Of a stretch of 64,000 nt of DNA, positions 1 to 64,000 are shown piece by piece (positions within the stretch are counted from its first letter, which is position 1; the number at the start of each line of letters is the position of its first letter). The position numbers and the translations under genes were made by a program. The notes beneath the pieces are model-generated. The model saw only the letters and a program-made list of their open reading frames with translations, searched no databases and was not told where the DNA came from. The stretch is from Candidatus Daviesbacteria bacterium. GTDB lineage: Bacteria > Patescibacteriota > Microgenomatia > Daviesbacterales > UBA10151. The stretch is taken from the NCBI GenBank assembly GCA_016186955.1, contig JACPKP010000007.1, positions 1,962 through 65,961 of the forward strand. Reading direction: 5' to 3'.

Positions 1-40
1 AAAGAAACGGTTAGGCTTAAGAAAAAATATAAAAAAATTT

Positions 41-688
41 TCACTTAAAATTTGGTTTTCCGGGCACAATATGGTGATTTAAACAACGCGCTCCGTAGGT
101 GACCTTGCTGTTTTTGAGAGGATTTTTGTCTCCCACTGCTACTTTTGGGCTATTGTATGGGGCAGGCTGCCCGTCTATTAACATTTGTGTGCGGGTGGCA
201 CTGTCCAGTCCACACACATCGCAGCCCGAGGCTAATTTTTCTATGCTTGTAGCAACAGCCATCATGGCAGCTGATGTAGGACAAAATTCTTCATTAAAAT
301 ACTGGTCAAGCCCCGCAGCAAATACCCTGATACCGTTTCTCTGGGCTTCAACAGCAAGTAATGCCAGTTTTGTATCAAAAAACTGCATTTCGTCAATTGC
401 TAAAGTTCGGGGTTTGGAGGTTCTATCGAAAATTTTCCTGGCAAGCATCAGATTATAGATTTCATCTGCAGAGGAAGCATTCTCACATGGCAATAACAGT
501 CCGTTCCTTGATTTTAAGGTTTTTACCCCGGCCCTTTTTGCTTCCAAAATATGTGTGACAATCAGAGCAGGATTTTTAAAATGGAGATGTTTTGCAACTT
601 TAATCCCCAGCCAGCCTGTTTTGTCGGCAAACATCGGCCCAACAGCCACTTCAATAGTTCCAAGTTCGTGAGAATTTTCAGCCCCCAT
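41..688 (-). CDS. tdk: thymidine kinase
   Basis: P-loop GPMFADKTG, TK-like core and C-terminal Cys/His zinc-ribbon region (CDVCG...CLNHH). Confidence 0.75.
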   Translation of the reverse strand: MGAENSHELGTIEVAVGPMFADKTGWLGIKVAKHLHFKNPALIVTHILEAKRAGVKTLKSRNGLLLPCENASSADEIYNLMLARKIFDRTSKPRTLAIDEMQFFDTKLALLAVEAQRNGIRVFAAGLDQYFNEEFCPTSAAMMAVATSIEKLASGCDVCGLDSATRTQMLIDGQPAPYNSPKVAVGDKNPLKNSKVTYGARCLNHHIVPGKPNFK

Positions 689-772
689 GCAATTAAATTA
701 TAAGAAGTCCCCAAAAATAGCAAGTACAAAAAAACAAGATTACGATTGAGATTTTAATATCGGTTTGCCTAC

Positions 773-801
773 TTGACGATTTAACGCTGAAGATTTACAT
801 T
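773..801 (+). promoter_or_regulatory. candidate sigma70 promoter (TTGACG-17nt-TACATT) for the cupredoxin gene
   Basis: -35/-10 hexamers with a 17-nt spacer about 25 nt upstream of the ATG at 826. Confidence 0.3.
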
Positions 802-825
802 TTCAATGAATTGAAATTAGAGGCT

Positions 826-1260
826 ATGGAAAGAAGGGAATTTCTAAGGATTTTCGGTAGCACAACAGGATTGTTGGTTTTGAGTAGTTGTATCAACATT
901 CCAGAAAATACGATGGGGCAAGCAACGGCAGAAAGAGCAGGCCCACAAGAAATATCAATCAAAGCAGATGAATTCTCCTTCAAACCAAACAAAATTTTAT
1001 TAAAGCTTCAAAAACCTGTTTCACTCACAATAATCAATAAGGGTAAGATAGCCCATGATTTAAAAACAGGCATGCCTATTAAGGATTTAGAATATCAGCA
1101 GGCTGATAATAAAAATGGTACTTTTGATGTAGATTTTGAAGTAGGTCATACTGCAAAACTGACATTTACACCAATTCAAACCGGAGATTTTCCATTTTTT
1201 TGCGATATTAAAGGACATAAAGAATCAGGAATGGTAGGGACATTTACTGTAAAGGCATAA
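826..1260 (+). CDS. cupredoxin (azurin-like blue copper protein) with Tat-type signal and lipobox
   Basis: MERREFLRIF...LSSC signal. C-terminal FPFFCDIKGHKESGMVGTFTV resembles the azurin Cu ligand loop (C-x4-H-x4-M). An SD-like GAGG precedes the ATG at 826; the ORF-track start at 811 is TTG. Confidence 0.6.
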   Translation: MERREFLRIFGSTTGLLVLSSCINIPENTMGQATAERAGPQEISIKADEFSFKPNKILLKLQKPVSLTIINKGKIAHDLKTGMPIKDLEYQQADNKNGTFDVDFEVGHTAKLTFTPIQTGDFPFFCDIKGHKESGMVGTFTVKA

Positions 1261-1423
1261 TCTAATTTGATTTAGCTAGGCATCTCTCCTTTTTTGCTGC
1301 GGGATTGTACACTTTTAGTCGGCACTCACTGCGTTCTAACCTGGCACATCGGAGGTGGCAGGCTAGAGATTGGAGCTGTTTTTAGCTATTTACATGAAGT
1401 TTAATTTGAGGGATGATTAAAAG

Positions 1424-2179
1424 GTGCAAAAGGGATTTTCCGCTATTTTAGTTTTGGTAATGGTTCTACTTTTGGCTGCAATTGGCGGGGGTGCATATTA
1501 TTTTGGAAAGCAGAGCAATACTTCTGAGACTTTACCCAAACAGAGCAAAAGAGTAGATATCAAGCTGATTTCTCCCTCGCCCTCCCCAGCGCCGGTTGAT
1601 GAAACAGCTAAATGGAAAACTTATATAATAAAAACTCTTAGTTTGGAGTTTAAACTCCCTCCAGAAATTGGGTCATTAGGTGAGTTAACAGAAGTGATAG
1701 AGCCAGGTCAAACAGGTACACAACTTTGTGTTAGTTTTACAAAACCGCTAAGTTTAATTAAAAACGCATATGCTGGTGGTTTTTGTGTTACAGAATATCC
1801 TTTAACTATGAATATTGGAACAACTTCAGTAGATTATTCGCAAGGTCGGGGGGGCACTTTTACTGATTTGCAAGGTTTTAAATATCAGGATGGAAAGTAT
1901 TTAACAAGATTTGTTAATGGTCAGTTTTTAGAAGAGTTCCCTCAAGATTTAATTACTAAAGTGCAAAATAATAATGGAGTCGAAATAATTAAAATTAAGC
2001 CCCACCTTCCTTTAGATGATGGACCCTCACTTAGAAATACATTACCAGAAGGTTGGGTAGGAGTTGTGATGAATACAAAAAACACGACTTATCCAGGTCT
2101 TGCTTTGAAAATACAGCTATCCGATAAAGTCAACGAACAATTAGTGGATAAGATACTTTCGACATTTCAATTCAATTGA
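1424..2179 (+). CDS. membrane-anchored hypothetical protein (possible pilin-like N-terminus MQKGFSAIL)
   Basis: Single N-terminal hydrophobic segment after KGFS. The conserved Glu5 of type IV prepilins is absent, so the pilin call is weak. Confidence 0.35.
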   Translation: MQKGFSAILVLVMVLLLAAIGGGAYYFGKQSNTSETLPKQSKRVDIKLISPSPSPAPVDETAKWKTYIIKTLSLEFKLPPEIGSLGELTEVIEPGQTGTQLCVSFTKPLSLIKNAYAGGFCVTEYPLTMNIGTTSVDYSQGRGGTFTDLQGFKYQDGKYLTRFVNGQFLEEFPQDLITKVQNNNGVEIIKIKPHLPLDDGPSLRNTLPEGWVGVVMNTKNTTYPGLALKIQLSDKVNEQLVDKILSTFQFN

Positions 2180-2217
2180 CTTCTTTTCAAGGCTGAGATA
2201 AGCTAACAGAAATACTT

Positions 2218-3066
2218 ATGCCATATGGTGATGGGATAGAAAGGATTAATTGCTATTCTTTGACGGATTTTCATGATTTTGATTTTTGCCCTTTCAGGTT
2301 TTTTGTCAAACACCACTTAAACAAAAAATATGAAATTGAAGAAGGAAACCCCGCTATGGCTTTGGGGAGCTTGCTGGACCAGTCAATCAAGCTTTTTCAC
2401 AAATCCAAAGCTTATGGGCAGCCATCGGAATATCTGATCAATATTGTCAGGGCTGCATTCAATGAGATCAGAGAAAATGTGGCCAGAACTTCCGGCCCCT
2501 CGTTTTATTCAAGCATCGTGCCGTTTCTGGACCATTCAGTAATTTCAGAGGCCAATAAAATTTTCGTCAGTTACTACGGGGCCAGAAATAAAAAAATTAA
2601 TAGGTCTTTGGGGTATGAAAGATTTTCTGAATGGGTAATGGAAGGGGAAGACGGTAGATTCAAACTCTGGGGCGGAGCGGATGCTTATGAGATAGGTGAT
2701 GACGGTATGCCTGAGGTGGTAGATTACAAATCCAGGCAGAATTTAGAAAAAGGCAAAAACAATCTTGATATGGATTTGATGCCCAAAATCTATGTGCTTT
2801 TGGCTTCAAAATTCCTCAAAAATAAGGGATATGATAAAGCCAGGTTTAAAGTCAGGATCTGGCAAGACCCTTTAAATGAGGATTATTATGAGGAGTTTGA
2901 CCTGCAAAAAATTGGGGATCAGGAAAACCTGTTTAAGCAAAAAATTAATAGGATTTTGGCTGTTTCAGAGATAAAGTTTTGCGGGAGGGAATTTTGTAAA
3001 GCTTGTAAATCAGATAAAAGAGATGAGTTGATAAAAAGTTTAGCTGGGATGGGAATTTATGTTTAA
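2218..3066 (+). CDS. PD-(D/E)xK nuclease of the Cas4/RecB-like type with Cys cluster
   Basis: N-terminal Cys pair (INCYS, DFCPF). Motifs D(AYEIGDD)...EVVDYK (ExK) and a QxxxY-like PKIYVL. C-terminal C-x4-C-x2-C (CGREFCKAC) fits a 4Fe-4S Cas4/DUF83 arrangement. Confidence 0.5.
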   Translation: MPYGDGIERINCYSLTDFHDFDFCPFRFFVKHHLNKKYEIEEGNPAMALGSLLDQSIKLFHKSKAYGQPSEYLINIVRAAFNEIRENVARTSGPSFYSSIVPFLDHSVISEANKIFVSYYGARNKKINRSLGYERFSEWVMEGEDGRFKLWGGADAYEIGDDGMPEVVDYKSRQNLEKGKNNLDMDLMPKIYVLLASKFLKNKGYDKARFKVRIWQDPLNEDYYEEFDLQKIGDQENLFKQKINRILAVSEIKFCGREFCKACKSDKRDELIKSLAGMGIYV

Positions 3067-3568
3067 AAACATCGCTGTTTCAGGGGCTATTGCAACGGGC
3101 AAATCTACACTTGCTAGGAACCTGGCTCAAACCTTAGGCTGGCAGTGGCTCAGCGCTGGGGAGTACTTCAGGAAATGGCATGGTAAGCATAAAATTCCCC
3201 TCCATCATTCTGGGAAAGTGCCGCAGGAGTTAGACAAAAAATTCGATAAACATTTCCAAAACTTAATGAAAAATAAAGAGCATGTGGTATTCGAATCACA
3301 TCTGGCTGGTTTTTTTGCCAAAGATTATCCGCAAACCTTCAAAGTCCTTTGCTGCTCTGAATTGAAAACCAGGATTAAAAGGGCAGCAAAAGAAGCTGCA
3401 AAAAGCATAAAGATGAGGGCAGAGTCACACAGAAGGAAGTTTAAAAAGTTGTACGGGGTGGAAAACAGGCTGGATGAGAGCTATTTTAATCTTGTAGTGG
3501 ACACAACGGCTAAAACCCCGGAAGAAGTTTTACAGTTTGTGTTAAAATCAATCTATAGAAAATCCTGA
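3059..3568 (+). CDS. cmk: cytidylate kinase (short archaeal-type CMP kinase family)
   Basis: Walker A GAIATGKST followed by SAGEYFR; ~170 aa, typical of cytidylate-kinase-like family 2. Confidence 0.55.
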   Translation: MFKNIAVSGAIATGKSTLARNLAQTLGWQWLSAGEYFRKWHGKHKIPLHHSGKVPQELDKKFDKHFQNLMKNKEHVVFESHLAGFFAKDYPQTFKVLCCSELKTRIKRAAKEAAKSIKMRAESHRRKFKKLYGVENRLDESYFNLVVDTTAKTPEEVLQFVLKSIYRKS

Positions 3569-4953
3569 TGAAGGTTGATGAGAGTATCTTCAAAAGCTAC
3601 GATATTAGAGGGGTATACCCTACACAATTAAATGAACAGGTTTTACCCGTAATTATATCTTCAATATATTCATTCTTTCAGTCTAAACTTGGGGAAAAAC
3701 AGTTAAGTATAGCGCTGGGGAGGGATATGCGTTTGTCTTCACCGTCTTTATTTAAAATAGCTAGCAAAACACTGGTCGATTTAGGGGCAGATGTAGTTGA
3801 TATTGGTCTTGTTGCAACCACAACCTTTTATTTTGCAGTGCATAAATATAGATATGACGGGGGAATCCAGATTAGCGCTTCACACAACCCAAAAGAATAC
3901 AATGGCCTCAAAATTGTAATGAAGGCTGAAAAGGGGTTGATTAAGATAGGTAAAAGTACTGGAATGGAGGAAATTAAAAAGTCAGCCCTTGAAGCGAACA
4001 GTGAAAAGAGAAAAGCAAAAAACGGCAAAGTTGTTAAAAAGAAAAATATGGTTAGGGAGGAAGTTAAAAATGCATTTAAAATTGCTGGGGAAGGAAAGGT
4101 AAAAAAATTCAAAATTATAGCTGACACTGCAAATGCAATGGGTGCAACTTATATACAGGAATTATTTAAAAAGATCCCTTGCGAACTGGTAAAGATGAAT
4201 TTTAAACTTGATGGTACTTTTCCGGCCCATCAGCCTGACCCACTTCAGCTTGAAACCTTAAAAGATTTACAACAAAGAGTTGTTGAGGAAAAAGCTGATT
4301 TGGGGCTTGCGCCTGATGGGGATGGGGACAGAATCTTTTTTATTGATGAAAAAGGTGAAATTATACCGCCTTCTGTCATTACTGCAATTGTTGCCAAAGA
4401 GTTGCTCAAAAACAACAAGGGAGAGAAAATCCTATTTGACATAAGATATATATTAACCCCCAAGAGGGTGACAGAAGAACACGGCGGGATACCTGTTGTG
4501 ACCAAAGTTGGGCATGCTTTTATAACTGAGGCGATGCAAAAAGAAGATGGGCTTTTTGCAGGGGAGTCCTCCGGGCATTATTACTTTAGGACTACAGGAG
4601 GGGCTGAATCTTCGGTCTCTGTAATTTTGATCCTATTAAATGTATTAAGCAGAGAGGATATAAAGTTTTCTGAACTGGTTAAAAGATTTACAAGAAGCAG
4701 GGAATCAGGGGAGATCAATTTTAAAGTTAAAAATGCCCCTGAAATTATAGAAGTTTTAAAGGATAAATTTAGCGATGGGATGGTTTCTGAACTTGATGGA
4801 GTGGCAGTGGAGTACCCGGAATGGAGATTTTCTTTGAGAACTTCCAATACTGAACCGCTTTTAAGATTAAATGTGGAAGAAGAATTGATTGCTGCAAAAG
4901 GTAGGCATGCAGAGTTAGTGGATATTATTAAAAAGAATGCAATTTCTGAATAA
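3568..4953 (+). CDS. phosphoglucomutase/phosphomannomutase family protein
   Basis: Active-site SASHNP, metal-binding APDGDGDR, GESSGH sugar-binding loop; contains a Lys-rich insertion. Confidence 0.85.
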   Translation: MKVDESIFKSYDIRGVYPTQLNEQVLPVIISSIYSFFQSKLGEKQLSIALGRDMRLSSPSLFKIASKTLVDLGADVVDIGLVATTTFYFAVHKYRYDGGIQISASHNPKEYNGLKIVMKAEKGLIKIGKSTGMEEIKKSALEANSEKRKAKNGKVVKKKNMVREEVKNAFKIAGEGKVKKFKIIADTANAMGATYIQELFKKIPCELVKMNFKLDGTFPAHQPDPLQLETLKDLQQRVVEEKADLGLAPDGDGDRIFFIDEKGEIIPPSVITAIVAKELLKNNKGEKILFDIRYILTPKRVTEEHGGIPVVTKVGHAFITEAMQKEDGLFAGESSGHYYFRTTGGAESSVSVILILLNVLSREDIKFSELVKRFTRSRESGEINFKVKNAPEIIEVLKDKFSDGMVSELDGVAVEYPEWRFSLRTSNTEPLLRLNVEEELIAAKGRHAELVDIIKKNAISE

Positions 4954-5013
4954 CTTGACCTCCTATATAAATTCCCAATTGTAAGTCAAGAATGGGATTC
5001 TACCGGGCATTAG

Positions 5014-5256
5014 TTATTTTTTGAGTATTTCAATCAGTTTTTCAATTGAAATATCAATGTCGTCTAAAATTGCCTTTAGCGTGCCTTTTCTAATTTCTTG
5101 TTTCGGATGATAAGGGATAGTAGTGCGTCTCCCATCTGGATGCTTCAATTGAATATGGCTACCTACCTGATGATATTTTACAAAGCCTAGTTTTTGTAAA
5201 GTTTTGAGCAGCTTGTCAGCTTTGACAACCGGAAGTTTAGGCATGCAGAGTGACAA
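5014..5256 (-). CDS. hicA: HicA-family toxin (YcfA-like mRNA interferase)
   Basis: VGSHIQLKHPDGRRTTIPYH signature; ~75 aa; overlaps the upstream hicB stop. Confidence 0.8.
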   Translation of the reverse strand: MSLCMPKLPVVKADKLLKTLQKLGFVKYHQVGSHIQLKHPDGRRTTIPYHPKQEIRKGTLKAILDDIDISIEKLIEILKK

Positions 5257-5467
5257 TTTGGATTTCTTCTATTGCGTCTCTTTGTTGCAACGGTTTGACA
5301 CCATCTTTTAGCAAACCTTCTAAGTGGGTTTGAATGGCTTCTGCCAAGTTTTTTTTGGTTTCAGTAACAGTTCCCCCCCAAGTATGGACACCTTTTAAAA
5401 GAGGAACAAATCCATGGTAGCCATCTTCATCAGGTTCAATAATTGTACGGTAAGTATAAGTTTTCAT
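5237..5467 (-). CDS. hicB: HicB-family antitoxin (UPF0150)
   Basis: MKTYTYRTIIEPDEDGYHGFVPLLKGVHTWG matches the HicB N-domain. The ORF-track 5' extension to 5647 is probably not translated; the ATG is at 5465-5467 on the minus strand. Confidence 0.7.
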   Translation of the reverse strand: MKTYTYRTIIEPDEDGYHGFVPLLKGVHTWGGTVTETKKNLAEAIQTHLEGLLKDGVKPLQQRDAIEEIQIVTLHA

Positions 5468-5480
5468 GCTTGTATTATAA

Positions 5481-6902
<1,422 letters not shown>

Positions 6903-6968
6903 TCACACCTCCGAGGTGTGATATTTCTACAACAGTTGATTGACAAAGGGTTTGTTTGGTGTTAATAG
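6903..6968 (+). promoter_or_regulatory. 19-bp perfect palindrome TCACACCTCCGAGGTGTGA followed by candidate sigma70 promoter (TTGACA-17-TAATAG)
   Basis: Palindrome at 6903-6921, TTGACA at 6940-6945. The same palindrome and a TTGACA recur at 29979-30038. Confidence 0.4.
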
Positions 6969-7094
6969 TAAGTTTGGTTTTCAATAATATGACCGAATTA
7001 AATGGTTGAAAGATGCGAAGATGCAGAACATTATTTATGCCCGGGATACCCTTTTTGTGATGGAGGTGTTATAATCCAGATTGGAGGTGATGAT

Positions 7095-7367
7095 ATGACA
7101 CAAGAACAAGAAAATGTTGCAGAGGTACAGCCTGAGGTGCGTAAAAAAATTCTTGTAAAAGTAAATTTTTTTGAGGATGAGTTAGAAGATTTAAAAAGAC
7201 TTGCTGAAGCTAGAGGTACCAATATGACGGAGGCATTGCGAGGTGCGATTGCTACTGAAAAATTTTTGCGTGAGAAAATTGCTGAGGGGAACAGTATATT
7301 AATACAAAATAAAGAGGTTGGTACAATCAGAGAAGTGTTGCTGATTCCAAAAAAAGAGCAAACCTAA
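7095..7367 (+). CDS. ribbon-helix-helix (CopG/Arc/ParD-like) DNA-binding protein
   Basis: Beta-strand KILVKVNFFEDEL followed by two helices (LEDLKRLAEARGTNMTEALRGAIATEKFL). Strong SD GGAGGT before the ATG at 7095. Confidence 0.5.
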   Translation: MTQEQENVAEVQPEVRKKILVKVNFFEDELEDLKRLAEARGTNMTEALRGAIATEKFLREKIAEGNSILIQNKEVGTIREVLLIPKKEQT

Positions 7368-7408
7368 AATAGTTTAGAAACAAAACAAGTAGTAATTAAT
7401 TCTGAAAC

Positions 7409-8590
7409 ATGAAAGAGGTTTATATTGTCAGCGCTGCCAGGACTCCGATTGGTAAATTTTTGGGTTCCCTCTCCCCTTTTGGCGCCCCTGAACTTGGAGG
7501 TTTTGCAATCAGGGCAGCAGTTGGGTGGTCAGGTTTGAGGTCGGAAAATATAGAAGAGGTGATCATGGGGCAGGCGCTTCAGGCAGGAGTTGGCCAGGCG
7601 CCCGCCAGGCAGGCAATGCTTAAAGCCGGTTTACCCGAATCAGCGTCTGCCACCACAATAAACAAAGTTTGCGCTTCAGGTCTTGAAGCAATCCACATTG
7701 GCGCTTTAAAAATCCAAACCGGTGAAGCAAATTGTCTAGTTGCAGGCGGGATGGAAAGTATGAGTAGGGCTCCCCACATCCTGAAAAATTCCAGGAATTT
7801 AAAAATGGGTGATGTAAATTTGGTTGATAGTGCAATAAGTGATGGGTTATGGTGTGCTTTTGAAAACACCCATATGGGGAATTTGGCGGAATTTATTGCG
7901 AGAGAGCGGGGAATCAACCGGATGGAAATGGATAAATTTGCGCTACTTAGCCACCTCAAAGCAGTCAGCGCAATAAATAAGGGTAAATTTTTACAGGAAA
8001 TTATACCAGTACCTCAATTTGGAGGGAAAGGGTTTGTGGGCCGGGATGAAAATCCCCGGGCAGACACCAGTATGGAGAAACTTATGAAATTGGATCCGGT
8101 ATTTGAGAAGGGCAGCGGAATTGTCACTGCAGGCAATGCCCCGGGGTTGGCAGACGGGGCGGCAGCGCTGGTTTTGGCTGAAAAATCCTGGCTTGAAAAA
8201 AGTGGTATTCCTCCCCTGGCAAAAATTACCGGTTATGCTACAGCTGCAACAGAGCCAAAATGGCTTTTTGCAGCGCCTGAGGTTGCCATCAAAAAATTGC
8301 TGGCCAGGACAAAAACCCAGCTTTCAGATTATCACCTTTTAGAAGTAAATGAGGCTTTTGCTGCGCAGATTTTGGCAAACGGGCAGGCGCTCAATTGGGA
8401 TTGGGACAGGGTTAATGTCAACGGCGGGGCAATCGCTTTGGGCCATCCGGTTGGCGCCACAGGGGCCAGAATTGTTGTGACACTCGTCCATGCTTTAAAA
8501 GCCCGTGGTTTAAAAAGCGGTCTTGCCGCGCTTTGCCATGGCGGAGGCGGGGCTGTGGCAATGAGTTTTGAGCTATCCCGCTATTGTTAA
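7409..8590 (+). CDS. acetyl-CoA C-acetyltransferase (thiolase)
   Basis: VSAARTPIGKF N-terminus; catalytic Cys (NKVCASG); C-terminal GHPVGATGAR and CHGGG motifs. Confidence 0.85.
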   Translation: MKEVYIVSAARTPIGKFLGSLSPFGAPELGGFAIRAAVGWSGLRSENIEEVIMGQALQAGVGQAPARQAMLKAGLPESASATTINKVCASGLEAIHIGALKIQTGEANCLVAGGMESMSRAPHILKNSRNLKMGDVNLVDSAISDGLWCAFENTHMGNLAEFIARERGINRMEMDKFALLSHLKAVSAINKGKFLQEIIPVPQFGGKGFVGRDENPRADTSMEKLMKLDPVFEKGSGIVTAGNAPGLADGAAALVLAEKSWLEKSGIPPLAKITGYATAATEPKWLFAAPEVAIKKLLARTKTQLSDYHLLEVNEAFAAQILANGQALNWDWDRVNVNGGAIALGHPVGATGARIVVTLVHALKARGLKSGLAALCHGGGGAVAMSFELSRYC

Positions 8591-8598
8591 ACAATGCA

Positions 8599-8820
8599 TC
8601 AAAATAGATTTAAAAAAGTATCTTTATCCATTTCTGCCTGATGGAGTATAGAATTTAGAGTACCCGGAGCAATTGGTTTGTTATGTATTGCAATAGTGAT
8701 TTTTCTACCATCTGGGTGGACAAGTCTAAGATGAGAACCAGTTTGTCTGCTAATCATAAATCCTTGTTTTTGAAAAAATTTAAGCAGATCTTTTGGTCTG
8801 ATCTGTGGTAACTTGGCCAT
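8599..8820 (-). CDS. hicA: HicA-family toxin
   Basis: TGSHLRLVHPDGRKITIAIH signature; paralog of the 5014..5256 gene. Confidence 0.8.
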   Translation of the reverse strand: MAKLPQIRPKDLLKFFQKQGFMISRQTGSHLRLVHPDGRKITIAIHNKPIAPGTLNSILHQAEMDKDTFLNLF

Positions 8821-9092
8821 TAAAAAGTAAGGTGGGCGTTTTTCGGAATCTCTGTTTCAAAGCTGGTGAGAACAGGATGGTCTATCTCAATAGGTATCTT
8901 TTCTCCCTCCTCTGTTAAAGATTCTAAATGAAATGCAACTAGAGATTTAATCTCTTTTTGGACCTGCTCAAAAGTATCTGCCTCAGTGGCAACCTCCAAA
9001 ATAGGAACATAGGCACTATAGCAACCTTTATTAGTTCCGATCCGCTTCTCTTTTTTGATAACTACTGTATAATTTGCAACTTTCTGTTTCAT
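8820..9092 (-). CDS. hicB: HicB-family antitoxin (short form)
   Basis: YTVVIKKEKRIGTNKGCYSAYVPILEVATEADTFEQ has a UPF0150-like fold; directly upstream of and overlapping hicA. Confidence 0.65.
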   Translation of the reverse strand: MKQKVANYTVVIKKEKRIGTNKGCYSAYVPILEVATEADTFEQVQKEIKSLVAFHLESLTEEGEKIPIEIDHPVLTSFETEIPKNAHLTF

Positions 9093-9170
9093 AATAATAT
9101 TATAACACGTGGCAAAGACTTGTTTTCAGAATCCAGTTAGGATATATTTTATTTACTGAGCAGATTTATA

Positions 9171-12100
9171 ATGTTTGAAAAAAACATTATCCAAAAAGGC
9201 CTGTCTATCCGGCAGGCAGGCATAGCCCATCTGATGCTGCTAATTGCTGTGGTAGGGCTGGTGGCATTCCTGCTCATCTCCAACACTTTTGATTTTAAGA
9301 ATAAGATTTTCAATGCCCTGTTCCCAAAACCTGCTTCAAAAGCAGCTGAAAATTTAGATACGACTAAAATTATTTCAAATGAGCTTTTAGTAAAATTAAA
9401 ACCTGAAATAGCAAATGTTTTAAAAGGTAAAGTGGAAACTGCAGCACTTACAGAAACTGGAATAGCCTCATTTGATGAATCTTTGAAGAAAGCAAAAGTT
9501 AAGAAAATTGAGTTTGTATCTAAAAAGTCTAAAGTTAATAAAGGTAAAAGAGTTCAAAACCCTAATTTCAGCAGTGACCATGTTGATAGATGGTTTAAAT
9601 TAACTCTAGCAAACCCTCAAGAAAAGTTGTCTGTTGATGGAATTATACTGGATTCAGATCCAAAGTTAAATAACAGTCAACTTAATGCTAGTGTTCAAAG
9701 TCCATCAACATCTCGAAGCAATAGATTGTTTAACCTGAAACCTAAACCAACAAGTGAGTCGAGTTTTCAGCTAAAGGATCGTTCTATTCCCGAGCCAACA
9801 TTAGAGGCTAATAAAAATCTTGGATATGGATTATTAGCTGATTCGATGAAAGAGTTAAAGAAAAATTCTCAGATTGAAGTGGTGGAACCGAATTACATCT
9901 ATCATAAGTTCGAAGTGACCACGAATGATTTTTATTTTAATTCACCATTAAATGAACTTTGGGATTTAAAAAGAATTAATATTTCAAAAGCTTGGGATTT
10001 AACAATGGGGAGTAAGTCAACAGTGGTAGCTGTAGTTGATTCGGGTATTGATTATACACATCCTGATCTTTTGGATAATATATGGATTAATCCAGGTGAA
10101 AGTGGTGGTAAAGAGAATAATGGCATAGACGATGATAGCAACGGTTTTATAGATGATTATAGGGGATATGATTTTGTTACAATTGATCCAAGAAAAGAAG
10201 ATGTTTTAGATACTACTGATAATGATCCTATGGATGAGTTAGGGCATGGTACTCATGTTGCTGGGATAATTGGGGCTTTAGGAAATAATGATCCTGATCA
10301 TTCAATAGACACCGGCAAGCGGATGGTAGGAGTAAGCAATATTAGTTTAATGGCGGTGAAAGGATTGAACGCTAATGGTGAAGGATTAATAAGTGATTTG
10401 GGCGCAGCTATAAGGTATGTAACGGATAATGGGGCTGATGTTATAAACATGAGTTGGGGGGGAATGGGGAAAAGCCAATTTTTGGATGATCAACTTCAGT
10501 ACAGCTACAACAGGGGCGTGGTTTTGATTGCAGCTGCAGGTAATAGTGCTATTAATGCAGCTTATTTTAGTCCCGCTAGTTCGTCATATGTTATTACTGT
10601 TGCGTCCTCTAATGACCAGGATTCTTATTCCTGTTTTTCCAACTTTGGTTTCAAAATAGACCTTTCTGCTCCAGGAGGCGATTCTTCAAGTTGTGGTGGG
10701 GGCGGAAAGAACATTCTTTCCACAATTTCTAAGACTCACAGCAGTTCATTTTCCATATATGGTTGTTGTTATGCAGTTGCAGCAGGTACATCTATGGCGA
10801 CACCCCATGTTGCTGGAACTGCAGCCTTGCTTTTGACGCTTCATCCTGACTGGACTCAGGAGATGGTCAGACAAGCTTTGAGAAAAGGTAGTGATGATAT
10901 CGGGCCTCCTGGTTTTGACCTTGATACAGGATATGGCAGGTTGGATGTATTCAAAACCTTAAGTTGGCAAAAACCGTTATCAGTTAAAATAACCTATCCT
11001 ACCGAAAGTACGCTTTTTTCAACAACTAATATTCAAATTTCAGGGATAGTCAGTGGTGAAAATTTAAGCAATTGGAAACTCGAATATGCTTCTTATTATG
11101 ATCAAAATAATTGGCAGCTTTTAAATAGCGCCACCGTACCTGTGAATTACGGGCTTTTAAAAGATTGGGATATAACATCTTTGCTTGATAAGCCTTATAT
11201 TTTGAAACTTACAGCAACAGATCAGTCAGGGATAATTTATGAAGATAGGGTTGCAGTGGTAATAAATCAATTGATTTTGGATGATCCACCGCTTGCATAC
11301 CCAGATAACCGGTTTAGGGATTTTGCAGTTTATAACATAGGGCAGAAAGTAGTTATCAAAGGCACTGCAGCTCAGGCTAACTTGAAAAATTATCAGGTTA
11401 AAATTTATAAAGCCAATACATACGCAGAGATTACAAACGTCAAGATAGCCTTAACAAATGACGGATTGCAAAAGGTAAGAAACGGCATTTTAGGAACATG
11501 GGATACGAGTGGTCTTGCTCAGGATATGTATATTGTTGAACTCAGGGCTAACTTATCCGACGGAAGTTACAGCGCATTAGGTGGGACAGTATTGTTGGAT
11601 AATTTTGTTCATTCAGGTTGGCCAAAAAAGATCTTTGATTATGAAGGTAGTAATTGGTATTTACCCTCGCCATATGGTCATTTAATCACTGAAGATATAG
11701 ACGGAGACGGAAAAAAAGATCTGCTGACCGCTTATGGCGACAAAGTGGTTATTTATAATGGTGATGGAGGGGTTTTATCCGGATGGCCACAAACAGTTGA
11801 TCCATTTAATAAATTTGAATCTATTATTAAAGGGCCTACGGTTGGAGATTTAGATAATGATGGTAAACCCGAAATAGTGGCAGCTGCAAATTCTGTATCC
11901 GTCGAGACGGGCACATTTTTATTAAATGATGCTTTAATCTTGATTTGGCGTTCTGATGGGACTCTTTTTCCTGGTTGGCCAAAAAGGATATCGGGGATTA
12001 AAAATCCTTTCATAGTATTGAGTGATGTCGATGACGATGGTCAACAGGATATAGTATTAGAAAGTAGTTCTGGTGTGAATGCGGATCCTGCAAGGATTAC

Positions 12101-14012
12101 TGTTTTAAGAAAAGATGGGAGTATTCTACCGGGTTGGCCAAGAGATATAGAGCAAAGCCAGCAATTCAAATTGTTAATTGACCCCGCTGTATCGGATTTA
12201 AACGGGGATGGTAAAAAGGAAATTATTATAGCAGATGATCGGGGGCCGAGTAACTTGTATATCCTTGATTATAAAGGAGGTGTTATAAGTGGGTGGCCTA
12301 AGCCTCTAAATCCATCGTTACCTAACAACACTTCCGGAATATTGCTGTCAAACTTTGTCATAGGAGATATTGATAACGACGGCAAACCTGAAATTGTAGC
12401 GGGTAATCACAGCGGAGTTATTACCGCCTATAAAATTGACGGATCAATTGTTCTTGGTTGGCCGGTAACTGTCAATCCGTCAGGGCATATATATCCTGTG
12501 GTAATAGGAGATTTAGATAATGATGGCAAGCCGGAAATTGTTGCAGGAACAAGCAAAAACTATCTTTATGTGTTTAGGGGTGACGGCACTCTTGTTCCAG
12601 GTTGGCCAAAGAACATAAGCGTAACTTATGGAGGTTCAGGTTTTGGTTACCCGGTTTTAGCAGATACAGATGGAGATGACCTACCCGAAATAATTGTTGT
12701 GAGCAGTATGGATTTAAGAAATCCCTTTCCTTTGCATGCTTATAAATTAAACGGACAAGAAGCAAGTGGTTTTCCGAAACCTCTTTTGACAGGAGATGAT
12801 TCTCGCCATAATAATTCTCCTGTTGTGGGTGATTTTGATGGGGACGGGTTTTTAGAATTGGCATTCATTGATGGGACTTTGAGGCTAAATGTTTGGGATC
12901 TAGTTGGACCGGTTAATTCCAACCAGCCTTGGCCAATGTTCATGCATGATCCTCAAAAAACTGGAGTTTCTATCAAGACTGCGGAATCATTGATAACTTC
13001 CTGTGCCCCTGCTAAAAATACAGTAGGCATTAATGAACCCGTAATATGGTCCGCCCAGGCCAGCGGTGGTACTGGTTCCTACCAATTCAGCTGGTCAGGG
13101 GCTGACGGGCTTACCGGCGCCAGCCAATCTGTTACTAAAAGCTATGCTTCTCCAGGCATAAAGAATGCATCAGTTGCAGTTTCTTCAGGGACACAGGCAA
13201 AAACTGCAAATTGTGTGGTAACAGTAGCAGATAACATTCCGCCTGCAGTTTCAATTACATTCCCTGGCAATAACCAGACTGTACTTAGAACCTTCAATCT
13301 TACAGCTAATGCATCTGATAATGTGGCAGTGGCAGGAGTCCAGTTTAAAATGGATGGAGTAAACTTAGGTCCAGAAGATACAACTGCCCCCTATTCAGCT
13401 TCCTGGAATACCAAACTTGCTGCCAATGCAGTGCATACTTTAACTGCAGTTGCCAGGGATAGTTCTGGAAATACCACCACCAGTTCTTCTGTGACAGTCA
13501 CTGTAGATAACTCATATAACAGGGCATTTATCACAAAATCTACCTTCAATGGTAGTTTAGGAGGGTTGTCTGGCGGTGATTCAAAATGTCAGCAGGCTGT
13601 AAACTCCCTTACTTTTGGGGGCACATTTAAAGCCTGGTTGTCTGATTCAGTAACTTCTGTATCTTCGAGACTAAATCAGAGCAGTTTGTCATATAAACTT
13701 CTTAATCCAACTGCAGTAGGTGGTGGTACAATAATTGCCAATAACTGGACAGACTTAGTTGATGGGACACTGCTTGCCCCTATCAACATAGATGAAACAG
13801 GAAATACTGTTGCAGCAGGCAGAGTTGTCTGGACTAATACTAACCCTTCAGGTGGCATTGACTCCACATCCAACAACTGCAGTAACTTTTCTTCCTCCAA
13901 CTTTTCTTACAAATCAGGTATTGGTAAAAATGACCAGATAAAGAGTGGTTGGACAACAGGCGCTAACCAGTCCTGTGACCAGCAAGCCTCCCTTTATTGC
14001 TTTGAGCAATAA
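9171..14012 (+). CDS. giant secreted S8 subtilisin-like serine peptidase fused to FG-GAP beta-propeller and Ig-like domains
   Basis: N-terminal TM/signal. Catalytic triad motifs VVAVVDSGID (Asp), HGTHVAGII (His), GTSMATPHVAG (Ser). Eight DxDxDGxxE FG-GAP-like repeats alternate with (P/S)GWP motifs. The C-terminal part is Ig-like and Cys-containing. Confidence 0.8.
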   Translation: MFEKNIIQKGLSIRQAGIAHLMLLIAVVGLVAFLLISNTFDFKNKIFNALFPKPASKAAENLDTTKIISNELLVKLKPEIANVLKGKVETAALTETGIASFDESLKKAKVKKIEFVSKKSKVNKGKRVQNPNFSSDHVDRWFKLTLANPQEKLSVDGIILDSDPKLNNSQLNASVQSPSTSRSNRLFNLKPKPTSESSFQLKDRSIPEPTLEANKNLGYGLLADSMKELKKNSQIEVVEPNYIYHKFEVTTNDFYFNSPLNELWDLKRINISKAWDLTMGSKSTVVAVVDSGIDYTHPDLLDNIWINPGESGGKENNGIDDDSNGFIDDYRGYDFVTIDPRKEDVLDTTDNDPMDELGHGTHVAGIIGALGNNDPDHSIDTGKRMVGVSNISLMAVKGLNANGEGLISDLGAAIRYVTDNGADVINMSWGGMGKSQFLDDQLQYSYNRGVVLIAAAGNSAINAAYFSPASSSYVITVASSNDQDSYSCFSNFGFKIDLSAPGGDSSSCGGGGKNILSTISKTHSSSFSIYGCCYAVAAGTSMATPHVAGTAALLLTLHPDWTQEMVRQALRKGSDDIGPPGFDLDTGYGRLDVFKTLSWQKPLSVKITYPTESTLFSTTNIQISGIVSGENLSNWKLEYASYYDQNNWQLLNSATVPVNYGLLKDWDITSLLDKPYILKLTATDQSGIIYEDRVAVVINQLILDDPPLAYPDNRFRDFAVYNIGQKVVIKGTAAQANLKNYQVKIYKANTYAEITNVKIALTNDGLQKVRNGILGTWDTSGLAQDMYIVELRANLSDGSYSALGGTVLLDNFVHSGWPKKIFDYEGSNWYLPSPYGHLITEDIDGDGKKDLLTAYGDKVVIYNGDGGVLSGWPQTVDPFNKFESIIKGPTVGDLDNDGKPEIVAAANSVSVETGTFLLNDALILIWRSDGTLFPGWPKRISGIKNPFIVLSDVDDDGQQDIVLESSSGVNADPARITVLRKDGSILPGWPRDIEQSQQFKLLIDPAVSDLNGDGKKEIIIADDRGPSNLYILDYKGGVISGWPKPLNPSLPNNTSGILLSNFVIGDIDNDGKPEIVAGNHSGVITAYKIDGSIVLGWPVTVNPSGHIYPVVIGDLDNDGKPEIVAGTSKNYLYVFRGDGTLVPGWPKNISVTYGGSGFGYPVLADTDGDDLPEIIVVSSMDLRNPFPLHAYKLNGQEASGFPKPLLTGDDSRHNNSPVVGDFDGDGFLELAFIDGTLRLNVWDLVGPVNSNQPWPMFMHDPQKTGVSIKTAESLITSCAPAKNTVGINEPVIWSAQASGGTGSYQFSWSGADGLTGASQSVTKSYASPGIKNASVAVSSGTQAKTANCVVTVADNIPPAVSITFPGNNQTVLRTFNLTANASDNVAVAGVQFKMDGVNLGPEDTTAPYSASWNTKLAANAVHTLTAVARDSSGNTTTSSSVTVTVDNSYNRAFITKSTFNGSLGGLSGGDSKCQQAVNSLTFGGTFKAWLSDSVTSVSSRLNQSSLSYKLLNPTAVGGGTIIANNWTDLVDGTLLAPINIDETGNTVAAGRVVWTNTNPSGGIDSTSNNCSNFSSSNFSYKSGIGKNDQIKSGWTTGANQSCDQQASLYCFEQ

Positions 14013-14036
14013 CCGGAAATTAAATTAAACTAGGGG

Positions 14037-14066
14037 TTGACAGGGCGCTAAGTTTTGTGGTATCTT
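14037..14066 (+). promoter_or_regulatory. candidate promoter (TTGACA-18-TATCTT) upstream of rpoB
   Basis: Hexamers in the 96-nt gap between the protease gene and rpoB. Confidence 0.3.
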
Positions 14067-14150
14067 TACATTAATTCAATCATTTCTAAATAAGTAGGCG
14101 TACCAGAGGTGTATGCTTATTTTTTTGTGTTGCATAGGTATTATTTTTTT

Positions 14151-17100
14151 ATGCAAGCCGCAAAAGCCAGCAATATTAATAATAGGCTGTATTGGGGGAA
14201 AAGAAGCTCTATAGCGGAGCTTAAAAAACTTGATCTTACCAGGCTCCAAAAACAATCCTACGAACTTTTTTTAAACTCCGGCATCGGACAGCTTTTAAAT
14301 GAAATATCACCTGTTGCAGATTTCACCGGAAAAAACTGGAGACTTGAATTCGGCGAATACTTTTTCGGTAAAAGCAGGTTTTCACCTGAGCAGTGCATGA
14401 TTAAAGGGGTTTCTTTTGATGCCCCGCTCCGGGTTAAAGTGGTCCTGACCAACCTCCAGACAAATGAAACATACAAACAGGAGGCTTTTTTGGGTGATAT
14501 CCCCCAGATGACGGAAAAAGGCACCTTTATTATTAATGGTGTTGAAAGGGTGATAGTCAACCAGATTGTCCGTTCCCCAGGGGTTTTTTTCTCAGCCATA
14601 GAAGATCCTATCACAGGCAGGAAGCTGTTTGGCGCTGAGCTGCGCCCTTCCCATGGTTCCTGGCTGGAATTTTCAATCTCCCGCTCTGATGTGTTAACAG
14701 TCAAAATCGACCGGAGAAGAAAATTTGCAGCAACCACTCTGCTTAGGGCGCTTGGGTTTACTGACGGCCAGATCAGGGATAGGTTTTCATCAGCAGACCA
14801 AAACAGCGACCACCGCTACATTGAATCAACCCTGGCCAAAGACATGACTAAAGACGAGAATGAAGCTCTGCTGGAAATCTTCCGCAAGATGAGGCCCGGC
14901 GACCCGGTAGTTTTAGAAACTGCACGGACACTTTTGGAAAATATGTTTTTTAATGCCCGCCGGTATAACCTGACCAGGGTGGGCAGGTTTAAAATCAATA
15001 AAAGGTTAGGTTTAAATATCCCCAATACACCGGAAAACTGGACCCTGACTAAAGAAGATATAGTTGAAACCCTAATATACTTGATCGGGTTAGCAAACGG
15101 TGCGGGGAAAGTTGACGATATTGACCATTTATCCAACAGGAGGGTGAGGATGGTTGGGGAGCTGGTGGCCCAGAATGCTTTTTGGGTCGGCCTGCAAAGG
15201 TTGGAGAGGGTAATCAGGGAAAGGATGAGCCTGCTTTCGGCTGACCAGGAGATTACTGCTTCGGGTCTGGTCAACGCCAGGCCGGTTATTGCCGCCATTA
15301 ATGAATTTTTCCGCTCTTCGCAATTGTCTCAGATACTTGACCAGATCAACCCTTTATCGGAAGTGGACCATTTAAGAAGGCTTTCCGTAACAGGCACAGG
15401 GGGTATCTCCAGGGATAGGGCCAGTTTTTCCATCCGTGATATTAACCATTCCCAATACGGCAGGATTGACCCTGTCCGTTCCCCTGAAGGGCAAAATATC
15501 GGGCTGGTTACTTATCTTGCGCTCTATGCCAGGATTAATGAGTATGGTTTTTTAGAGACACCATACAGGAAGGTGGTTTTACAGGGGAACAAGCCGAAAA
15601 TCACTGATGAAATAGTTTATTTAACAGCAGACGATGAGGAGAACTTGTATATTACCGAAGCAACTATTGAAATCAGCAATGACGGATATATTACCCAAAA
15701 AAGAGTGCCTGTGCGTTTCGGCGGTAACTTTTTTGAAACAGACAACAAAATGGTTAATTTAATTGATGTATCTCCGCAGCAGATAGTCGGGACTTCGGCA
15801 TCGCTGATCCCCTTTTTGGCCCATGATGATGCCAACAGGGCCTTGATGGGTACCCATATGCAGTGCCAGGCAGTGCCCCTGCTTTTACCGCAATCCCCCA
15901 TGGTTGGGACAGGTATGGAGGAGATTATAGCCGATAATATGGCCAGGGTTGTCAGGGCAGGTTTTGATGGGACGATAACTTATGTTGATGGGGAAAAACT
16001 GGTGCTTGAGGGAAAAGGTAAAAAAGAGGAGCTTAAAATTGAGAAGTTTGTCAATTCCCCGGCTATGACCTGTTACTCCCAACGCCCGGCTGTTTTTTTG
16101 GGCCAAAAGGTCAAAACAGGTGACCTGCTTATTGAGGGTGTATCAACTCAGGGAGGAGAGTTGGCTTTGGGACAAAATTTAATGATAGCATATATGAGCT
16201 ATGACGGTTTAGAATACGAAGACGCGATCATCATCTCTGATCGGCTTGTCAAAGAAGACCTTTTAACCAGTATCCATATTGAAGAATATTCCACAGATGT
16301 GGTTGAGACGAAACTCGGGCCGGATGAGGTCACAAGCGATATACCAAATGTTTCGGAAGATAACCTGGCCAACCTTGATGCCGGAGGTGTTGTCAGGATT
16401 GGCGCAGAGGTGGGCCCGGGGGATATATTAGTCGGTAAAGTCCAGCCTAAAGGTGAAACTGAGCTGACTGCAGAGGAGAGGTTGCTGCGGGCAATATTCG
16501 GGGAAAAAGCCAAAGAAGTCAGGGATACATCTTTGAGGATGCCCCATGGTGAAAAAGGCATTGTTATCGGGATACAGATCTTATCCAGGGAGGCAGGGGA
16601 TGATTTGGGGGCAGGGGTGCTGCAGAGGATTAAAGTTAAAGTTGCCCAGTATAGGAAAGTTTCCGCAGGTGACAAATTAGCAGGCAGGCATGGCAATAAA
16701 GGGGTTATTTCTAAAGTAGTGCCTGAGTATGATATGCCGCGTCTTGAAGACGGCACCCCGGTTGATATTATTATCCGCCCGGCAGCTATTTTAAACAGGA
16801 TGAATTTGGGGCAGCTTTTGGAAGCGCATTTTGGTTTTGCTGCCAAAAAACTGGGTTATAAAATCGCTGCGCCGGTATTTGAAAAAATTCCCGAGGAGAT
16901 ACTCACAGAAGAGCTCAAAAAAGCAAAACTTCCTGTTTCAGGCAAAAGCCGCCTGATTGACGGAAGAACAGGGGATTACTTCTACCAAGACGTGACTGTG
17001 GGGTATGCATATTTCCTGAAATTGATACATATGGTTGAGGATAAAACCCACGCACGCTCTACCGGTCCTTATTCCCTGGTTACACAACAGCCTTTAGGCG

Positions 17101-17540
17101 GGAAAGCGCAAATGGGAGGCCAAAGGTTGGGGGAGATGGAGGTTTGGGCGCTTGAAGCATACGGCGCTGCAAATATATTACAGGAAATGTTGACTATCAA
17201 ATCTGATGATGTAGTCGGAAGGGCCAAAGCATTTGAGGCGATAGTCAAAGGGACAGAGATCCCGCAGGCTTTGATACCGGAGTCATTTAAGGTTTTGGGC
17301 AAAGAATTGCAGAGCCTGGCTGTATCGGTAGAGCCTCAGGGTGTGCAGATTGTCAGCGCTCCAGCTGTTGTGGGTTTGGATGATTCAGCTGCCGCAAGTG
17401 ATGATACCAAGCTAAAGGAAAAGAAAGAGTTGGAAGAGTTCAAAGAGGCGCTTGAAGTCACTGATGTTGGGGATGTTGCTGAATTGGAGAGTGAATCAAG
17501 CCCGATGGAGATTGTTGATGTTCCCAAAACATATGAATGA
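14151..17540 (+). CDS. rpoB: DNA-directed RNA polymerase subunit beta
   Basis: Full-length RpoB hallmarks ([25 protein letters not shown] etc.). The likely start is the ATG at 14151 rather than the ORF-track 14109. Confidence 0.95.
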
Positions 17541-20500
17541 CCTACTTGATTTTGAAAGCTTAAAAGTATCAATTGCCAGCCCTGAGGTAATCAGGGGGTG
17601 GTCTTTTGGTGAAGTTACAAAACCTGAGACTATCAATTACCGTACCTTAAAGGCTGAGAAAGATGGGCTTTTCTCGGAAAATATTTTTGGGCCTACCAAA
17701 GATTTTGAATGTTATTGCGGTAAGTACAAGAGGATCCGTTACAGGGGTGTAATCTGTGATAAGTGCGGGGTTGAGGTAACGCAGTCAAAGGTTAGGCGGG
17801 AGAGGATGGGTCATATCTCCCTTGCTACCCCTGTTGCACACATATGGTTTGTCAAAGGTGCTCCTTCCAAAATCTCACTGGTTTTGGACCTGACAATGAA
17901 AAACCTGGAGTCAGTGATATATTTTGCATCATATATGGTGGTGGAAATTGACAGTGAAGGGAAACAGCAAGCTTTAGAACATTTGGCTAGTCAACTCGCG
18001 GACAAGAAAGCGCTGACAGTCCAAAACCTGGACAGGGCTATTGGTGAGGTAGAGAAAAATCTTGAGCAAATCCTGAAGGAATTAAAAAAGAAACTGAAAG
18101 AGCATGAAAAATTTGAATTGGCTGCTTCTGAAGAAGAATTAAAGACCCGCCAGTTTGTTGCAAGCCTAAGGGATGGCAACCAAGTTGAGTTGGGCCAGTT
18201 GGAAGGTATATACAAGGTTGTTACTGATTTGACAAACAGCATTGTACCTCTCAGGCTTCTTTCTGAAGATGAGTATTATAAACTGCAGGAGTATGGCGTA
18301 GCTGATTTTCTCAAAGTGGGTATGGGCGCAGAGGTCCTTTTGGAGGTTTTACAAAGAATTGACCTTGATAAACTGGCTGCTGAATTGAGGATAGAAGTCC
18401 AAAAATCTTCAGGGCAACGCCATATTAAAGCTACAAAAAGGCTGCGTTTAGTTGAAGGGATGCGCAAATCTAAAATCAGCCCTGCATGGATGGTGTTGAC
18501 AGTTTTGCCTGTATTACCGCCTGACCTGCGGCCTATGGTGCAGCTCCCGGGGGGCAGGTTTGCAACAAGTGATTTAAATGACCTGTACAGACGGGTTATC
18601 AACAGGAATAACAGGTTAAAAAGGTTGATTGAGCTGGGCGCTCCCGAAATTATTTTAAGGAATGAAAAACGGATGCTGCAGGAGGCCGTTGATTCTTTGA
18701 TTGACACCAATACCAGGACAACCAGGAGGATTGGAGGCCACCAGTTGCGTTCCCTCTCTGATATGTTGCGCGGTAAACAAGGCAGGTTCAGGCAAAACTT
18801 ATTGGGTAAAAGGGTTGATTACTCCGGCAGGTCAGTTATTATTGTCGGGCCTAAACTTAAACTTCATCAGGTGGGTGTGCCAAAAGAGATGGCGCTTGAG
18901 GTGTTTAAACCGTTTGTTTTAAGGGAGTTGATCTCGCGCGGTCTGGCATCAAATGTGAAAGGTGCAAAAAATATCCTGGAATTTAGGCCGCCGGAAGTTT
19001 GGGATATCCTGGAAGAAGTTATTGAAAACCACCCGGTGCTCATTAACAGGGCCCCTACACTTCACAGGCTTGGGATACAGGCATTTTACCCGGTATTGAC
19101 AGACGGTGATGCAATCCAGATCCACCCGTGTATTTGTGCAGGGTTTAATGCAGATTTTGACGGGGATCAGATGGCCATACATGTGCCGTTATCTGAAAAA
19201 GCCAAAGCTGAAGCCAGGGAGCTGATGATGGCTAAAGAAAATATCTTAAAACCGGGTGACAGCTCGCCTGTCAATATGCCGAACAAAGAGATGGCGCTTG
19301 GTTGTTTCTACATAACTTCGATAGATAAAAAACTGGAGCCATCCGAAAAAATTTACTCCGAGCAGGAAGCGTTGCTGGCCTACCAGACCAATAAATTGCA
19401 GGCAAGAAGGCTGATAAAATGTTATATCCAGGACAAATTGTTAGAGACTACTGTCGGCAGGATTTTATTTAACAAATTTTTGCCCAAAGAGCTGCAATTT
19501 CTTAATGAAAACATATCGCAAGCCTGGATTGTCAAAATTATTATGAAAGCTTTCAAAACTTTTGAGAAATCTGAAATCGCCAAACTGATTGATGACATTA
19601 AAGATTTTGGTTTTTGGGGGGTAACTATTTCAGGACTATCGCTGGCTATTTCAGATAATAAAATTATCCCTGAAAAACCTAAGCTGATCGCTCAGGGGGA
19701 TCAAGAGATTGCGGAGATTGAAAATAACCTGGCAAAAGGACTCATTACAAATGAAGAAAGACGGGCCTTAGCCCAAGAGGTTTGGACTAGGATTGGTGAG
19801 GAGATAGTCAGGGGGACATTTGCCTCGATAGATGCTGATAGCCCGATCCAGATTATTATGCAGTCAGGGGGAGCCAGGGCTACTACTGCCCAAATTGCCC
19901 AGACCTCAGGCATGAGAGGGTTTTCGGTTGACCCAACCGGAAAGATTGTAGAGCTTCCTACGAAATCCAATTACAGGGAAGGGTTAGGTGTATTTGAATA
20001 CTTTACTTCCTGCAGGGGCGCCAGAAAAGGTGTTGCAGATAGGGCTATCAGGACTGCAGATGCAGGGTATTTGACCAGAAGACTGGTTGATGTTTCCCAC
20101 GATGTAATTATCAGGATCGAAGAATGCGGTACAGACCAGGGGATAAGTCTTGAAGTTTCAAAAGAGAATATCCCATCAAACAATTCAAGATTTTTAGGCA
20201 GGAAGACTCTAAACAAGGTAGTCGATCCCAAAACAAAGAAAACAATTATTGGAAGTGATTCCTACATTGAAGAGAATGAGGTTGTTGAGCTTTTTAAAAG
20301 CAATGTGGCAGAGGTGACTATCCGTTCTCCCCTGACATGCAAGGCTAAAATTGGACTTTGTTCAAACTGTTACGGGTTAGATCTATCAAGCAGGAAGCCG
20401 GTCCAGTTGGGGACTCCGGTTGGTGTAGTTGCAGCCCAAGCTATAGGTGAACCGGGCACCCAGTTGACGATGCGGACTTTTCATACCGGTGGAGTTGTCG

Positions 20501-21213
20501 GAGTGGATATAACCCAAGGATTGCCAAGGATAGAAGAGTTATTTGAAGCGAGAAGCCCCAAAGTTGCAAGCCCGGTTTCCGAGATCGCCGGAAAGATAAC
20601 TCTGGTTGATTCAGACCAGGGCAGGATTGTACGGGTGAGAACCACATCCAAGCCTCATGAAGAACGCGAATATAATATTCCCCCTTCAGCAGAGTTATTG
20701 GTTGAAGATGGTAATTTGGTAGCAGCCGGCAGCCCGCTGGCATCAGGGCATCTGGAAATTAATGAGGTTTTAAGAGTGAGGGGTTTGAGGGAGGCGCAAA
20801 GGTATATAGTGGGCCAGGCAAGGGAGGTGTATGAGTCGCAAGGGGTGCACATCCATGAGAAACACTTTGAGGTGATTGTACGCAAGATGTCTGACAAAGT
20901 TAGGATTGAATCCCAGGGTGATGCTGTGCTTTTGCCTGGAGAGATTGTAGATAGGAACAGGTTTGAGGATGAAAATACCAGGGTGCTGGCTGAAGGCGGG
21001 GAACCTGCTACAGCAGGGGTTATAATCTTGGGGATTACCAGGTCCTCGCTTCAGACAGAGAGTTTTCTTTCTGCAGCCTCATTTCAGGAAACCACTACTG
21101 TTTTGGCAGATGCTGCATCATCCGGTAAGGTGGACAAGTTGCTTGGGCTCAAAGAAAATGTTATCATTGGACGATTAATACCAACTAGCCCCGAACGGGC
21201 GAAGATGGAGTAA
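17533..21213 (+). CDS. rpoC: DNA-directed RNA polymerase subunit beta'
   Basis: Zn-finger [35 protein letters not shown] catalytic motif, trigger loop. The ATG at 17533 overlaps the rpoB stop (ATGAATGA). Confidence 0.95.
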
Positions 21214-21215
21214 AT

Positions 21216-21689
21216 ATGCCGACAATTAACCAATTAGTCAGAAAAGGGCGGAAAAGCAAGGCTAAGAAATTTAAAGCAACACTGCTGCGCCGTTCATATA
21301 ATGCTAAAGAGAGGAGATATACTTCCTCGCCAAATCCGCAAAAACGCGGGGTAGTTACTTTAGTGCGTACAATGACACCAAGAAAGCCAAATTCAGCCTT
21401 GCGTAAAGTTGCCAGAGTGAGGCTTTCAAACCGTGGGGAAGTCACAGCTTATATCCAGGGGATAGGGCATGATTTAGCTGAGCATGGGATTGTTTTGGTG
21501 CGGGGAGGCAGGGTTAAAGACCTTCCGGGTGTAAAATACCATTTGATCAGAGGGAAGCTTGACCTGGCAGGGGTTGCAGGCAGAAAAACATCAAGGAGCA
21601 AGTATGGTTCTAAAAAAGGCGGGGGTGGGGTAGCTGCGCCAAGAGCAGCAGCGCCTGCGCCGGCACCTGTAGCTGGAGGAGGAGCATAA
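21216..21689 (+). CDS. rpsL: 30S ribosomal protein S12 with Ala/Pro/Gly-rich C-terminal extension
   Basis: [12 protein letters not shown]...[13 protein letters not shown]; ~30 extra C-terminal residues. Confidence 0.9.
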
Positions 21690-21699
21690 GATTACAATT

Positions 21700-22173
21700 A
21701 TGAGATCAGGAAAAATTACAAAGAGAAAATTAGCGCCAGACCCGGTATATAATTCAAAACTTGTCACCCGTTTTATCAACAGGGTGATGTTTGACGGAAA
21801 AAAAACAGTTGCCCAAAACCTGGTGTACAAAGCTTTAGAACAAATTGAAAAAAGCGGCAAAAACCCGGTGCAGACCTTTGAGACAGCTATTGCTAATATC
21901 TCCCCCAGGATGGAAGTCAGGCCCAGAAGGGTGGGGGGAGCTTCCTACCAGGTGCCAACTGAGGTGCGGGGTGACAGGAGGGAAGCTTTGGCAATACGAT
22001 GGTTGATCACAGCCGCCAAATCCCGTTCCAACAAGGAATTCCACACTTTCTCGGAAAAATTGGCTGCAGAATTTTTGGCAGCTGCTGAAAACCAGGGTGC
22101 AGCCATTAAGAAAAAAGAAGATATTTCCAGGATGGCTGAAGCTAACAAAGCTTTCGCTCATTTCAGATGGTAA
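21700..22173 (+). CDS. rpsG: 30S ribosomal protein S7
   Basis: Typical S7 sequence; directly follows rpsL. Confidence 0.9.
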   Translation: MRSGKITKRKLAPDPVYNSKLVTRFINRVMFDGKKTVAQNLVYKALEQIEKSGKNPVQTFETAIANISPRMEVRPRRVGGASYQVPTEVRGDRREALAIRWLITAAKSRSNKEFHTFSEKLAAEFLAAAENQGAAIKKKEDISRMAEANKAFAHFRW

Positions 22174-22174
22174 T

Positions 22175-22366
22175 ATGAAAGAATTGACAAGAGATTTAAG
22201 CACGAGACAGGAAGCTATCAAAAACAATTTGAGTGATTTCAAATCTGATTATATGAATTTGCCTTTAAAGTGGAGAGTGGTGGGCACTGTTGCCTTTTTT
22301 GGATCAGCAATTGCAGCTGGAACTGGATTAGGGATTGCAGTAAGTATAGCCAAGTTATATTTTTAG
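22175..22366 (+). CDS. small hypothetical membrane protein (C-terminal TM)
   Basis: The ATG at 22175 immediately follows the rpsG stop. C-terminal VVGTVAFFGSAIAAGTGLGIAVSIA is hydrophobic. Confidence 0.3.
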   Translation: MKELTRDLSTRQEAIKNNLSDFKSDYMNLPLKWRVVGTVAFFGSAIAAGTGLGIAVSIAKLYF

Positions 22367-22376
22367 TTTTTTTTCA

Positions 22377-22401
22377 AATCCCGCCCCCGGGTAATCCTAG
22401 G
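22377..22401. repeat. X-repeat copy 0 (AATCCCGCCCCCGGGTAATCCTAGG)
   Basis: Related copies at 23724-23749 and 24431-24456. Confidence 0.5.
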
Positions 22402-22525
22402 CGCAACTTATGAAAGAACACCTACCAGACTTTAATCCTAAAACTGCTGTTTACATTGAAACAGGAGGCGATAGTGAAGTTTATCAAGTTGGGTTGGTGA
22501 TCTGATAATGTGATAAAATCTGGGT

Positions 22526-23383
22526 ATGGGTCCTGATGAAGAGACTGTGGAACCAGGGTTAGAAACAGAGGAATTGGCCCAAAAGATAAACCCCTTTTGG
22601 GAACAGCCCTATCAGTTGGCAAGAGCAGTTGCCAGAAGATGGAGAAAACCCGAGGCGAAAACAGAGATAGAACCTACTATTGCGTCTACTCACCAGGAAG
22701 ATATCCTTTCAACTAGAGATAAAAAAAACAAGCGGGAATTAGGAGCAGATAGCGCTAATGTTGTACTATTTGTTGAGCTTGAAGATGATGGCTCAGCAAT
22801 ATACAAACCCGTAAGTGGAGAGCAGCCTTACTTAAGACATGGTATTGAAGCAGGGACTTATTATCAAAGAGAACGGGCAGCATACCTAGTAGATAGGTTT
22901 TTAGGTCTCGGTTTAGTTCCACCAACCGTAATACGTGAATTAGATGGTGAGATTGGGAGTTTGCAGCAGTTTATTCCAGAAACAACGGGCAGTTGGGGTG
23001 TGGATCTTTCTCAACTACAAGAAGATTTATATCAACTTTGGGTTTTTGATTATATTATTTGGAATACAGATAGACATTCAGGTAATTTACTTTTTCAGGG
23101 TAATAAGCTTTTCGCAATCGATCATGGTCTGTCTTTTGGGAGTGAGTGTCGTATGTTCATGAGGCATTTTTATGACATTGCCGCTCCCAAACAACTGGTT
23201 GGTCTGCTGGAGCAATTTTTAAAAGATGACAAAAGCAAAAAAATTCTACAAGAACTACTTGAGGAGTTGCTCAGTGAAGATGAGGTAAAGGCTTGTGTGA
23301 GAAGGATTGAACATATCGGTTCTAAATTAATCAAAAATGGTATGATCAAACTTAATGAAGATAGCATTTTCAATCCTGAATAA
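22526..23383 (+). CDS. PI3K/PI4K-like atypical kinase-fold protein
   Basis: Catalytic-loop-like IWNTDRHSGNLLF (DRHxxN) and IDHGLSFG (DFG-equivalent). Upstream AIYKP beta-strand lysine and a conserved Glu in QRERAAYLVDRF. Confidence 0.45.
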   Translation: MGPDEETVEPGLETEELAQKINPFWEQPYQLARAVARRWRKPEAKTEIEPTIASTHQEDILSTRDKKNKRELGADSANVVLFVELEDDGSAIYKPVSGEQPYLRHGIEAGTYYQRERAAYLVDRFLGLGLVPPTVIRELDGEIGSLQQFIPETTGSWGVDLSQLQEDLYQLWVFDYIIWNTDRHSGNLLFQGNKLFAIDHGLSFGSECRMFMRHFYDIAAPKQLVGLLEQFLKDDKSKKILQELLEELLSEDEVKACVRRIEHIGSKLIKNGMIKLNEDSIFNPE

Positions 23384-23388
23384 CACAA

Positions 23389-23643
23389 ATGGCTTATGTA
23401 GAGATCTATAAATTAAATAATGATGGTTCGCAAAAGATTTTGGCTGTTTGCAGGCAGCTTGGGGAAGAGGTGGTTTGTGAAGGAGAGGAAAAGTTCATTG
23501 AATATTTAAATAAAGAGGGGATTAATGATTACAATTCCCCATCCCCGAAAAAATTATTCCCAAAAGACGGTAGGTTGTTTCTTGAACAATTAAAGTACAA
23601 TTTCAAATCAGGATACCTAAATGCCACTGATTTAAAAGAATGA
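23389..23643 (+). CDS. hypothetical protein
   Basis: ORF only; 84 aa; no recognisable motif. Confidence 0.3.
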   Translation: MAYVEIYKLNNDGSQKILAVCRQLGEEVVCEGEEKFIEYLNKEGINDYNSPSPKKLFPKDGRLFLEQLKYNFKSGYLNATDLKE

Positions 23644-23652
23644 ACCGCGTTA

Positions 23653-23719
23653 GGCACAAAAGGCGTCCCCTTTTGAGGCTAAATTAATTTATACCCCCTT
23701 GTTTTAACTGTAACTATTT
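23653..23719. repeat. Y-repeat copy 1: 67-nt exact duplicate of the 3' end of the regulator gene (24481..25785)
   Basis: Identical to 24457-24523. Its reverse complement encodes EIVTVKTRGYKLI*. Confidence 0.7.
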
Positions 23720-23723
23720 TTAA

Positions 23724-23749
23724 AATCCCACCCCCTGGGTGGTCCTGAG
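23724..23749. repeat. X-repeat copy 1 (variant, CCCACC-CCCT-GGGTGG hairpin)
   Basis: AAAATCCCACCCCCTGGGTGGTCCTGAG. Confidence 0.5.
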
Positions 23750-24449
23750 TATAGGTTTCCTTTCATCGAAAAGTTGCGGGCACAACAATTATAAGATATC
23801 ATTCTTGTTTATGGAGAGAATCAGTGTGCAGGAAGCAGGGTTAGAAGGTTTACCCAGGATTAGGGGACATCATCTAAATAAACTGAAAGAGCTCTATGTT
23901 TTTATGAATACTAAAAGGGAATCTTTATCCGAATCAGGATATCAAGGTTCTTTGTCAGGAGAAATGGAAGCTTTAATCAAATTTTTTATTCAGGAACATA
24001 GCAGCGATTTGTTGACATTTGTAGATCCTGCAACCCGTACTTTTGGTTTATCTCAAGAGTGGATGATGAGTTATATAAACGATACAATTGGAGGTATTGA
24101 AGCCGAGAAAGTTAAAATATACAATCAAAAAACATATGAAGCGATTGTAAAATATATTTCATATCCGGCAAGCCAACAAGTTCTATTGACAGTTACCCCG
24201 GATTTTATTTGCAGATTATGTTTAGTGGGAACACATTGTTTAAAAAGCTCAAAATTGATGCCACTTGATTATAGAGAAATCAGAGAATTTTCAAAGTTCC
24301 AAATAAACAGGAGAAGGGATATGCAAATTTATACGGAGGAATTTAAATTTAGCGATCGCCTGAAGCCATTAATCACTAAAGTAGTGTTAACCACCTTTGG
24401 AGATATTAGGTTTTACTTATCTTTTGGTGGAATCCCACCCCCGGGTTAG
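23739..24449 (+). CDS. hypothetical protein on a repeat-flanked cassette
   Basis: ORF bracketed by X/Y repeats. The true start may be MERISVQ at 23811. No recognisable domain. Confidence 0.4.
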   Translation: MVLSIGFLSSKSCGHNNYKISFLFMERISVQEAGLEGLPRIRGHHLNKLKELYVFMNTKRESLSESGYQGSLSGEMEALIKFFIQEHSSDLLTFVDPATRTFGLSQEWMMSYINDTIGGIEAEKVKIYNQKTYEAIVKYISYPASQQVLLTVTPDFICRLCLVGTHCLKSSKLMPLDYREIREFSKFQINRRRDMQIYTEEFKFSDRLKPLITKVVLTTFGDIRFYLSFGGIPPPG

Positions 24450-24523
24450 TCCTAGGCACAAAAGGCGTCCCCTTTTGAGGCTAAATTAATTTATACCCCC
24501 TTGTTTTAACTGTAACTATTTCA
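24431..24523. repeat. X-repeat copy 2 plus Y-repeat copy 2 (native 3' end of the regulator gene)
   Basis: AATCCCACCCCCGGGTTAGTCCTAGG followed by the 67-nt Y sequence. Confidence 0.7.
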
Positions 24524-25785
24524 TAAGAGCTGTTTTGTTGCTTCAGCTTACTCCGGACTCTTGCTACCAGCCTGTCTATTGCCCAATCGGAGACTCCCAA
24601 TTCCTCTTCTTCAGGCCAGACTGCTTCAATTATGGCTTCCCGCTCACATATCTGGTTTAAGTTATTTTGTAGACAAGTAAACAACAGATGTTCTTTTTTA
24701 CTGAGTTCCAACGGTGGCATTTCCAGCGGTTTGGCCCCATTTGTCTGTCTTGATTTGATGAAATTTTCAAAGATCGGGCTAAAAATCCGGGTTTTACCTT
24801 TTTCAGTAGCAACCAGGCCGGTATCCCAAAGGTATTTACTTGAAAGTTGCCCATCTTTTGAAATTTTTTCTTTGGAGACAATCTGAATCAGTGTATCTTG
24901 CTCTGTTTCATTTAAACTGTCCCAGAGTTCTTCGGATTGTAAAGCTATCCTTTCATCCTCTATCAAGGCCGGAAAAAGTTCAAAATTTTTGTTTAAAATT
25001 TTGATTTTTTCTGAGAGAGTAATCAAGGCGAGCAGCAGGTATTGGATATATCCGCCGGAAAACGCAAATAACTCTTCCTTAAATTTTTTGGGAAGGTGCA
25101 AGTTATACTTTCTGGTGTTAACTTTATAGATAGTTTCCAGATCTTTGGGCTCTGCTGTTTTAACATACATCTGGTATACGATTAGGGCGGGAGAGGCTTG
25201 GCTGAATGCCTTGGGTGCAAGCTGGTCTAAACTCCTAAAACTTGTCAAAACATAAGTTAACTGGTGGTTGGTTGCATCATACAGGCTTTCAAGGTTGGCA
25301 AAAAGCTCAGGCGTGACAGCATCTTTAATACGGTCAAAATGGATTAAAAACATTGTCGGGATAAAGCCTGCCTGTGTGATTTTTATCAAGCTTAACCTGA
25401 CACAATCAAATAATAAAAACAGGTCTTTTGATTGAATTGAATCCAAAAAAAGGTTCTCGACATATTTTTTAATTTTAGGTTCCAAATTTAAGCGCTCGCA
25501 GTTATCAACAATCCTTTTTAAAGTTAACATCCAAAATGGGAAAACCTCCCTTTCTACCAAATCATTTAGATCCACATGGATAAATAAATGTTTTTTTCTA
25601 TTTGGAATGTGTTTGTCTATCACCTTTTTATGGCTTAAGAAAAACCTTAAGAAATTGCTGATGCCAACCCGGCGCATACCGATCATAATGATTGTCTGGC
25701 GGTTTTTGAGATAATATCCTAAATTTTGGGAGATCTCTTTCCTGAAGGTTTTTGGGTAATACGATTCCAGGACCGTGTTTACCAT
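24481..25785 (-). CDS. transcriptional regulator: degenerate AAA/STAND-like NTPase domain fused to C-terminal OmpR/PhoB-type winged helix
   Basis: N-terminal IIMIGMRRVGISNFL resembles a Walker A with Lys replaced by Ile. Walker B-like LFIHVDLND. The C-terminus EAVWPEEE...IDRLVARVRSKL...IVTVKTRGYKLI is trans_reg_C-like. Confidence 0.6.
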   Translation of the reverse strand: MVNTVLESYYPKTFRKEISQNLGYYLKNRQTIIMIGMRRVGISNFLRFFLSHKKVIDKHIPNRKKHLFIHVDLNDLVEREVFPFWMLTLKRIVDNCERLNLEPKIKKYVENLFLDSIQSKDLFLLFDCVRLSLIKITQAGFIPTMFLIHFDRIKDAVTPELFANLESLYDATNHQLTYVLTSFRSLDQLAPKAFSQASPALIVYQMYVKTAEPKDLETIYKVNTRKYNLHLPKKFKEELFAFSGGYIQYLLLALITLSEKIKILNKNFELFPALIEDERIALQSEELWDSLNETEQDTLIQIVSKEKISKDGQLSSKYLWDTGLVATEKGKTRIFSPIFENFIKSRQTNGAKPLEMPPLELSKKEHLLFTCLQNNLNQICEREAIIEAVWPEEEELGVSDWAIDRLVARVRSKLKQQNSSYEIVTVKTRGYKLI

Positions 25786-25805
25786 GCAGGTTAATTTTAG
25801 AAGGA

Positions 25806-25862
25806 TTTGGTCAAATTAGCAAATAAATCAGGATTTTGTCAGAATGTGGTCAAAATAGCGTC
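25806..25862. promoter_or_regulatory. direct repeats GGTCAAAWTAGC(N) in the regulator gene's upstream region (possible wHTH operator)
   Basis: GGTCAAATTAGC (25808) and GGTCAAAATAGCG (25848), with a TTGTCAGAATG between them. Confidence 0.25.
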
Positions 25863-25898
25863 AAGCATATATTTTATCCTTGGCAATAAAATATATCA

Positions 25899-26177
25899 GT
25901 GACAGAAAAAGAATGGACGGATTACGGTTATGGTATCTCTCCGCTTTATGCTGCAGAAAACCCGGTGACTTATTTGCCTATTGCCCAGTTTTCTGCTCCT
26001 CTTGAATGTCCGCAGGGAATAATTGTAAAAGAAGCCCAACCGGAACAAAAAATTCAACCCAGACAAATTATTGTCGCACAGCCAAAAGTAGAGTACAGCA
26101 GCTATAAACGGCTACCCTTTTGGCGCAATTTAATAATAATTCTGCAAAAATGGGCGCCCCGTATAGGTTCCATTTGA
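25899..26177 (+). CDS. hypothetical protein
   Basis: ORF only; Gln/Pro-rich. Confidence 0.25.
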   Translation: MTEKEWTDYGYGISPLYAAENPVTYLPIAQFSAPLECPQGIIVKEAQPEQKIQPRQIIVAQPKVEYSSYKRLPFWRNLIIILQKWAPRIGSI

Positions 26178-26237
26178 CTTTTAAGTTCCAAGAGGTTAAT
26201 ATGTTATTCTGTCAAACGAAAAACCACGGAAGTTAAT

Positions 26238-26368
26238 CGTGGATGAAGTTTGCTTCGCCGACAGGCGAATCTCGCCGAAGGCGAGCAGGAAGAGAAACTA
26301 CGGGCGAAGCGAAGCGGAGTCCGTAGAGGCTCATTCTAAAGCACCCCTCTTCAGGGGGCTATTTTTTG
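26238..26368 (+). ncRNA. structured leader/possible small RNA: nested GC stems ending in an intrinsic-terminator-like hairpin plus T6
   Basis: GCTTCGCC...GGCGAAGC long-range pairing, CTCGCC-GAA-GGCGAG and CTACGG...CCGTAG stems, then CCCCTCTTCAGGGGG followed by TTTTTT (26343-26368). Confidence 0.3.
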
Positions 26369-26379
26369 AAATCACACCT

Positions 26380-26628
26380 ATGGATCAGTTAAAAAAACAA
26401 AAGCTTGAAATGTGGCAAAAAAAACTTGAAGGGCTTCAAAAAGAGTTCAAGGAGATTATGGTGCGCAAAGGGGAAGCTGCAGCTGACGGTGACCTTTCAG
26501 AAAATGCAGCATACAAACAGGCTGTGGAGGAGGCTGATATTTGCCTGGTCAGGATCAGTGAAATTAAAAAAATTATAGCTAATTTGGAAGGACCCGCCTC
26601 CGCCAAGGCTCCGGCGGGCAAGGGATAA
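26380..26628 (+). CDS. stand-alone GreA/GreB N-terminal coiled-coil domain protein
   Basis: GDLSENAAYKQA signature of the Gre-factor N-terminal domain, with two Asp/Glu near the coiled-coil tip. No FKBP-like C-domain; 82 aa. Confidence 0.55.
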   Translation: MDQLKKQKLEMWQKKLEGLQKEFKEIMVRKGEAAADGDLSENAAYKQAVEEADICLVRISEIKKIIANLEGPASAKAPAGKG

Positions 26629-26632
26629 TAGA

Positions 26633-28801
26633 ATGGCTGTTACAAAGACTAAGAGAGATTACCCCCTTGATAGGATACGTAACATAGGCATCATTGCCCA
26701 TATTGATGCCGGGAAGACCACCACAACAGAGCGGATCTTATTTTATACCGGTAAAACTTATAAAATAGGTAATATTGATGAAGGCACTACCACAACTGAT
26801 TGGATGGAACAGGAAAAGGAACGTGGTATTACAATAGTTTCTGCTGCTATAACCGCTTCCTGGACTGCCAAGTCAGGACCTTTTCAAGACCAGGAGATGA
26901 GGATTAATTTAATTGATACCCCCGGGCATGTGGATTTTACAGTGGAGGTAGAGCGGTCCTTGCGGGTTTTGGACGGAGGGGTGATTGTTTTGGATGCAGC
27001 CTCTGGTGTGCAGTCCCAGACCGAGACTGTCTGGAGGCAGGCCAATAAATACCATGTTCCTCTGATTGCATTTGCCAACAAGATGGATGTGGTTGGGGCT
27101 GATTTTTTGGGCACAATCCAGTCAGCCAGAGATAGATTAGGGGCAAACGCTATCGCCTATAACCTGCCGATTGGTGCGGAAACCAGTTTTAAAGGGGTTG
27201 TGGATTTGTTGGGTAATGATGAGAAGGGTGCTTTCGCGATTGTTTGGGAGCAAAGTGGTTCTGATTTTGATCCCAGTGGTTCAAAATTTAACATAACAGA
27301 TATTCCAGAAGATATGAAAATTGCAGTTGAGGAGCACAGAAATAAATTGATTGAAGAGATTTGTGCTACGGATGAAGTTTTATTGGAACAGTTTCTTAAT
27401 GGTAAGAAGATTGCTGTTAATGATTTGAAGTTAGCTTTGAGAAAAGCAGTAATTGCTGAAAAAATTGTCCCGGTTATGGCAGGTTCTTCACTTCGCAATA
27501 AAGGGGTGCAACCAATGCTTGATAATGTGGTTAATTTTTTGCCTTCCCCCCAGGATTTGCCTGAGATTAAAGGGCTTGACCCTAAAACCCAAGAGGAAAA
27601 GATTTTTCAGAATGTAAAAGATGCCCCTTTGGGCGCTTTGGCTTTTAAAATCCAGGTTGACCCTCATGTTGGGAGGCTCACTTATGTTAGGGTTTATTCT
27701 GGGATTTTAAAATCAGGTTCATATCTTTACAACTCAACAAAAGATGTAAAAGAGCGGGTAGGGAGGGTGCTTTTAATGCACGCCAATGATAGGGAGGAGA
27801 TTGATGAAGCTTTTGCAGGGGAAATTATAGCAGTAGTGGGGTTGAAAGATACTGTGACTGGAGATACGCTTTGTGATGATTCAAACCCGATTGTTTTGGA
27901 ATCCATTACTTTTGCAGAACCTGTGATCTCTCTTGCTATTGAACCCAAAACTAAATCAGACCAGGAAAAACTGGCTTATTCTTTGCAAAGACTGGGGGAA
28001 GAAGACCCAACATTTCGGGTAAAATCTAACCCTGAGACAGGACAGACTATTATCTCCGGTATGGGAGAGCTCCATCTGGAGATTATTGTGGACAGGATGA
28101 AAAGGGAGTTTAAGGTGGAGGCGAATATTGGAGAGCCTCAGGTTGCATACCGGGAAACTATCCAAAAAGAAGCAAGGGGTGAGGGTAAGTACATCAGGCA
28201 GACTGGTGGCAGAGGCCAATACGGACATTGCTTGCTTAGGATTGAACCTCTTCCCAGGGGCCAGGGACGGGAATTTGTCTCAGAAGTTGTGGGTGGGGCA
28301 ATACCAAGGGAGTTTATTCCGGCTATCGAAAAAGGGGTTATTGAAAAAGAAGACACCGGAATGTTGGCCGGTTTTCCGGTAACGGATATCAAAGTTGCGG
28401 TTTATGACGGGTCATATCATGATGTTGATTCATCTGAGATTGCATTTAAAATTGCCGGATCCTTAGGGCTTTCCGAGGCTGCCAAAGAGGCGGATATGAT
28501 ACTTTTGGAGCCTATTATGAAGGTGGAAGTGACAACGCCTGAGGAATTTATGGGAGATCTGATTGGGGATTTATCTTCAAAACGGGCACAGATCCTGGGT
28601 ACTGAGAAAAGGCATAATTCAAGCGTGATTAATGCTTTGGTGCCTCTTGCAGAACTTGGAGGTTATATAACTGCCATAAGGTCAATGTCACAAGGTCGTG
28701 CTTCAGCCTACATTGAGCCCTCCCATTATGAGAGTGTGCCAAGTAACATTACCCAAAAAATTGTTGCATCTTCAGGGTTCACTGGCAGAGTTGAGCATTA
28801 A
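26633..28801 (+). CDS. fusA: elongation factor G
   Basis: AHIDAGKTTTTERIL, DTPGHVDF, NKMD; full length. Confidence 0.95.
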   Translation: MAVTKTKRDYPLDRIRNIGIIAHIDAGKTTTTERILFYTGKTYKIGNIDEGTTTTDWMEQEKERGITIVSAAITASWTAKSGPFQDQEMRINLIDTPGHVDFTVEVERSLRVLDGGVIVLDAASGVQSQTETVWRQANKYHVPLIAFANKMDVVGADFLGTIQSARDRLGANAIAYNLPIGAETSFKGVVDLLGNDEKGAFAIVWEQSGSDFDPSGSKFNITDIPEDMKIAVEEHRNKLIEEICATDEVLLEQFLNGKKIAVNDLKLALRKAVIAEKIVPVMAGSSLRNKGVQPMLDNVVNFLPSPQDLPEIKGLDPKTQEEKIFQNVKDAPLGALAFKIQVDPHVGRLTYVRVYSGILKSGSYLYNSTKDVKERVGRVLLMHANDREEIDEAFAGEIIAVVGLKDTVTGDTLCDDSNPIVLESITFAEPVISLAIEPKTKSDQEKLAYSLQRLGEEDPTFRVKSNPETGQTIISGMGELHLEIIVDRMKREFKVEANIGEPQVAYRETIQKEARGEGKYIRQTGGRGQYGHCLLRIEPLPRGQGREFVSEVVGGAIPREFIPAIEKGVIEKEDTGMLAGFPVTDIKVAVYDGSYHDVDSSEIAFKIAGSLGLSEAAKEADMILLEPIMKVEVTTPEEFMGDLIGDLSSKRAQILGTEKRHNSSVINALVPLAELGGYITAIRSMSQGRASAYIEPSHYESVPSNITQKIVASSGFTGRVEH

Positions 28802-28900
28802 ATTTGCATTTTTTTGTAAGTTGTATTAGTATATATATACTTAAATCTCCCGCAAGGACCAAAAGTCATTTGCGGGATTTTTTGTGCTATACTCATTTGC

Positions 28901-29455
28901 ATGAAACAAGCCCGCTGCGTGATTATTATTGATGGGAGTAACTTCTACTTCAAGTTAAAAGATTTGGATTTACATTATGAACTGCAATTTGATTTCTCTG
29001 GTTTTGCTAAATTGCTGGCTGGTAAGAATAAAATTGCGAGGTGTGTGTACTATGTGGGTGCGGTAAGAACAGATGGTACAAAACATACCCAAAAGTTGTT
29101 TAATAAGCAGCAGAAACTTTTTGCAAATCTCAAGAAACATAATTTTCAATATTCGCTTGGATATTTGTTGAAATCTGGCGGAAAAATGCATGAAAAAGGA
29201 GTAGATGTTAATATGGCTGTTGATATAGTTAAAGGTGCGCTAAAAGATGAGTTTGAACATTTTATTATAGTCAGCTCGGACACGGATTTGTTACCAGCTA
29301 TATTAGTAGTCAAAGAAGCGGGCAAAACTATTGAATATATAGGATTTTCTCATCAAGCAAGTTTGGCGATGGTAGCTAATTGTTCCGAATCCAGGTTATT
29401 GAAAAAAGAGGATTTACTACCTTTTGTAAGTCGCAAAATATCACCCAAAAAATAG
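28901..29455 (+). CDS. NYN-domain (LabA/PIN-like) nuclease-fold protein
   Basis: IIIDGSNF and FIIVSSDTDL motifs typical of the NYN/DUF88 PIN-like fold. Confidence 0.65.
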   Translation: MKQARCVIIIDGSNFYFKLKDLDLHYELQFDFSGFAKLLAGKNKIARCVYYVGAVRTDGTKHTQKLFNKQQKLFANLKKHNFQYSLGYLLKSGGKMHEKGVDVNMAVDIVKGALKDEFEHFIIVSSDTDLLPAILVVKEAGKTIEYIGFSHQASLAMVANCSESRLLKKEDLLPFVSRKISPKK

Positions 29456-29494
29456 TGGCATCCTCCGGGTTTACAGGCAGAGTAGAGCATTAAT
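29444..29494 (+). repeat. 51-nt synonymous-codon duplicate of the fusA 3' terminus (encodes TQKIVASSGFTGRVEH*)
   Basis: 9 of 51 nt differ from 28751-28801, all at synonymous third positions; out of frame with the NYN gene. Confidence 0.8.
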
Positions 29495-29877
29495 TATTTG
29501 AAATATTGCCTTTTACGATAAATTGCCCAGAACCAGAGTGTGCTTACGATGATAAGACTTAACCAAGCAGGTATATAAGAATAGGGCCAATATGCACCTG
29601 AAGAATTTTTGAAAAAAATAACCAAATAATCAAGAAATGATATTATCCAGCTAATTATTGATAAATAAATCCCCCACTTTTGAAATTTCCAAAGTCCGTA
29701 TATTAAGACAATTGCCACTAAGTTTACTAAGATCCTGTAGGGAAAATACCAAATAGGGTTGAAATTTTCAAGGTTTATTTGGTTAAATTTGAAGAAAATT
29801 AAGTAAAGGGAATATAAAACGGATAAAGAAAAAATAAATAGAACAATTGTTAAAAATTTGCCTCGCTCTTTTTTCAT
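29494..29877 (-). CDS. integral membrane protein (4 predicted TM helices)
   Basis: Highly hydrophobic and Trp/Tyr-rich, with TM segments throughout. Confidence 0.5.
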   Translation of the reverse strand: MKKERGKFLTIVLFIFSLSVLYSLYLIFFKFNQINLENFNPIWYFPYRILVNLVAIVLIYGLWKFQKWGIYLSIISWIISFLDYLVIFFKNSSGAYWPYSYIPAWLSLIIVSTLWFWAIYRKRQYFK

Positions 29878-29978
29878 ATAAACTAATTATAATATTAAAT
29901 TACACTTTTTACAAAGATTGTTTAAGAAAACGTTTTTCTTAAACATTACCCCTCTGATGTGGCAGGACAATTTTAATA

Positions 29979-30038
29979 TCACACCTCCGAGGTGTGATAA
30001 AAATAGCTGTTGACAAATTGGATACAAGCTCATAGAAT
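29979..30038 (+). promoter_or_regulatory. 19-bp palindrome TCACACCTCCGAGGTGTGA followed by sigma70 promoter TTGACA-17-TAGAAT
   Basis: Second copy of the palindrome. The -10 lies only ~8 nt before the ATG at 30046, suggesting a near-leaderless transcript. Confidence 0.45.
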
Positions 30039-30045
30039 CACTGGC

Positions 30046-30780
30046 ATGGAGAGCCAAGGTGCAGTGAAGAAAATTTCAAGAGTTAGAAAAACCATCATTG
30101 ATACCAAACCAGAACCTGTATCACAAATAGACTCCATACCCACTATTCAACTTCACTCAAAAAAAGATATTTTCAATAACCTCAATGAAGAAATAAAAAA
30201 ATTAAAAGATCAATTTGATATTTTGGAAAAAGAAATTACTGAAACAAGACAAGAGTGGGTTAAGGAACAAAGAGTTCATCAACAGGAGATGGAGGAAAGA
30301 GAACGTCAAGAGAATCTTGGAAGAAAACATGAGCAAGAGCTGTACCAGTATGAAACAAATTTGAATCATAAAAAAGCGGAAGATGAATTTAGTGACAAAA
30401 AAACTAAGTGGGAAAAGGAGCTTTTAGAGCGTAAAGATGAGCTTGCAAAAGATAAACAGGAATTAGCGGAATTAAGAAGCAAGGTAGCAGGTTTTGAACA
30501 ACAGCTTGTCAAAGCAGCAGATGGGGCATCTGAAGCGGCTAAAAAAGAGCTGGAATCTAGGTTTGAGAATGAAAAAAGATTATATGAGCAGCAAGTCAAG
30601 GCGGAAAAAGATGTACTCAATTTAAGGCTCAGCAATTTGACTGCTGATAATAGTAGGCAAGCTCATGAGATAGAAACTCTCAAAAAAGCTTTGGATGAAG
30701 CTACAAGACAGGTGAAGGAGATAGCGGTAAAAGTGATTGAATCAAACAGCGGTGTAATTAAAACCTCCTCTGCAGAATAG
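30046..30780 (+). CDS. coiled-coil protein (Glu/Lys-rich)
   Basis: Heptad-like EELKKL periodicity throughout. The ORF-track start at 30010 lies inside the promoter; the ATG at 30046 is preferred. Confidence 0.45.
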   Translation: MESQGAVKKISRVRKTIIDTKPEPVSQIDSIPTIQLHSKKDIFNNLNEEIKKLKDQFDILEKEITETRQEWVKEQRVHQQEMEERERQENLGRKHEQELYQYETNLNHKKAEDEFSDKKTKWEKELLERKDELAKDKQELAELRSKVAGFEQQLVKAADGASEAAKKELESRFENEKRLYEQQVKAEKDVLNLRLSNLTADNSRQAHEIETLKKALDEATRQVKEIAVKVIESNSGVIKTSSAE

Positions 30781-30834
30781 TTACTTTTAATGTGATCGTT
30801 TAAATATCCGTAGTATGGTAAAATAAATTTACGT

Positions 30835-31191
30835 ATGAATGAACAAGAGGTTAGTTTAGACCAACTAAAACAGATAATACGGGAAAAAGGCATAAATCCC
30901 GCCCCTGGCGCTAAACCCGGCAGTTTTACAGCATATGGAATCGTTTTAGGAAACCATGGATTAGCAGCTACGGAAGTTTTTTATGAAATTTATAAAAGAC
31001 TTAAACCTATCTTTGGAGAAGCGCTGCTGGATGGTTTTTCAACTTCTGCCGCGCATGCGGAACTGGGGAGATTTGAGCCTAAATTAGCGCCTTACTCCGA
31101 TGGAGAAACAGCCTGGCTTGAGGCTCAGAAATCAGAGCTGACTGTTTATTTAAAAAGCACACTGAAGCGGAGGAAACAGGTAGGATTGTAA
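30835..31191 (+). CDS. hypothetical protein
   Basis: ORF only; 118 aa. Confidence 0.35.
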   Translation: MNEQEVSLDQLKQIIREKGINPAPGAKPGSFTAYGIVLGNHGLAATEVFYEIYKRLKPIFGEALLDGFSTSAAHAELGRFEPKLAPYSDGETAWLEAQKSELTVYLKSTLKRRKQVGL

Positions 31192-31205
31192 GTGGCCGAG
31201 CCAAT

Positions 31206-32291
31206 ATGGTTGAGAATAAACCCCAAAAATTATGGTTGTACGATCAAACTATTGCAGGTGAAGGTTTGAGCCAAATTGTCCAAGATCTTCTGAAAGATGT
31301 CCCAAGTATCGGGCAGCCAAATATCTTTCCATTGGAGTGGCATGGTGATGCCCATGGAAAATTAGCAAAGCTTTATGAAACAGCAAAAGAACGTGCTTGG
31401 AATCCGGCTCAGGCGATTGATTGGAAAAAGTTGGATCCCAAAGACTTTACAAGAGAACAACGGTTGGGGGTAATGTATTGGTATTCAGTTTTGGCGAATT
31501 TCGACGGTTCGGGGCCTCCGGTTTTTGCTAAAGCAATGATAAAATCTTATGAAACACATGAACCTAATGAGCTTAGAAATGCATTTTTTTCAATAGCCCG
31601 GGATGAAGTAAACCATGAAGAGGTTTGTTACCGGACAGTTTCCAGGCTTTGGTCTCAAACCCCGACAGAATGGGACCCTCAAAATGACCTAGAAGCTTTA
31701 GCCTTGAGAAACATCCGTTGGCTTTATTATAACGGCGGTAGATATTGGAAAGGTTATTCCAAGGCTTTGGAAGAAAAATATCCGATGAGCGTACTTTTTT
31801 CTTCATTTATGATGGGAGAGGTTGCGGCCACAACCCTTTTTCACAACATGAGTAAGGCAGCCAAACATCCTGTTTTTGCCCAGGGGCTTAAAAAAGTTGG
31901 GCAGGATGAAGCTAGGCATATGGCAATTTGCCTGGCTGCGTTGGAGCATGAATATATGAAACTGACAGAAGAAGATAAACAGATGATTACTAAGCAGCTT
32001 CGGGCCGGGTTTGTATTTCTTTCCATGATTTTGTATGAACCGCCTGATGAATTTTGGAAGCTGCCCCCGGAATTTTTGGAGGTTCATAGAAAATTAGAAC
32101 AGTTAGCAAGGGAAGCAGGTTTGGGAGTGGCAACCTTAAGCGAAAAGAAACAAGTTTGGCAGGAGGCAATGCTTAAAGTAAAAACAGTAGTAAACTCCTA
32201 TGGAGTGGAATTTCCAGCCATGCCTGAAGTAGGTATCACCGGAAAGGAGGTTGTAAATATCAGCATGGAAGATATAATTCCTGTATTCTAA
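31206..32291 (+). CDS. ferritin-like diiron-carboxylate oxygenase superfamily protein
   Basis: Two E...ExxH pairs (E-THE...DEVNH and GEVAA...DEARH) spaced as in diiron enzymes of the R2/AurF/desaturase type. Confidence 0.5.
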   Translation: MVENKPQKLWLYDQTIAGEGLSQIVQDLLKDVPSIGQPNIFPLEWHGDAHGKLAKLYETAKERAWNPAQAIDWKKLDPKDFTREQRLGVMYWYSVLANFDGSGPPVFAKAMIKSYETHEPNELRNAFFSIARDEVNHEEVCYRTVSRLWSQTPTEWDPQNDLEALALRNIRWLYYNGGRYWKGYSKALEEKYPMSVLFSSFMMGEVAATTLFHNMSKAAKHPVFAQGLKKVGQDEARHMAICLAALEHEYMKLTEEDKQMITKQLRAGFVFLSMILYEPPDEFWKLPPEFLEVHRKLEQLAREAGLGVATLSEKKQVWQEAMLKVKTVVNSYGVEFPAMPEVGITGKEVVNISMEDIIPVF

Positions 32292-32292
32292 T

Positions 32293-32778
32293 ATGGAAAG
32301 AATGGTTGGAAAAGCAGTCAGAACCTTAGATGACAAAACAACTGTTTTGAACTTTGACAGTATAAAGAGAGGCGACAGGTTTGTGATGGAGCAGGAAGTT
32401 ACAAGGGAAAAGGTGATGCTTTTTGCACAGGCTTCCGGTGATTTCAGTCTTTTACACTCTGATCCTCAATATGCATTAAATACCCGTTTTGGCAAGGTTA
32501 TTGCCCATGGAATGCTGACAGGGGGTTTTATTTCTGCAGCGCTTGCGGGTTTAGGTAAAGACGCAATGACTGCAGTCTATCTGGAGCAGTTTTTAAAATT
32601 CCACAGGCCGGTTGTAGAAGGGGATATTTTAAGGGTTTATTTAAAAATCACTTGTAAAAATAACACAGACAAAAGCCTTTGTTTGACGACAGATTGTTAC
32701 AACAGAAGAGATCGATTGGTAGTCAGCGGTAGGGCAAAAATCCGTTTGGATCCATACCCATATCCTCAAGCTGCCTGA
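32293..32778 (+). CDS. MaoC-like (R)-specific enoyl-CoA hydratase/dehydratase (hotdog fold)
   Basis: ASGDFSLLHSDPQYA...GKVIAHGML motif. Its start overlaps the stop of the diiron gene. Confidence 0.7.
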   Translation: MERMVGKAVRTLDDKTTVLNFDSIKRGDRFVMEQEVTREKVMLFAQASGDFSLLHSDPQYALNTRFGKVIAHGMLTGGFISAALAGLGKDAMTAVYLEQFLKFHRPVVEGDILRVYLKITCKNNTDKSLCLTTDCYNRRDRLVVSGRAKIRLDPYPYPQAA

Positions 32779-32821
32779 AAATTCAGGATGATCGGGATCA
32801 CGCAAAATTTCAAACTAACTA

Positions 32822-32850
32822 TTGCATTTTGCGCTAGATTATTATATTAT
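32822..32850 (+). promoter_or_regulatory. candidate tuf promoter TTGCAT-17-TATTAT with long leader
   Basis: Good hexamers, followed by a CCAGCTT-TGGA-AGCTGG hairpin and a ~140-nt leader ending in an AAGGA SD. Confidence 0.4.
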
Positions 32851-32991
32851 TTGGTATAAGCCCAGCTTTGGAAGCTGGATTTTAATGGGTTGGTACCCAT
32901 GTCATTTCGATACGCAAGTGAGAAATCTTATATAGAAATTAGATTGCCACGTCGCTCGTAAACTCACTCCTCGCAATGACAAAGGAAACAT

Positions 32992-34176
32992 ATGGCAGAT
33001 TCTAAAAAGTACGAAAGAACTAAACCGCACGTAAATGTCGGAACCATGGGTCATGTTGACCATGGTAAAACTACCCTGACTGCAGCGATTACCAAAGTTT
33101 TGGCAGGTAAAGGTTTGGCAGAGGTTAGAACTGTAGACCAAATTGATGCAGCCCCGGAGGAAAAAGCCCGCGGAATCACCATCAATATTTCCCATCAGGA
33201 ATATGAGACCGAAAAACGCCACTATGCCCACATCGATATGCCGGGTCATGCTGACTATATCAAAAACATGATTACCGGAGCAGCGCAGACAGACGGAGCT
33301 ATTCTGGTAGTTTCTGCCCCGGATGGCCCAATGCCTCAAACCAGGGAACATCTTTTGCTAGCCCGTCAGGTGGGGGTTCCGGCGATTGTGGTCTACCTTA
33401 ATAAAACAGATATGGTTGATGACCCTGAGCTTTTAGATTTAGTGGAAGAAGAGGTCAAAGACTTGCTTAAAAAATATGAATATGACCCCAATTCACCAAT
33501 AATCAGAGGCAGCGCTAAAAAAGCTTTGGAAGGCGATCCTGAAGCAGTTAAATCTATTGAAGCTTTAATGGAAGCTGTTGATACATGGATCCCAACCCCT
33601 GTTAGGGATAAAGATAAGCCGTTTTTGATGGCTGTTGAAGATGTATTTTCCATTAAAGGGCGTGGTACAGTGGCTACAGGCAGGATTGAAAGAGGGGTTG
33701 TCAAAATTAATGAGGAAATTGAAATTGTGGGTATCAGGCCTACCAAAAAGAGCGTTGTGACAGGCATTGAGATGTTCCATAAAATGCTCGACCAGGGTGA
33801 AGCAGGGGATAATGCCGGGATACTATTGCGGGGTGTTGAGAAAGATGATATTGAAAGAGGGCAGGTTTTGGCAAAACCCGGTTCAATCACCCCTCACAGT
33901 GAATTTGAGGCTGAAATTTATGTTTTGAGTAAGGAAGAGGGTGGAAGGCATACCCCGTTTTTTAAAGGCTACAGGCCGCAATTTTACATCAGGACTACTG
34001 ATGTGACAGGTGAGGTGCAGCTTCCTGAGGGGGTTGAGATGGCTATGCCTGGGGACACAGTTAAAATTGTAGGAAAATTAATCACCCCGGTTGCTATGGA
34101 GGATGGTTTGAGGTTTGCAGTCAGGGAAGGCGGGAAAACAGTAGGGGCAGGGGTCATTACCAAGATAATTGCTTAA
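32992..34176 (+). CDS. tuf: elongation factor Tu
   Basis: [22 protein letters not shown]; full length. Confidence 0.95.
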
Positions 34177-34234
34177 AATTTAGTCTGTCCCAAGGGGCCG
34201 AAAGGCTCCTTTTTATTATTAACAGAGAGGAAAG

Positions 34235-34501
34235 ATGCCTGAAATTGAAATTACCGAAGACAAGAGAAAAGATTTACGCAGTTGGGCTGATGGAGCTGGG
34301 AAGCGTTTAAAGAACATTGATCCAAACGGAGGAAGCTTAATATGGGACATTGCCGGCGAGCCGTTTGTCATGCATACAAGGCTTCTGGCGCTGTATACTA
34401 GCGGCCGCTCTTTTGACTGTTGGGCAGAGAGGTATTTTGTGCTTTGCAGCGATAAACATGCTGAGACCCTTGAGCAAGCAGGTATTATTGAGTTAGAGTA
34501 G
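34235..34501 (+). CDS. hypothetical protein inserted between tuf and rpsJ
   Basis: ORF with an SD-like AGAGAGGAAAG upstream; no known motif. Confidence 0.35.
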   Translation: MPEIEITEDKRKDLRSWADGAGKRLKNIDPNGGSLIWDIAGEPFVMHTRLLALYTSGRSFDCWAERYFVLCSDKHAETLEQAGIIELE

Positions 34502-34562
34502 TTGACCTATAATTGGTTTTTAGGGGGTTTGTGGTACAATAGCACATTGAAAGGGGAATAAT

Positions 34563-34871
34563 ATGGCAAAAGGCAGAATTAGAGTCCGTTTAAAATCTTA
34601 TGACCATCGGGTTTTAGATGCTACTTGTGAGCAGCTGCTGGATACTGCTTTGCGTACCGGCGCCAAAATTGTCGGTCCCATTCCCCTTCCCACAAAACGC
34701 TCCAGGATTACCATTCCCCGTTCTCCTTTTAAACACAAAGATTCCCAGGAAGCTTTTGAAATAAAAACCCACAAAAGAGTAGTAGATATCGTTGAACCCA
34801 CTGATAAAACCATAGATTCACTAATGCATTTGGAACTTCCAGCTGGTGTGGATATAGAAGTAAAGATGTGA
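34563..34871 (+). CDS. rpsJ: 30S ribosomal protein S10
   Basis: [14 protein letters not shown]...IVGPIPLPT. Confidence 0.9.
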
Positions 34872-34883
34872 TATTTTAAACAA

Positions 34884-35189
34884 ATGGTAGAGACAGAATA
34901 TCGCGACCCTATAGATACAGAATATAACAGGTATTTAGACAGTCCTTCTAAGAAGCTTTGGGATGATGTTGATATAGAGGTAAAAAAACTTTTATATTTT
35001 GCCGAAATGACCTCAGGTATGACATCCTTGGAAAGAACGGTTTATCTGTTGAGGTTTGAAGTTAGAAATATTATCAATAAAAGATACTCACGAAGAGAAG
35101 TGGGAGAGTTAATAGAAAAATCCCCCAGGACTGTACAAAGATTGGAAAAGAGTGCCATGGCCAAAATTGCATCCGGATTTGGCGCCTGA
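34884..35189 (+). CDS. stand-alone sigma-70 region-4-like HTH protein
   Basis: LERTVYLLRFEV...YSRREVGELIEKSPRTVQRLEKSAMAKI closely fits the sigma-70 region 4 pattern. Confidence 0.5.
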   Translation: MVETEYRDPIDTEYNRYLDSPSKKLWDDVDIEVKKLLYFAEMTSGMTSLERTVYLLRFEVRNIINKRYSRREVGELIEKSPRTVQRLEKSAMAKIASGFGA

Positions 35190-35526
35190 TTCTTCCATTC
35201 TTTATCCCAAAATAGTATACGATCGTACAACGTTTTGTCAAATGATAGCCCGGTGTTGCTTTTGTGCGCAAGCCTGTGTTAGAATTGTATAAGTGTTTAT
35301 GCCTAGAGTTTGTTAAAAAATAAACTTTAAGTTTTCAGTAGATCGCGCGTCTGAGCAGAAACAGATATGATGCAGCACACATAGATTGTCCGGTGGCGGG
35401 TAAAACCGTTATTTTTGACGTGTATGATGAGCCAATGATCTGTCCGGAGTGCCACAAACTGTTAGAGCCCCGGATTATTACTGAAGGGGAATTTAAATCG
35501 TTTGGAAAAGATAAAGAAAGGATAGT

Positions 35527-36324
35527 ATGATCCAGACATTACTGGGCACTAAAAAATTTATGACTTCAACTTATGATTCCCGCGGCAGGCGGGTGGGTGC
35601 AACAGTGGTTGAAATGAACCCGAATATGGTCACGCAAATTAAAGATAAGGAAGGGAAAGACGGATACGATGCTGTGCAATTGGGTTATGGAACTAAAAAG
35701 AGCGTAAAAAAACCCCAGATTGGTCATGCAAAAAAAGCCGGAGTTGAGGGTAAGATCAGGTGGATGCGTGAAGTTAGGGCTAGCGAGACTGTAAAACCTG
35801 GCGACCAGATCAGTTTGGGCCAGGTTTTTTCTGTTGGTGATGCAGTTAAAATAACAGGGGTAAGCAAGGGTAAAGGGTTTCAGGGTGGAGTCAGAAGGCA
35901 TGGATTCCATGGAGGGCCAAAAACCCATGGCCAATCAGACCGCCACCGGGCGCCAGGTTCCATCGGGGCCGGTACAACTCCGGGCCGGGTTTACAAGGGT
36001 AAAAGAATGGCAGGGCATATGGGAGTGGAGAGGGTGAGTTATAAAGGTTTGGAGGTTGTCAAAGTGGATAAACAAAACAACCTGTTGACTATCAAAGGCG
36101 GTGTGCCTGGTCCGGCAGGAGGATTTGTAATAGTTGAAAAACAAGGACGGATAAAAGGTTATACGCCACCACCTGAGGAAAAACCTGAAGAGGAAGAATT
36201 AGAGTCAAGTGACAACACCTCGGAGGTGAAGTCAGAAGAGCCAAAAGTTGAAGCAACAGAAGAGGTTGAATCTACTGAAAGTTCCGATGAGGTAAAGGAG
36301 GAAACAGGAAATGGCAGTAATTAA
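35527..36324 (+). CDS. rplC: 50S ribosomal protein L3 with acidic C-terminal tail
   Basis: L3 core (GVSKGKGFQGGVRRHGF); about 50 aa of Glu/Ser-rich extension. Confidence 0.9.
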   Translation: MIQTLLGTKKFMTSTYDSRGRRVGATVVEMNPNMVTQIKDKEGKDGYDAVQLGYGTKKSVKKPQIGHAKKAGVEGKIRWMREVRASETVKPGDQISLGQVFSVGDAVKITGVSKGKGFQGGVRRHGFHGGPKTHGQSDRHRAPGSIGAGTTPGRVYKGKRMAGHMGVERVSYKGLEVVKVDKQNNLLTIKGGVPGPAGGFVIVEKQGRIKGYTPPPEEKPEEEELESSDNTSEVKSEEPKVEATEEVESTESSDEVKEETGNGSN

Positions 36325-37180
36325 GTCAAAAGTCAAAAGCCCGTCTGCCGGACGGGCAGGTCAAAAGTCAAAAGTATCAAGAAAAGATTCTGTCGCCCCG
36401 AGTAACTCGGGGATCCAGAATGACAAAAAACCAAAAAAGACTAAAAAAGTTGCAGGAGTAAATAAGATTGCCACGTCCTCCGAAAAGGTTAAAAAACCTA
36501 TAGTTAAAACTAAGACAACATCAAATTTGTCAATTCCTGTTTATTCTCTGGCAGGCAGCAAGACCGCAGCAAGTTTGGCATTGCCTAAAGAAATTTTTGG
36601 CGCCAAAGTAAACAAAGCCTTGCTTGCCCAGGCGATGAGGGTTTACCTTAATAATCAGAAAAGCCATTGGTCAAATACCAAAACCCGTGGTGAAGTAAAA
36701 GGGTCAACCAGGAAAATTTTTAAACAAAAAGGCACCGGCAGGGCAAGACATGGGGCAATCAGGGCCCCAATTTTTGTGGGCGGGGGGATTGCTTTGGGGC
36801 CAAAAAACCGGAAGGTAGTTTTGGATCTGCCCGCAAAAATGAAAAATGCGGCGCTGGTTTCAGCCTTAGCACAAAAAGCAGATGAGAAGCAGGTTTTAGG
36901 GATCAGCGGCTTGGATAAAGCAAGCGGAAAAACCAAAGAGATGATAGGCTTAGTCACAAGAGTCCAGAGTCAAGAGTCCAGTAAAAAAAGTATTTTGATT
37001 GTGGTGGGGGAGAAGATAGAAAATGCTGCTAGGGCTGTGAGAAATATTACAGGGGTAGATTTACTGCAATTTGACCAGATTAATGCTTATGAAGTAATTA
37101 AACACCAAAGCCTGGTTTTAACAAAGGAAGCTGTTGAAAAATTGCAGGGAAGACTATTGGGTAAAAAGGAGGCTAAATAA
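36311..37180 (+). CDS. rplD: 50S ribosomal protein L4 with ~80-aa Lys-rich N-terminal extension
   Basis: L4 core from about IPVYSLAG. The N-terminal extension contains the palindromic element (36324-36374) in-frame. Confidence 0.9.
   Translation: MAVIKSKVKSPSAGRAGQKSKVSRKDSVAPSNSGIQNDKKPKKTKKVAGVNKIATSSEKVKKPIVKTKTTSNLSIPVYSLAGSKTAASLALPKEIFGAKVNKALLAQAMRVYLNNQKSHWSNTKTRGEVKGSTRKIFKQKGTGRARHGAIRAPIFVGGGIALGPKNRKVVLDLPAKMKNAALVSALAQKADEKQVLGISGLDKASGKTKEMIGLVTRVQSQESSKKSILIVVGEKIENAARAVRNITGVDLLQFDQINAYEVIKHQSLVLTKEAVEKLQGRLLGKKEAK
36324..36374. repeat. GTCAAAA(x2)-GCCCGTCTGCCGGACGGGCAGG-GTCAAAA(x2) palindromic element, in-frame in rplD
   Basis: Encodes KSKVKSPSAGRAGQKSKV; family members at 37599, 38199, 47643, 44466 and 49419. 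Confidence 0.75.
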
Positions 37181-37182
37181 AA

Positions 37183-37692
37183 ATGACAGCTGTTATATTA
37201 AAACCGTTGGTTACGGAAAAATCAATGTCGCTTGTCAAATCAGGAATGTTTACATTCCTGGTGGATAAAAACGCCACCAAAAGTCAGATTGGGAAAGCTG
37301 TTTCCGGGAGATTTGCAGTGGATGTTTTAAGTGTCAGTACAGTGAATATGAAGGGTAAAACCAAACTGCAAAAGAGCAGAAAAGGGTATTTTCAGAAACC
37401 ATCGTTTAAAAAAGCAATAGTCCAGCTTAAAAAAGGGCAAAAAATTGCTTTGTTTGAATCAGCAGAGAAAGAAGAAGTAGAAGTGAGGACAGCAGAAGGT
37501 GAAGTAGTTGGCAAAACCACAGAAAAAAAGAGTTTATTGGGGAGGACAAAGATAAAGATCAGCAAGCTGTCTCCTGTGGAGATTGAACAAAATACAGCAG
37601 TCAAAAGCCCGCCTGCCGGACGGGCAGGTCAAAAGGCAAAAGTTAAAAGTACAAGTAAAAAATTAAAAGTAAACAAGAAAGGAGCTAAGTAA
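37183..37692 (+). CDS. rplW: 50S ribosomal protein L23 with C-terminal extension
   Basis: L23 core; the C-terminal 70 aa are Lys-rich and contain the palindromic element. Confidence 0.85.
   Translation: MTAVILKPLVTEKSMSLVKSGMFTFLVDKNATKSQIGKAVSGRFAVDVLSVSTVNMKGKTKLQKSRKGYFQKPSFKKAIVQLKKGQKIALFESAEKEEVEVRTAEGEVVGKTTEKKSLLGRTKIKISKLSPVEIEQNTAVKSPPAGRAGQKAKVKSTSKKLKVNKKGAK
37599..37645. repeat. palindromic element copy in the rplW 3' extension (GCCCGCCTGCCGGACGGGCAGG flanked by GTCAAAAG)
   Basis: Encodes VKSPPAGRAGQKAKVKS. Confidence 0.7.
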
Positions 37693-37695
37693 AAA

Positions 37696-38556
37696 ATGGC
37701 GCTAATTAGTTACAAAGAAAACACACCAACCAGAAGGTTTATGACCAAGCTCGAAAAACCAAAGAAAAACGGTAAACATCATAAATCCCTGGTCAGTATA
37801 CTGCCGAAACAAAGCGGCCGGTCGCATGGCAAAGTTACAGTCCGCCACCAGGGCGGAAGGCACAAGAGATATTACAGGTTAGTTGATTTCAAAAGGAATA
37901 AATTTGGAGTAGAAGCAGTAGTGGAAGCTTTTGAGTATGACCCAAACAGGAATGTCAATATTGCCCTGGTTAAATATGCCGATGGTGAGAGAAGATACAT
38001 CTTAGCGCCTTCAGGTTTAAAGCCGGGGGATAGAGTGATATCAGGAGAAAGGGTTGAAGTAAAGGTTGGCAATGCCATGAAACTTAAAAATATGCCTGTA
38101 GGTACAATAGTCCATAATGTGGAGTTGACACCGGGCAGAGGAGGCCAGTTTGGGCGTAGTGCAGGTACAGGGTTGACTATCCAGGCGAAAGATAGCGGCC
38201 TGCCTGCCGACCTGCCTGACGGCAGTCAGGGCAGGCAGGGGTTTGCGCACTTGAAAATGCCCTCAGGAGAGATTAGAATGGTTCCCCTGGAGGCTATGGG
38301 GACTGTTGGAAGCTTGGGTAACGAAGAATGGAAGAATGTTACTTTTGGTAAGGCTGGAAGAAAAAGGCATATGGGGATCAGGCCGACTGTCAGGGGGACA
38401 GCCCAGGATCCCCACTCACATCCGCATGGTGGAGGAGAGGGCAGGTCAGGAATCGGCAGAAAAAGCCCCATGACGGTATACGGTAAAAAGGCAGTGGGAA
38501 ATACCAGAAAAAAGAATAAATGGACAAGCAAGTATATTTTGAAAAGGAGGAAATAG
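37696..38556 (+). CDS. rplB: 50S ribosomal protein L2 with ~14-aa internal insertion
   Basis: L2 core (HGGGEGR...). The insertion LPADLPDGSQGRQG is encoded by a ~41-nt palindrome. Confidence 0.9.
   Translation: MALISYKENTPTRRFMTKLEKPKKNGKHHKSLVSILPKQSGRSHGKVTVRHQGGRHKRYYRLVDFKRNKFGVEAVVEAFEYDPNRNVNIALVKYADGERRYILAPSGLKPGDRVISGERVEVKVGNAMKLKNMPVGTIVHNVELTPGRGGQFGRSAGTGLTIQAKDSGLPADLPDGSQGRQGFAHLKMPSGEIRMVPLEAMGTVGSLGNEEWKNVTFGKAGRKRHMGIRPTVRGTAQDPHSHPHGGGEGRSGIGRKSPMTVYGKKAVGNTRKKNKWTSKYILKRRK
38199..38239. repeat. GC-rich palindrome CCTGCCTGCCGACCTGCCTGACGGCAGTCAGGGCAGGCAGG in-frame inside rplB
   Basis: Outer arms CCTGCCTGC/GCAGGCAGG; shares the CTGCCGAC core with the intergenic copies. Confidence 0.65.
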
Positions 38557-38650
38557 AGTCTAGTCGCAAGAGTCCAGAGTCAAGTGAACGTCATTGCGAG
38601 GACTCCGATGGACATCGGAGGACGAAGCAATCTAATAAAAATTAAAAATT
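38556..38650. repeat. rplB-rpsS spacer element: GTCAAGA 7-mers, TCCGATG-GA-CATCGGA palindrome, AAAATTAAAAATT before the rpsS ATG
   Basis: A 94-nt spacer where these genes are normally adjacent. Confidence 0.5.
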
Positions 38651-38935
38651 ATGTCAAGATCATCATATAAAGGTCCGTATGTGGACGTCAAATTGTTAAA
38701 AAAAGTTAATGCACAAAAGGCTGATGGTGCAAAAACTCCGATTAAAACCTGGGCCAGAAGGTCACAGATTCCGCCTGAATTCGTGGGCCATACATTTTTG
38801 GTGCATCAAGGTAAGAATTTTGTGTCTGTTTATATTTCTGAATCCATGGTGGGGCACAAACTTGGGGAATTTGCGCCAACCAGAATTTTTAGGTCACATG
38901 GAAAGATGACTGAGAAAAGCGTAGCAAAAACATAA
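38651..38935 (+). CDS. rpsS: 30S ribosomal protein S19
   Basis: S19 signature [33 protein letters not shown]. Confidence 0.9.
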
Positions 38936-38941
38936 AACATA

Positions 38942-39418
38942 ATGGAGTATACAACAATACAAAAAAATATTACTACTTCGCCCAGGAAACTGAGGTTGGT
39001 GGCTGATATGGTGAGAAAAATGAGCCCAGAGCAGGCTGTAGAAATTTTGCAGTTTACCAATAAAGCGGCTGCTCAACCTTTGATCAAAGCCATCAAAACT
39101 GTTTTGGCAAACAGCAAAAAAGCTGATGTGGTTTTTAAAACCATTGAGATCAACGAAGGGCCAAAATTAAAAAGATACAGGGTGGGTACAGCCGGTAGAG
39201 GACGGGGCAGGCCGTACAGGAGAAGATGGAGCCATATAAAAATCGTTTTGATAGACGATTTAAATGTCAAAAGTCAAATGTCAAAAGTCAAAAGTACAGT
39301 TCAAAATGCAAAAGTAGAAGATAAGAAGGCAGCGTTAAAAGAAAAAGGAAGGGAGGGTAAAAAGAGTGTGCGGACTCCCGAAGTAGATCCTTCGACTCGC
39401 TACGCTCGCTCAGGATGA
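38942..39418 (+). CDS. rplV: 50S ribosomal protein L22 with C-terminal extension
   Basis: L22 core; the extension contains GTCAAAA/GTCAAAT 7-mer repeats (39266-39294). Confidence 0.9.
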   Translation: MEYTTIQKNITTSPRKLRLVADMVRKMSPEQAVEILQFTNKAAAQPLIKAIKTVLANSKKADVVFKTIEINEGPKLKRYRVGTAGRGRGRPYRRRWSHIKIVLIDDLNVKSQMSKVKSTVQNAKVEDKKAALKEKGREGKKSVRTPEVDPSTRYARSG

Positions 39419-39451
39419 CAAAGTAAGTTTAAAAATTGTACTTACTTTGTC
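39417..39451. repeat. perfect 12-bp inverted repeat hairpin GACAAAGTAAGT-N11-ACTTACTTTGTC between rplV and rpsC
   Basis: Overlaps the rplV stop; followed by an A-rich tract and then the rpsC ATG. Confidence 0.5.
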
Positions 39452-39462
39452 AAATAAAAACT

Positions 39463-40104
39463 ATGGCGCAAAAGATACATCCGGTTGGTTTTAGGTTGGG
39501 GATCGGTACCACCTGGGAGTCAAGGTGGTTTGCCAACGGCAAAAAATACCAGCAAAACTTACTGGAAGATATAAAAATAAGAAATTTGCTAATCAAAAAA
39601 CTCAGGCCCGCCGGGATTACAAAAATAGAAATAGAACGTTCTATCAATAAAATCAGGATCATTATTTTTGTTACACGCCCTGGTATACTAATTGGCAGGG
39701 GAGGTACAGGTTTAACAGATTTAAAAAAATATTTATTAAATGAGCTGAAAATAAAAGAGGAAAATAATTTAGAAGTTATACCTATGGATATTAAGCAGCC
39801 TGACCTATCAGCTTATTTAGTTGCGCAAAACATTGCAGAGCAATTAGCAAGAAGGATGCCTGCAGCCAGGGTAATGAACCAGGCTATAGACAGGGTGATG
39901 CGCTCAGGTGCAAAAGGGGTGAGGATTGTTTTGTCAGGTAGGATCGGAGGGGCTGAGATTGCCAGACGTGAGTGGAAAGCCTCTGGTTCAATGCCGTTGC
40001 ATACCTTAAGGTCGGATATTGATTTTACAGTTTACCCGGCAATGACCAAGTCTGGTTATGTGGGGGTAAAAGTTTGGATAAACAAGGGGGAAAGTAAAAT
40101 ATAA
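39463..40104 (+). CDS. rpsC: 30S ribosomal protein S3
   Basis: [13 protein letters not shown]...; KH and S3-C domains. Confidence 0.9.
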
Positions 40105-40517
40105 TGGCGCTTTTAGTACCAAAAAGAGTTAAATACCGGAAAGCCTTTAGAGGTAAGAGGGGTGGGGTAGCTACCCGCAATAATACCATTGTTTTTGGCA
40201 ACTTTGGATTAAAAAGCGAAGCTGCCGGTTGGGTATCTTCCCGCCAGCTGGAAGCTTCCAGGCGTGCCATGACCCGCTACACACAGCGGGGTGGACGTAT
40301 TTGGATCAGGGTTTTTCCTGATAAGCCGGTTACCAAACACCCGGCAGAATCAAGGATGGGTTCAGGGAAGGGAGATGTTGAGGGGTATGTGGCTGTGATT
40401 AGGCCGGGGACGATTTTATTTGAGATGGGCGCTGTTTCAGAGGAGATTGCGAAAGAAGCCATGAGGCTGGCAGCCCATAAATTACCGTTAAAAACCAGAT
40501 TTATTATAAAGGAATAA
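40104..40517 (+). CDS. rplP: 50S ribosomal protein L16
   Basis: L16 signature [14 protein letters not shown]. Confidence 0.9.
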
Positions 40518-40523
40518 TATTTT

Positions 40524-40760
40524 ATGCGTAAAAATGATTTTGTACAGATAAAAGGGTTAGACAAACAGGTTATTTCAGGCAAAGTTAAGGAGCTTAGGCA
40601 GGAGATCTCAGCTTTAATTATGGATAAAAATATGAATAAACTGAAGGATTTAAAAAGTATTTATAAAAAAAGGAAAGATTTAGCCCAACTGTTGACTGTA
40701 CGGCGGCAAAAACAGTTGTTGGAACAATTGGAGTCAACAGTGAAAGGAGCAACAGAATGA
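40524..40760 (+). CDS. rpmC: 50S ribosomal protein L29
   Basis: Position and size between L16 and S17; coiled-coil L29-like. Confidence 0.8.
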   Translation: MRKNDFVQIKGLDKQVISGKVKELRQEISALIMDKNMNKLKDLKSIYKKRKDLAQLLTVRRQKQLLEQLESTVKGATE

Positions 40761-41173
40761 TCGGACGGGTTATATCAACAAAAATGCAAAAAAGCGCTGT
40801 TGTTTTGGTAAACAACAAGAAAAAGCATCCATTGTATAAAAAAACCTTTTTAAGGACCAAAAAATATTTGGTTGATGACCCTATTGGGGTAAAAGACGGA
40901 AATATTGTAGAGATTATCAAAATAAAGCCGGTATCAAGGCATAAACATTGGGGCGTTGTGAAGGTGTTGGGTACAGATATAGTTACTTTAGGGACAGAGG
41001 TTTTGAAGGAAGAGGCAAAAGAGGCGATTGAAGAGGTTCTGCCTGTTGAAAAACAAGGAGAAGCTGCAGCTCAGGAGCCGCTGCCAAAAGAAGAAGTGAA
41101 AAAGAAAGTGGGAAAAACTGAAAAAGTAAAAATTGAAAGACCAAAAAGAAAAAGAAAGGGGGAACTTAGTTAG
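40757..41173 (+). CDS. rpsQ: 30S ribosomal protein S17 with Lys/Glu-rich C-terminal extension
   Basis: S17 core GRVISTKMQKSAVV... Confidence 0.85.
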   Translation: MIGRVISTKMQKSAVVLVNNKKKHPLYKKTFLRTKKYLVDDPIGVKDGNIVEIIKIKPVSRHKHWGVVKVLGTDIVTLGTEVLKEEAKEAIEEVLPVEKQGEAAAQEPLPKEEVKKKVGKTEKVKIERPKRKRKGELS

Positions 41174-41255
41174 TCCGCTTGTCAAAAATGCTGCGCATTT
41201 TTGCAAGCGATCTCAAAAACTATAATTGTTTGTAGTTTAGAGGAAGTTTTTTCCG

Positions 41256-41624
41256 ATGGTACAACACAGAAGTATGTTAAATGTAGCAGATAATTCAGGG
41301 GCCAGAAAGGTTCAGGTTATCCAGCTGCTTGGCGGATCGGGTAAACGGTTCGGCAGGTTGGGTGAGACCTTGGTGGCTGTAGTCAAGGGGGCTTTATCCA
41401 ACAGCCAGGTTAAAAACGGGGAGATTGTCAGGGCTGTCTTGGTTAGGGCCCGTAAAGAGAAACGGCGGGATGACGGTTCTTATGTAAAATTTGATGACAA
41501 TGCGGCAGTTGTAGTCGACAAAGACGGAAATTTGCGGGCAACCAGGATTTTTGGTCCTATTGCCAGAGAGGTGAGGGATGCCGGGCACAATAAAATTGCA
41601 TCACTAGCACAGGAGGTATGGTAA
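41256..41624 (+). CDS. rplN: 50S ribosomal protein L14
   Basis: L14 N-terminus MVQHRSMLNVADNSGARKV. Confidence 0.9.
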   Translation: MVQHRSMLNVADNSGARKVQVIQLLGGSGKRFGRLGETLVAVVKGALSNSQVKNGEIVRAVLVRARKEKRRDDGSYVKFDDNAAVVVDKDGNLRATRIFGPIAREVRDAGHNKIASLAQEVW

Positions 41625-41731
41625 TCGGACTGAAGCGAGAAACAATTACACTAATCCCTAATTGTTTCGAGCAAAGGAGATCGCTTGCCACAATTGTGTA
41701 ATCAATTGTGGACAAGGGAAAGGAAAACAAT
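41621..41731. repeat. intergenic element E copy 1 (GGTAATCGGACTGA...CCACAATTG-N6-CAATTGTGG...GGAAAGGAAAACAAT)
   Basis: Starts in the rplN stop codon and ends at the rplX ATG. Paralogous to 43397-43482. Contains a perfect 9-bp inverted repeat at 41689-41712. Confidence 0.65.
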
Positions 41732-42034
41732 ATGTCTAAAATAAGAAAAGGCGATAAAGTTAAAATTTTGTTGGGAAAAGACAGAGGAAAAACCGGCGCT
41801 ATCGAAAAAGTATTGGTTCAAAAAAGCCGGGTTTTAGTTTCAGGTGTCAATTTAGTAAAAAGGCATGTAAAAAAACAAGGGACTATTGAAGGCGGAATTA
41901 TTGATATCGCCAAGCCAGTCAATATTTCCAACGTTATGTTAATTTGTCCCAGTTGCAACTTGCCAACAAGAGTGGGGTTTAAGATAGGGGCAGAAAAAGC
42001 CAGGATATGTAAAAAATGCAAAAAGGAGATTTGA
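41732..42034 (+). CDS. rplX: 50S ribosomal protein L24 (KOW) with C-terminal 4-Cys zinc-ribbon variant
   Basis: L24 start MSKIRKGDKVKIL; C-terminal CPSC...CKKC. Confidence 0.85.
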   Translation: MSKIRKGDKVKILLGKDRGKTGAIEKVLVQKSRVLVSGVNLVKRHVKKQGTIEGGIIDIAKPVNISNVMLICPSCNLPTRVGFKIGAEKARICKKCKKEI

Positions 42035-42040
42035 TGATTT

Positions 42041-42589
42041 ATGAAGACTTTAAAAGAAAAATATTTGGAGGAGGTGCAACCGAAAATGATGGAAGAGTTC
42101 AGTATTAAAAATGTTTTTGCAGCGCCTAAATTAAAAAAGATAGTTATCAATATGGGTCTGGCTGACGCAAAAGAGGATGCCGGTATTTTAGAAAAATCAG
42201 TGGTTAATGTTGCAGCTATTTCAGGCCAGAAGCCGGTTGTGACAAAGGCTAAAAAATCCATCGCAGCTTTTAAACTTACGAAAGGCGCTTCAATAGGGTT
42301 GATGGTAACTTTAAGGGGTGATAAGATGTATGCTTTTTTCAATAAACTTGTAAATATAGTATTGCCAAAAGTGAGGGATTTTAGGGGAGTTGCACAAACC
42401 GGCTTTGACAGCAAGGGAAATTATAATTTAGGTTTTAAGGAACTACTCATATTCCCTGAAATAAACTATAAAAATGTTGATAAACCAAGGGGGTTGCAGG
42501 TTACTATTAATACAACAGCAGAAAACAGGGAGCAGGGGAAAATGTTGCTAGAGCTGATGGGGATGCCTTTTAAGAAAGGGGACAGATAA
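42041..42589 (+). CDS. rplE: 50S ribosomal protein L5
   Basis: Typical L5. Confidence 0.9.
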   Translation: MKTLKEKYLEEVQPKMMEEFSIKNVFAAPKLKKIVINMGLADAKEDAGILEKSVVNVAAISGQKPVVTKAKKSIAAFKLTKGASIGLMVTLRGDKMYAFFNKLVNIVLPKVRDFRGVAQTGFDSKGNYNLGFKELLIFPEINYKNVDKPRGLQVTINTTAENREQGKMLLELMGMPFKKGDR

Positions 42590-42690
42590 AATTTTCAATT
42601 TAAAATTTACAATTTTCAATCAAATCTTAATTTTAAATTAAAACATTGGAAATTCATTGAAAATTAAAAACTGAAAATTAAAAATTAATT
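42588..42690. repeat. AT-rich intergenic repeat R copy 1 (AAATTTTCAATTTAAAATTTACAATTTTCAAT...AAAATTAAAAATTAATTT-ATG)
   Basis: Paralogs at 42887, 44381 and 49333. Confidence 0.7.
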
Positions 42691-42870
42691 TATGGCTAAG
42701 GTTAGTAATATAGTCAAGAAAAAAGTTAAATATGAAGTCCAAAAAGTGAACCGCTGTTTACGGTGTGGCAGGTCACGTGGTTTTATCAGACGCTTTGGTG
42801 TATGCAGAATTTGTTTTAGGGAACTTGTTTACCGCGGTTATTTACCGGGAGTAAAAAAATCATCATGGTA
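42691..42870 (+). CDS. rpsZ: 30S ribosomal protein S14 type Z (zinc-binding, 59 aa)
   Basis: [59 protein letters not shown] with a CxxC...CxxC motif. Below the 60-aa ORF-track cutoff; called by eye. Confidence 0.8.
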
Positions 42871-42886
42871 ATAGAAAGGAAAAAAG

Positions 42887-43004
42887 AGAAATTTTCAATT
42901 TAAAATTTACAATTTTCAATCAATGATTTAATGTTTAAATTTTGAAAATTAATCAAATGAAAATTCATTAAAAATTGAAAAATAAAAATTAAAAATTAAT
43001 TATT
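42887..43004. repeat. AT-rich intergenic repeat R copy 2
   Basis: Same head (GAAATTTTCAATTTAAAATTTACAATTTTCAATCAATGATTTAAT) and tail (AAAATTAAAAATTAATTATT-ATG) as copy 1. Confidence 0.7.
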
Positions 43005-43400
43005 ATGGATACAGTAGCCGATGCATTAACCAGAATAAAGAATGGATATATGGCCCGTAGGACCGAGGCGGTTTTGACATACTCAAAACTGGTTTTAGCA
43101 GTGCTCAAAGTTTTAGAAAAAGAGGGTTATATTGAAAATTTTAAAGAAAAAAAAGATGAGAAAAATAAAAATATTATTCAGATTTTAGTGGGGTTAAAGT
43201 ATGACGGCAAGAAGCCGGTTTTGACAGATCTTAAAAAGATTTCGAAACCCGGTTTGAGGGTATATAAAAGCAGCAAGAAGTTGCCCAGGGTTTTGAATGG
43301 TTTAGGTGTTGCAATAATTTCAACCCCAAAAGGGGTTATGACAGACAGACAAGCCAGAAAAGTTGGGCTCGGAGGAGAAATATTGGCGTATGTCTGGTAA
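43005..43400 (+). CDS. rpsH: 30S ribosomal protein S8
   Basis: S8 N-terminus DTVADALTRIKNG. Confidence 0.9.
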   Translation: MDTVADALTRIKNGYMARRTEAVLTYSKLVLAVLKVLEKEGYIENFKEKKDEKNKNIIQILVGLKYDGKKPVLTDLKKISKPGLRVYKSSKKLPRVLNGLGVAIISTPKGVMTDRQARKVGLGGEILAYVW

Positions 43401-43482
43401 TCGGACTGAGCGTAGCGAAGGAGATCGCTTGCCACAATTGTGTAACCAATTGTGGACAAGGGTAAAGAAAGGATAAAAATTT
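43397..43482. repeat. intergenic element E copy 2 (with CCACAATTG-N6-CAATTGTGG at 43432-43455)
   Basis: Starts in the rpsH stop codon and ends at the rplF ATG. Confidence 0.65.
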
Positions 43483-44037
43483 ATGTCACGGATAGGGAAT
43501 GTGCCAATTACTATACCTGCAGGTGTTGATGTCCGGATAGATGGGCAAAATATTGCTGTGTCCGGTCCAAAAGGGGAACTTGAGATAGTTGTCCGTCCGG
43601 AACTAAAAATAGAAAAAGGGGATACTAAACTGTTAATCAAAACCATAAAACAGAACCGTATCTCCCGTTCTTTGCATGGTTTGACCCGGTCCCTGTTAAA
43701 TAATATGGTTTTGGGTGTCCATACAGGATGGATTAAAAATTTAGAGATGGTGGGAGTTGGGTACCGGGCTCAGGGAGGGGGAGATACATTAACGCTTAGT
43801 ATAGGATTTTCTCATCCTGTGACAGTCAAAGCGCCTGCAGGGATAACTTTTAGTGTTACGGACAATACCAAAATAACCGTTGCAGGCATTGATAAAAATC
43901 TGGTCGGGCAAACTGCGGCAAATATCAGGGCAGTAAAACCTCCGGAAGTATACAAAGGAAAAGGGATCAGGATGAGCGGTGAATATGTCAGGCGGAAACC
44001 AGGCAAGGCAGGTAAAGCCATAGGAGGAGCAAAATAA
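43483..44037 (+). CDS. rplF: 50S ribosomal protein L6
   Basis: MSRIGNVPITIPAGVDV. Confidence 0.9.
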   Translation: MSRIGNVPITIPAGVDVRIDGQNIAVSGPKGELEIVVRPELKIEKGDTKLLIKTIKQNRISRSLHGLTRSLLNNMVLGVHTGWIKNLEMVGVGYRAQGGGDTLTLSIGFSHPVTVKAPAGITFSVTDNTKITVAGIDKNLVGQTAANIRAVKPPEVYKGKGIRMSGEYVRRKPGKAGKAIGGAK

Positions 44038-44038
44038 T

Positions 44039-44374
44039 ATGTATAAGATCAAGCGGATGCAAAAACATAAAAAGATCAGGAAGGATATATCAGGGACTCA
44101 AGATAGGCCTAGGCTAGCTGTGTTTAAATCCAGCCAGCATATTTATGCCCAGATTATTGATGATACACAAAATAAAACCCTGGTGGATGCGTCAGACCTC
44201 AAGATAAAAAATGGTAAAAAATCAGACAAGGCATCAATGGTCGGTGAAGAATTGGCTAAAAAAGCTGTCAAAAGAAACTTAAAAAAAGTTGTTTTTGACA
44301 GAGGTGGTTTTAGATACCATGGCAGGATAATGGCTTTAGCAGAAGCTGCAAGGAAGGGAGGACTAGAGTTCTGA
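44039..44374 (+). CDS. rplR: 50S ribosomal protein L18
   Basis: L18 core ...RPRLAVFKSSQHIYAQIID. Confidence 0.85.
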   Translation: MYKIKRMQKHKKIRKDISGTQDRPRLAVFKSSQHIYAQIIDDTQNKTLVDASDLKIKNGKKSDKASMVGEELAKKAVKRNLKKVVFDRGGFRYHGRIMALAEAARKGGLEF

Positions 44375-44380
44375 GGAACT

Positions 44381-44507
44381 CAAATTTTCAAGTCACAATT
44401 TACAATTTTCAATAAATGATTTAATTTTAAATTTTAAACATTGAAAATTCATTGTAAATTGAAAACCTGTCTGCCGACAGGCAAGACTAAAAATTAAAAA
44501 TTAATTT
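44381..44507. repeat. AT-rich intergenic repeat R copy 3, carrying embedded GC hairpin CCTGTCTGCCGACAGG (44466-44481)
   Basis: Head CAAATTTTCAAGTCACAATTTACAATTTTCAAT, tail AAAATTAAAAATTAATTT-ATG (rpsE). Confidence 0.7.
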
Positions 44508-45020
44508 ATGGATCCAAGAAATAGGTTTAACAATCAAAGAAGGGGTTATAACAGGCCACCGCAAGAGCCCTCTGAATTTTTTGAAAAAGTAGTCCAGGTC
44601 AATAGGGTATCAAAAAAGACAAAGGGAGGAGATAAACGTTCGTTGTCTGTTTTGGTGGTCGTTGGGGATAAGAAAGGCAGGGTGGGTGTGGGCTTGGGCA
44701 AAGCGGCGGATGTCCAGTCAGCTGTCAGGAAAGCTACAGCCTATGCTAAAAAACATCTTTTCGCAGTCCCTTTAAAAAACAATCGGACAATTCCCCACAG
44801 CATATTTGTAAAACTGGGCGCTGCAAAGGTAATGATGAAGCCTGCATCGGAGGGGATAGGGGTGATTGCAGGGGGGGCAGTCAGGGTTGTGATGGAGGCG
44901 GCAGGCATCAAAGATATAATTTCAAAAGTATTGGGCACCAGTAACCAGGCATCTAATGTCTATGCAAGTTTGGAGGCGTTGAAGCAGCTTAAGCCTTTTG
45001 TAAAGAGGGGGGATAAATGA
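44508..45020 (+). CDS. rpsE: 30S ribosomal protein S5
   Basis: S5 dsRBD and C-domain. Followed directly by rplO with no L30 gene between them. Confidence 0.9.
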   Translation: MDPRNRFNNQRRGYNRPPQEPSEFFEKVVQVNRVSKKTKGGDKRSLSVLVVVGDKKGRVGVGLGKAADVQSAVRKATAYAKKHLFAVPLKNNRTIPHSIFVKLGAAKVMMKPASEGIGVIAGGAVRVVMEAAGIKDIISKVLGTSNQASNVYASLEALKQLKPFVKRGDK

Positions 45021-45472
45021 AATTACATAAATTACCAAAACTGAAAGCCAGGCCTAAAAAACGCCTCGGGAGGGGTTTGGGTTCAGGTAAAGGAAAAACC
45101 GGCGGGAGAGGACAAAAAGGCCAGAAAGCACGCGGAAAGATTCCTGCAGCCAATGTCGGCGGAGGCCTGATTTTATATAAAAAACTGCCCTTCCGGAGGG
45201 GGTTAAGCCGGAAAGGCGGTAACCCGCCCCGTTTGCCAAAACCTATATTAATTAGTCTTTCCAGCTTAAATCAGGTTAAAGCAAAAACACATATTAATAT
45301 AGATACTTTGATTGAAAATGGTTTGATTAAGGCAAAAGATGCTAAAATTAGGGGAGTTAAAATATTAGCCAACGGTAAATTACAGATACCGCTTGTAGTT
45401 GAGCTGCCTGTAAGCAAAAAAGCCAAGGAGTTAATTGAAAAGGCCGGAGGTAATATTGGAATTATAGGTTAA
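45017..45472 (+). CDS. rplO: 50S ribosomal protein L15
   Basis: Gly/Arg-rich L15 N-terminal region. Confidence 0.85.
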   Translation: MKLHKLPKLKARPKKRLGRGLGSGKGKTGGRGQKGQKARGKIPAANVGGGLILYKKLPFRRGLSRKGGNPPRLPKPILISLSSLNQVKAKTHINIDTLIENGLIKAKDAKIRGVKILANGKLQIPLVVELPVSKKAKELIEKAGGNIGIIG

Positions 45473-46765
45473 TTGATGAATAAGATATTTGCCCCTCTGC
45501 TCAATGCATTTAAAATACCGGATCTCAGAAAAAAAATTCTGATCTCTATCCTCATTTTAATAATTTTCAGGATAGCTGCCTATATTCCAGTCAGTGGTGT
45601 GGACCTTGTAGGGCTGCGCGATTTATTTACAAATAATGAATTTTTAGGCCTTTTGGATATTTTCTCAGGAGGGACTCTGGCAAACTTTTCAGTGATTGCC
45701 TTAGGGTTAAACCCGTATATTAATGCGTCGATTATTATCCAGCTTTTAACAATGGTTTTTCCAAAACTTGAAGCAATGAGCAAAGAAGGGGAACAGGGCA
45801 GACAAAAAATAACCCAATACACCCGTTATTTGACAGTGCCTTTAGCAGTCGTCCAGGCGATAGGTATGGTTACCCTTTTGAAAAAACAGGATCTTATAAC
45901 CGTTTCTACACCTGTTGATATCCTGGCGATTATTATCGGGATGACAGCAGGCACCCTGTTTTTAATGTGGTTGGGAGAACTTTTAACTGAATACGGGATA
46001 GGTAACGGCATTTCAGTTTTGATTTTTGCAGGCATTGTGGCGAGAGCGCCTGTGGTGCTTTTCCAAACAGCATCAGTGGTGCAGCAGCAACAGGTCATTA
46101 ACCTGTTAATTTTTGCAGGTGTGGCAATTCTAATTATAGCAGGCGTTGTTTTTGTCAACGAAGGCAGAAGACAGATTCTGGTGCAGTATGCCAGAAGATA
46201 TTCCGGCGCCAGACAGGTTGCAGCATCCCACACATACCTGCCGCTTAGAGTAAACCAGGCAGGAGTTATACCGATCATTTTTGCAGTTTCACTGGTTTTA
46301 ATACCTTCTTTCGGAGGGCAGTTTTTAACGCAACTCCCCCAACCTTTTTTCCAGCAGGTAGGATATTTCTTAAACGCAAATTTTCAACCCAGGTCTTTGG
46401 TTTATAACCTTGTTTACTTTATTCTTGTTATAGGGTTTACTTATTTTTACACGGCGGTAGTTTTTAACCCGACAAAAATTGCAGACGAGATTAAAAAATA
46501 TGGTGGATTTATCCCGGGAATCAGGCCGGGGAGTGCCACAGCCAGTTACTTAAATTATATCTTAGTGAGGATTACTTTGGCTGGCGCTGTATTCTTGGGG
46601 ATGATTGCTATTCTGCCTTCAATGATCTCGCAATTGACTGACATTTCAACGTTGGTGGTTGGAGGCACCTCGCTTTTGATCGTAGTTTCAGTAATATTGG
46701 ATACTGCCAAACAGTTTGAAAGCAAGCTGATTGAACGAAATTATGAAGGGTTTTTGAAAAAGTGA
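45473..46765 (+). CDS. secY: preprotein translocase subunit SecY
   Basis: 10-TM SecY topology with conserved motifs. Confidence 0.95.
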
Positions 46766-47313
46766 AAATTTTAATCACCGGTCCGCAGGGTTCTGGTAAA
46801 ACAACCCACGCCAAAATTGTGGCAGAAAAATTTAATTTATGTTTTATCAAAACCGGGGACTTGGTGAGGAATAAAGCTTTAGAAAATAGTGATGAAGGAA
46901 GAAAGTTGAAAGAGGCTTTGGATAAAGGTGAGTTGGCAGATGATAGGATTATTGCAAATTTAGTAGAAAATGCGTTGGTACAACAAAATTGCAAAGATAA
47001 TTTTGTAATGGATGGTTATCCCAGGCGGCTGCCCCAGCTTCAGGTTTTTGACCCTGGTTTTGATAAGGTTTTTTATTTGGACTTATCTGATGAGATGGCA
47101 GTAGAGAGGATGCTGAAAAGAAGCAGGGAGGATGATACTCCTCAATTAATTCAACAAAGGCTAATGTTGTACCATCGGGAAACTGAAAAAGCGCTAAAGT
47201 ACTATCAAACTATGGGAATTTTAATAAAAATTAATGCAGCAAGAAGTATTGGAGAAGTTGCTGGAGATATAGTGGACCATTTAAAAAGACATGGCAATAA
47301 ATACAAGGACTAA
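46762..47313 (+). CDS. adk: adenylate kinase (short form, no zinc lid)
   Basis: [15 protein letters not shown]. Confidence 0.85.
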
Positions 47314-48091
47314 GGGAGAACTGGCGCTAATGAGAAAGAGTGGGGTTATTACTGCCAGGGCGTTGGGAGAAGTCTTGAAGAATGTCCGTGAAGGTATTAG
47401 CCTGATAGAATTGGAAAAAGTTGCGGAAAACCAGGTTGTCAAGTTGGGAGGAGAACCTTCATTTAAAACCGTCCCTGGTTACAGATGGACTTCCTGCTTG
47501 ACTATCAACAATGAGGTTGTACACGGAATCCCAAGGGATATTAAGTTGAAAAATGGTGATATCTTAAGTGTTGATTTAGGCGCAGTTTTTAAAGGCTGGC
47601 ATACGGATGCTGCATGGAGTGTGGTGGTGGGAAGTCAAAAGTCAAAAGCCCGTTTGCCGAACGGGCAGGTCAAAAGTCAAAATGATGAAAAAGAGAAATT
47701 TTTAGCAGTGGGGGAAGAGGCTCTATGGAAGGGGATTGGGCAGGCAGTGGATGGTAATAGAATAGGTGATATCTCCGGGGTTATACAGGAAGTTGTGGAG
47801 AGCGCAGGTTATTCAGTTGTGCGGGCGCTGGTAGGGCATGGGGTGGGCAGGGAGCTGCATGAAGACCCCGAAGTGCCGGGATATGGTAAAAAAAGTACAG
47901 GGCTCAAACTTATTGCAGGCATGACGCTTGCGGTAGAGGTGATTTACACCAGCGGGAAACCTGATGTAGTTTTGGATCCTGATGGTTGGACTATCACTAC
48001 TGCAGATGGAAGCCTGGGTGGACTTTTTGAGATGAGTGTGGTGGTAGGTGTAAAACAAGCTGAAGCGCTGACGGATTGGAGACAAAAGTGA
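47291..48091 (+). CDS. map: methionine aminopeptidase type I with ~25-aa internal insertion
   Basis: Pita-bread fold motifs. The true start may be the internal Met at 47324. The insertion is encoded by the palindromic element (47643-47690). Confidence 0.85.
   Translation: MAINTRTKGELALMRKSGVITARALGEVLKNVREGISLIELEKVAENQVVKLGGEPSFKTVPGYRWTSCLTINNEVVHGIPRDIKLKNGDILSVDLGAVFKGWHTDAAWSVVVGSQKSKARLPNGQVKSQNDEKEKFLAVGEEALWKGIGQAVDGNRIGDISGVIQEVVESAGYSVVRALVGHGVGRELHEDPEVPGYGKKSTGLKLIAGMTLAVEVIYTSGKPDVVLDPDGWTITTADGSLGGLFEMSVVVGVKQAEALTDWRQK
47643..47690. repeat. palindromic element copy in-frame in map (GTCAAAAGTCAAAAG-CCCGTTTGCCGAACGGGCAGG-TCAAAAGTCAAAA)
   Basis: Stem bases differ from the rplD copy in a compensatory manner (GCCCGTT/AACGGGC versus GCCCGTC/GACGGGC). 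Confidence 0.75.
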
Positions 48092-48139
48092 CTATGGGTT
48101 GTTTTTTGAATTTAAAACTGCTACAATTGTAAGGTTAAT

Positions 48140-48391
48140 ATGGATGACCAGATACCGGATTTAATTAAAGTGCAGGGAGTAGTCAGGGAGGTTTTGCCGA
48201 ACACTTTATTCCGGGTTGAAGTCACCGGTTCCGCGGATCTGCCTGAACTGACTAGCCGGGTGATTTTATGTCACATATCTGGTAAAATGCGTAGGCACTA
48301 TATCAGGCTGTTGGCAGGAGATAGGGTTGAGGTAGAGATGAGCCCGAAATATGATCTTGATAAAGGACGAATTACTTTTAGATTAAAGTGA
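48140..48391 (+). CDS. infA: translation initiation factor IF-1
   Basis: S1-like OB fold: [18 protein letters not shown]... Confidence 0.9.
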
Positions 48392-48392
48392 T

Positions 48393-48509
48393 ATGAGAGT
48401 ACAAGCAAGCGTTAAAACCAGATGCAAGTTTTGTAAATTTGTGCGCAGGGAGGGCGTATTGTTTGTAATATGCCCGCGTGACCCAAAACACAAGCAGAGG
48501 CAGGGATAA
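48393..48509 (+). CDS. rpmJ: 50S ribosomal protein L36 (38 aa)
   Basis: [38 protein letters not shown], a zinc-ribbon L36; below the ORF-track cutoff. Confidence 0.8.
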
Positions 48510-48512
48510 ATT

Positions 48513-48908
48513 ATGGCACGTATCGCAGGAGTGGATTTACCAAATGAAAAAAGGGCGGATATCGGGCTTACTTACATCTATGGTGTAGGCAGGTCTAATG
48601 TTGTGCAAATTTTGGAAAAAGCAGGAGTGGATGGCAGCAAAAGGATTAAAGATTTAAGTGAGGAAGAGGTTAATAAATTAGCTAAAGCTTTGGAGGGGAT
48701 TACAGTTGAAGGAGACCTGCAGAGAGAGATTGAACAAAATATCAAAAGGTTGGAGGAGATCGGAAGTTACCGGGGTTTGAGGCACAGAAAAGGGTTGCCG
48801 GTTAGAGGCCAGAGGACCAGGTCAAACGCCAGGACTAAAAAAGGCAAGAGAAAAACAGTAGGCACTGTCAGAAAGGAAGTTACAGCCAAAACGATGCCGA
48901 AGCAATGA
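48513..48908 (+). CDS. rpsM: 30S ribosomal protein S13
   Basis: [14 protein letters not shown]. Confidence 0.9.
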
Positions 48909-48934
48909 GGCATCGTCCTGAACAAGAAGGAAAC

Positions 48935-49330
48935 ATGGCAAAGAAAACAATTATAACAAAGAAAAAGATTACAACCGGAAAGCATATAAGCGCTGGAAGG
49001 ATCTACGTGACCGCCACCTTCAATAATACGCTGGTTACCCTAACTGATATGAATGGTCAGACTTTAGCTTGGAGCTCTTCAGGAAATGCCGGTTTTAAAG
49101 GAGCCAGGAAAGCCACGCCTTTTGCTGCAATCAGCGCTATTGAGAAGGTGGCGAAAAAAGGCAAAGAGGGTGGGTTGGCCACGGTTGAGGTATTTATCAA
49201 AGGCCCGGGGCCAGGAAGGGATGCTGCGATCAGGGCTTTAAGGAATGCCGGTTTAAATATTACTATGATTGCAGATGTAACGCCTGTACCGCATAACGGC
49301 CCAAGGGCTAAGAAAAGGAGAAGAGTATAA
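48935..49330 (+). CDS. rpsK: 30S ribosomal protein S11
   Basis: S11 core; the preferred start is the ATG at 48935, preceded by an AAGGAAACA SD. Confidence 0.9.
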
Positions 49331-49332
49331 AC

Positions 49333-49458
49333 TAAATTTTCAAGTCACAATTTACAATTTTCAATCAATGATTTAATTCTTAAATTTTAAACATTGAAAA
49401 TTCATTAAAAATTGAAAACCTGTCTGCCGACAGGCAAGACTGAAAATTAAAAATTATT
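49333..49458. repeat. AT-rich intergenic repeat R copy 4, carrying GC hairpin CCTGTCTGCCGACAGG (49419-49434)
   Basis: Near-identical to copy 3; tail AAAATTAAAAATTATT-ATG (rpsD). Confidence 0.7.
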
Positions 49459-50061
49459 ATGTCTCGCTATACAGGACCAAAACGAAGATTATCAAAAAGA
49501 GAAGGGGTGGCGCTATTTGCTAAAGATGCTAAAGCGCTGGAAAGAAAAGGTGCAGTCCCTCCCGGGATGAGGGGTACAAAAGTCAGGCCCAGATTTTCAG
49601 AATACAGTTTTCAGCTTAGGGAAAAGCAAAAAACCAAAAGGATTTTTGGTTTAAATGAGAGGCAGTTCAGGAATACTTTTAATGAGGCTTCGAAATCTAA
49701 AGGTGCGACAGGCAACAGGTTGCTTGAACTTTTAGAAAGAAGGTTGGATAATGTAGTTTATAGGTTGGGGTTTGTAAAATCCAGGGCTGAAGCAAGGCAA
49801 ATAGTTACGCATGGGCACATTACTGTTGACGGCAAAAAGGTAAGTATTCCGTCATTTAAGGTGAAAACAAACTCAGTAGTTGCAATTTCACCTAAATTTG
49901 TGGATAATACACAAGTACAAAAAAGCCTAGAGGAAAATACACCGGTTCCTGGATGGCTTTCAAGAAAGGCAACGGTAGGCAAGATTTTACGGGTTCCGGA
50001 ACGGCAAGAGATGGAAAGTATAGTAAATGAGCAGCTGATAGTAGAGTACTATAGTAGGTAA
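49459..50061 (+). CDS. rpsD: 30S ribosomal protein S4
   Basis: MSRYTGPKRRLSKREG. Confidence 0.9.
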   Translation: MSRYTGPKRRLSKREGVALFAKDAKALERKGAVPPGMRGTKVRPRFSEYSFQLREKQKTKRIFGLNERQFRNTFNEASKSKGATGNRLLELLERRLDNVVYRLGFVKSRAEARQIVTHGHITVDGKKVSIPSFKVKTNSVVAISPKFVDNTQVQKSLEENTPVPGWLSRKATVGKILRVPERQEMESIVNEQLIVEYYSR

Positions 50062-50067
50062 CATGAT

Positions 50068-50268
50068 ATGAGTTGTGAAAACTTAGATTTAAAAAGATTA
50101 ACAGGTGAAGAGTTATTTCATTTGATGGATCATCATCAGGATGGAATATGGTTGGCAACTGAAGAAATGCTGCAACACTGTAAGTCAAGTGGTGACATTA
50201 TGCGTGAGCTAGAAGAAAGAAATTTATTTGCAAAATATTTGGATCAAAGAGTTCAAAAGTTAATATGA
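50068..50268 (+). CDS. small hypothetical protein inserted between rpsD and rpoA
   Basis: 66-aa ORF whose stop overlaps the rpoA start (ATGA). Confidence 0.3.
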   Translation: MSCENLDLKRLTGEELFHLMDHHQDGIWLATEEMLQHCKSSGDIMRELEERNLFAKYLDQRVQKLI

Positions 50269-51179
50269 TTAAATTTAAAATAAAAACTGAAAATGAAAAA
50301 GAAAATTATGCCAAAGTGGTAATCGAACCGCTTGAGCAGGGCTACGGGCATACGCTGGGTAATAGTTTAAGGCGCTGTATGCTTAATTCCCTGCCCGGGG
50401 CTGCCATCACTTCTGTCAAAATTGCAGGGGTATCCCACCAGTTTTCTACAATCCCCGGAGTAGTAGAAGATGTAATTGAAATGATCCTAAACCTCAAAAA
50501 AGTCAGGGTTAAAGTGTTTGGTGAAAAATCTATCCGGTTGTCTTTGCAAAAAAGCGGAAAAGGCGAGGTTAGGGCTCGGGATATTGATACTTTAGGCCAA
50601 GGTGAAATTGTCAATGGCGACCAGCATATTGCCACCATAACAGACCCCAAGGTGAAACTTAATATGGAGATGACTTGTGAACTGGGAACGGGATATGTAC
50701 CTGCAGACGAGAGGAAGCTCAATGAAATTGGAGTTATCCCGACTGATGCTATTTATACCCCGGTCTTTTCGGTAAACTATACTGTGGATCAGACACGTGT
50801 CGGCAGGCGCACGGATTTTGACAGCCTGGTTTTAGAGGTGACGACCGATGGTACGATTGAACCGCAAGCAGCGGTTGAAAAAGCTGCGCGGATATTGGCC
50901 GGTTATTTTAAACAGGTTTATGAGCCGGAAGAGGAAGTTATAGCAGAAGTGCAAACCCCAAGTTTTGTATCGGATGATCTGCTCAAATCTTCTGTTGAAG
51001 AGTTGGATCTGCCGGTCAGGATAACCAATGCATTGAAGGCTATTGAGATTGATACAATAGGCAAACTTTTGACCATGCCGGCCCAACAACTTATGAAGGC
51101 AAAAAACCTTGGTGCAAAATCCCTGACACTGATTTCAGAAAAGCTTGCAGAGAGGGGGCTGTCTTTAGGTGAGGCATAA
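50265..51179 (+). CDS. rpoA: DNA-directed RNA polymerase subunit alpha
   Basis: N-terminal domain motifs (GYGHTLGNSLRR) and C-terminal domain. Confidence 0.9.
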   Translation: MIKFKIKTENEKENYAKVVIEPLEQGYGHTLGNSLRRCMLNSLPGAAITSVKIAGVSHQFSTIPGVVEDVIEMILNLKKVRVKVFGEKSIRLSLQKSGKGEVRARDIDTLGQGEIVNGDQHIATITDPKVKLNMEMTCELGTGYVPADERKLNEIGVIPTDAIYTPVFSVNYTVDQTRVGRRTDFDSLVLEVTTDGTIEPQAAVEKAARILAGYFKQVYEPEEEVIAEVQTPSFVSDDLLKSSVEELDLPVRITNALKAIEIDTIGKLLTMPAQQLMKAKNLGAKSLTLISEKLAERGLSLGEA

Positions 51180-51588
51180 GGTATATGGTAAGCGCCTCGG
51201 TAGAGATAAGAATGCAAGGAACGCACTTTTTAAAAACCTAGTGCGTTCTCTGGTTTTGTGGGAAAAAATTGAAACTACAGAAGCTAAAGCAAAAGCTGTA
51301 AAAGGGCTGGTTGATAAACTGATCAATGCTGCTAAAACTCCAAACACCAGGAGGTTAGTTTCCCAGTTTTTGATTGATAAAAAAGCGCAGGAAAAATTAA
51401 TTAAAGACCTATCCCCCAGGCTTGGAAGCAGAAATTGTGGGTATACATCAGTTATTAAACTGGGGAAAAGATTGGGGGATAGGGCGATGATGGTAGAGAT
51501 GAGGTTGTTAACAGAAGAACCAAAGGCGCAGGTTTCTAAAGAGTTAGTGAAGAAACCAACTGCGAGAGGAGTGAAAAAAGAAGTTTGA
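51169..51588 (+). CDS. rplQ: 50S ribosomal protein L17
   Basis: MRHKVYGKRLGRDKNARNALFKNL. Confidence 0.85.
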   Translation: MRHKVYGKRLGRDKNARNALFKNLVRSLVLWEKIETTEAKAKAVKGLVDKLINAAKTPNTRRLVSQFLIDKKAQEKLIKDLSPRLGSRNCGYTSVIKLGKRLGDRAMMVEMRLLTEEPKAQVSKELVKKPTARGVKKEV

Positions 51589-51591
51589 TCT

Positions 51592-52017
51592 ATGTCTACG
51601 AATGTTTTATCAGCAAAAGATATAAAGCGGGATTGGCATTTAATTGATGCAGAAGGGAAAATATTGGGCAGGCTGGCAACGGATGTGGCGGTTAAGCTTT
51701 CGGGAAAACATAAGCCTTCCAGAGTACCATATTTGGATACAGGGGATTTTGTGGTAGTGACTAATGCTGCAAAAGTCCGTGTTACAGGGAAAAAAGCCCA
51801 GCAAAAAAAATATGTCCGTCATTCCGGTTATCCCGGGGGTTTGAGAGAGGAAACTTTTAGCAAGCTTTTAGTCCGCCGGCCGGAGGAGGTAATAAGACAT
51901 GCTGTCAAAGGAATGCTGCCAAAGACAAGTTTGGGAAGAGCGATGATTACTAAATTGCATATTTTTGCCGGGAGTGAACACCCGTTTGAAAAACAATTGG
52001 AGACAAAAGATGCCTGA
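51592..52017 (+). CDS. rplM: 50S ribosomal protein L13
   Basis: L13 signature DAEGKILGRLAT. Confidence 0.9.
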   Translation: MSTNVLSAKDIKRDWHLIDAEGKILGRLATDVAVKLSGKHKPSRVPYLDTGDFVVVTNAAKVRVTGKKAQQKKYVRHSGYPGGLREETFSKLLVRRPEEVIRHAVKGMLPKTSLGRAMITKLHIFAGSEHPFEKQLETKDA

Positions 52018-52411
52018 CCAAAACTACAAACAAGCAGTGGGGAGAAGAAAAGAGGCGGTTGCCAGAGTTAGGGTTTTCCCCGGACAGGGGCAGATGATAA
52101 TAAACGGCAAACAGGTGGCAGAGTACTTTAAAGGCCCGGTCTTCCAGAAAAAATACCAGAAGCCTTTTGAAGTAACAAAAACTTTGGGTAAATATACTGC
52201 GACGGTAAAAGTGTTGGGAGGGGGTGTGGTTTCCCAGCTTGATGCAACAGTCCACGGGATTGCCAGGGCTTTGGATCTTTTTGATAGGGATAATTACAGG
52301 CCAAGTTTGAAAAAGGTAGGGCTTTTAACAAGGGATGCCAGAGTGAAAGAGAGAAGAAAATATGGCCTCGCCCATAAAGCCAGGGCAAAAAAGCAATCCC
52401 CAAAAAGGTAA
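52010..52411 (+). CDS. rpsI: 30S ribosomal protein S9
   Basis: GRRKEAVARV...; C-terminal KKQSPKR. The ATG at 52010 overlaps the rplM stop. Confidence 0.9.
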   Translation: MPDQNYKQAVGRRKEAVARVRVFPGQGQMIINGKQVAEYFKGPVFQKKYQKPFEVTKTLGKYTATVKVLGGGVVSQLDATVHGIARALDLFDRDNYRPSLKKVGLLTRDARVKERRKYGLAHKARAKKQSPKR

Positions 52412-52427
52412 AAATTAAACGGTATAC

Positions 52428-53372
52428 TTACTTGAATACTACTGCGTTTGGTAATGCCCTGCCAGGTCCGGCTTTGTACCCGCCGCTATAAAGAGCAATG
52501 GACCCGCCACCGTCTAAATTAAGCGCGTATTTTGCGCCTAAGGCTTTAAAGACTGCTGCGAAATCGTACATATCAACATTATAAGCAACTACTAAAAAGA
52601 TATTAGAATCGTTAAACCCGATTCCGCCTTTTGTGCCTTTAGAAGATTGTTTCGCTGAAAGCGATCCGCCCTCTACTGTAATATGACCGTTATTTAAAAT
52701 GCCCGGATAATTAACAATTCCTGCACGGATTCCATCGGCCCGGCCGGCATCCTGACGGTAATGGTAAGCGCCTCCGTTATCCTGATAAACCATGCTTCTT
52801 CCGCCCCAACCGAGATTACCCTCATTAATCCACTTATTTAACCTAGAGTTATAAACTGAAAAATCAAAAGAATTCTTTTTAGCAGCGCAATCGGCATAAT
52901 CTGCAGGACATGTATAAGTGCCGTGGATCCCTGCGTAACCCCCGAAATGATTAATATATTCTGCTAAGGGTTTTACAGGACAATCTGCGGCACAGTCTGA
53001 ATCATTGGCGGTATCCGTAATCATTTGTGCGCTAATCGGGAGGGTAACGACTGTTGCCCTGAAACTACCCTGTTCTGTCTGAATATTTCCTCCGGAATTT
53101 ACACCTGAGGAAGTGGTGGCAGAAGGTTTAGGAGTGGGGGAAGATTGAGGAGTTGGCGAAGAAGTTGATATTGGTGTGGGAGTTGGTGTGGGGGTAGAGG
53201 TAGACGATGGGGAAGGGGAGGGGCTTGGAGATAGTAATGGTGATGGACTGGGAGAGGGGGCAAGAAAGGTTTTACTTTTGCCCGCCTGGTTATAAGTGAC
53301 AACCAGAGTTGTTACTACAGCAATAATTAAAATTAAAACAATAGGGGCGATTCCTGAAGAATTCAACTGCAC
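52428..53372 (-). CDS. secreted/membrane-anchored protein with Pro/Ser/Thr linker and phosphodiester-glycosidase-like (DUF2233/NAGPA-like) C-domain
   Basis: N-terminal TM, a PSPSP/TPTP linker, and C-terminal NLDGGGS...GGYKAGPGRALPNAVVFK; paralog of 56225..57406. Confidence 0.45.
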   Translation of the reverse strand: MQLNSSGIAPIVLILIIAVVTTLVVTYNQAGKSKTFLAPSPSPSPLLSPSPSPSPSSTSTPTPTPTPISTSSPTPQSSPTPKPSATTSSGVNSGGNIQTEQGSFRATVVTLPISAQMITDTANDSDCAADCPVKPLAEYINHFGGYAGIHGTYTCPADYADCAAKKNSFDFSVYNSRLNKWINEGNLGWGGRSMVYQDNGGAYHYRQDAGRADGIRAGIVNYPGILNNGHITVEGGSLSAKQSSKGTKGGIGFNDSNIFLVVAYNVDMYDFAAVFKALGAKYALNLDGGGSIALYSGGYKAGPGRALPNAVVFK

Positions 53373-53384
53373 AATCTTAGAATA

Positions 53385-54461
53385 TCACAACTTGATTATC
53401 TGTTCCCATGGGTAATCTGGGTTACCAAAGTGGCCATAGCTAGCTGTTTGAAGATAAATGGGTTTTCTTAAATTGAGTCTTTCTATAATTGCCAAAGGCC
53501 GGAAATCAAAATTTTTTTCAACCAATCTGGAAAGGCTTTTGGCGTCTTGGTCAACTGCTTCAACCATCAAAGGTTCTGCGCGGCCTATTGCGTATGAAAC
53601 AGATACCAGGCAGTTTTTGGCATGTTTGTTGGCTACAATATTTTTGGCAACAAACCTGCACATATAAGCTGCGGAGCGGTCAACTTTTGTCGGGTCTTTG
53701 CCGGAAAAACAACCCCCGCCATGCGGGACCAGTCCGCCATAGGTATCAACAATAATTTTCCTGCCGGTCAACCCCGTATCAGAGGCGAAACCGCCAATTA
53801 CAAAAGAGCCGGTCGGGTTAACCAAAATTTCAATTCCTTTGATATTTCCCACAATAGGTTTGATTAGTTTGTTGGCCAGGTCTTTTCTGATTTGGGACTG
53901 GGTTACTTTTTTATCATGCTGGCAGGAAATAAGGATTGTTTTGACTGTTTTGCCTTCAATGGTAACCTGGGCTTTGCCGTCAGGTTTTAACCATTTGAGA
54001 ATGCCTTCTTCACGCAGTTTCTGCAGACCTTTGGTAAGTTGATGGACTAAGACTACACCTTTGGGTAAAAACTGGGGTGTTTCATCAGTGGCAAACCCGT
54101 ACATAATGCCCTGGTCGCCTGCGCCGCCGCTGTCGACCCCCTGTGCAATGTCAGGGGATTGCCGGACTATGCGGGTGATGATTTTGATTGGTTCTTTATA
54201 TCCCAATTTTTTGTATAAATCAGCTGCTATTTTTTTAAAGTTGACTTCTGCTTGAGTTGTCAGCTCCCCGCCAATAACCAGCATCCCATGGCAGCCGAAA
54301 GATTCAATAGCCACTCGCGATTTGGGGTCTTGCCGTAAACATTCATCTAAAATTGCGTCTGAGATTTGGTCGCAGACTTTATCAGGGTGTCCGCAGGTGA
54401 CAGATTCTACAGTGTAGATTTTTGGGTTGATAATCATAAACCCCCGCATCATCTTTGGCAC
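53385..54461 (-). CDS. metK: S-adenosylmethionine synthetase
   Basis: ESVTCGHPDKVCDQISDAILD, GGGAFSGKD. Confidence 0.9.
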   Translation of the reverse strand: MPKMMRGFMIINPKIYTVESVTCGHPDKVCDQISDAILDECLRQDPKSRVAIESFGCHGMLVIGGELTTQAEVNFKKIAADLYKKLGYKEPIKIITRIVRQSPDIAQGVDSGGAGDQGIMYGFATDETPQFLPKGVVLVHQLTKGLQKLREEGILKWLKPDGKAQVTIEGKTVKTILISCQHDKKVTQSQIRKDLANKLIKPIVGNIKGIEILVNPTGSFVIGGFASDTGLTGRKIIVDTYGGLVPHGGGCFSGKDPTKVDRSAAYMCRFVAKNIVANKHAKNCLVSVSYAIGRAEPLMVEAVDQDAKSLSRLVEKNFDFRPLAIIERLNLRKPIYLQTASYGHFGNPDYPWEQIIKL

Positions 54462-54589
54462 CGCGTCCTGTTTACCAACAAACTCGGTTGCCGGTCCGAT
54501 GTTAGATCGGACTCTCTTGATGTTTACATCTATATTTTTAACTTATTGAAAATTTTTTGTCAAGACATTGTTGTAGATACGAACTAATA

Positions 54590-55567
54590 TTAATAAGTAC
54601 AAATACCACCTGCACCGATAATTGTTAGATCAGATCCTACCTCATAAACTGCATTATCATTCCCGCCATCTGAAACCACTTTGGGTGATTGTTGACTGGA
54701 TTCCAGTGCAGCATCGATCTCCCATTTTGAACCTCCATCCGAACAATAGGTATAGTGATAAATACCACTATTAACCGGATCTACCGGTAAAATTGGTACG
54801 CCCACAGCTTTTTGGGCCTGCAAATTAACTTTTATCCATCCTGTTCCTGCAGCAGACCGGTTATTTGAACTGGTATCTAAACTTCTACCTGTACATCCTT
54901 CTTTTGCAACTCCTCCCATGCACAAAACTGAAGCTGTTGATGTTGCCTCTTGGTATGTAACATTAATAGCTTGTTGCAGGTTCGCAAGATCAGAAAGCCT
55001 GTAAGCGTCTCTTGACCTTTTAGTTAATTCGGACACATCATTCGGGGTGTTTTGCTTTGTTGATTCACCATTAATTGGAGCCGGAGGGACCAAAGCCGAA
55101 TTAGCATTTAATTTAAAACAGTAATTTCCCTTTGGATGCTGCCATTTTTTATCAGTGTATGAATAATCATAAACTTGACCCAAACGCGGCTCATCTGAAA
55201 CTTTTGTATTATCTGTCGAGAAATCTGCGCAAAGCTGGTAATCACTACTGGCCCCGGCTGTATATTGATAATCAGCTTTTGTCTCCGGATCCTTGGTATT
55301 TTTACTAACATAACTGTAAGTACTATCTTCAGTAACTTCTTTCAGGTCTTTGGGTAGCTTGTTGCTTTTTTGGTAGTAGCTTTCTATGGCGTAACTGATA
55401 TTTGATAAATCAGAAATTCTCTGAGCATCAAATTTTTTATTCCTGGTTTCAAAAGGTGAGCCGGATTCAGAAATCCCATAAATTACTGCCCCGAGCATAA
55501 TCAAGCTTAAGATGGTGATAGTTATTATCTGCTTAATCATTGGTTTTGCGGTCTTCCCGGACTTCAT
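54590..55567 (-). CDS. secreted hypothetical protein with N-terminal TM anchor (weakly pilin/pseudopilin-like)
   Basis: A single N-terminal TM followed by RISDLSNISYAIESYYQKSNKLP, reminiscent of pseudopilin N-domains. No prepilin cleavage motif. Confidence 0.3.
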   Translation of the reverse strand: MKSGKTAKPMIKQIITITILSLIMLGAVIYGISESGSPFETRNKKFDAQRISDLSNISYAIESYYQKSNKLPKDLKEVTEDSTYSYVSKNTKDPETKADYQYTAGASSDYQLCADFSTDNTKVSDEPRLGQVYDYSYTDKKWQHPKGNYCFKLNANSALVPPAPINGESTKQNTPNDVSELTKRSRDAYRLSDLANLQQAINVTYQEATSTASVLCMGGVAKEGCTGRSLDTSSNNRSAAGTGWIKVNLQAQKAVGVPILPVDPVNSGIYHYTYCSDGGSKWEIDAALESSQQSPKVVSDGGNDNAVYEVGSDLTIIGAGGICTY

Positions 55568-56177
55568 TTAAAAGATAAACAAATATTGAACCGGCGACCA
55601 GAAAAGTTACCCCCAAGTGGGCAAAAGAACGGGTGCTGGTAGTTCCGCCCAGGAAACCGTATATTGTGGAAATCAGGTGGCTGATCATGATAATAAAAGT
55701 GCCGACCAGGGTTAAATAGATGAGAACTTTTCTCGCCCTTAAGTTTCTGATACCAGGTTTGGTTATGAGTTGGTGTTTCAGCAGCAAAAAAAGCGCTGCA
55801 AATACCGGAAAAGTCACAATGATTCCGGCAATATAGCCCTTCAAAAGCCAATTATCGGCATAGGACAGATAATTCAAAGTTGTCCGGTCAATGCTATCTT
55901 TAATCAGTTGGTCAACCGCGTGGTGAAGGATTCCTCCCAGTGAGGTAAAACTAACATAAAGACAGATAAAAAGCAGGATGTATTGGAAGGAAACCCACAT
56001 TCCAAATTGAGGTACAGGCGGAGGAGGCAGATTAATACCCGGTGTTGACGGAGCCAAGGCTTCATTAACATCATGTTCAGACCAGCCGGATTTTATTAAA
56101 TGGGCTTTAATCTGTTCATCTGTAACTTTTTGGGTTCTTGCTTGGGTGATATATTTTATTAATTCCGAATTTGCCAT
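55533..56177 (-). CDS. integral membrane protein (cytoplasmic N-domain plus 4 TM)
   Basis: Hydropathy only. Confidence 0.4.
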   Translation of the reverse strand: MANSELIKYITQARTQKVTDEQIKAHLIKSGWSEHDVNEALAPSTPGINLPPPPVPQFGMWVSFQYILLFICLYVSFTSLGGILHHAVDQLIKDSIDRTTLNYLSYADNWLLKGYIAGIIVTFPVFAALFLLLKHQLITKPGIRNLRARKVLIYLTLVGTFIIMISHLISTIYGFLGGTTSTRSFAHLGVTFLVAGSIFVYLLNEVREDRKTND

Positions 56178-56224
56178 TTCAATTAATTATTGCTGAATAA
56201 AATCATAAAATCAACAAACATGCA

Positions 56225-57406
56225 CTACTTTTTTACTAAAAGCAGGGCATTGGGGATCTGTCTGCCCGGGCCGGCTTTGTAACCGCCAAACCAGAGGGCG
56301 GTTGAGCCGCCTTGGTCCAAACCTAAAGCATTTTGCATCCCCATTGTTTTTAAGACCTGGGCTGTTTCTCCTGCGGAGGCATTATAAACAAGCCCTATAT
56401 AAACCGTTGAACCGGTAGTTCCTACAAAAGTCCTTGTCCCTTTGCTGTCAATTTTCGGGTCGCCGTTTGCAGAGAATTGTACTTCGCCGTTTAAAACATA
56501 CAATGGGTAATTTGCCAACACGCTGTCTACGGAGGTATCGCGCCCCCATTGCAGGCTTTGGGTGACAAACCTGGCGCTGCCTCCGGAAAAAATCACCGCC
56601 GGGACATTTGAGTAAACGTTATTGTCGGAGTTAAAATAAGTTTTATTTTTATTCATCAGCAGCGTATCAAAAGAGTTAGTTTTGCCGGTGCAGGACGGGT
56701 AAGATGAAGGGCAAAAAAATGAGCCGTTGATCCCGGCAAAAGCGCCTGACCTGGAGACAAAATCAGCCAGCGGTAAAACCGGGCAGTTGTCTCTGCAATC
56801 CCCATCTGACGCTGTATCAACGATAACTTTGGTGGAGTTTAAGTCTGCAGAAACGATGTTGACTAAAAAATCCCTGTTATCAATGTGGACTTTTTGCTGT
56901 GAGAAGCCTGAGCTTGGGGGAGTATTATTTTGGGGGACATTTTCCGGGATTTTAAAAGCTGCAGCTGCTTTTTGATTTTCTTTCTCAATGGAGCTTTTTA
57001 CATCAGCCAAAATCTTGCCGGCTTCGGAATAATTTCTTCCAGACAAAAGCTTTAGGGATTTGGCAAAACTTTTTTCAAATTCCGCTTTTTTTGTTTTATC
57101 GCCGGAGAAGTCCAGCATCTTTTCATAGGTTACGACAGCGCTGTCATAAGTTTTTTGGATATTGTCAACCTCTTTTTTAAGGTCCTGGTTTATTTTATAC
57201 TGGTCCTGGCTTTTTAATTCCAACAACTCTTTTTGTATGGCAAAAAGATCCTTCCTTAACTTTGTATCGTCATTGGAGATTTTTTGATAAATTACTTCCA
57301 GCTGGTTGGTTTTGTATAAAAAACCGCCGGATAACAGAATGAAAAACACAACTAAAATTATCAGGAATTTTGTCCGCAATATTTTAAACGGGGGAAAATG
57401 CTTCAC
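56225..57406 (-). CDS. membrane-anchored coiled-coil protein with phosphodiester-glycosidase-like C-domain (paralog of 52428..53372)
   Basis: C-terminal GLDQGGSTALWFGGYKAGPGRQIPNALLLVKK and shared CP..D/C motifs. Confidence 0.45.
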   Translation of the reverse strand: MKHFPPFKILRTKFLIILVVFFILLSGGFLYKTNQLEVIYQKISNDDTKLRKDLFAIQKELLELKSQDQYKINQDLKKEVDNIQKTYDSAVVTYEKMLDFSGDKTKKAEFEKSFAKSLKLLSGRNYSEAGKILADVKSSIEKENQKAAAAFKIPENVPQNNTPPSSGFSQQKVHIDNRDFLVNIVSADLNSTKVIVDTASDGDCRDNCPVLPLADFVSRSGAFAGINGSFFCPSSYPSCTGKTNSFDTLLMNKNKTYFNSDNNVYSNVPAVIFSGGSARFVTQSLQWGRDTSVDSVLANYPLYVLNGEVQFSANGDPKIDSKGTRTFVGTTGSTVYIGLVYNASAGETAQVLKTMGMQNALGLDQGGSTALWFGGYKAGPGRQIPNALLLVKK

Positions 57407-57437
57407 ATAAATTATAGTAACAAAGAATTAGATGGAA

Positions 57438-57824
57438 TTAAAGCGACTCCGGCAGATATTTCATCAGGAATTGTTCGGTCCCTGTGATAGCTTCGTTTAC
57501 AGAATCAGGTGGGTTTTGTTTGTGTTTAAGCGCATAGACTTCATAAAGCTTTTTTAGGCTGCCATTAGGCGGTATTGGCAATAACTCAATCTCTTCTGCT
57601 GAATGTAAGCTAATGGGTGGAAATTTAATCAATATTGTCAGGATTTTTTTATCACCTAATGCCCGTTCTATAACAGATCCGGCAACAGTGTGCTGTTTAT
57701 CTGCACGATCAATCCTAAACAGGCCGTCATAAATCCTATTCCCTTTGACATGTTTTAATTTCCAGCCTTTCTGCTGCCATAACTCTTTTGGCTGTTCAGG
57801 CGATTTTCTGATCTTTCTTTCCAT
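57438..57824 (-). CDS. hypothetical protein
   Basis: ORF only; probable start MERKIRK. Confidence 0.3.
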   Translation of the reverse strand: MERKIRKSPEQPKELWQQKGWKLKHVKGNRIYDGLFRIDRADKQHTVAGSVIERALGDKKILTILIKFPPISLHSAEEIELLPIPPNGSLKKLYEVYALKHKQNPPDSVNEAITGTEQFLMKYLPESL

Positions 57825-57876
57825 TTTTGTATTATACCCAAAGGATGCATCCTTTTGCAACCATGAAATTTGTGGT

Positions 57877-58164
57877 ATGGTAAAGGTGATGGGCAAAAAA
57901 AGTTTTTTGGTGGTTTTGGGAGGGACTATTATTTGGTTTATTTCTACTATAATTCAACCTTTTGTTGATTTTTTTATATTTAAAAAACACATTGTGTCAA
58001 TTTTTGGGTCTCAATGTAGACCAACAGGTTACCCAATTCCACTTTGCCTAAGCGAAAATTCAGGTACGTTTTTTTACTACATGGTTATTTTAATTAATAT
58101 AATTTTTTGGTTTGCGGTTGTTTGGGTAATCTGGAAGATTCTTTTCAGAAGGAGAAAAAGCTAG
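57877..58164 (+). CDS. small membrane protein (2 TM)
   Basis: Hydrophobic ORF. The alternative longer ORF-track start would overlap the minus-strand gene. Confidence 0.25.
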   Translation: MVKVMGKKSFLVVLGGTIIWFISTIIQPFVDFFIFKKHIVSIFGSQCRPTGYPIPLCLSENSGTFFYYMVILINIIFWFAVVWVIWKILFRRRKS

Positions 58165-61160
58165 TACCCTGTTTCTAAGACCCCCTTGTTGGTAGTTAAA
58201 AAGATTAAGAGTAAACCATCTTTTTCTAAGACCTGTTTTTTATTATCATCAGATTTGATCTCCAGTTTGGTCCGGTTGGTTTTGGGGTCAAAATTGGCTG
58301 TCAGTTTGCCGTCACCGCTTAAAATTATTTTTTGGTCTAAGTTATCTTTGGCTTCCAGGTAGGTTTTATCAAAAGTAATTGGCGGTGATAAATTGTAGGA
58401 TAAACTTTTTAATTCCAGCCAGTCTTTTTTGTTTTGATTTTTTGGTTCAACTGCCAGTTGGGTTTGGTTGCCTGCCTCATCTGTTAAGTTTACCAGCCCG
58501 TTACCTGAATCTGAAACATCAACTGCGGATAGATTATCCGTGCCTAAAATATTGATATTCTGAAGCTGCGGGTTATAGATGATTTTTGCTTCCGGGGGAG
58601 TTTTATCAATTTTAATCCCTGTTTCCTGAGGAAACTCCCCGTTACCGGCATTATCAACAGACCTGAATTTTAATTTACTTAAACCTTCAACAGAGACAGT
58701 AAAAGGCCGGGTATAAGTTTGGACACTCTGGCCATTATCCAATGAGTACTCTGTTTTTAAAACACCGGAGTTGTCGTCTGTTGCGGTAAGTTCAACAGCC
58801 ACATCCGACCTGTACCAGCTGTTGCTGCCTGAGGCGCCGGTTAGTTTAACTGTGGTAATGGGGGGTGTCAGATCCGAGGTTTGGCTGCCGGTTAAAATAC
58901 TGGTTGGGGAAACTTGCAGGTCTTTTGTGCCGTCACCATCCCGGTCAATTTGTAGAATCGGCGGGTCGGCAGATCCGGTCTCAAAAACAGTTTCCGCTTT
59001 GGTATTTGGTGTTAAAGGGATATCTTGATAAAGGGTAGTTTGGGTGTTGATATCTTCGTTGTAGTCCCTGATTTTAAAATCAAAACTGCCCTGGCCAGTG
59101 GCTTCAAATTTAACGGTATAAATTCCATCATCAGGCAGAAAGATAAATTTGGCGTCACCTAAGCTGTCATAGGAACTGCCCGGGATATTTGCCTCAAACC
59201 CGCCATCAGGCAAAGGCCCGGTATGATTTCCCAAAAAGTCATAAAGATGGATGTTGACAGGCGAGTGGACGGAAAATAATTCCCCTTTTAATTTAAAAGC
59301 CTCTGCAGATACCCCTGAGGGTAAAGCAGGGTCGTCTTTTAAAATATTTTTAACTAAATTTAGCGCAGGACCGTTGCCCGGCAGGCTGGCATGGTTTTGT
59401 TTGGTGAAATAAACCCCGCCGGGTTTTTTTAAAGAAGCGCTCAAAAGCGGGACAGTATCATCGCCGTTGATTTTCAGCCCGTCGGTTTGGGGGATTTTTA
59501 TCCCGGCAAAGTCTATTTTATATTTTTCAATGATCTGGCCTAAAGTGTCTATGCCGGAGCCGGCAATAACAGATACCTGGACCCCGTTGGTGTTGTCCAG
59601 GCTATTGTCTAAGTTGTGGAAAGATTCTGCAGGGGTAAAAAGTTGGGTGTTGTGGCCAAGGTTGGTTAGAAGCTCTTTGGTCTGGGTATAGTTTAAACCA
59701 CCGGTGACGTTGTTGTTGTCGATATCCCGCAAATCCTTAAAAGGGACAGGGTGCTGGTTGTCAGACCCTGAATAAAAGTCATAATATTTTTGTGTAGGAG
59801 CAAGTTCAAATGCCCCAGTCAGGTTTTGAAAAACATCTTTTAGTTCTGAAGGAGAAATTCCTATACAAAGAGGACTCGTGTCTTTTGTACTCAAACAATC
59901 CCCGTACAACAATCCTTTTAAAATCTTTACTGATCCTAAATTTGGCGGCGCTAGGGTGATTAATTTCCTGACATTGCCTGCTTTGGTTGGGTCTGCAATA
60001 TAATTTCTGGCAACCAAACCGCCCATGGAGTGGGTGACAATGTCTACTTTATCAGCGCCTGTTTGGGTTTTTATGGCGTTTATTTTTTGGTCAAGCAGGT
60101 CTTTGGTTTGGGATAGATCTTTTCTCCAGTCATAAGGGAAGATAAACAGGTCCTGGTTTAGGATGTAGCCGTTTTGGGTGAAAAAATCTAAAGTCTGCTG
60201 GTAAGCACCAGGAAACAGATTACCGGTTAGTTCTAGATCGGCCTCCGGGGTTATCCCGTCAGCTTTTAACTTTAAAATATCAAAATAATCATCATCCCCG
60301 GGCTTGATTGCTTCCCCCTCATTGACCCAGACTTTTTCTCCTGCAGAGTAGTTATTGGTAAAAGTACCTCCATGGCCATTGGGTTTTGACCAGCTGACAG
60401 CATCTTTAGTTTTCAGCTCCGAACCCCCTATGCCCGGGATAAAAATTAAGGGGGTTTTGGTAGGCGGAGGGGGAGCGCTCAACAGGGAGGTAATTTTAAC
60501 ATTGTCAAACTTTACATAAATTTTTCCCAAGTCGCCGGTCCAGGACTGCAGCCCGATCCCGCCCTTTTTTAGATTCGTCCCGGCATCGGTATAGTTTATA
60601 ACTAAGTTATTATTGATCCAAAGCTTAATATTTTCACCTATAACCTCAATTTTGATGTGGTACCAGACGTTGTTTAAAAGCTGTTGGGAGCGGGTGGACT
60701 TGACCAGGGCGCCATGGCCATTTTCAGACTTCCAAAATTTTACCTCAGGGGTGTTATATGCACCAGTCCCGTGCCTTAAATTAAATGCATAAGCATTTCC
60801 TCCTGCCCTTCTGAACTCTATCCCCTCATCTACCCCGGAATAATTATTTACATCAATCTCAATCCGGTAATTATCCCACTCGCTGCTGCCTGTATTGATC
60901 TCACTGAAAATATTGGTTTTACCTGAAACATTAGATATTAAATTCCCGCCATTGACAGACCAAACCCCTGCAGCAACAGTCCAGCCGTTAAAATTTCCGT
61001 CATTGAAATTATCAGAAAAAAGCAGCGGGCCATCGGTTGTATCAGCAAAAACAAGGTTGGGAGGGACAAGTAAAAAAGAAAAGAGGATTAAAAAAATAAC
61101 TTTAAAAATTTTTGCTGCCATAAAGCCGGGCAGCTTTGAGTTCCGGGCAAAATATACCAT
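58161..61160 (-). CDS. large secreted LamG/concanavalin-like domain protein fused to alpha/beta-hydrolase lipase (GHSMGG) and Ig-like domains
   Basis: Signal/TM. An N-terminal lectin-like region, then DIVTHSMGGLVARNY (a GxSxG nucleophile elbow of PGAP1/LCAT-like lipases), then repeated Ig-like C-terminal modules. Confidence 0.6.
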   Translation of the reverse strand: MVYFARNSKLPGFMAAKIFKVIFLILFSFLLVPPNLVFADTTDGPLLFSDNFNDGNFNGWTVAAGVWSVNGGNLISNVSGKTNIFSEINTGSSEWDNYRIEIDVNNYSGVDEGIEFRRAGGNAYAFNLRHGTGAYNTPEVKFWKSENGHGALVKSTRSQQLLNNVWYHIKIEVIGENIKLWINNNLVINYTDAGTNLKKGGIGLQSWTGDLGKIYVKFDNVKITSLLSAPPPPTKTPLIFIPGIGGSELKTKDAVSWSKPNGHGGTFTNNYSAGEKVWVNEGEAIKPGDDDYFDILKLKADGITPEADLELTGNLFPGAYQQTLDFFTQNGYILNQDLFIFPYDWRKDLSQTKDLLDQKINAIKTQTGADKVDIVTHSMGGLVARNYIADPTKAGNVRKLITLAPPNLGSVKILKGLLYGDCLSTKDTSPLCIGISPSELKDVFQNLTGAFELAPTQKYYDFYSGSDNQHPVPFKDLRDIDNNNVTGGLNYTQTKELLTNLGHNTQLFTPAESFHNLDNSLDNTNGVQVSVIAGSGIDTLGQIIEKYKIDFAGIKIPQTDGLKINGDDTVPLLSASLKKPGGVYFTKQNHASLPGNGPALNLVKNILKDDPALPSGVSAEAFKLKGELFSVHSPVNIHLYDFLGNHTGPLPDGGFEANIPGSSYDSLGDAKFIFLPDDGIYTVKFEATGQGSFDFKIRDYNEDINTQTTLYQDIPLTPNTKAETVFETGSADPPILQIDRDGDGTKDLQVSPTSILTGSQTSDLTPPITTVKLTGASGSNSWYRSDVAVELTATDDNSGVLKTEYSLDNGQSVQTYTRPFTVSVEGLSKLKFRSVDNAGNGEFPQETGIKIDKTPPEAKIIYNPQLQNINILGTDNLSAVDVSDSGNGLVNLTDEAGNQTQLAVEPKNQNKKDWLELKSLSYNLSPPITFDKTYLEAKDNLDQKIILSGDGKLTANFDPKTNRTKLEIKSDDNKKQVLEKDGLLLIFLTTNKGVLETGY

Positions 61161-61182
61161 AACAATGTTATAATTTCAAGCA

Positions 61183-61253
61183 CGGGGAGTAGTATAGTGG
61201 TAACACGCCGCGCTGGGGGTGCGGCATCGGGAGTTCGATTCTCCCCTCCCCGA
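61183..61253 (+). tRNA. tRNA-Pro (anticodon GGG)
   Basis: Hand-folded. Acceptor CGGGGAG/CTCCCCG with C1-G72 and A73 (the bacterial tRNA-Pro identity). D-loop AGTGGTA with G18G19. Anticodon stem CCGCG/UGCGG, loop CUGGGGG. T-arm GGGAG-TTCGATT-CTCCC. No encoded CCA. Confidence 0.7.
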
Positions 61254-61335
61254 CCTTTCGACTCGCTTCGCTCGCTCAAGGTCTTCGACCAGCAAAATTT
61301 AGTAGAGTCGAAAGGCCCTGAGCTTGTCGAAGGGC
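61254..61335. repeat. long imperfect palindrome downstream of tRNA-Pro (CCTTTCGACTC...GAGTCGAAAGG; GTCTTCGAC...GTCGAAG)
   Basis: Also shares the 25-nt motif TTCGACTCGCTWCGCTCGCTCARG with 39391-39415. Confidence 0.5.
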
Positions 61336-61340
61336 TAAAT

Positions 61341-61595
61341 ATGTTCAAAGTATATATTTTGAGAGGTCCATTGAATCATCTTTACATAGGATATACTCAT
61401 GATCTAGACAATCGAATAAAGAGACATCAGTTGGGAGTTGGAGCTGAATTTACCAAACGCAATAAAACACTTGAGGTTGTATATACTGAAACATTTAATA
61501 CTTTGCTAGAAGCTCGTAGACGAGAATCACAAATTAAAGGTTGGAGAAGAGAAAAGAAAGAGAATTTAATCAAGTTTGGCAAACCAGTTTTATAA
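61341..61595 (+). CDS. GIY-YIG nuclease family protein (UPF0213/YhbQ-like)
   Basis: VYILRGPLNHLYIGYTHDLDNRIKRHQ...E...IKGWRREKK matches GIY-YIG motifs. Confidence 0.75.
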   Translation: MFKVYILRGPLNHLYIGYTHDLDNRIKRHQLGVGAEFTKRNKTLEVVYTETFNTLLEARRRESQIKGWRREKKENLIKFGKPVL

Positions 61596-61925
61596 TTATT
61601 AAACTGGATAAAGTAATCCTTTGATCTGTTTAGAACATTGGGCCTTCGGCCGAAGCTCTAAAACTGTCGGCTCGAACGGTCAAGAAAAATTCTTCGACTT
61701 CGCTCAGAACATGCGGAACACGCAAATTTTTAATACACCTCTCGCCTTTGGTGAGGCAAAGAACTTTTTTCCTTCTGCTTTCAACTTAAAAGGCGCAACC
61801 GGTGGAGACAATTTATATTAAAATCTATCTTATACTTTGCTTGAATTCCTTCAGTGCTTTAATTTTTACCTTTCAAAATACCTAAATGCTAATTACCCGC
61901 CTTGGTAAAAAACTAATCTTATAAT

Positions 61926-62333
61926 TTACTTACCTTGTTTTTCAGGTTGTTTAGTGTGTTCCTTATGAGCTTGGTTGTGTTCATCTCCCTCGTGGGTATG
62001 TTCAGGCTGGTTAGGATCTTCACCCTTAGCCCATCTTTTTAATACTTCATAATCAACTGCCCCACAAAGGACTACTTTTGAATCTTCGTTATAATACATT
62101 GGGACTCCTTGGCAGCCAGTTTGGAGACTAAACATCTTATTAGCGTTTTCCTCATTACCCCAAACTTCCAATCTTTCAAGTTTTACCCCAAGCTCTTTTT
62201 CTAACCTTTCATCCAGTGGTTTCATCTGATGACAATAACCACATCCCTGTCCATAAAATTTTATAAACGAAGCTTGAAAACTTCGTTTGAAAGATGAGCT
62301 TTCAAACTTGTTTATTAATGCCATATATTTCAC
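61926..62333 (-). CDS. thioredoxin/glutaredoxin-fold protein with His-rich C-terminal tail
   Basis: FYGQGCGYCHQMKP CxxC active site. Confidence 0.5.
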   Translation of the reverse strand: MKYMALINKFESSSFKRSFQASFIKFYGQGCGYCHQMKPLDERLEKELGVKLERLEVWGNEENANKMFSLQTGCQGVPMYYNEDSKVVLCGAVDYEVLKRWAKGEDPNQPEHTHEGDEHNQAHKEHTKQPEKQGK

Positions 62334-62779
62334 CTTCTTTGCTTAAATCTATTTAATGCTTCAATTTGAACTTTCCTAAGGTGAATTTGAGGTCTTTTAG
62401 ATTTGATCTTTTCAATAGCATCATTTATGTCCATCCCTTTGGAGATAAAATAGGCTGCTAAAAGTGTCGGCGACCTGCCGTGTCCGTTTTTACAATGGAC
62501 ATAAACTTTTTTATTGTTTTTTACTAAACTTTCTATAACGGCAACACCGGTATTGAGTTGTTCTTGGGTCGGGGCTTGTTGGTCTTTAACAGGCAACCAG
62601 AGGTAAGTATCGATATTGGCCGTTTGTTCCTGTCTGTCTTCCTCAAGGTCAATATCTGCTTTAATTCCATGATCCAGCAGAATTTTAATGTGGGGGACGG
62701 CACTGCAACAAAGATTAGTCCCGAGATATATTAAATCTGTAATCTGATTAAGCTCTAAAATTTTGTGGTTGTTATTCAT
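62330..62779 (-). CDS. dual-specificity/protein-tyrosine phosphatase
   Basis: VHCKNGHGRSPT is a CX5R P-loop. Confidence 0.7.
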   Translation of the reverse strand: MNNNHKILELNQITDLIYLGTNLCCSAVPHIKILLDHGIKADIDLEEDRQEQTANIDTYLWLPVKDQQAPTQEQLNTGVAVIESLVKNNKKVYVHCKNGHGRSPTLLAAYFISKGMDINDAIEKIKSKRPQIHLRKVQIEALNRFKQRR

Positions 62780-62783
62780 ATTG

Positions 62784-63173
62784 TTAAAGATTGGCTACCT
62801 TTTCTTTTACCAATGTTTTTAAGTCTTCTAAGCTTTTTAGTTGATTAATTTCATTGGTTGAAATAAACTCAGTGAGCAAATTTTCCTCTTTGACAAATGC
62901 TATAGGAAAGGTAATATTTTGCCTGTCGGGATAAAATTTTAAGAATTCATCTTTGTGTAAGAACCCTACTTTAACAGGTAGCAAGTTGATAAATTCTTTC
63001 CAGTCTTTTTTCATACTAGCCCCTGAGTAAGTTAAGCTACATAAATTGCATGGATAAGTTTTAGGTGAGATTGTCTTGTGAATAAAGTCGCCAACTTGAT
63101 TAAATAAAGACGAATCAGCGTTATAGACAAACAAGACAGGCTTGCCACTGCGTGATAAAAGTTTTTTGTTCAT
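62784..63173 (-). CDS. hypothetical CxxC protein
   Basis: YPCNLCSLTY; no further assignment. Confidence 0.3.
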   Translation of the reverse strand: MNKKLLSRSGKPVLFVYNADSSLFNQVGDFIHKTISPKTYPCNLCSLTYSGASMKKDWKEFINLLPVKVGFLHKDEFLKFYPDRQNITFPIAFVKEENLLTEFISTNEINQLKSLEDLKTLVKEKVANL

Positions 63174-63697
63174 TTAAGCTTCCTTTCTCCGGCTTTAATA
63201 GGAATTGGTAAAACGTTTTCTTTTGGAGTTATAGGGCAATCCCAATTGCCATTGTAAGAGCTATATGGATTGTAGGCATAATTAAAATCAACAATTAAAT
63301 TGTCCCCCTTTTTGGGAATTTGTAACATCCTGCCATTTTCATAAGTTTCTTCTCCAGTTGTTTGGTCGCGAAATAAAAGATAATATTGAAACTGTTCCTG
63401 TTCTGGATCCTCGAAAACTATCGCTTCTATTTCTTTTCCCTCAACTGTAAATGTAATTTTTCCAGCTCTTAAATAAATTTGCTCATCTCCGCCAGTGGTT
63501 TTAATATTTACCTCTTTGCTTACATCGGCAATGTTTTTATCTAGTGTTAACTCGAAACTTAAATTTGGGTTAGCGGGAAAGTAATTAAGCCCTTTAAAAT
63601 CCCTCTTTTGTCCTTCGGTTAAAGGAGATTCTTTATCGTTTTTCCAAGCCTCATCCTTTTGTTTTCTAAATTGTAAAAGCTTCTTTTCGTCGTACAT
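63170..63697 (-). CDS. DUF1684-family protein
   Basis: DFNYAYNPYSSYNGNWDCPITPKENVLPIPIKAGE resembles the conserved DUF1684 C-terminal motif. Confidence 0.5.
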   Translation of the reverse strand: MYDEKKLLQFRKQKDEAWKNDKESPLTEGQKRDFKGLNYFPANPNLSFELTLDKNIADVSKEVNIKTTGGDEQIYLRAGKITFTVEGKEIEAIVFEDPEQEQFQYYLLFRDQTTGEETYENGRMLQIPKKGDNLIVDFNYAYNPYSSYNGNWDCPITPKENVLPIPIKAGERKLK

Positions 63698-63708
63698 AAT
63701 TATTTTTG

Positions 63709-64000
63709 TTATCCAATATCAAAAAATGCTCTTTGTAACCATTCAGGTAAAGCCGGATGGATATAAACAGAATTCGTGATTGCCTCTACTTTACCGTTTG
63801 CCTTCATAGCAACAATGGCCTCATGTATTAAAATGGAAGCATTAGGCCCAATAATATGACAACCTAAAATATTATCCTGCTCCGAAACTAATACTTTAGC
63901 TAAACCATTTTGCTGCAGCGCGCCTCCCATACCTGTATCTTTAAGTTCTGCTTTACCAACTTTGTAAGAAATGCCTTCTTTTTTAAGTTCTTGTTCTGTT
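63709..64000 (-). CDS. FAD-dependent pyridine nucleotide-disulfide oxidoreductase, C-terminal dimerisation domain (partial; N-terminus outside window)
   Basis: GCHIIGPNASILIHEAIVAMKANGKVEAI...HPALPE is characteristic of the dimerisation domain of the lipoamide-dehydrogenase/glutathione-reductase family. The reading frame continues to the window edge. Confidence 0.6.
   Translation of the reverse strand, partial: TEQELKKEGISYKVGKAELKDTGMGGALQQNGLAKVLVSEQDNILGCHIIGPNASILIHEAIVAMKANGKVEAITNSVYIHPALPEWLQRAFFDIG

Follow-up and report, generated by a model that had tools for sequence, protein, structure and literature searches.

Accessory genes between rpsG and a putative greN-fusA operon: a probable patchwork in a split str operon

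In the window, by which we mean the whole 64-kb stretch of DNA analysed, 4459 nt (~4.46 kb) separate the end of rpsG from the beginning of fusA. We read this interval, with a probability of roughly 70%, as a patchwork of unrelated accessory genes at a transcription-unit boundary, beside a conserved greN-fusA operon. Here, we document the gene identities, the synteny statistics, the conservation and covariation of the greN leader, and the presence or absence of genes in near relatives. Part of this overall best reading is that greN-fusA, judged from its sequence and synteny, is probably an ancestral two-gene operon of a Daviesbacteria-like CPR clade.

Rarity and contiguity of the split

The 4.4-kb split of the str operon is real and its coordinates are confirmed; all parts listed in the original prediction, namely a transmembrane ORF, a kinase, unknown ORFs, a repeat cassette, a minus-strand regulator, a leader and a GreA-N gene, were located (Table 1). 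The order rpoB-rpoC-rpsL-rpsG is collinear in relatives, as seen by locus comparison. The premise that fusA normally follows rpsG within tens of nucleotides also stands: in a control set of 78 non-CPR loci, retrieved with S7, the median distance is ~33 nt and 77 of the 78 loci have less than 360 nt. The separation in the window is exceptional among bacteria in general.

Table 1. Features of the rpsG-fusA interval and its flanks, in window coordinates
Feature	Position	Strand	Basis or remark
rpsL	21216-21689	+	ORF listing; upstream transcription unit with rpsG
rpsG	21700-22173	+	Pfam Ribosomal_S7, 7e-60
63-aa ORF, lineage-specific small membrane protein	22175-22366	+	ORF listing; hydrophobic C-terminal segment
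Short motif copy A, AATCCCRCCCCC(T)GGGT...	22377-22393	+	repeat family D2
PI3K/PI4K-like kinase, SCO1664/TIGR03843-related	22526-23383	+	PF00454 (PI3_PI4_kinase), 6e-11
orf84, conserved ~85-aa kinase partner	23389-23643	+	84 aa; second gene of module
Window-specific insertion unit	23651-24521		exact 69-nt direct repeats around a 733-nt segment with ORF236
ORF236	23811-24449 (alternative start 23739)	+	inside repeat-flanked segment
Regulator, 434 aa	24481-25785	-	degenerate P-loop and C-terminal OmpR/PhoB-type winged helix; Trans_reg_C 3.5e-16
ORF92	25899-26177	+	small ORF, divergent from regulator
Predicted greN-fusA promoter, TTGACT-17-TAATAT	26174-26202	+	matches consensus conserved upstream of greN
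~130-nt leader insertion	26203-26339	+	three GC-rich hairpins; window-specific; fold z = -3.7
Conserved leader hairpin; T-run	26340-26360; 26362-26367	+	terminator-like; -12 kcal/mol
greN	26380-26628	+	GreA_GreB_N (PF03449), 3e-11; 82 aa; GDLSENAAY acidic tip
fusA (EF-G)	26633-28801	+	all EF-G domains; 4 nt past greN stop

Could the split be an assembly artefact, either a contig that is chimeric at 22.2 or 26.6 kb or a mis-joined 69-nt repeat unit? The source is a metagenome-assembled genome, and exact repeats of 69 nt break assemblers; an independent assembly, L166 (Logan, run SRR12113430), indeed ends 30 nt inside the repeat. However, L166 recovers window positions 20918-23680 at 99.86% identity and crosses the 22.2-kb junction, which gives independent support for the rpsG-side join; the 63-aa ORF is called as a gene there as well. 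At the other end, the adjacency of greN and fusA is universal in relatives, and L179, the closest relative, is collinear with the window from orf84 through regulator, ORF92, leader and greN to the fusA start. Moreover, it is the right-hand copy of the repeat that supplies the end of the regulator's intact, conserved C-terminus, and a repeat mis-join does not generate a second copy. An artefact is hardly credible.

A stand-alone Gre coiled coil beside fusA

The novel element of the region is a Gre coiled coil that stands alone and is coupled to EF-G; no description of such a clade-wide pairing, between a GreA coiled-coil-only protein of 75-85 residues and EF-G, was found in the literature searched. 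The ATG given in Table 1 is the true start of greN and agrees with the NCBI protein HYW46_04125. The product matches the N-terminal half alone of TIGR01462 (4e-11), Pfam and NCBIfam searches found no GreA C-terminal domain in it, and the 64-kb window holds no full-length GreA. It aligns to residues 28-69 of E. coli GreA, and its acidic tip residues match D41/E44 of GreA, the two acidic residues that coordinate the catalytic Mg2+ in GreA/GreB. An AF2 model is a helical hairpin (pLDDT 86.8) whose top PDB match is GreA (1grj, rmsd 1.1 Å), with weak fold-search E-values (0.2) and similar scores for many unrelated hairpins.

The gene had been described as truncated and as cargo of an island, and neither description fits. 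Its homologues are 68-84 aa long with an invariant GDL[S/R]ENAAY tip, and a dN/dS of 0.058 indicates purifying selection on a conserved small-protein family rather than a decayed gene. Whatever else is present, a greN homologue lies directly 5' of fusA in all 73 related metagenomic loci, which were retrieved with greN as the query, with a median spacer of 1 nt (range -8 to 518) and frequent 1-nt overlaps.

How might a Gre factor work without its second domain? Compared with E. coli GreA, greN keeps the coiled coil and the acidic tip but lacks the RNAP-anchoring C-terminal domain; in Gre factors this domain is regarded as the part that binds RNAP, with the coiled coil extending to the active site (PMC4598747). 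We propose that greN may enter the RNAP secondary channel and serve there as a minimal Gre factor, that it is probably translationally coupled to EF-G, and that expression at the level of EF-G could offset the missing anchor. Alternatively, greN might be no RNAP factor at all, its coiled coil having been recruited to translation, for instance to bind EF-G or the ribosome, which would account for its strict coupling to fusA in all 73 loci and for the loss of the RNAP-binding domain. Helical hairpins are generic interaction modules, and the fold-search scores are compatible with this. However, the invariant tip is hard to account for away from the RNAP active site, by sequence greN is closest to bona fide GreA proteins, and the hairpin and U-run upstream resemble known greA leaders (PMC2965389). 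We regard a role in translation as unlikely.

Promoter and leader of greN-fusA

A promoter of its own for fusA, as previously suggested, is supported by the predicted element in Table 1: the arrangement TTGACT-N17-TAnnAT, hairpin and T-run recurs upstream of greN in at least 64 distinct sequences from relatives. For model R1, the site is the best match in the whole window (25.1 bits), and 65 loci each have a single match upstream of greN (32-83 bits). In a scan of the region neither promoters nor terminators were in excess over shuffles, both being consensus-type predictions. The structured leader with a terminator was likewise borne out by the fold score of the ~130-nt insertion and by the terminator-like hairpin with its T-run (Table 1). 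The insertion has no Rfam match and no similar DNA among the loci compared, and L179 and L085 carry a short canonical greN leader without it. The hairpin itself is homologous in 65 loci, with 91% of cells paired; six of its seven pairs changed on both sides, a level that none of 500 shuffles attained, in an alignment that had been fitted to the model structure. Within 669 kb, 47 of the 50 CCTCC...GGAGG-TTTT hairpins sit upstream of greN. In relatives the hairpin begins 7-13 nt past the -10 element, which puts it at the extreme 5' end of the transcript.

A terminator immediately after a gene's own promoter is a paradoxical arrangement. We suggest that greN-fusA is normally driven by its own sigma70-type promoter, with a short GC-rich hairpin and U-run ~10 nt or less after the -10, and that this element would stop read-through from rpsL-rpsG. 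By analogy, it may also attenuate greN-fusA transcription, as it can be likened to known greA leader terminators (PMC2836576, PMC2965389): greA/rnk belong to the gene families in which upstream attenuators are commonest (PMC2965389), the E. coli greA leader is where two-thirds of transcripts end (PMC2836576), and GreA autoregulation is leader-dependent (PMC6829880).

Alternatively, the hairpin and U-run could be a bifunctional boundary rather than a Gre-type attenuator, serving as intrinsic terminator of rpsL-rpsG, with any cargo, and as a protective 5' stem-loop on transcripts that start at the adjacent promoter. The gene tuf has its own conserved promoter-like site and a CCAGC/GCTGG hairpin, thus the same layout with a different stem, and the promoter-hairpin-U-run layout also precedes some inserted genes; that tuf shares it points to a common 5'-UTR element, either an mRNA stabiliser or an upstream terminator, more than to an attenuator particular to Gre. 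The extreme 5' position of the hairpin fits as well, as does the placement upstream of it of gap genes that are 95% co-directional. On the other hand, a stabiliser does not need the nearly invariant U-run, the CCUCC/GGAGG stem is greN-specific and suggests more than generic termination, and leader terminators are known for greA genes elsewhere (PMC2836576, PMC2965389). Both functions could be combined in one element, and a boundary without attenuation is a serious possibility to which we give somewhat less than even odds. As both greN-fusA and tuf appear to have their own promoters and hairpins, the str region would be cut into insulated units, rpsL-rpsG, greN-fusA and tuf, whose boundaries tolerate insertions.

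The variable slot and its contents

Across 49 relatives the gap from rpsG (S7) to greN ranges from 20 to 3590 nt and holds unrelated contents, 87 ORFs in 53 Pfam families, including TA modules, an IS200-type transposase and GIY-YIG; 83 of the 87 lie on the plus strand, co-directional with rpsG. The stretch from the rpsG stop to the greN promoter may thus be a permissive slot that takes in genes without disturbing its neighbours, possibly a hotspot because the boundary is transcriptionally insulated.

The kinase matches TIGR03843 at 9e-30, under that model's cutoff, and has invariant residues K94, D182-R183-N187 and D199; its AF2 model (pLDDT 87) finds type II PI4-kinases (PI4KII) as top PDB matches (E 4e-10). 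Its 613 homologues come mostly from other CPR lineages, at no more than 52% identity. As orf84 is 55-57% identical to the ORF directly 3' of kinase homologues in three loci (L167, L168, L169) and 75% identical to its counterpart in L179 (orf85), the two genes probably form a module, found in unrelated contexts of other CPR genomes. The 63-aa ORF has no Pfam, NCBIfam or PADLOC match.

The call of a minus-strand pseudo-ATPase with a winged helix proved correct: besides the Trans_reg_C match, the Walker-A lysine is replaced by isoleucine, invariant over 21 homologues (G36...R-V-G-I42). The Pfam AAA_14 match is weak (0.0056), and there is no receiver domain. The 1547 homologues, ~430 aa and above 50% identity across Microgenomates, usually lie in a dnaA-rnpA-yidC...aaRS neighbourhood, and elsewhere in Levybacteria and others. 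ORF92 has no Pfam or NCBIfam match and is 40% identical to the ORF at the same position in L179 (ORF~97).

Do these genes form one signalling and transcription module, deliberately placed between rpoBC/rpsLG and fusA, in which modification of the regulator, the Gre-like factor or both by the kinase modulates RNAP? None of the three genes is disrupted, their catalytic or DNA-binding residues are kept, and part of the expected co-occurrence holds: the regulator adjoins greN in four loci (the window, L101, L178 and L179), in the same position and orientation, and L179 has a kinase 3' end and orf85 upstream of it. The other part does not: none of 80 related greN loci has a homologue of the kinase, orf84, ORF236 or the 63-aa ORF. 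L178, with a regulator 90% identical to that of L179 at the nucleotide level, lacks the kinase module, kinase/85-aa ORF pairs occur in unrelated neighbourhoods that have neither regulator nor greN, members of the regulator family in other Microgenomates lie close to dnaA/yidC or at other sites, and greN-fusA persists with gaps down to 20 nt. Dispersal of the parts in relatives, named beforehand as the outcome that would speak against a coherent module, is largely what was found; by synteny, this reading appears largely refuted, and we consider it very improbable. A regulatory link between regulator and greN is conceivable in the sub-lineage of the window.

A single horizontally acquired island or mobile element, inserted once into an intact rpsG-fusA junction, would account for the GC content of the interval (0.36-0.42 against 0.44-0.48 in flanking genes), its direct repeats and repeated short motif, the distant kinase homologues in other CPR lineages, and the transposase, TA and GIY-YIG genes in relatives' gaps. 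However, GC content spans 0.31-0.47 across the window anyway, the interval has no integrase, transposase or tRNA, the 69-nt repeats enclose just the ORF236 segment, and greN with its leader is probably ancestral, not imported. Near relatives also preserve intermediates. In L178, rpsG is followed after 72 nt by the regulator on the minus strand; in L179, the order is kinase 3' end, orf85, regulator, ORF~97, canonical leader, greN and fusA. The series L178, L179, window argues against an island acquired in one event, which we consider improbable. In the patchwork reading, the window lineage would have gained first the regulator (with ORF92), second the 63-aa ORF and the kinase-orf84 module, and third the 802-nt ORF236 unit with its 69-nt duplication; the ~130-nt insertion into the greN leader would be a further addition.

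The repeat-flanked cassette was confirmed: the direct repeats (23651-23719 and 24453-24521) are 100% identical and comprise the 28-nt 3' UTR and the last 41 coding nt of the regulator. ORF236 has no Pfam, NCBIfam or PADLOC match. The unit and the leader insertion are specific to the window; in L179, which lacks the unit, 20 nt separate the stop codons of orf85 and the regulator. The ORF236 insert is delimited by copies B (23724-23740) and C (24431-24447) of the short motif, of which five matches occur at up to three mismatches, a number reached in none of 100 shuffles.

The str operon split between rpsG and fusA

The break in the str operon between rpsG and fusA, as put forward in the original prediction, is real. 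The two genes lie 4459 nt (4.46 kb) apart in the window with a minus-strand gene in between, against a median distance of about 33 nt in the controls, where 77 of 78 non-CPR loci keep the genes less than 360 nt apart, and a gap of this size is therefore exceptional in general. These controls come from a contig scan with S7 that picked up a single CPR relative (L001); the 79 non-CPR loci it also returned served as the distance control. A chimeric contig might produce such a gap, but two other assemblies speak against an artefact: a Logan assembly of near-identical DNA (L166; run SRR12113430) is 99.86% identical to window 20918–23680, across the rpsG junction, and a near relative (L179) is collinear from orf84, the 84-aa kinase partner, through the regulator, ORF92, the leader and greN to the start of fusA.

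Like the canonical str operon, the window retains the order rpoB-rpoC-rpsL-rpsG…fusA…tuf-rpsJ (see the table for the features discussed here). In contrast to that operon, rpsG and fusA are not adjacent, a conserved extra gene, greN, stands 5′ of fusA, each unit has a promoter-like element of its own, and the gap between fusA and tuf is variable too. Searched against Rfam at gathering thresholds, the whole window gave a single tRNA, tRNA-Pro, and no other family. A look-up of the exact EF-G product of the window returned no entry. Two further observations concern the genes upstream of the split. Ribosomal protein S12 (157 aa) carries an Ala/Pro/Gly-rich C-terminal tail that is also present in relatives, and the position directly 5′ of rpoB, usually that of rplJ-rplL, is taken by a secreted-type protein of 1613 aa with subtilase S8, FG-GAP repeats and Big_7.

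Features of the str region (window coordinates unless another locus is named)
Feature	Coordinates	Strand	Basis
1613-aa secreted-type protein	9171–14012		
rpoC	17452–21213	+	ORF listing, Pfam
rpsL	21216–21689	+	ORF listing, Pfam
rpsG	21700–22173	+	ORF listing, Pfam
TM ORF (63 aa, hydrophobic tail)	22175–22366	+	ORF listing
PI3_PI4_kinase-like protein	22526–23383	+	ORF listing, Pfam
orf84 (84 aa)	23389–23643	+	ORF listing
Kinase + ~85-aa module	22526–23643; L167 6001–7100; L169 6001–7117		
ORF236	23811–24449	+	ORF listing
Copies of the AATCCCRCCCCC motif	22377–22393; 23724–23740; 24431–24447		
Regulator (434 aa, C-terminal Trans_reg_C)	24481–25785	−	ORF listing, Pfam
ORF92 (92 aa)	25899–26177	+	ORF listing
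greN promoter-like site	26174–26202	+	sequence prediction
Leader insertion	26203–26339		
greN leader hairpin and T-run	26340–26360 and 26362–26367	+	sequence prediction
greN (GreA_GreB_N only)	26380–26628	+	ORF listing, Pfam
Palindromic segment in greN	26593–26618		
fusA	26633–28801	+	ORF listing, Pfam
fusA–tuf gap	28802–32991		
tuf promoter-like site, hairpin and T-run	32823–32884		
tuf	32992–34176		

A Gre coiled coil next to fusA

The noteworthy part of this region is a stand-alone Gre coiled coil that is coupled to EF-G and has a compact leader. The greN protein matches PF03449 in Pfam at 3e-11, scoring 43.8 bits where the cutoff is 24.5, and models of GreA in Pfam and NCBIfam cover it with their N-terminal half only, all below their cutoffs. 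Its 82-aa form is that of NCBI protein HYW46_04125 (Candidatus Daviesbacteria MAG), in agreement with the length of the homologues. A 129-aa version with a GTG start was rejected, as the extra part only translates the leader and the NCBI entry and all homologues are short; over-long representatives of the family likewise have unrelated extensions that are no more than translated leader. Short proteins are found throughout the family: a word-indexed search returned 20 homologues, all of 68–84 aa, and the 18 clusters that an exhaustive profile search placed at E < 1e-10 contain short proteins exclusively, ahead of ordinary GreA of ~150 aa, the closest relative of greN beyond its own family.

We fetched 80 metagenomic loci with an alignment of the short greN proteins (A1) and mapped the window proteins onto them. 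Among these loci, gathered by the greN search itself, greN lies immediately 5′ of fusA in all 73 that show both genes, with a median spacer of 1 nt (range −8 to 518 nt) and frequent 1-nt overlaps, and the view of the GreA-like gene as island cargo had to be abandoned. The seven other matches are full-length GreA genes of 148–161 aa that do not adjoin fusA. Both the tight coupling of greN to fusA and the covarying leader in front of the pair are conserved, and greN is under purifying selection (dN/dS = 0.058 for two near relatives).

The AF2 model of greN is a helical hairpin (helices 3–34 and 43–70, pLDDT 86.8). Its top PDB match is GreA (1grj, rmsd 1.1 Å), with Gfh1 and GreB structures also among the fold matches, although Foldseek E-values are weak for such a simple fold. 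The protein aligns to residues 28–69 of Escherichia coli GreA, and the tip GDL[S/R]ENAAY is invariant in the family; GDLSENAAY corresponds to GDLKENAEY of GreA, including the acidic residues D41 and E44, and the greN residues D38 and E41 are invariant in 20–21 members. Thus greN has the same N-terminal antiparallel coiled coil and acidic tip motif as GreA and GreB. It differs from them in length (68–84 aa versus ~158, family-wide), in its place in the str region with translational coupling to fusA, and in the lack of a C-terminal globular domain: PF01272 was not found by Pfam or NCBIfam and the chain ends 12 residues past the second helix. Gfh1, Rnk, DksA and Rv3788 all retain a globular or zinc-binding anchoring domain, in contrast to greN, which has none. 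These small coiled-coil proteins reach the RNAP active site via the secondary channel, the coiled coil of Rnk is shorter, and the C-terminal globular domain of Gre is thought to bind RNAP (PMC4598747). Compared with Rnk, the modelled helices of greN are long and the GreA tip motif is kept.

How could a Gre protein of this kind work? We suggest that greN would function in the secondary channel of RNAP as a minimal Gre factor, and that expression at the level of EF-G may compensate for a weak intrinsic affinity for RNAP. In its full form, this reading is that the working, possibly the only, Gre-type factor of the clade is a free coiled coil of ~75 aa without an RNAP-anchoring domain, made in a fixed ratio to EF-G from a dedicated promoter–attenuator unit. 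It would represent a new minimal class of secondary-channel factor, recruited by mass action at EF-G-like abundance or via the translating ribosome or EF-G. We regard this as unlikely as a whole, with a probability of roughly one in five. No full-length GreA was found within the 64-kb window, and the literature searched held no paper linking GreA with Patescibacteria or CPR and no description of a fusA-coupled greN. If the reading were correct, the rescue of backtracked RNAP would be genetically tied to translation elongation, and the greN–fusA pair is a possible link of this kind in organisms with minimal genomes. As a natural Gre N-terminal domain without an anchoring domain that is conserved and locked to fusA, greN also offers a test of what share of Gre function the coiled coil carries by itself.

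At the greN 3′ end, a 26-nt GC-rich palindromic segment, CCCGCCTCCGCCAAGGCTCCGGCGGG, adds a GPASAKAPAGKG tail to the protein. The segment is nearly identical in the distant loci L081, L082 and L083 (L081 10217–10242) and absent from the closer L179 and L001. Situated immediately 5′ of the fusA start, it resembles a small hairpin element that has been inserted. In the close relative L085 (354–2333) the gene after greN encodes a 659-aa EF-G homologue (76% identical by tblastn, no precomputed Pfam match), and TA genes and an IS200-type transposase come next; fusA may be shortened or misassembled there.

The greN leader and its counterpart at tuf

The leader upstream of greN has the same layout in 64 distinct relatives. 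A promoter-like site (TTGACT, a 16–18-nt spacer and TA(A/T/G)nAT) is followed, 7–13 nt after the −10 element, by a GC-rich hairpin, usually (G)CCUCCC-loop-GGGAGG(C), and by a T-run of 4–8 that in most loci ends 4–28 nt before the ATG. In each of 65 loci, a covariance model of the element matched once, 5′ of greN (32–83 bits), and 47 of the 50 occurrences of the CCTCC…GGAGG-TTTT hairpin in 669 kb sit upstream of greN. RNAalifold predicted zero pairs from the raw MAFFT alignment, because the stems are misaligned in it. The leader was realigned to the covariance model, which had been given the hairpin as structure; in this alignment, which is fitted to the model structure, 91% of cells are paired and both sides change in six of seven pairs. 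None of 500 shuffles equals the covariation score, and slid controls are 37–70% paired. In the window, a predicted intrinsic terminator lies between the promoter-like site and the greN start, a layout kept in 64–65 relatives. The element is missing in L122, L130 and L133, where the spacer between rpsG and greN is only 20–26 nt.

The window leader itself is longer, as an insertion of ~130 nt with three GC-rich hairpins separates the −10 element from the conserved hairpin. The insertion is found in the window only; it has no Rfam match and no similar DNA among all loci examined, and in the closest relatives the leader is of the short canonical kind. In the window lineage, the insertion could provide a further regulatory layer of the antiterminator type.

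To our knowledge, almost no regulatory elements have been described for CPR bacteria, and a compact conserved leader of ~65 nt with promoter, hairpin and U-run could be a tool for expression or attenuation in them. Terminators in the leader are a familiar feature of gre genes, and among attenuated gene families greA/rnk is the seventh (PMC2965389). In E. coli, two-thirds of greA transcripts end in the leader (PMC2836576), and GreA autoregulation needs this leader (PMC6829880). The greN leader shares with the E. coli greA leader/GraL the succession of a promoter, a terminator-like hairpin with U-run within tens of nucleotides, and the gre gene. It bears no sequence or Rfam likeness to greA leader/GraL or the greA/rnk attenuators, and the described greA/rnk leader families gave no Rfam match for the window leader (E ≤ 1) or the canonical leader (E ≤ 5). 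A further difference is that, judged from the sequence, the greN leader would also control fusA. It is also far shorter, ~30 nt in most loci, which leaves no room for an antiterminator.

Two roles were considered for the greN hairpin: attenuation of greN–fusA, or mainly ending the upstream unit and capping the mRNA. The layout may not be specific to Gre, because a similar one precedes tuf, which has its own promoter-like site (CTTGCAT-N17-TATATT) followed by a CCAGC…GCTGG hairpin and T-run. A strict pattern finds this tuf element in 17 of 28 relatives, and most of the remaining ones show it by eye. The arrangement of promoter, hairpin and U-run may thus be a general boundary or 5′-UTR design in the clade. 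Weaker copies of the greN-type promoter and hairpin also precede some inserted genes. Such second copies lie in the rpsG–greN gap or directly after rpsG (L138 1228–1299, L134 1150–1224, L126 7325–7396), with the inserted genes between the two copies, and may hint at how cargo inserts or is expressed.

Variable cargo at the seams

What, then, is the island itself? The original prediction saw in the 4.4 kb a possible coherent module of kinase, regulator and Gre factor, and the synteny comparison argues otherwise, as the components have separate histories. The TM ORF, kinase, orf84 and ORF236 have no homologue in any of the 80 greN loci, among which L101 alone carries the regulator, placed and oriented as in the window; the kinase pair and the regulator both occur elsewhere. 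The slot upstream of the greN leader is presence/absence-polymorphic. From rpsG stop to greN start it measures 20–3590 nt (median 921 nt, 49 loci), the 4206 nt of the window being the largest. The 87 ORFs in the gaps of relatives comprise 53 different Pfam families, and 83 of them are co-directional with rpsG. They include His_Phos_1 (11 of 87), GNATs, Trp repressor, Phd/ParE and HigB-like TA genes, HD, NUDIX, EamA, Wzy_C, IS200 transposase and GIY-YIG. The fusA–tuf interval is another accessory gap, 4190 nt long in the window and 92–5329 nt in 29 relatives. In the window it contains genes for an NYN-domain protein, a membrane protein (minus strand), a diiron protein (AurF/rubrerythrin-like) and a MaoC dehydratase, plus two unknown ORFs.

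The near relatives L178 and L179 give the order of events and show that the window cargo consists of independent modules added stepwise. In L178, rpsG is followed after 72 nt by the regulator on the minus strand and the kinase module is missing. L179, whose regulator is 90% nucleotide-identical to that of L178, has the kinase 3′ end, orf85, the regulator, an ORF92 homologue, a canonical leader, greN and fusA, without the ORF236 unit and the leader insertion. The ORF236 unit (802 nt) is found only in the window, as a 733-nt segment bracketed by exact 69-nt direct repeats that consist of the regulator 3′ UTR and the final 41 nt of the regulator coding sequence. The motif AATCCCRCCCCC(T)GGGT..TCCTRGG, which contains the palindromes CCCGGG and CCTAGG, is present in three copies, one after the TM ORF and two bounding the 733-nt insert, and may be a recombination or boundary site. 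By BLAST, no locus examined outside the window, other than L166, contained a copy of the ORF236 segment, the 31-nt motif, the 69-nt repeat or the leader insertion. With respect to a mobile element, presence/absence polymorphism is seen among close relatives, piecemeal rather than all-or-none. Pfam found no recombinase domain (integrase or transposase) in any island ORF, no tRNA is nearby, and the island ends without flanking att-type repeats, its sole long repeats (69 nt) being the internal ones around ORF236. A reading as defence island was dropped because PADLOC gave no convincing defence-system match for any island protein.

The kinase and its ~85-aa partner form a two-gene module that is conserved and occurs widely among CPR bacteria. 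An ORF 55–57% identical to orf84 follows the kinase in every context examined, and these contexts are unrelated; for instance, one Minisyncoccia genome has the pair just 5′ of tuf, and another genome has it flanked by RNase Y and HU. Of the 613 kinase homologues, which are at most 52% identical, the majority belong to other CPR lineages (Minisyncoccia, Yanofskybacteria, Sungbacteria). The protein matches PF00454 (43.1 bits, cutoff 27.1) and has the catalytic-loop DRHxxN, the metal-binding Asp and an IDHG motif, with K94, D182, R183, N187 and D199 invariant in 38 homologues. Fold and catalytic motifs are shared with type II PI4-kinases, PI4KII alpha and beta being the best fold matches (E 4e-10), although the eukaryotic enzymes are much larger. 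Although related to the SCO1664 family (TIGR03843, 9e-30), the kinase is not a member, at 103.8 bits against an equivalog cutoff of 172.4, and differs from the family in the downstream partner. A HipA-like toxin, suggested by a sub-threshold HipA_2 match, was rejected, as the stronger matches and the fold are PI4KII/SCO1664-like and the partner lies downstream.

The regulator has 1547 homologues of ~430 aa, more than 50% identical across Microgenomates, and with a mean column identity of 68% (21 homologues) is among the more conserved Microgenomates proteins (L171–L177). Its neighbourhood in genomes of the Levybacteria type is dnaA-rnpA-yidC-jag-RNaseH-DUF4012-[regulator]-aaRS; a third genome has it in a different context. 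Its P-loop is degenerate throughout the homologues, the Walker-A lysine being invariantly Ile. It shares with OmpR/PhoB transcription factors the C-terminal winged helix (Trans_reg_C, 3.5e-16; NCBIfam PhoB-like matches over residues 358–433), but has a P-loop-like N-terminal domain of ~350 aa instead of a receiver. Only the Trans_reg_C part matches in Pfam and NCBIfam, which detect no receiver domain with a phospho-acceptor Asp, and the regulator does not belong to the two-component response regulators.

In itself, the accessory island is variable cargo of an ordinary kind. An interrupted "universal" operon does not have to signal a functional island. The cargo genes would ride on read-through from rpsL-rpsG as far as the hairpin, and the seams may tolerate insertions because the str region probably runs as insulated units in this clade. 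Re-cut into units with separate promoter-like elements, with unrelated cargo collecting at the seams, the region illustrates how a highly conserved bacterial gene junction can be broken without apparent cost. In Actinobacteria, SCO1664-type kinases neighbour a gene of the histidine phosphatase family. His_Phos_1 and the kinase were never found at one locus among the slots examined; the His_Phos_1 histidine phosphatase recurs in the rpsG–greN slot, where it follows a 93-aa ORF in L081–L083 (e.g., L081 9388–9918).

Follow-up and report, generated by a model that had tools for sequence, protein, structure and literature searches.

A type-II-PI4K-like kinase and its co-conserved small partner gene in a Candidatus Daviesbacteria genome

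Described kinases of this fold and the locus studied here

Among the closest described relatives of the kinase considered here, the eukaryotic PI4K2A and PI4K2B carry the cysteine-rich palmitoylation motif CCPCC, and Fam20C is a protein kinase. Known bacterial PI-kinase-like proteins, e.g., Legionella effectors, act on hosts. Precedents for protein substrates on this fold include the plant type II PI4Ks, Fam20C and a phage relative fused to a minor capsid protein. The plant type II enzymes make no PI4P and display Ser/Thr protein kinase activity (PMC4986951). For the bacterial SCO1664 family (TIGR03843), the literature notes only a linkage to mshC (PMC4255298), a mycothiol gene from the realm of inositol-based chemistry.

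The window, i.e., the whole stretch of 64,000 nucleotides that was analysed, belongs to a metagenome-assembled genome of Candidatus Daviesbacteria (Patescibacteria, Microgenomates group), a lineage that fits the "minimal-genome bacterium" of a first-pass annotation made from the letters of this DNA. The kinase that this annotation had pointed out is a minimal member of the PI3K/PI4K superfamily, closest to the eukaryotic type II PI4Ks. Moreover, the co-conserved gene for an 84-aa protein directly downstream, a new point, is the most informative feature of the locus.

The kinase core and its family

The open reading frame begins and ends exactly where the first-pass annotation had placed it, and the conserved upstream Lys/Glu pair, the DRHSGN loop and the DHG motif proposed there are all found among the following features:

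22481–22509, + strand: possible sigma-70-like promoter (TTATCA-17-GATAAT), located 17 nt before the start codon of the kinase; a weak lead from a consensus scan
22526–23383, + strand: kinase gene, an ATG-to-TAA frame of 285 aa (MBI2595886.1, annotated "hypothetical protein")
22805–22807, + strand: codon of Lys94, the beta3 ATP-binding lysine ("IYKP"; "FKPK" in the family), invariant in the 40-sequence alignment
22871–22873, + strand: codon of Glu116 ("RERAAYLVD"), the alphaC glutamate pairing with Lys94, at least 90% conserved
22955–22972, + strand: hinge motif "GSLQQF", residues 144–149, with G144, S145 and Q147 invariant
23069–23086, + strand: catalytic loop DRHSGN, residues 182–187, with D182, R183 and N187 invariant
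23120–23128, + strand: DHG, residues 199–201, the DFG equivalent with the metal-binding Asp199 ("AIDHGLSF"); I198 and D199 invariant, G201 at least 90% conserved

In the promoter and terminator scan of the region, the 14 sites found do not rise above the background of shuffled sequence (11.1 ± 3.4), and no Rfam family was found near the gene.

Residues 1–50 of the protein are variable and predicted to be disordered, while residues ~55–285 constitute a minimal type-II-PI4K-like kinase core of ~230 residues. In the AF2 model (pLDDT 86.8, pTM 0.83), Lys94 falls in a predicted strand (89–95) and Glu116 in a predicted helix (112–126). In the sequence, Asp199, which had been placed some 20 residues beyond the catalytic loop, follows Asp182 by 17 residues. 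The region of the Gly-rich loop, whose presence had been left to be checked, was located at residues 73–78, but its sequence there (GADSAN) is degenerate with respect to the family consensus GGxN. Since the catalytic residues are invariant across the 40 aligned homologues, the kinase is probably active. A pseudokinase or decaying gene devoid of any catalytic role, a reading to which the degenerate loop and an orthologue apparently frameshifted into two pieces (locus L024) would lend themselves, is extremely improbable in view of the intact frame, the invariance of K94, D182, N187 and D199 in 40 diverse homologues, the confident model and the hundreds of conserved homologues.

The placement in the PI3K/PI4K fold is borne out by both profile and structure comparisons, and the profile scores and the number of homologues lie far outside what chance would give. 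PI3_PI4_kinase (PF00454), with a gathering score of 27.1, is the best profile match: over residues 104–212 the protein scores 43.1 bits (E 6.2e-11). The top Foldseek matches of the model are human PI4KII alpha and beta (E 1e-10, probability 1.0, TMq 0.5–0.6; rmsd 3.4 Å over 214 columns for 9hhm_B, PI4KII beta), followed in lower tiers by Fam20 (E 1e-7), VPS34 and CtkA (E 1.5e-5), with p110 also matched and no non-kinase fold ranking ahead. Likewise, the family profile searched against the sequences of solved structures retrieves PI4K2B (6e-17) and PI4K2A (2e-16) best, and FAM20A at 2e-11. The correspondence of catalytic residues comes from the HMM alignment, beside the whole-fold Foldseek match: DRHSGN and IDHG align with the PI4KII catalytic loop NTDRGNDN and the metal-binding motif AIDNGL, as had been expected of residues in catalytic positions, and the hinge GSLQQF aligns with GSFQLF. 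Glu116 aligns with the Glu of "SEAGAYLVD" in a stretch that is significant in HMMER (7.5 bits), whereas for the Lys94 stretch ("giFKPKsge" in the profile, "GVFKPKSEE" in PI4K2B) the match is one of motif identity only, its score of -1.8 bits not being significant alone. The alignment also needs gaps of 20–39 residues opposite insertions of PI4KII.

The exclusion of Hanks kinases and of HipA by the first-pass annotation also stood. Pfam lists no Pkinase family for this protein even at E<=10, and the loop is DRHSGN instead of HRDLKxxN. HipA_2 reaches 23.9 bits against a cut-off of 27 and Fam20C 19.1 against 26.8, both below in Pfam, and the NCBIfam match to YjjJ scores only 13.9 bits. On the other hand, the view that bacterial members are rare did not survive: 613 homologues were retrieved at E<=1e-3, most of them with a precomputed PF00454, and more than 600 homologue clusters exist, mostly in Patescibacteria, in addition to the actinobacterial "signature" family. 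Longer homologues carry no additional Pfam domains. Related kinases are also present on phage contigs, one of them being the relative fused to a minor capsid protein.

The placement can be refined: within this fold the kinase resembles specifically the type II PI4Ks, and it is related to the bacterial SCO1664/TIGR03843 family. It matches TIGR03843 at E 9e-30, in two stretches and with 103.8 bits against a cut-off of 172.4, a score that leaves it outside that family. Comparison of the two families with hhalign gives a probability of 99.96%, E 9e-39 and 33% identity over 208 columns, and HMM scores split them cleanly, with SCO1664 proteins at 145–380 bits (most at least 190) and the Patescibacteria-type at 75–132. 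Judged by their sequences, the Patescibacteria-type kinases are a sister clade of the SCO1664 family, which was found in Actinomycetota and Chloroflexota. In profile searches of equal size, eukaryotic PI4KII is retrieved from the Patescibacteria clade (3.8e-10); from the SCO1664 clade, there is no match to it or to anything else at <=0.01.

The 84-aa partner and the conservation of the gene pair

Downstream of the kinase lie two further features:

23384–23388, + strand: spacer of 5 nt from the kinase stop to the partner start, a tight coupling
23389–23643, + strand: partner gene, a frame of 84 aa (MBI2595887.1, "hypothetical protein")

The partner frame directly follows the kinase, on its strand, in 27 of the 29 distinct Patescibacteria-type loci, as well as in L064 and in the window's own Logan contigs. 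The gap between the two genes ranges from -14 to +34 nt across 30 loci, typically being 2–5 nt, and an ATGA overlap occurs in six rows (five distinct contigs). Two loci, L015 and L018, have good kinases with no partner nearby; the frames downstream of the kinase in these two and in L033 were considered as divergent partners and are not related. The flanking genes differ completely between loci, and comparison of all frames within ±5 kb against each other revealed no third recurring gene, e.g., a phosphatase. Kinase and partner are thus a tightly spaced two-gene module that is kept across Patescibacteria while its other neighbours change, and no paper describing the pair was found. The module adjoins rpsL, rpsG, fusA or tuf in the window and in L001, L012 and L024 and lies elsewhere in more than 20 other loci, so that a functional link to the str operon is suggestive at most.

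The partner is modelled as a compact alpha/beta protein (AF2 pLDDT 91.3), for which structure searches found no fold match. It is acidic (pI 5.2), and its homologues form 361 clusters, with 237 representatives. The most conserved residues by column are G32, G44, D60, G61, F64, L65, L68, Y76 and A79, and the C-terminus bears a conserved F-x-S-G-Y-L-x-A-S/T motif. No match was obtained in Pfam, NCBIfam, PADLOC or PHROG, including any known antitoxin family or DNA-binding domain. No kinase–partner fusion occurs among the 240 proteins retrieved, and the best 150 of the 237 partner representatives are almost all standalone proteins of 62–136 aa, with no whole-domain fusion. The candidates P0275, P0277, P0304 and P0353, which are long, and P0350 and P0358, of 167–183 aa, match the profile over partial stretches only, which looks spurious.

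Relative to Parcubacteria-type loci, the partner shows 56–62% identity, to be compared with 57–65% for ribosomal protein S12 and 53% for S7; the kinase shows 38–48%, next to 47% for a frame tentatively read as ribosomal protein L2. The partner is thus as conserved as S7 and S12. This slow evolution is the opposite of what typical antitoxins or immunity proteins display and bears on whether the pair is a toxin–antitoxin or anti-phage system of the HipA type, in which the small downstream protein would neutralise a kinase toxin. The arrangement of two genes in one cassette, the second of them small, the relatives on phage contigs and the weak local matches of the catalytic loop to HipA_2 and to PDC-M66A (28 bits) and PDC-M03A (22 bits) in PADLOC speak for such a system. 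Nevertheless, these matches are below cut-off or span only ~50 residues around the catalytic loop, placing the kinase in no known defence system, the partner has neither a DNA-binding domain nor a known antitoxin family, and the module is single-copy per locus, in housekeeping surroundings and outside defence islands. Such a pair is, therefore, highly improbable here.

The same housekeeping-like pace of both genes is unusual for effectors, and an exported effector phosphorylating some lipid or protein in the epibiont's host cell, with the small acidic partner as its chaperone, is quite improbable. Patescibacteria are considered host-dependent; the known host-directed bacterial PI-kinase-like proteins, the size and acidity of the partner and a phage relative joined to a virion protein, which might be injected, also suit this explanation. 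Against it stand the acidic, disordered N-terminus of the kinase, in which nothing resembles a signal peptide, the lack of any recurrent secretion-system gene nearby and the fact that free-living Actinomycetota and Chloroflexota harbour the sister clade, SCO1664.

The SCO1664 clade has a small partner gene of its own: DUF3090 adjoins the kinase in 25 of the 29 loci L032–L060, with an MshC-like neighbour in L046, and matches neither the window nor any locus of the Patescibacteria type. The 84-aa partner was considered as a DUF3090 relative and this was ruled out (hhalign probability 0.2%). No solved structure of DUF3090 was found, and a literature search on SCO1664, Rv2133c, Rv2134c and DUF3090 yielded no functional study of either the kinase or DUF3090; a 2026 preprint on kinase-like domains of the oral microbiome covers a different family.

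Proposed function and comparison with known systems

By analogy with the aligned motifs, Lys94 and Glu116 would position ATP, while Asp182 and Asn187 of the DRHSGN loop would bring about phosphotransfer and bind one metal, the second metal being bound by Asp199 of IDHG. The 84-aa protein would be the dedicated substrate, or an obligate subunit, of a protein kinase, and phosphate could be accepted within its conserved C-terminal motif, where we infer S74, Y76 and S/T80 as candidate sites; the conserved Ser and Tyr may also be purely structural. In that case, the two proteins would act as a small phospho-switch of the cytoplasm in a housekeeping role, and not in phosphoinositide phosphorylation. 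We regard this reading, an active PI4K-type protein kinase that acts on or with its 84-aa partner, with belief and doubt in about equal measure, the link to the partner coming from adjacency and co-conservation.

In the main alternative, the enzyme would be a genuine kinase of lipids, inositol or other small molecules, and the 84-aa protein would serve it not as substrate but in an accessory role, e.g., as an activator, a substrate carrier or a localisation factor. A lipid or small-molecule substrate has some probability because the closest solved structures, the PI4KII alpha and beta that give the best fold and sequence matches, are lipid kinases, and the linkage of SCO1664 to mshC points the same way. 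Yet Patescibacteria are generally not known to synthesise phosphatidylinositol. Phosphorylated phosphatidylinositol has been regarded as eukaryote-specific (PMC3024228). Furthermore, the kinase is devoid of the PI4KII insertions, and its 285-aa sequence contains no transmembrane or hydrophobic segment, no PI4KII-like anchoring cysteine pair and no adjacent cysteines at all; no recurrent lipid or inositol gene stands beside the module, and the plant type II enzymes, which bear the same motifs, make no PI4P. A lipid or small-molecule kinase is, on this evidence, rather unlikely.

The protein-kinase reading can be extended to a joint one, in which the pair would be a previously unrecognised two-protein phospho-signalling module whose partner fold is absent from the PDB and viral structure sets, which is held under housekeeping-level constraint in the reduced genomes of Patescibacteria, and whose clade, not SCO1664, is the closest prokaryotic relative of the eukaryotic type II PI4K and Fam20 kinases. 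Taken as a whole, this extension is tentative, being possible but doubtful. If true, its last element would bear on the origin of both eukaryotic kinase groups, and the close motif match to type II PI4K already makes the clade a useful outgroup in the study of how that kinase family arose. Patescibacteria have very small genomes, and a gene pair kept together in them at the conservation level of ribosomal proteins likely has an important job, even though both of its genes are annotated as "hypothetical". Through the pairing, the question of what the kinase acts on becomes a hypothesis open to direct test, and the parallel with SCO1664 and DUF3090 suggests that the same logic could hold for an actinobacterial "signature" gene that has long gone unexplained and that Mycobacterium also carries.

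As in HipA/HipB, an atypical kinase with a D-x-H-x-x-N-like loop is encoded next to a small protein in a cassette of two genes, but here the small gene is downstream, highly conserved and free of an HTH domain, and HipA_2 stays below cut-off. Fam20C, Fam20A and H. pylori CtkA, which are atypical protein kinases, share the DRH type of catalytic loop; they are, however, secreted or eukaryotic or are host-directed effectors, and none has a comparable small partner. The type II PI4Ks share near-identical motifs (FKPK, E-AAYLVD, GSxQxF, DYIIxNxDRxxxNxL and AIDNGLxF), whereas the kinase described here is bacterial, cytoplasmic and without a cysteine-pair membrane anchor, lacks the long insertions that bring the crystallised PI4KII domains to 340–385 residues, and has a partner with no eukaryotic counterpart. 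Finally, SCO1664 has the VPPTVIR, DRxxxH/N and IDHG motifs in common with it and likewise stands alone as a kinase in close linkage with a single gene for a small protein, although that gene is DUF3090, sometimes accompanied by a histidine phosphatase, and is unrelated to the 84-aa partner. Since the two clades pair in parallel, each with its own protein, bacterial kinases of this type seem in general to have a small protein dedicated to them.

Catalytic motifs and fold of the kinase

The open reading frame (ORF) at 22526-23383 (+) runs from ATG to TAA and encodes a protein of 285 residues (GenBank MBI2595886.1, annotated as hypothetical), which the first-pass annotation had described as a PI3K/PI4K-like atypical kinase in a minimal-genome bacterium. 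The latter expression is reasonable, since the host belongs to the Patescibacteria group (Microgenomates), and the motifs that had been claimed are present where the annotation placed them.

Motifs of the kinase (residue numbers of the protein)
92-95, IYKP, containing Lys94
115-120, RERAAY, containing Glu116
144-149, GSLQQF
174-178, FDYII
182-187 (nt 23069-23086, +), DRHSGN
199-201 (nt 23120-23128, +), DHG

In an alignment of 40 homologues, K94, D175, D182, R183, N187, and D199 are invariant, and E116, N180, and G201 are conserved in at least 90%. The glycine-rich nucleotide-binding loop, for which a check had been proposed, occurs in a degenerate form, GADSAN in this protein and GGxN in the family consensus. 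By correspondence with eukaryotic type II phosphatidylinositol 4-kinases (PI4KII), Lys94 and Glu116 would bind the ATP phosphates, Asp182 and Asn187 would act in phosphotransfer and, like Asp199, in binding metal. The whole catalytic set of the kinase fold is present and invariant, and that the protein is a pseudokinase is very unlikely.

In a Pfam search, PI3_PI4_kinase matched with 43.1 bits (gathering score 27.1, E 6e-11), while HipA_2 (23.9 bits, cut-off 27), Fam20C (19.1 bits, cut-off 26.8), and ABC1 stayed under their cut-offs and no Hanks Pkinase appeared even at E<=10, in agreement with the earlier view that this is neither a Hanks kinase nor HipA. The NCBIfam model TIGR03843 (SCO1664 family protein) gave a stronger match than Pfam (103.8 bits, E 9e-30), yet one below its own cut-off of 172.4. 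The AlphaFold2 model, built on the 40-sequence alignment, is confident (pLDDT 86.8, pTM 0.83), with disorder confined to the variable N-terminal ~50 residues. It places K94 in a beta strand and E116 in the next helix, DRHSGN in the loop that follows the long helix 161-177, and D199 just past strand 194-197, so that in this prediction the motifs stand as a protein-kinase-like fold requires. Human PI4KII alpha and beta rank first in a Foldseek search of the PDB (E 1e-10, probability 1.0, TMq 0.5-0.6), 9hhm_B superposing at 3.4 A over 214 columns, followed by Fam20A/C (E 1e-7), VPS34 (2e-6), and Helicobacter pylori CtkA (1.5e-5). Moreover, the family profile retrieves PI4K2B (6e-17) and PI4K2A (2e-16) from PDB sequences, and the residue correspondence with PI4KII is based on this HMM alignment together with the predicted secondary structure.

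Stretches aligned by HMMER (family profile; PI4KII; status)
giFKPKsge; GVFKPKSEE; short, -1.8 bits, alone not significant
rERAAYLvdrfL..VPpT; SEAGAYLVDNKLHLSIVPKT; marked significant
eiGSlQeFi; KIGSFQLFV; marked significant
fDYIIwNsDRhggNfLv; LDYIIRNTDRGNDNWLV; marked significant
AIDNGLsF; AIDNGLAF; marked significant

With Pfam above the gathering score, PI4KII as best fold, and the motifs aligned, the assignment to the PI3K/PI4K type holds; the best match is to a kinase fold and the catalytic residues do align. The core claim was therefore correct and, as a fold assignment, ordinary.

Pairing of the kinase with an 84-residue protein

In every neighbourhood first inspected, an ORF of ~84 residues with no Pfam match lies directly 3' of the kinase, amid otherwise unrelated flanks (the tuf/S10 operon, RNase Y with ClpP, or RecQ). 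In the window, this partner (MBI2595887.1, annotated as hypothetical) occupies 23389-23643 (+) and begins 5 nt past the kinase stop codon. Five of these small downstream proteins align over their full length, the one in the window being 57% identical to three of the others. A partner HMM places the gene immediately downstream of the kinase, in the same orientation, in 24 of the 26 loci L006-L031, L015 and L018 carrying good kinases with no partner found nearby, and in none of the loci L032-L060. Over 29 distinct Patescibacteria-type loci, the kinase is present in 29/29 and the partner in 27/29 by HMM and 25 by blastp, the difference being one partner truncated at a contig end and one weak match. 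The pair was seen again in two further neighbourhoods, one of which is the contig of L021 itself. No third ORF family recurs around the 29 loci, save antisense shadows of the kinase gene. The distance from kinase stop to partner ATG ranges from -14 to +34 nt, typically 2-5 nt, with ATGA overlaps in six rows (five distinct contigs), a spacing that fits co-transcription and translational coupling. The partner is operonic and co-conserved with the kinase. As side observations, the kinase orthologue of L024 (5842-6737, Yanofskybacteria MAG) is split into two overlapping pieces (5842-6240 and 6213-6737), owing to a frameshift or to misassembly, with an intact partner gene 3' of it; and directly 5' of the kinase in a Minisyncoccia MAG (L001 3835-5958, L002 387-2510) lies a 707-aa ORF that fuses an arginase-family domain to a deoxyhypusine synthase domain, which is unusual for a bacterium.

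The partner family comprises 361 clusters when grouped at 90% identity. A library of 1.84 billion proteins contains 237 of its representatives at 50% identity and, of the best 150 of these, nearly all stand alone and are 80-95 aa long. Four long proteins (P0275, P0277, P0304, and P0353; 937-3857 aa) each matched the partner profile by 7-11 short partial stretches, which probably reflect repeats or biased composition and not genuine fusions. Searches of Pfam, NCBIfam, PADLOC, and PHROG assigned no family. The AlphaFold2 model is confident (pLDDT 91.3, pTM 0.76) and runs from three N-terminal strands through a helix, a loop, and another helix to a short hairpin at the C-terminus. Neither the PDB (best E 0.31) nor BFVD (best E 0.11) contains a structure that matches it significantly. 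Across 257 sequences, G32, G44, D60, G61, F64, L65, L68, Y76, and A79 are at least 90% conserved, and Ser/Thr occupies position 74 (S74 here) in 85% and position 80 in 84%.

Genomic setting and evolutionary constraint

The pair lies within ~4.4 kb (22174-26632) that interrupt the usual str operon between rpsG and fusA.

Features around the pair
21700-22173, rpsG
22175-22366 (+), 63-aa ORF with a hydrophobic C-terminal segment
23739-24449, 236-aa ORF, no family
24481-25785 (-), 434-aa ORF, divergent orientation
26239-26628, 129-aa ORF, match to the GreA N-terminal domain only
26633-28801, fusA
28901-29455 (+), NYN-domain protein (predicted RNase fold), directly 3' of fusA
61183-61253 (+), the one tRNA gene of the window (Rfam gathering search)

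The 63-aa ORF, just 3' of rpsG, was called as a gene on one Logan contig too (L063, 1310-1501, from the same organism); no family matches it, and it does not recur in other loci. The 434-aa protein ends in an OmpR/PhoB-type winged-helix DNA-binding domain (Trans_reg_C, 59.5 bits), with an N-terminal region of weak AAA-ATPase match where a receiver domain would stand, and is a predicted, unusual one-component regulator; it does not recur beside the kinase elsewhere.

Constraint was assessed against three Parcubacteria-type loci in which str-operon genes are likewise present.

Identity to the window
Partner, 56-62%
S12, 57-65%
S7, 53%
S10, 43-55% (43% covers 47 residues only)
EF-Tu, 71-74%
Kinase, 38-48%
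ORF 37693-38553, tentatively L2 (without profile confirmation), 47%

By these identities, both genes evolve at housekeeping rates, whereas a toxin-antitoxin, immunity, or effector pair would be expected to evolve fast. That the two genes form a toxin-antitoxin or defence pair is quite improbable, as is an exported effector with the partner as its chaperone.

Related clades and proposed function

The protein search returned 613 kinase clusters at E<=1e-3, at odds with the earlier statement that bacterial members are rare. The best homologues (45-52% identity, 250-290 aa) come almost all from Patescibacteria MAGs (Minisyncoccia, Yanofskybacteria, Sungbacteria, Harrisonbacteria, and others), and source annotations, where any exist, nearly always read hypothetical protein. 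A set of 55 loci from scanned GTDB species representatives falls into clear groups. Loci L006-L031 are mostly titled Patescibacteria and score 190-332 bits with the family HMM, except L030 (titled Thermoplasmatales, 145 bits); two titles, Gammaproteobacteria and Thermoplasmatales, look mis-binned. Loci L032-L060 (75-132 bits) are mostly Actinomycetota and Chloroflexota, with L033 (titled Saccharibacteria) and three Acidobacteriota-type loci. Profile-profile comparison shows clear homology between the Patescibacteria and SCO1664 clades (99.96% probability, E 9e-39, 33% identity, 208 columns). With profiles of eight sequences each, the former finds PI4K2B (3.8e-10), FAM20A (2.7e-9), and PI4K2A (1.3e-8) among solved structures and the latter none at E<=0.01, placing the window clade nearer in sequence to eukaryotic PI4KII. 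The Acidobacteriota-type L054, L057, and L060 form a third bacterial clade with the motifs NVDRNxxN and IDHSRSF.

DUF3090 (PF11290) adjoins the kinase in 25 of the 29 loci L032-L060 (L032, L034-L053, L055, L056, L058, and L059), usually directly upstream, and convergently downstream in Nanopelagicales-type loci. The gap is often a few nt or an overlap, and DUF3090 ends in a zinc-ribbon-like CxxC...HxC motif. Neither DUF3090 nor the 84-aa partner lies near the kinase in L054, L057, L060, or L033, and a search found no DUF3090 in the window or any Patescibacteria-type locus. The partner is not a relative of DUF3090 (hhalign probability 0.2%). L046 is the only such locus scanned with Pfam; there, a histidine phosphatase and an MshC-like ligase lie close by as well, giving a kinase, small protein, and phosphatase set in Actinomycetota. 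In the literature searched, SCO1664 is recorded only as a signature protein of actinobacteria with an invariable link to mshC (PMC4255298), and no functional study of an SCO1664-type kinase or DUF3090 was found. Since two sister clades are each locked to a different small protein gene, a dedicated protein partner is suggested to be intrinsic to how such kinases work.

Phages also use this fold, without the kinase-partner module: distant relatives (110-130 bits) occur on five IMG/VR contigs with neither partner gene nearby, and the window kinase matches phrog_3162 (unknown function, 43.8 bits). Some lie inside large ORFs (L070 3462-5654, L069 2748-5774, and L066 4116-6215). One phage ORF of 731 aa carries PF00454 at its C-terminus and matches Phage minor capsid protein 2 at its N-terminus, and may be a virion-delivered kinase; another relative sits in a 1009-aa ORF with a sub-threshold match to an intein splicing domain (25.3 bits, cut-off 35.8).

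The reading we prefer, to which we give about an even chance, is that the kinase phosphorylates protein and that the 84-aa partner is its substrate or obligate subunit. The exclusive pairing favours this reading, as does the fact that Fam20C, which comes next among the fold matches, is a protein kinase. Furthermore, the insertions and the cysteine-pair membrane anchor of PI4KII are absent from the kinase, and neighbourhood comparison of Patescibacteria-type loci found no recurring lipid or inositol gene; both points support a protein kinase and weigh against its main rival, which we regard as clearly less probable, namely a kinase of lipids, inositol, or small molecules to which the partner is an accessory. 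A further reason is that plant type II PI4Ks, which bear the same motifs, 'fail to synthesize PI4P' and have proteins as their substrates (PMC4986951). The kinase-partner hypothesis is clear and cheap to test, and bears on a conserved, uncharacterised element of reduced genomes. Neither the fold nor the superfamily is new, and automated Pfam annotation tags such proteins already. Three points appear to be undescribed in the literature searched: Patescibacteria have their own clade of minimal type-II-PI4K-like kinases; these are paired, almost obligately, with an orphan 84-aa protein that is constrained about as strongly as ribosomal proteins; and the partner has been exchanged in comparison with the SCO1664/DUF3090 clade.

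Follow-up and report, generated by a model that had tools for sequence, protein, structure and literature searches.

In Campbell-type (insertion-duplication) integration and in homology-facilitated illegitimate recombination (HFIR) during natural transformation, DNA is joined to the chromosome through one homologous exchange and one illegitimate joint. Islands and ICEs that restore the end of a protein gene are also known, with SXT (prfC) and SCCmec (rlmH) as examples. The term HFIR is found, with its setting, in PMC6382021. Tycheposons and other tRNA-gene elements are integrase-driven additive islands, and integrase attachment sites measure about 40 nt (bioRxiv 10.1101/2020.12.28.424599). In fungal mitochondria, partial C-terminal gene duplications lie beside free-standing homing endonuclease ORFs (PMC6279837).

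The locus described here lies in a 64-kb stretch of Candidatus Daviesbacteria DNA, the whole of which we call the window, and it resembles each of these systems in part. As in Campbell-type integration and HFIR, a shared segment (termed Y) becomes a direct repeat around an insert, and the target gene stays intact where this segment extends to its 3′ end; here, however, the evidence comes from natural genomes, the homology measures 29-69 nt, the events recur at essential genes of a CPR str operon, and the copies look like different alleles. As in additive islands, a full and a partial copy of a target 3′ end flank the insert, newer inserts displace older cargo and partial copies pile up as scars, but the cargo here has no integrase, a single operon supplies the targets, which are protein genes and not tRNA genes, no conserved attachment core is detectable, and the inserts hold 0 to 4 genes. 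The succession of gene, inserted ORF(s) and displaced partial C-terminal copy recalls the homing ORFs, although no homing endonuclease family is found, the Y repeats are identical rather than recoded and the setting is a bacterial chromosome. Integron cassettes, too, are single-gene units in one orientation, stacked at a fixed site with a short motif (here termed X) at their borders, whereas X and Y are not built like attC, IntI is absent, a promoter-like region comes with the cargo, and the repeat is the end of the neighboring gene.

A duplicated regulator end in an interrupted str operon

Bacteria usually keep the str operon (rpoC-rpsL-rpsG-fusA-tuf) in one piece, and it ranks among their most conserved gene strings. 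In the window, the order runs rpoC (17452-21213), rpsL, rpsG, a 63-aa ORF, X1, a kinase-like gene, an 84-aa ORF and Y1, continues with X2, a 212-aa gene, X3, Y2, a regulator gene on the opposite strand, a GreA_N-like ORF and fusA (26633-28801), and beyond fusA passes an NYN gene and five more ORFs before reaching tuf (32992-34176). By this gene order, the operon is interrupted twice. The left conserved border of the first gap is rpsG (21700-22173, plus strand), encoding ribosomal protein S7 according to synteny and a Pfam Ribosomal_S7 match on an identical Logan gene, and the right border is the regulator (24481-25785, minus strand; 434 aa), assigned from its ORF, Pfam and the synteny from rpsG to fusA. 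The regulator is full length, aligning to residue 434, the last residue of its relatives. Its C-terminal part is a winged helix of the OmpR/PhoB type (Pfam Trans_reg_C at 3.5e-16), and its N-terminal region is ATPase-like, with a weak AAA_14 match (E=0.0056, 17.1 bits against a 27-bit cut-off).

Directly after rpsG lies the 63-aa ORF (22175-22366, plus strand; called as a gene on the Logan contigs L012, L013, and L015), which has a hydrophobic C-terminal stretch and gave no match in Pfam. It is followed by the older cargo, consisting of a 285-aa PI3/PI4-kinase-like protein (22526-23383, plus strand; PF00454 at 6e-11), which also scored 9e-30 and 103.8 bits against TIGR03843 (SCO1664 family), under the 172.4-bit cut-off, and of an 84-aa ORF, orf84 (23389-23643, plus strand), which has no Pfam family and whose identical product occurs on Logan contigs from five sequencing runs. 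A scan for consensus promoters and terminators performed no better than on shuffled sequence.

Y1 (23651-23719) and Y2 (24453-24521) form a direct repeat of 69 nt with 100% identity. Such an exact repeat is not due to chance: matches arose in 0 of 100 shuffles, and no third copy with up to three mismatches occurs in the 64-kb window. The initial annotation had reported a 67-nt repeat in two exact copies; the repeat and its first copy (23653-23719) stand, the second copy lies at 24455-24521 rather than 24457-24523, and the identity runs 2 nt further left. An exact search for Y in the JGI metagenomes returned 0 matches. Y2 is the working 3′ end of the regulator, with 41 coding nt made up of the stop codon, 12 codons (IVTVKTRGYKLI) and 2 nt of a Glu codon, followed by 28 nt downstream of the stop. 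It had been proposed that Y2 encodes the minus-strand end of the regulator and holds the hairpin CAAAAGG-CGTCC-CCTTTTG; the regulator ORF indeed ends inside Y2, with 12 full codons instead of 13, and folding places the hairpin in the 28 nt past the stop. Y1 repeats the same last 41 coding nt and 28-nt hairpin region in intergenic DNA, distal to the newest cargo gene, as a dead copy of the regulator end. The insertion thus adjoins the 3′ end of the regulator and duplicates it while the gene remains whole, in agreement with the initial proposal. Y1 and Y2 do not differ anywhere, so that a comparison of synonymous differences has nothing to score at Y. The other scars described below are 78-98% identical; the perfect match at Y argues for the recent insertion that had been suggested from the sequence.

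We considered an assembly or population artefact, in which an empty site (orf84-Y-regulator) coexists with an 802-bp circle, or another location, of Y-X2-orf212-X3, the two being misjoined through the repeat. Assemblies at k=31 from five SRA runs all carry rpsG to orf84 with 0-4 SNPs and all five contigs end at 23680, 30 nt into Y1, and a k=31 graph cannot separate the integrated form from an empty site plus circle; there is, moreover, no contig on record with a cargo gene of this exact product. Because all five contigs stop at this point, the reads of five samples show two different sequences to the left of Y, and the appearance of both contexts in five independent samples speaks against a misjoin, as do the six comparable scars that other studies assembled independently. 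The default k list of MEGAHIT goes up to 141, longer than the 69-nt repeat. With k up to 141, single k-mers span 69 nt, and the contig needs reads joining orf84-Y-X2 and X3-Y-regulator. The range of its locus tags and the SRR1211 series of runs lead us to infer that the window contig comes from the groundwater study of He et al., which was assembled with MEGAHIT 1.2.9 at default parameters (PMC7906910). Such default settings would favor the integrated form, and we regard an artefact as highly unlikely.

The newest cargo gene (23811-24449, plus strand) encodes a 212-aa protein. A 236-aa ORF had been described between the Y copies, and an ORF of this length does run from a GTG at 23739 to 24449; the NCBI call and the homologues, however, begin at the ATG at 23811. 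The same 212-aa sequence is annotated as a hypothetical protein in a Candidatus Daviesbacteria MAG, and among 1.8 billion cluster representatives, the protein has three closer and about 57 distant relatives. Exact-product look-ups returned no record for the regulator, the 236-aa and 212-aa forms of the cargo or the GreA_N-like ORF; for the regulator, this is probably because its end is cut at unitig breaks. DUF1284 (PF06935) scored 15.1 and 19.6 bits (E=0.03 for P0001 and 0.0012 for P0002), under its 25-bit cut-off, and was found at E<=0.01 in 6 of 35 relatives, all sub-threshold, suggesting at most a faint resemblance to this family. In an alignment of 35 sequences, R18, H20, H21, D91, G94, C134, G140, H142, and C143 are invariant and C137 is nearly so. 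The AlphaFold model has a pLDDT of 92 and no PDB fold match at E<=0.001, and it predicts with confidence a novel fold. Nothing suggests that this protein is a recombinase or nuclease.

The surroundings of its homologues offer a hint as to the origin of the insert. In one locus (L096), a convergent gene matching Pfam Exo_endo_phos comes after the cargo homologue, and in two others (L001 and L097), the sequence directly past the homologue matches, by eye, the same convergent-gene region. In the window, this convergent partner is absent, and X3 provides the end of the cargo ORF (6 codons and the stop); the inserted segment therefore looks cut from another context at gene borders.

Motif X lies at the junctions. 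X1 (22377-22406, plus strand; AATCCCGCCCCCGGGTAATCCTAGGCGCAA) follows a T-run and ends in the first 9 nt of Y; X2 (23724-23749, plus strand; AATCCCACCCCCTGGGTGGTCCTGAG) contains a small hairpin, CCACCC-CCT-GGGTGG; and X3 (24431-24461, plus strand; AATCCCACCCCCGGGTTAGTCCTAGGCACAA) overlaps Y2 by 9 nt. The 26-nt X had been placed at 22377, between the Y copies and before Y2. Its 12-mer core (AATCCCRCCCCC) is exact at all three positions (22377, 23724, and 24431) in the 64-kb window, with a 1-mismatch match at 30895, but the full consensus as written matches exactly only at 24431-24456, the copies at 22377 and 23724 being 1-nt indels away. X1 and X3 constitute a unit of ~31 nt that reaches 9 nt into Y (TAGGCRCAA); aligned to each other, they agree at 27 of 30 bases with a single 1-nt gap, scoring 40 where shuffled sequences reach at most 25. 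A search for a Y remnant after X1 found none past these 9 nt. X2 lies directly 5′ of a TATAGG box that, by eye, is common to the window and to the homologue locus L097. A pattern search found no X in ~740 kb of related loci or in viral contigs, and the sole other X lies upstream of the cargo homologue in L001, which belongs to the same sample series as the window. There it is an intact 23-nt palindrome (AATCCCACCCC-G-GGGGTGGGATT) with an extra half-site copy before it; searches of viral contigs with this palindrome and with the cargo protein gave 0 matches.

Several known element types were compared with this arrangement. X may still derive from the 3′ end of a tRNA (one matching AATCCCRCCCCCGGG): in the window, ARAGORN detects only tRNA-Pro(GGG), whose end differs, and the related loci contain almost no tRNAs to compare it with. 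An integron attC reading was rejected. Such a site needs an imperfect inverted repeat of 57-141 nt (RYYYAAC ... GTTRRRY); folding gives only short local hairpins, GTTAGGC stands on the 5′ side of the Y hairpin, the reverse of the attC order, no Rfam family is found in 21600-30000, and the neighbors are rpsG, the regulator, the GreA_N-like gene and fusA, with no adjacent integrase. Target duplications made by transposases are usually 2-15 bp. A transposon or IS was rejected, as there is no transposase, X2 and X3 are direct rather than inverted repeats, and a 69-nt duplication is far longer than that.

Both sub-units of the gap have a T-run and X at their start and Y at their end. This shared layout would also be expected if the entire gap (X-cargo-Y) of one chromosome had been duplicated in tandem, an event common at microhomologies, followed by a swap of the cargo in one unit. 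Such a course needs an additional replacement event during which Y kept 100% identity, X1 and X2 are far more different than Y1 and Y2, and the kinase-like and orf84 cargo has no similarity to the 212-aa cargo; we therefore think it very improbable.

Gene-end scars and variable gaps in related loci

Searches with the regulator yielded seven homologue loci in a genome scan and 80 more in a metagenome scan. The order rpoC-rpsL-rpsG-gap-regulator (opposite strand)-GreA_N-like-fusA is kept in ten loci, which were counted as nine related Daviesbacteria-type genomes since two of them (L003 and L053) are 99.7% identical. In these nine genomes, the gap between rpsG and the regulator ranges from 468 to 2521 bp and the cargo is almost never in common, comprising PRPP synthetase-like proteins, an EamA transporter, Sua5/YrdC, an HTH protein, AAA-like proteins and small orphans. 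The fusA-tuf interval is variable as well, from about 145 nt to 4.2 kb. Pfam scans of ~35 cargo ORFs, covering all those of the window and others from the nine related genomes, gave 0 matches to integrase, transposase, nuclease or recombinase families. A donor allele with the order TM63-X-orf212-X-Y-regulator was searched for and not found.

To find comparable structures, the window and related loci (about 780 kb) were screened for direct repeats in which one copy holds the stop codon of a long ORF. The screen yielded six further gene-end scars at the regulator (L006), fusA (the window, L053, and L059) and rpoC (L007 and L047), which bears out the suggested parallel with the fusA/NYN case. (i) The regulator scar is 35 nt long and 86% identical, encloses ORF97 and a PRPP synthetase, and its remnant starts at the same regulator codon as Y. 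A search for the regulator end downstream in 75 loci found it only here and in the window, besides unrelated intergenic repeats. (ii) In the fusA case of the window, the working 3′ end (28745-28801, plus strand) is followed by an NYN-domain cargo gene (28901-29455, plus strand; Pfam NYN at 2e-17), whose last 19 nt lie within the fusA remnant (29437-29493, plus strand); 48 of 57 nt are identical between working end and remnant, and 9 of 9 differences are synonymous. The other two fusA scars enclose a 115-aa membrane protein (L053) and a 276-aa ORF, a Phd/ParE pair and a 201-aa ORF (L059). Counting the stop, the three fusA remnants start 57, about 45, and 29 nt ahead of where the gene ends. (iii) The two rpoC scars (53-60 nt, 94-98% identical) enclose only ~60-70 nt and no gene.

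All seven scars are at 3′ ends and measure 29-69 nt (29-60 nt for the sister scars); 5′-end or long remnants were not seen in the screen. They are also concentrated at this operon, with 7 in about 180 kb of str-operon loci versus no clear one in the roughly 600 kb of loci that are not syntenic. Working end and remnant align without gaps in five scars, and there 22 of 23 differences are synonymous, where ~25% would be expected at random (P about 3e-12). Because the differences are almost all synonymous, the remnants are not copies that decay in place; by this substitution pattern, they are instead parts of gene ends shaped by protein constraint, either as a second allele or as copies alternating as the working end.

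The presence of an NYN gene, with its PIN-like nuclease fold, next to a fusA end recoded by 9 synonymous changes raises the question of a homing-type cassette, in which a cargo nuclease cuts the cassette-free gene end and repair copies the cassette together with a replacement end. The layout of gene, inserted ORF and displaced partial C-terminal copy is that of the cob and atp6 cases (PMC6279837). At Y, however, the two copies are the same and nothing is recoded or protected, orf212 has no nuclease family or fold, the other cargos include PRPP synthetase, a membrane protein and a Phd/ParE pair, and the rpoC scars have no ORF-sized cargo. We give this explanation hardly any credence.

A proposed recombination scar and a possible recombinase in trans

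Taken at about even odds (probability roughly 0.5), our reading is that the Y repeat is a recombination scar, left by one short homologous exchange and one illegitimate joint of the Campbell or homology-facilitated type, and not the trace of a self-mobile element. A 733-bp segment (X2, promoter-like region, 212-aa gene, and X3) would have been added on the regulator side of the older cargo. The homologous exchange would have taken place within Y, that is, in the last 41 nt of the regulator and the hairpin, and the illegitimate joint would connect the ...CTATTT of Y1 to the T/A-run before X2, i.e., ...CTATTT followed by TTAAAATCCC. This T/A-run resembles the T-run before X1; it is of low complexity and weak as microhomology. 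Three descriptions could lead to the same product: (i) a circularized fragment with Y and the cargo integrates in the Campbell manner, (ii) incoming linear DNA undergoes homology-facilitated illegitimate recombination, or (iii) two gap alleles are set in series. Since the homologous piece extends to the stop codon, the regulator stays complete and Y1 is left as a dead copy. The work would be done by recombination functions of the host, as the cargo encodes none, and an exchange between the exact Y repeats would remove the 212-aa gene again. The event order, the T-run joint and the role of general recombination are what we infer from this arrangement.

Some features of the scars sit less comfortably with such an origin. 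Random illegitimate events should also leave long and 5′ remnants, and only short 3′ ones were seen; a homology of 69 nt, and more so one of 29 nt, is short for RecA-type exchange; the common start codon of Y and the L006 remnant hints at a site preference; the donor allele that it predicts was not found; and it gives no role to X, present at every junction.

These features bear on the alternative that a tyrosine or serine recombinase acts in trans, its gene lying in another part of the genome or on a helper element, with Y as the attL/attR identity block. The single-gene segment would then be a degenerate or satellite element that brings a replacement gene end, as happens at the ends of tRNA and protein genes. 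Repeats of 29-69 nt fit the size of attachment sites and the stacking of the newest insert nearest the gene fits serial integration (both bioRxiv 10.1101/2020.12.28.424599); the shared start codon and the restriction of duplicated ends to the 3′ side are in line with it, and synonymous-only differences are also expected if the element-borne copy turns into the working end. Against this, the scanned cargo of nine genomes and three gaps has no integrase, rpoC, the regulator and fusA are unrelated in sequence, so that several specificities would be needed, the fusA remnants do not begin at one position, and the rpoC scars enclose no gene. Codon identity at conserved residues, compared between the last 13-19 codons and the gene body, was 0.44/0.46 for the regulator, 0.53/0.45 for fusA, and 0.40/0.52 for rpoC; because synonymous sites at the gene ends are not more conserved than those of the gene bodies, no attachment core is visible at the nucleotide level. 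We consider a recombinase in trans unlikely, though a serious competitor. The three unrelated targets, the differing fusA starts, the lack of a cargo recombinase and of conserved gene ends favor general recombination over a dedicated integrase, and nothing shows the dedicated cassette mechanism implied at the outset: the scanned cargo of the window and of its relatives has no recombinase, there is no conserved core, and outside this locus X was found only before one cargo homologue.

Implications for gene gain in Daviesbacteria

What is new here is the str-operon setting in CPR bacteria, the recurrence at three essential genes with no visible recombinase, and the synonymous-only divergence of the repeats. 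The str operon of these bacteria has at least two or three gaps that gather unrelated genes, and seven scars show each insertion rebuilding the end of the neighboring gene. The synonymous-only pattern suggests that alleles already diverged were exchanged, and the 69-nt pair is the youngest example among the scars. A bolder idea, which we hold to be improbable, is that Daviesbacteria, and perhaps CPR bacteria generally, carry out a recombinase-free or trans-served cassette exchange in which single genes move in and out at the 3′ ends of highly conserved str-operon genes via 30-70-nt repeats, whose copies stay translatable as alternating working ends through rounds of excision and re-integration and whose junctions are marked by the palindrome-derived X; if true, this would amount to an integron-like platform built on the ends of essential genes. 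If the scars are general, short gene-end repeats would be a cheap, sequence-only marker of recent gene gain in uncultivated organisms with reduced genomes that carry no recognizable mobile elements.

The older insertion beside the regulator

Between rpsG and the winged-helix regulator gene, the older pair of inserted genes (22526-23643) comprises a PI3/PI4-kinase/HipA-like protein of 285 aa and an orphan ORF of 84 aa. The kinase-like protein matched TIGR03843 (the SCO1664 family) at 9e-30, under the curated cut-off. A 9-nt direct repeat, TAGGCRCAA, lies on either side of the pair, at the end of X1 (the first copy of the short X motif that recurs at the borders of inserted segments) and at the start of Y1 (a copy of the regulator gene end).

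A half-site and palindrome related to the X motif of the window were observed in the related locus L001 (positions 47-97), where a tandem half-site and a perfect palindrome with 11-bp arms (GCGTAATCCCACCCCGG GTGCGTAATCCCACCCC G GGGGTGGGATT) are found 155 nt upstream of a homologue of the newer inserted gene (the 212-aa one between Y1 and the regulator), the sole homologue from the same sample series. At five non-syntenic regulator loci (L031, L032, L041, L050, and L064), TCGGGAAT/TCGGTAAAT-rich repeats occur immediately downstream of the regulator paralogue, with further copies 0.6-4 kb off in either orientation.

Extra genes and repeats elsewhere in the window

Between fusA and tuf (28802-32991), the window carries 4.2 kb of extra genes: an NYN gene, a gene for a membrane protein (127 aa), three ORFs of 256 aa (coiled-coil), 118 aa, and 361 aa (AurF/rubrerythrin-like, from sub-threshold matches), and a MaoC dehydratase gene. 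In locus L034, this interval measures ~145 nt.

AT-rich intergenic repeat families of type AAATTTTCAATTTAAAATTTACAATTTTCAATCAATGATTTAATG (up to 135 nt, 94% identity) are situated at gene borders within 42.5-49.5 kb (42589-43011, 44377-44510, and 49330-49461), some being followed by the hairpin CCTGTCTGCCGACAGG. A 65-nt unit is present in three copies (36323-36387, 37591-37655, and 47632-47696), two of them inside called ORFs, and its GTCAAAAG repeats flank the GC hairpin CCCGTCTGCCGGACGGG. Finally, a 24-nt inverted repeat, ATCACACCTCCGAGGTGTGAT (6902-6925 and 29975-29998; 96% complementary), has 23 kb between its arms, each of which is palindromic.

Repeated rpoC ends in two related loci

In L007 (5067-5246) and L047 (9624-9802), a second copy of the final 53-60 nt of rpoC lies ~120 nt downstream and forms the end of a 32-35-aa ORF. 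The window has no counterpart of this repeat because its rpoC, which ends at 21213, is followed by rpsL from position 21216. Inside each genome, the two copies are 94-98% identical and all differences are synonymous; between L007 and L047, about one-quarter of the positions in this region differ (by eye), and the spacer separating the copies is homologous as well. The divergence between the loci, the likeness within each genome, and the homologous spacer mean that these rpoC-end repeats reflect selection, repeated events, or concerted evolution.
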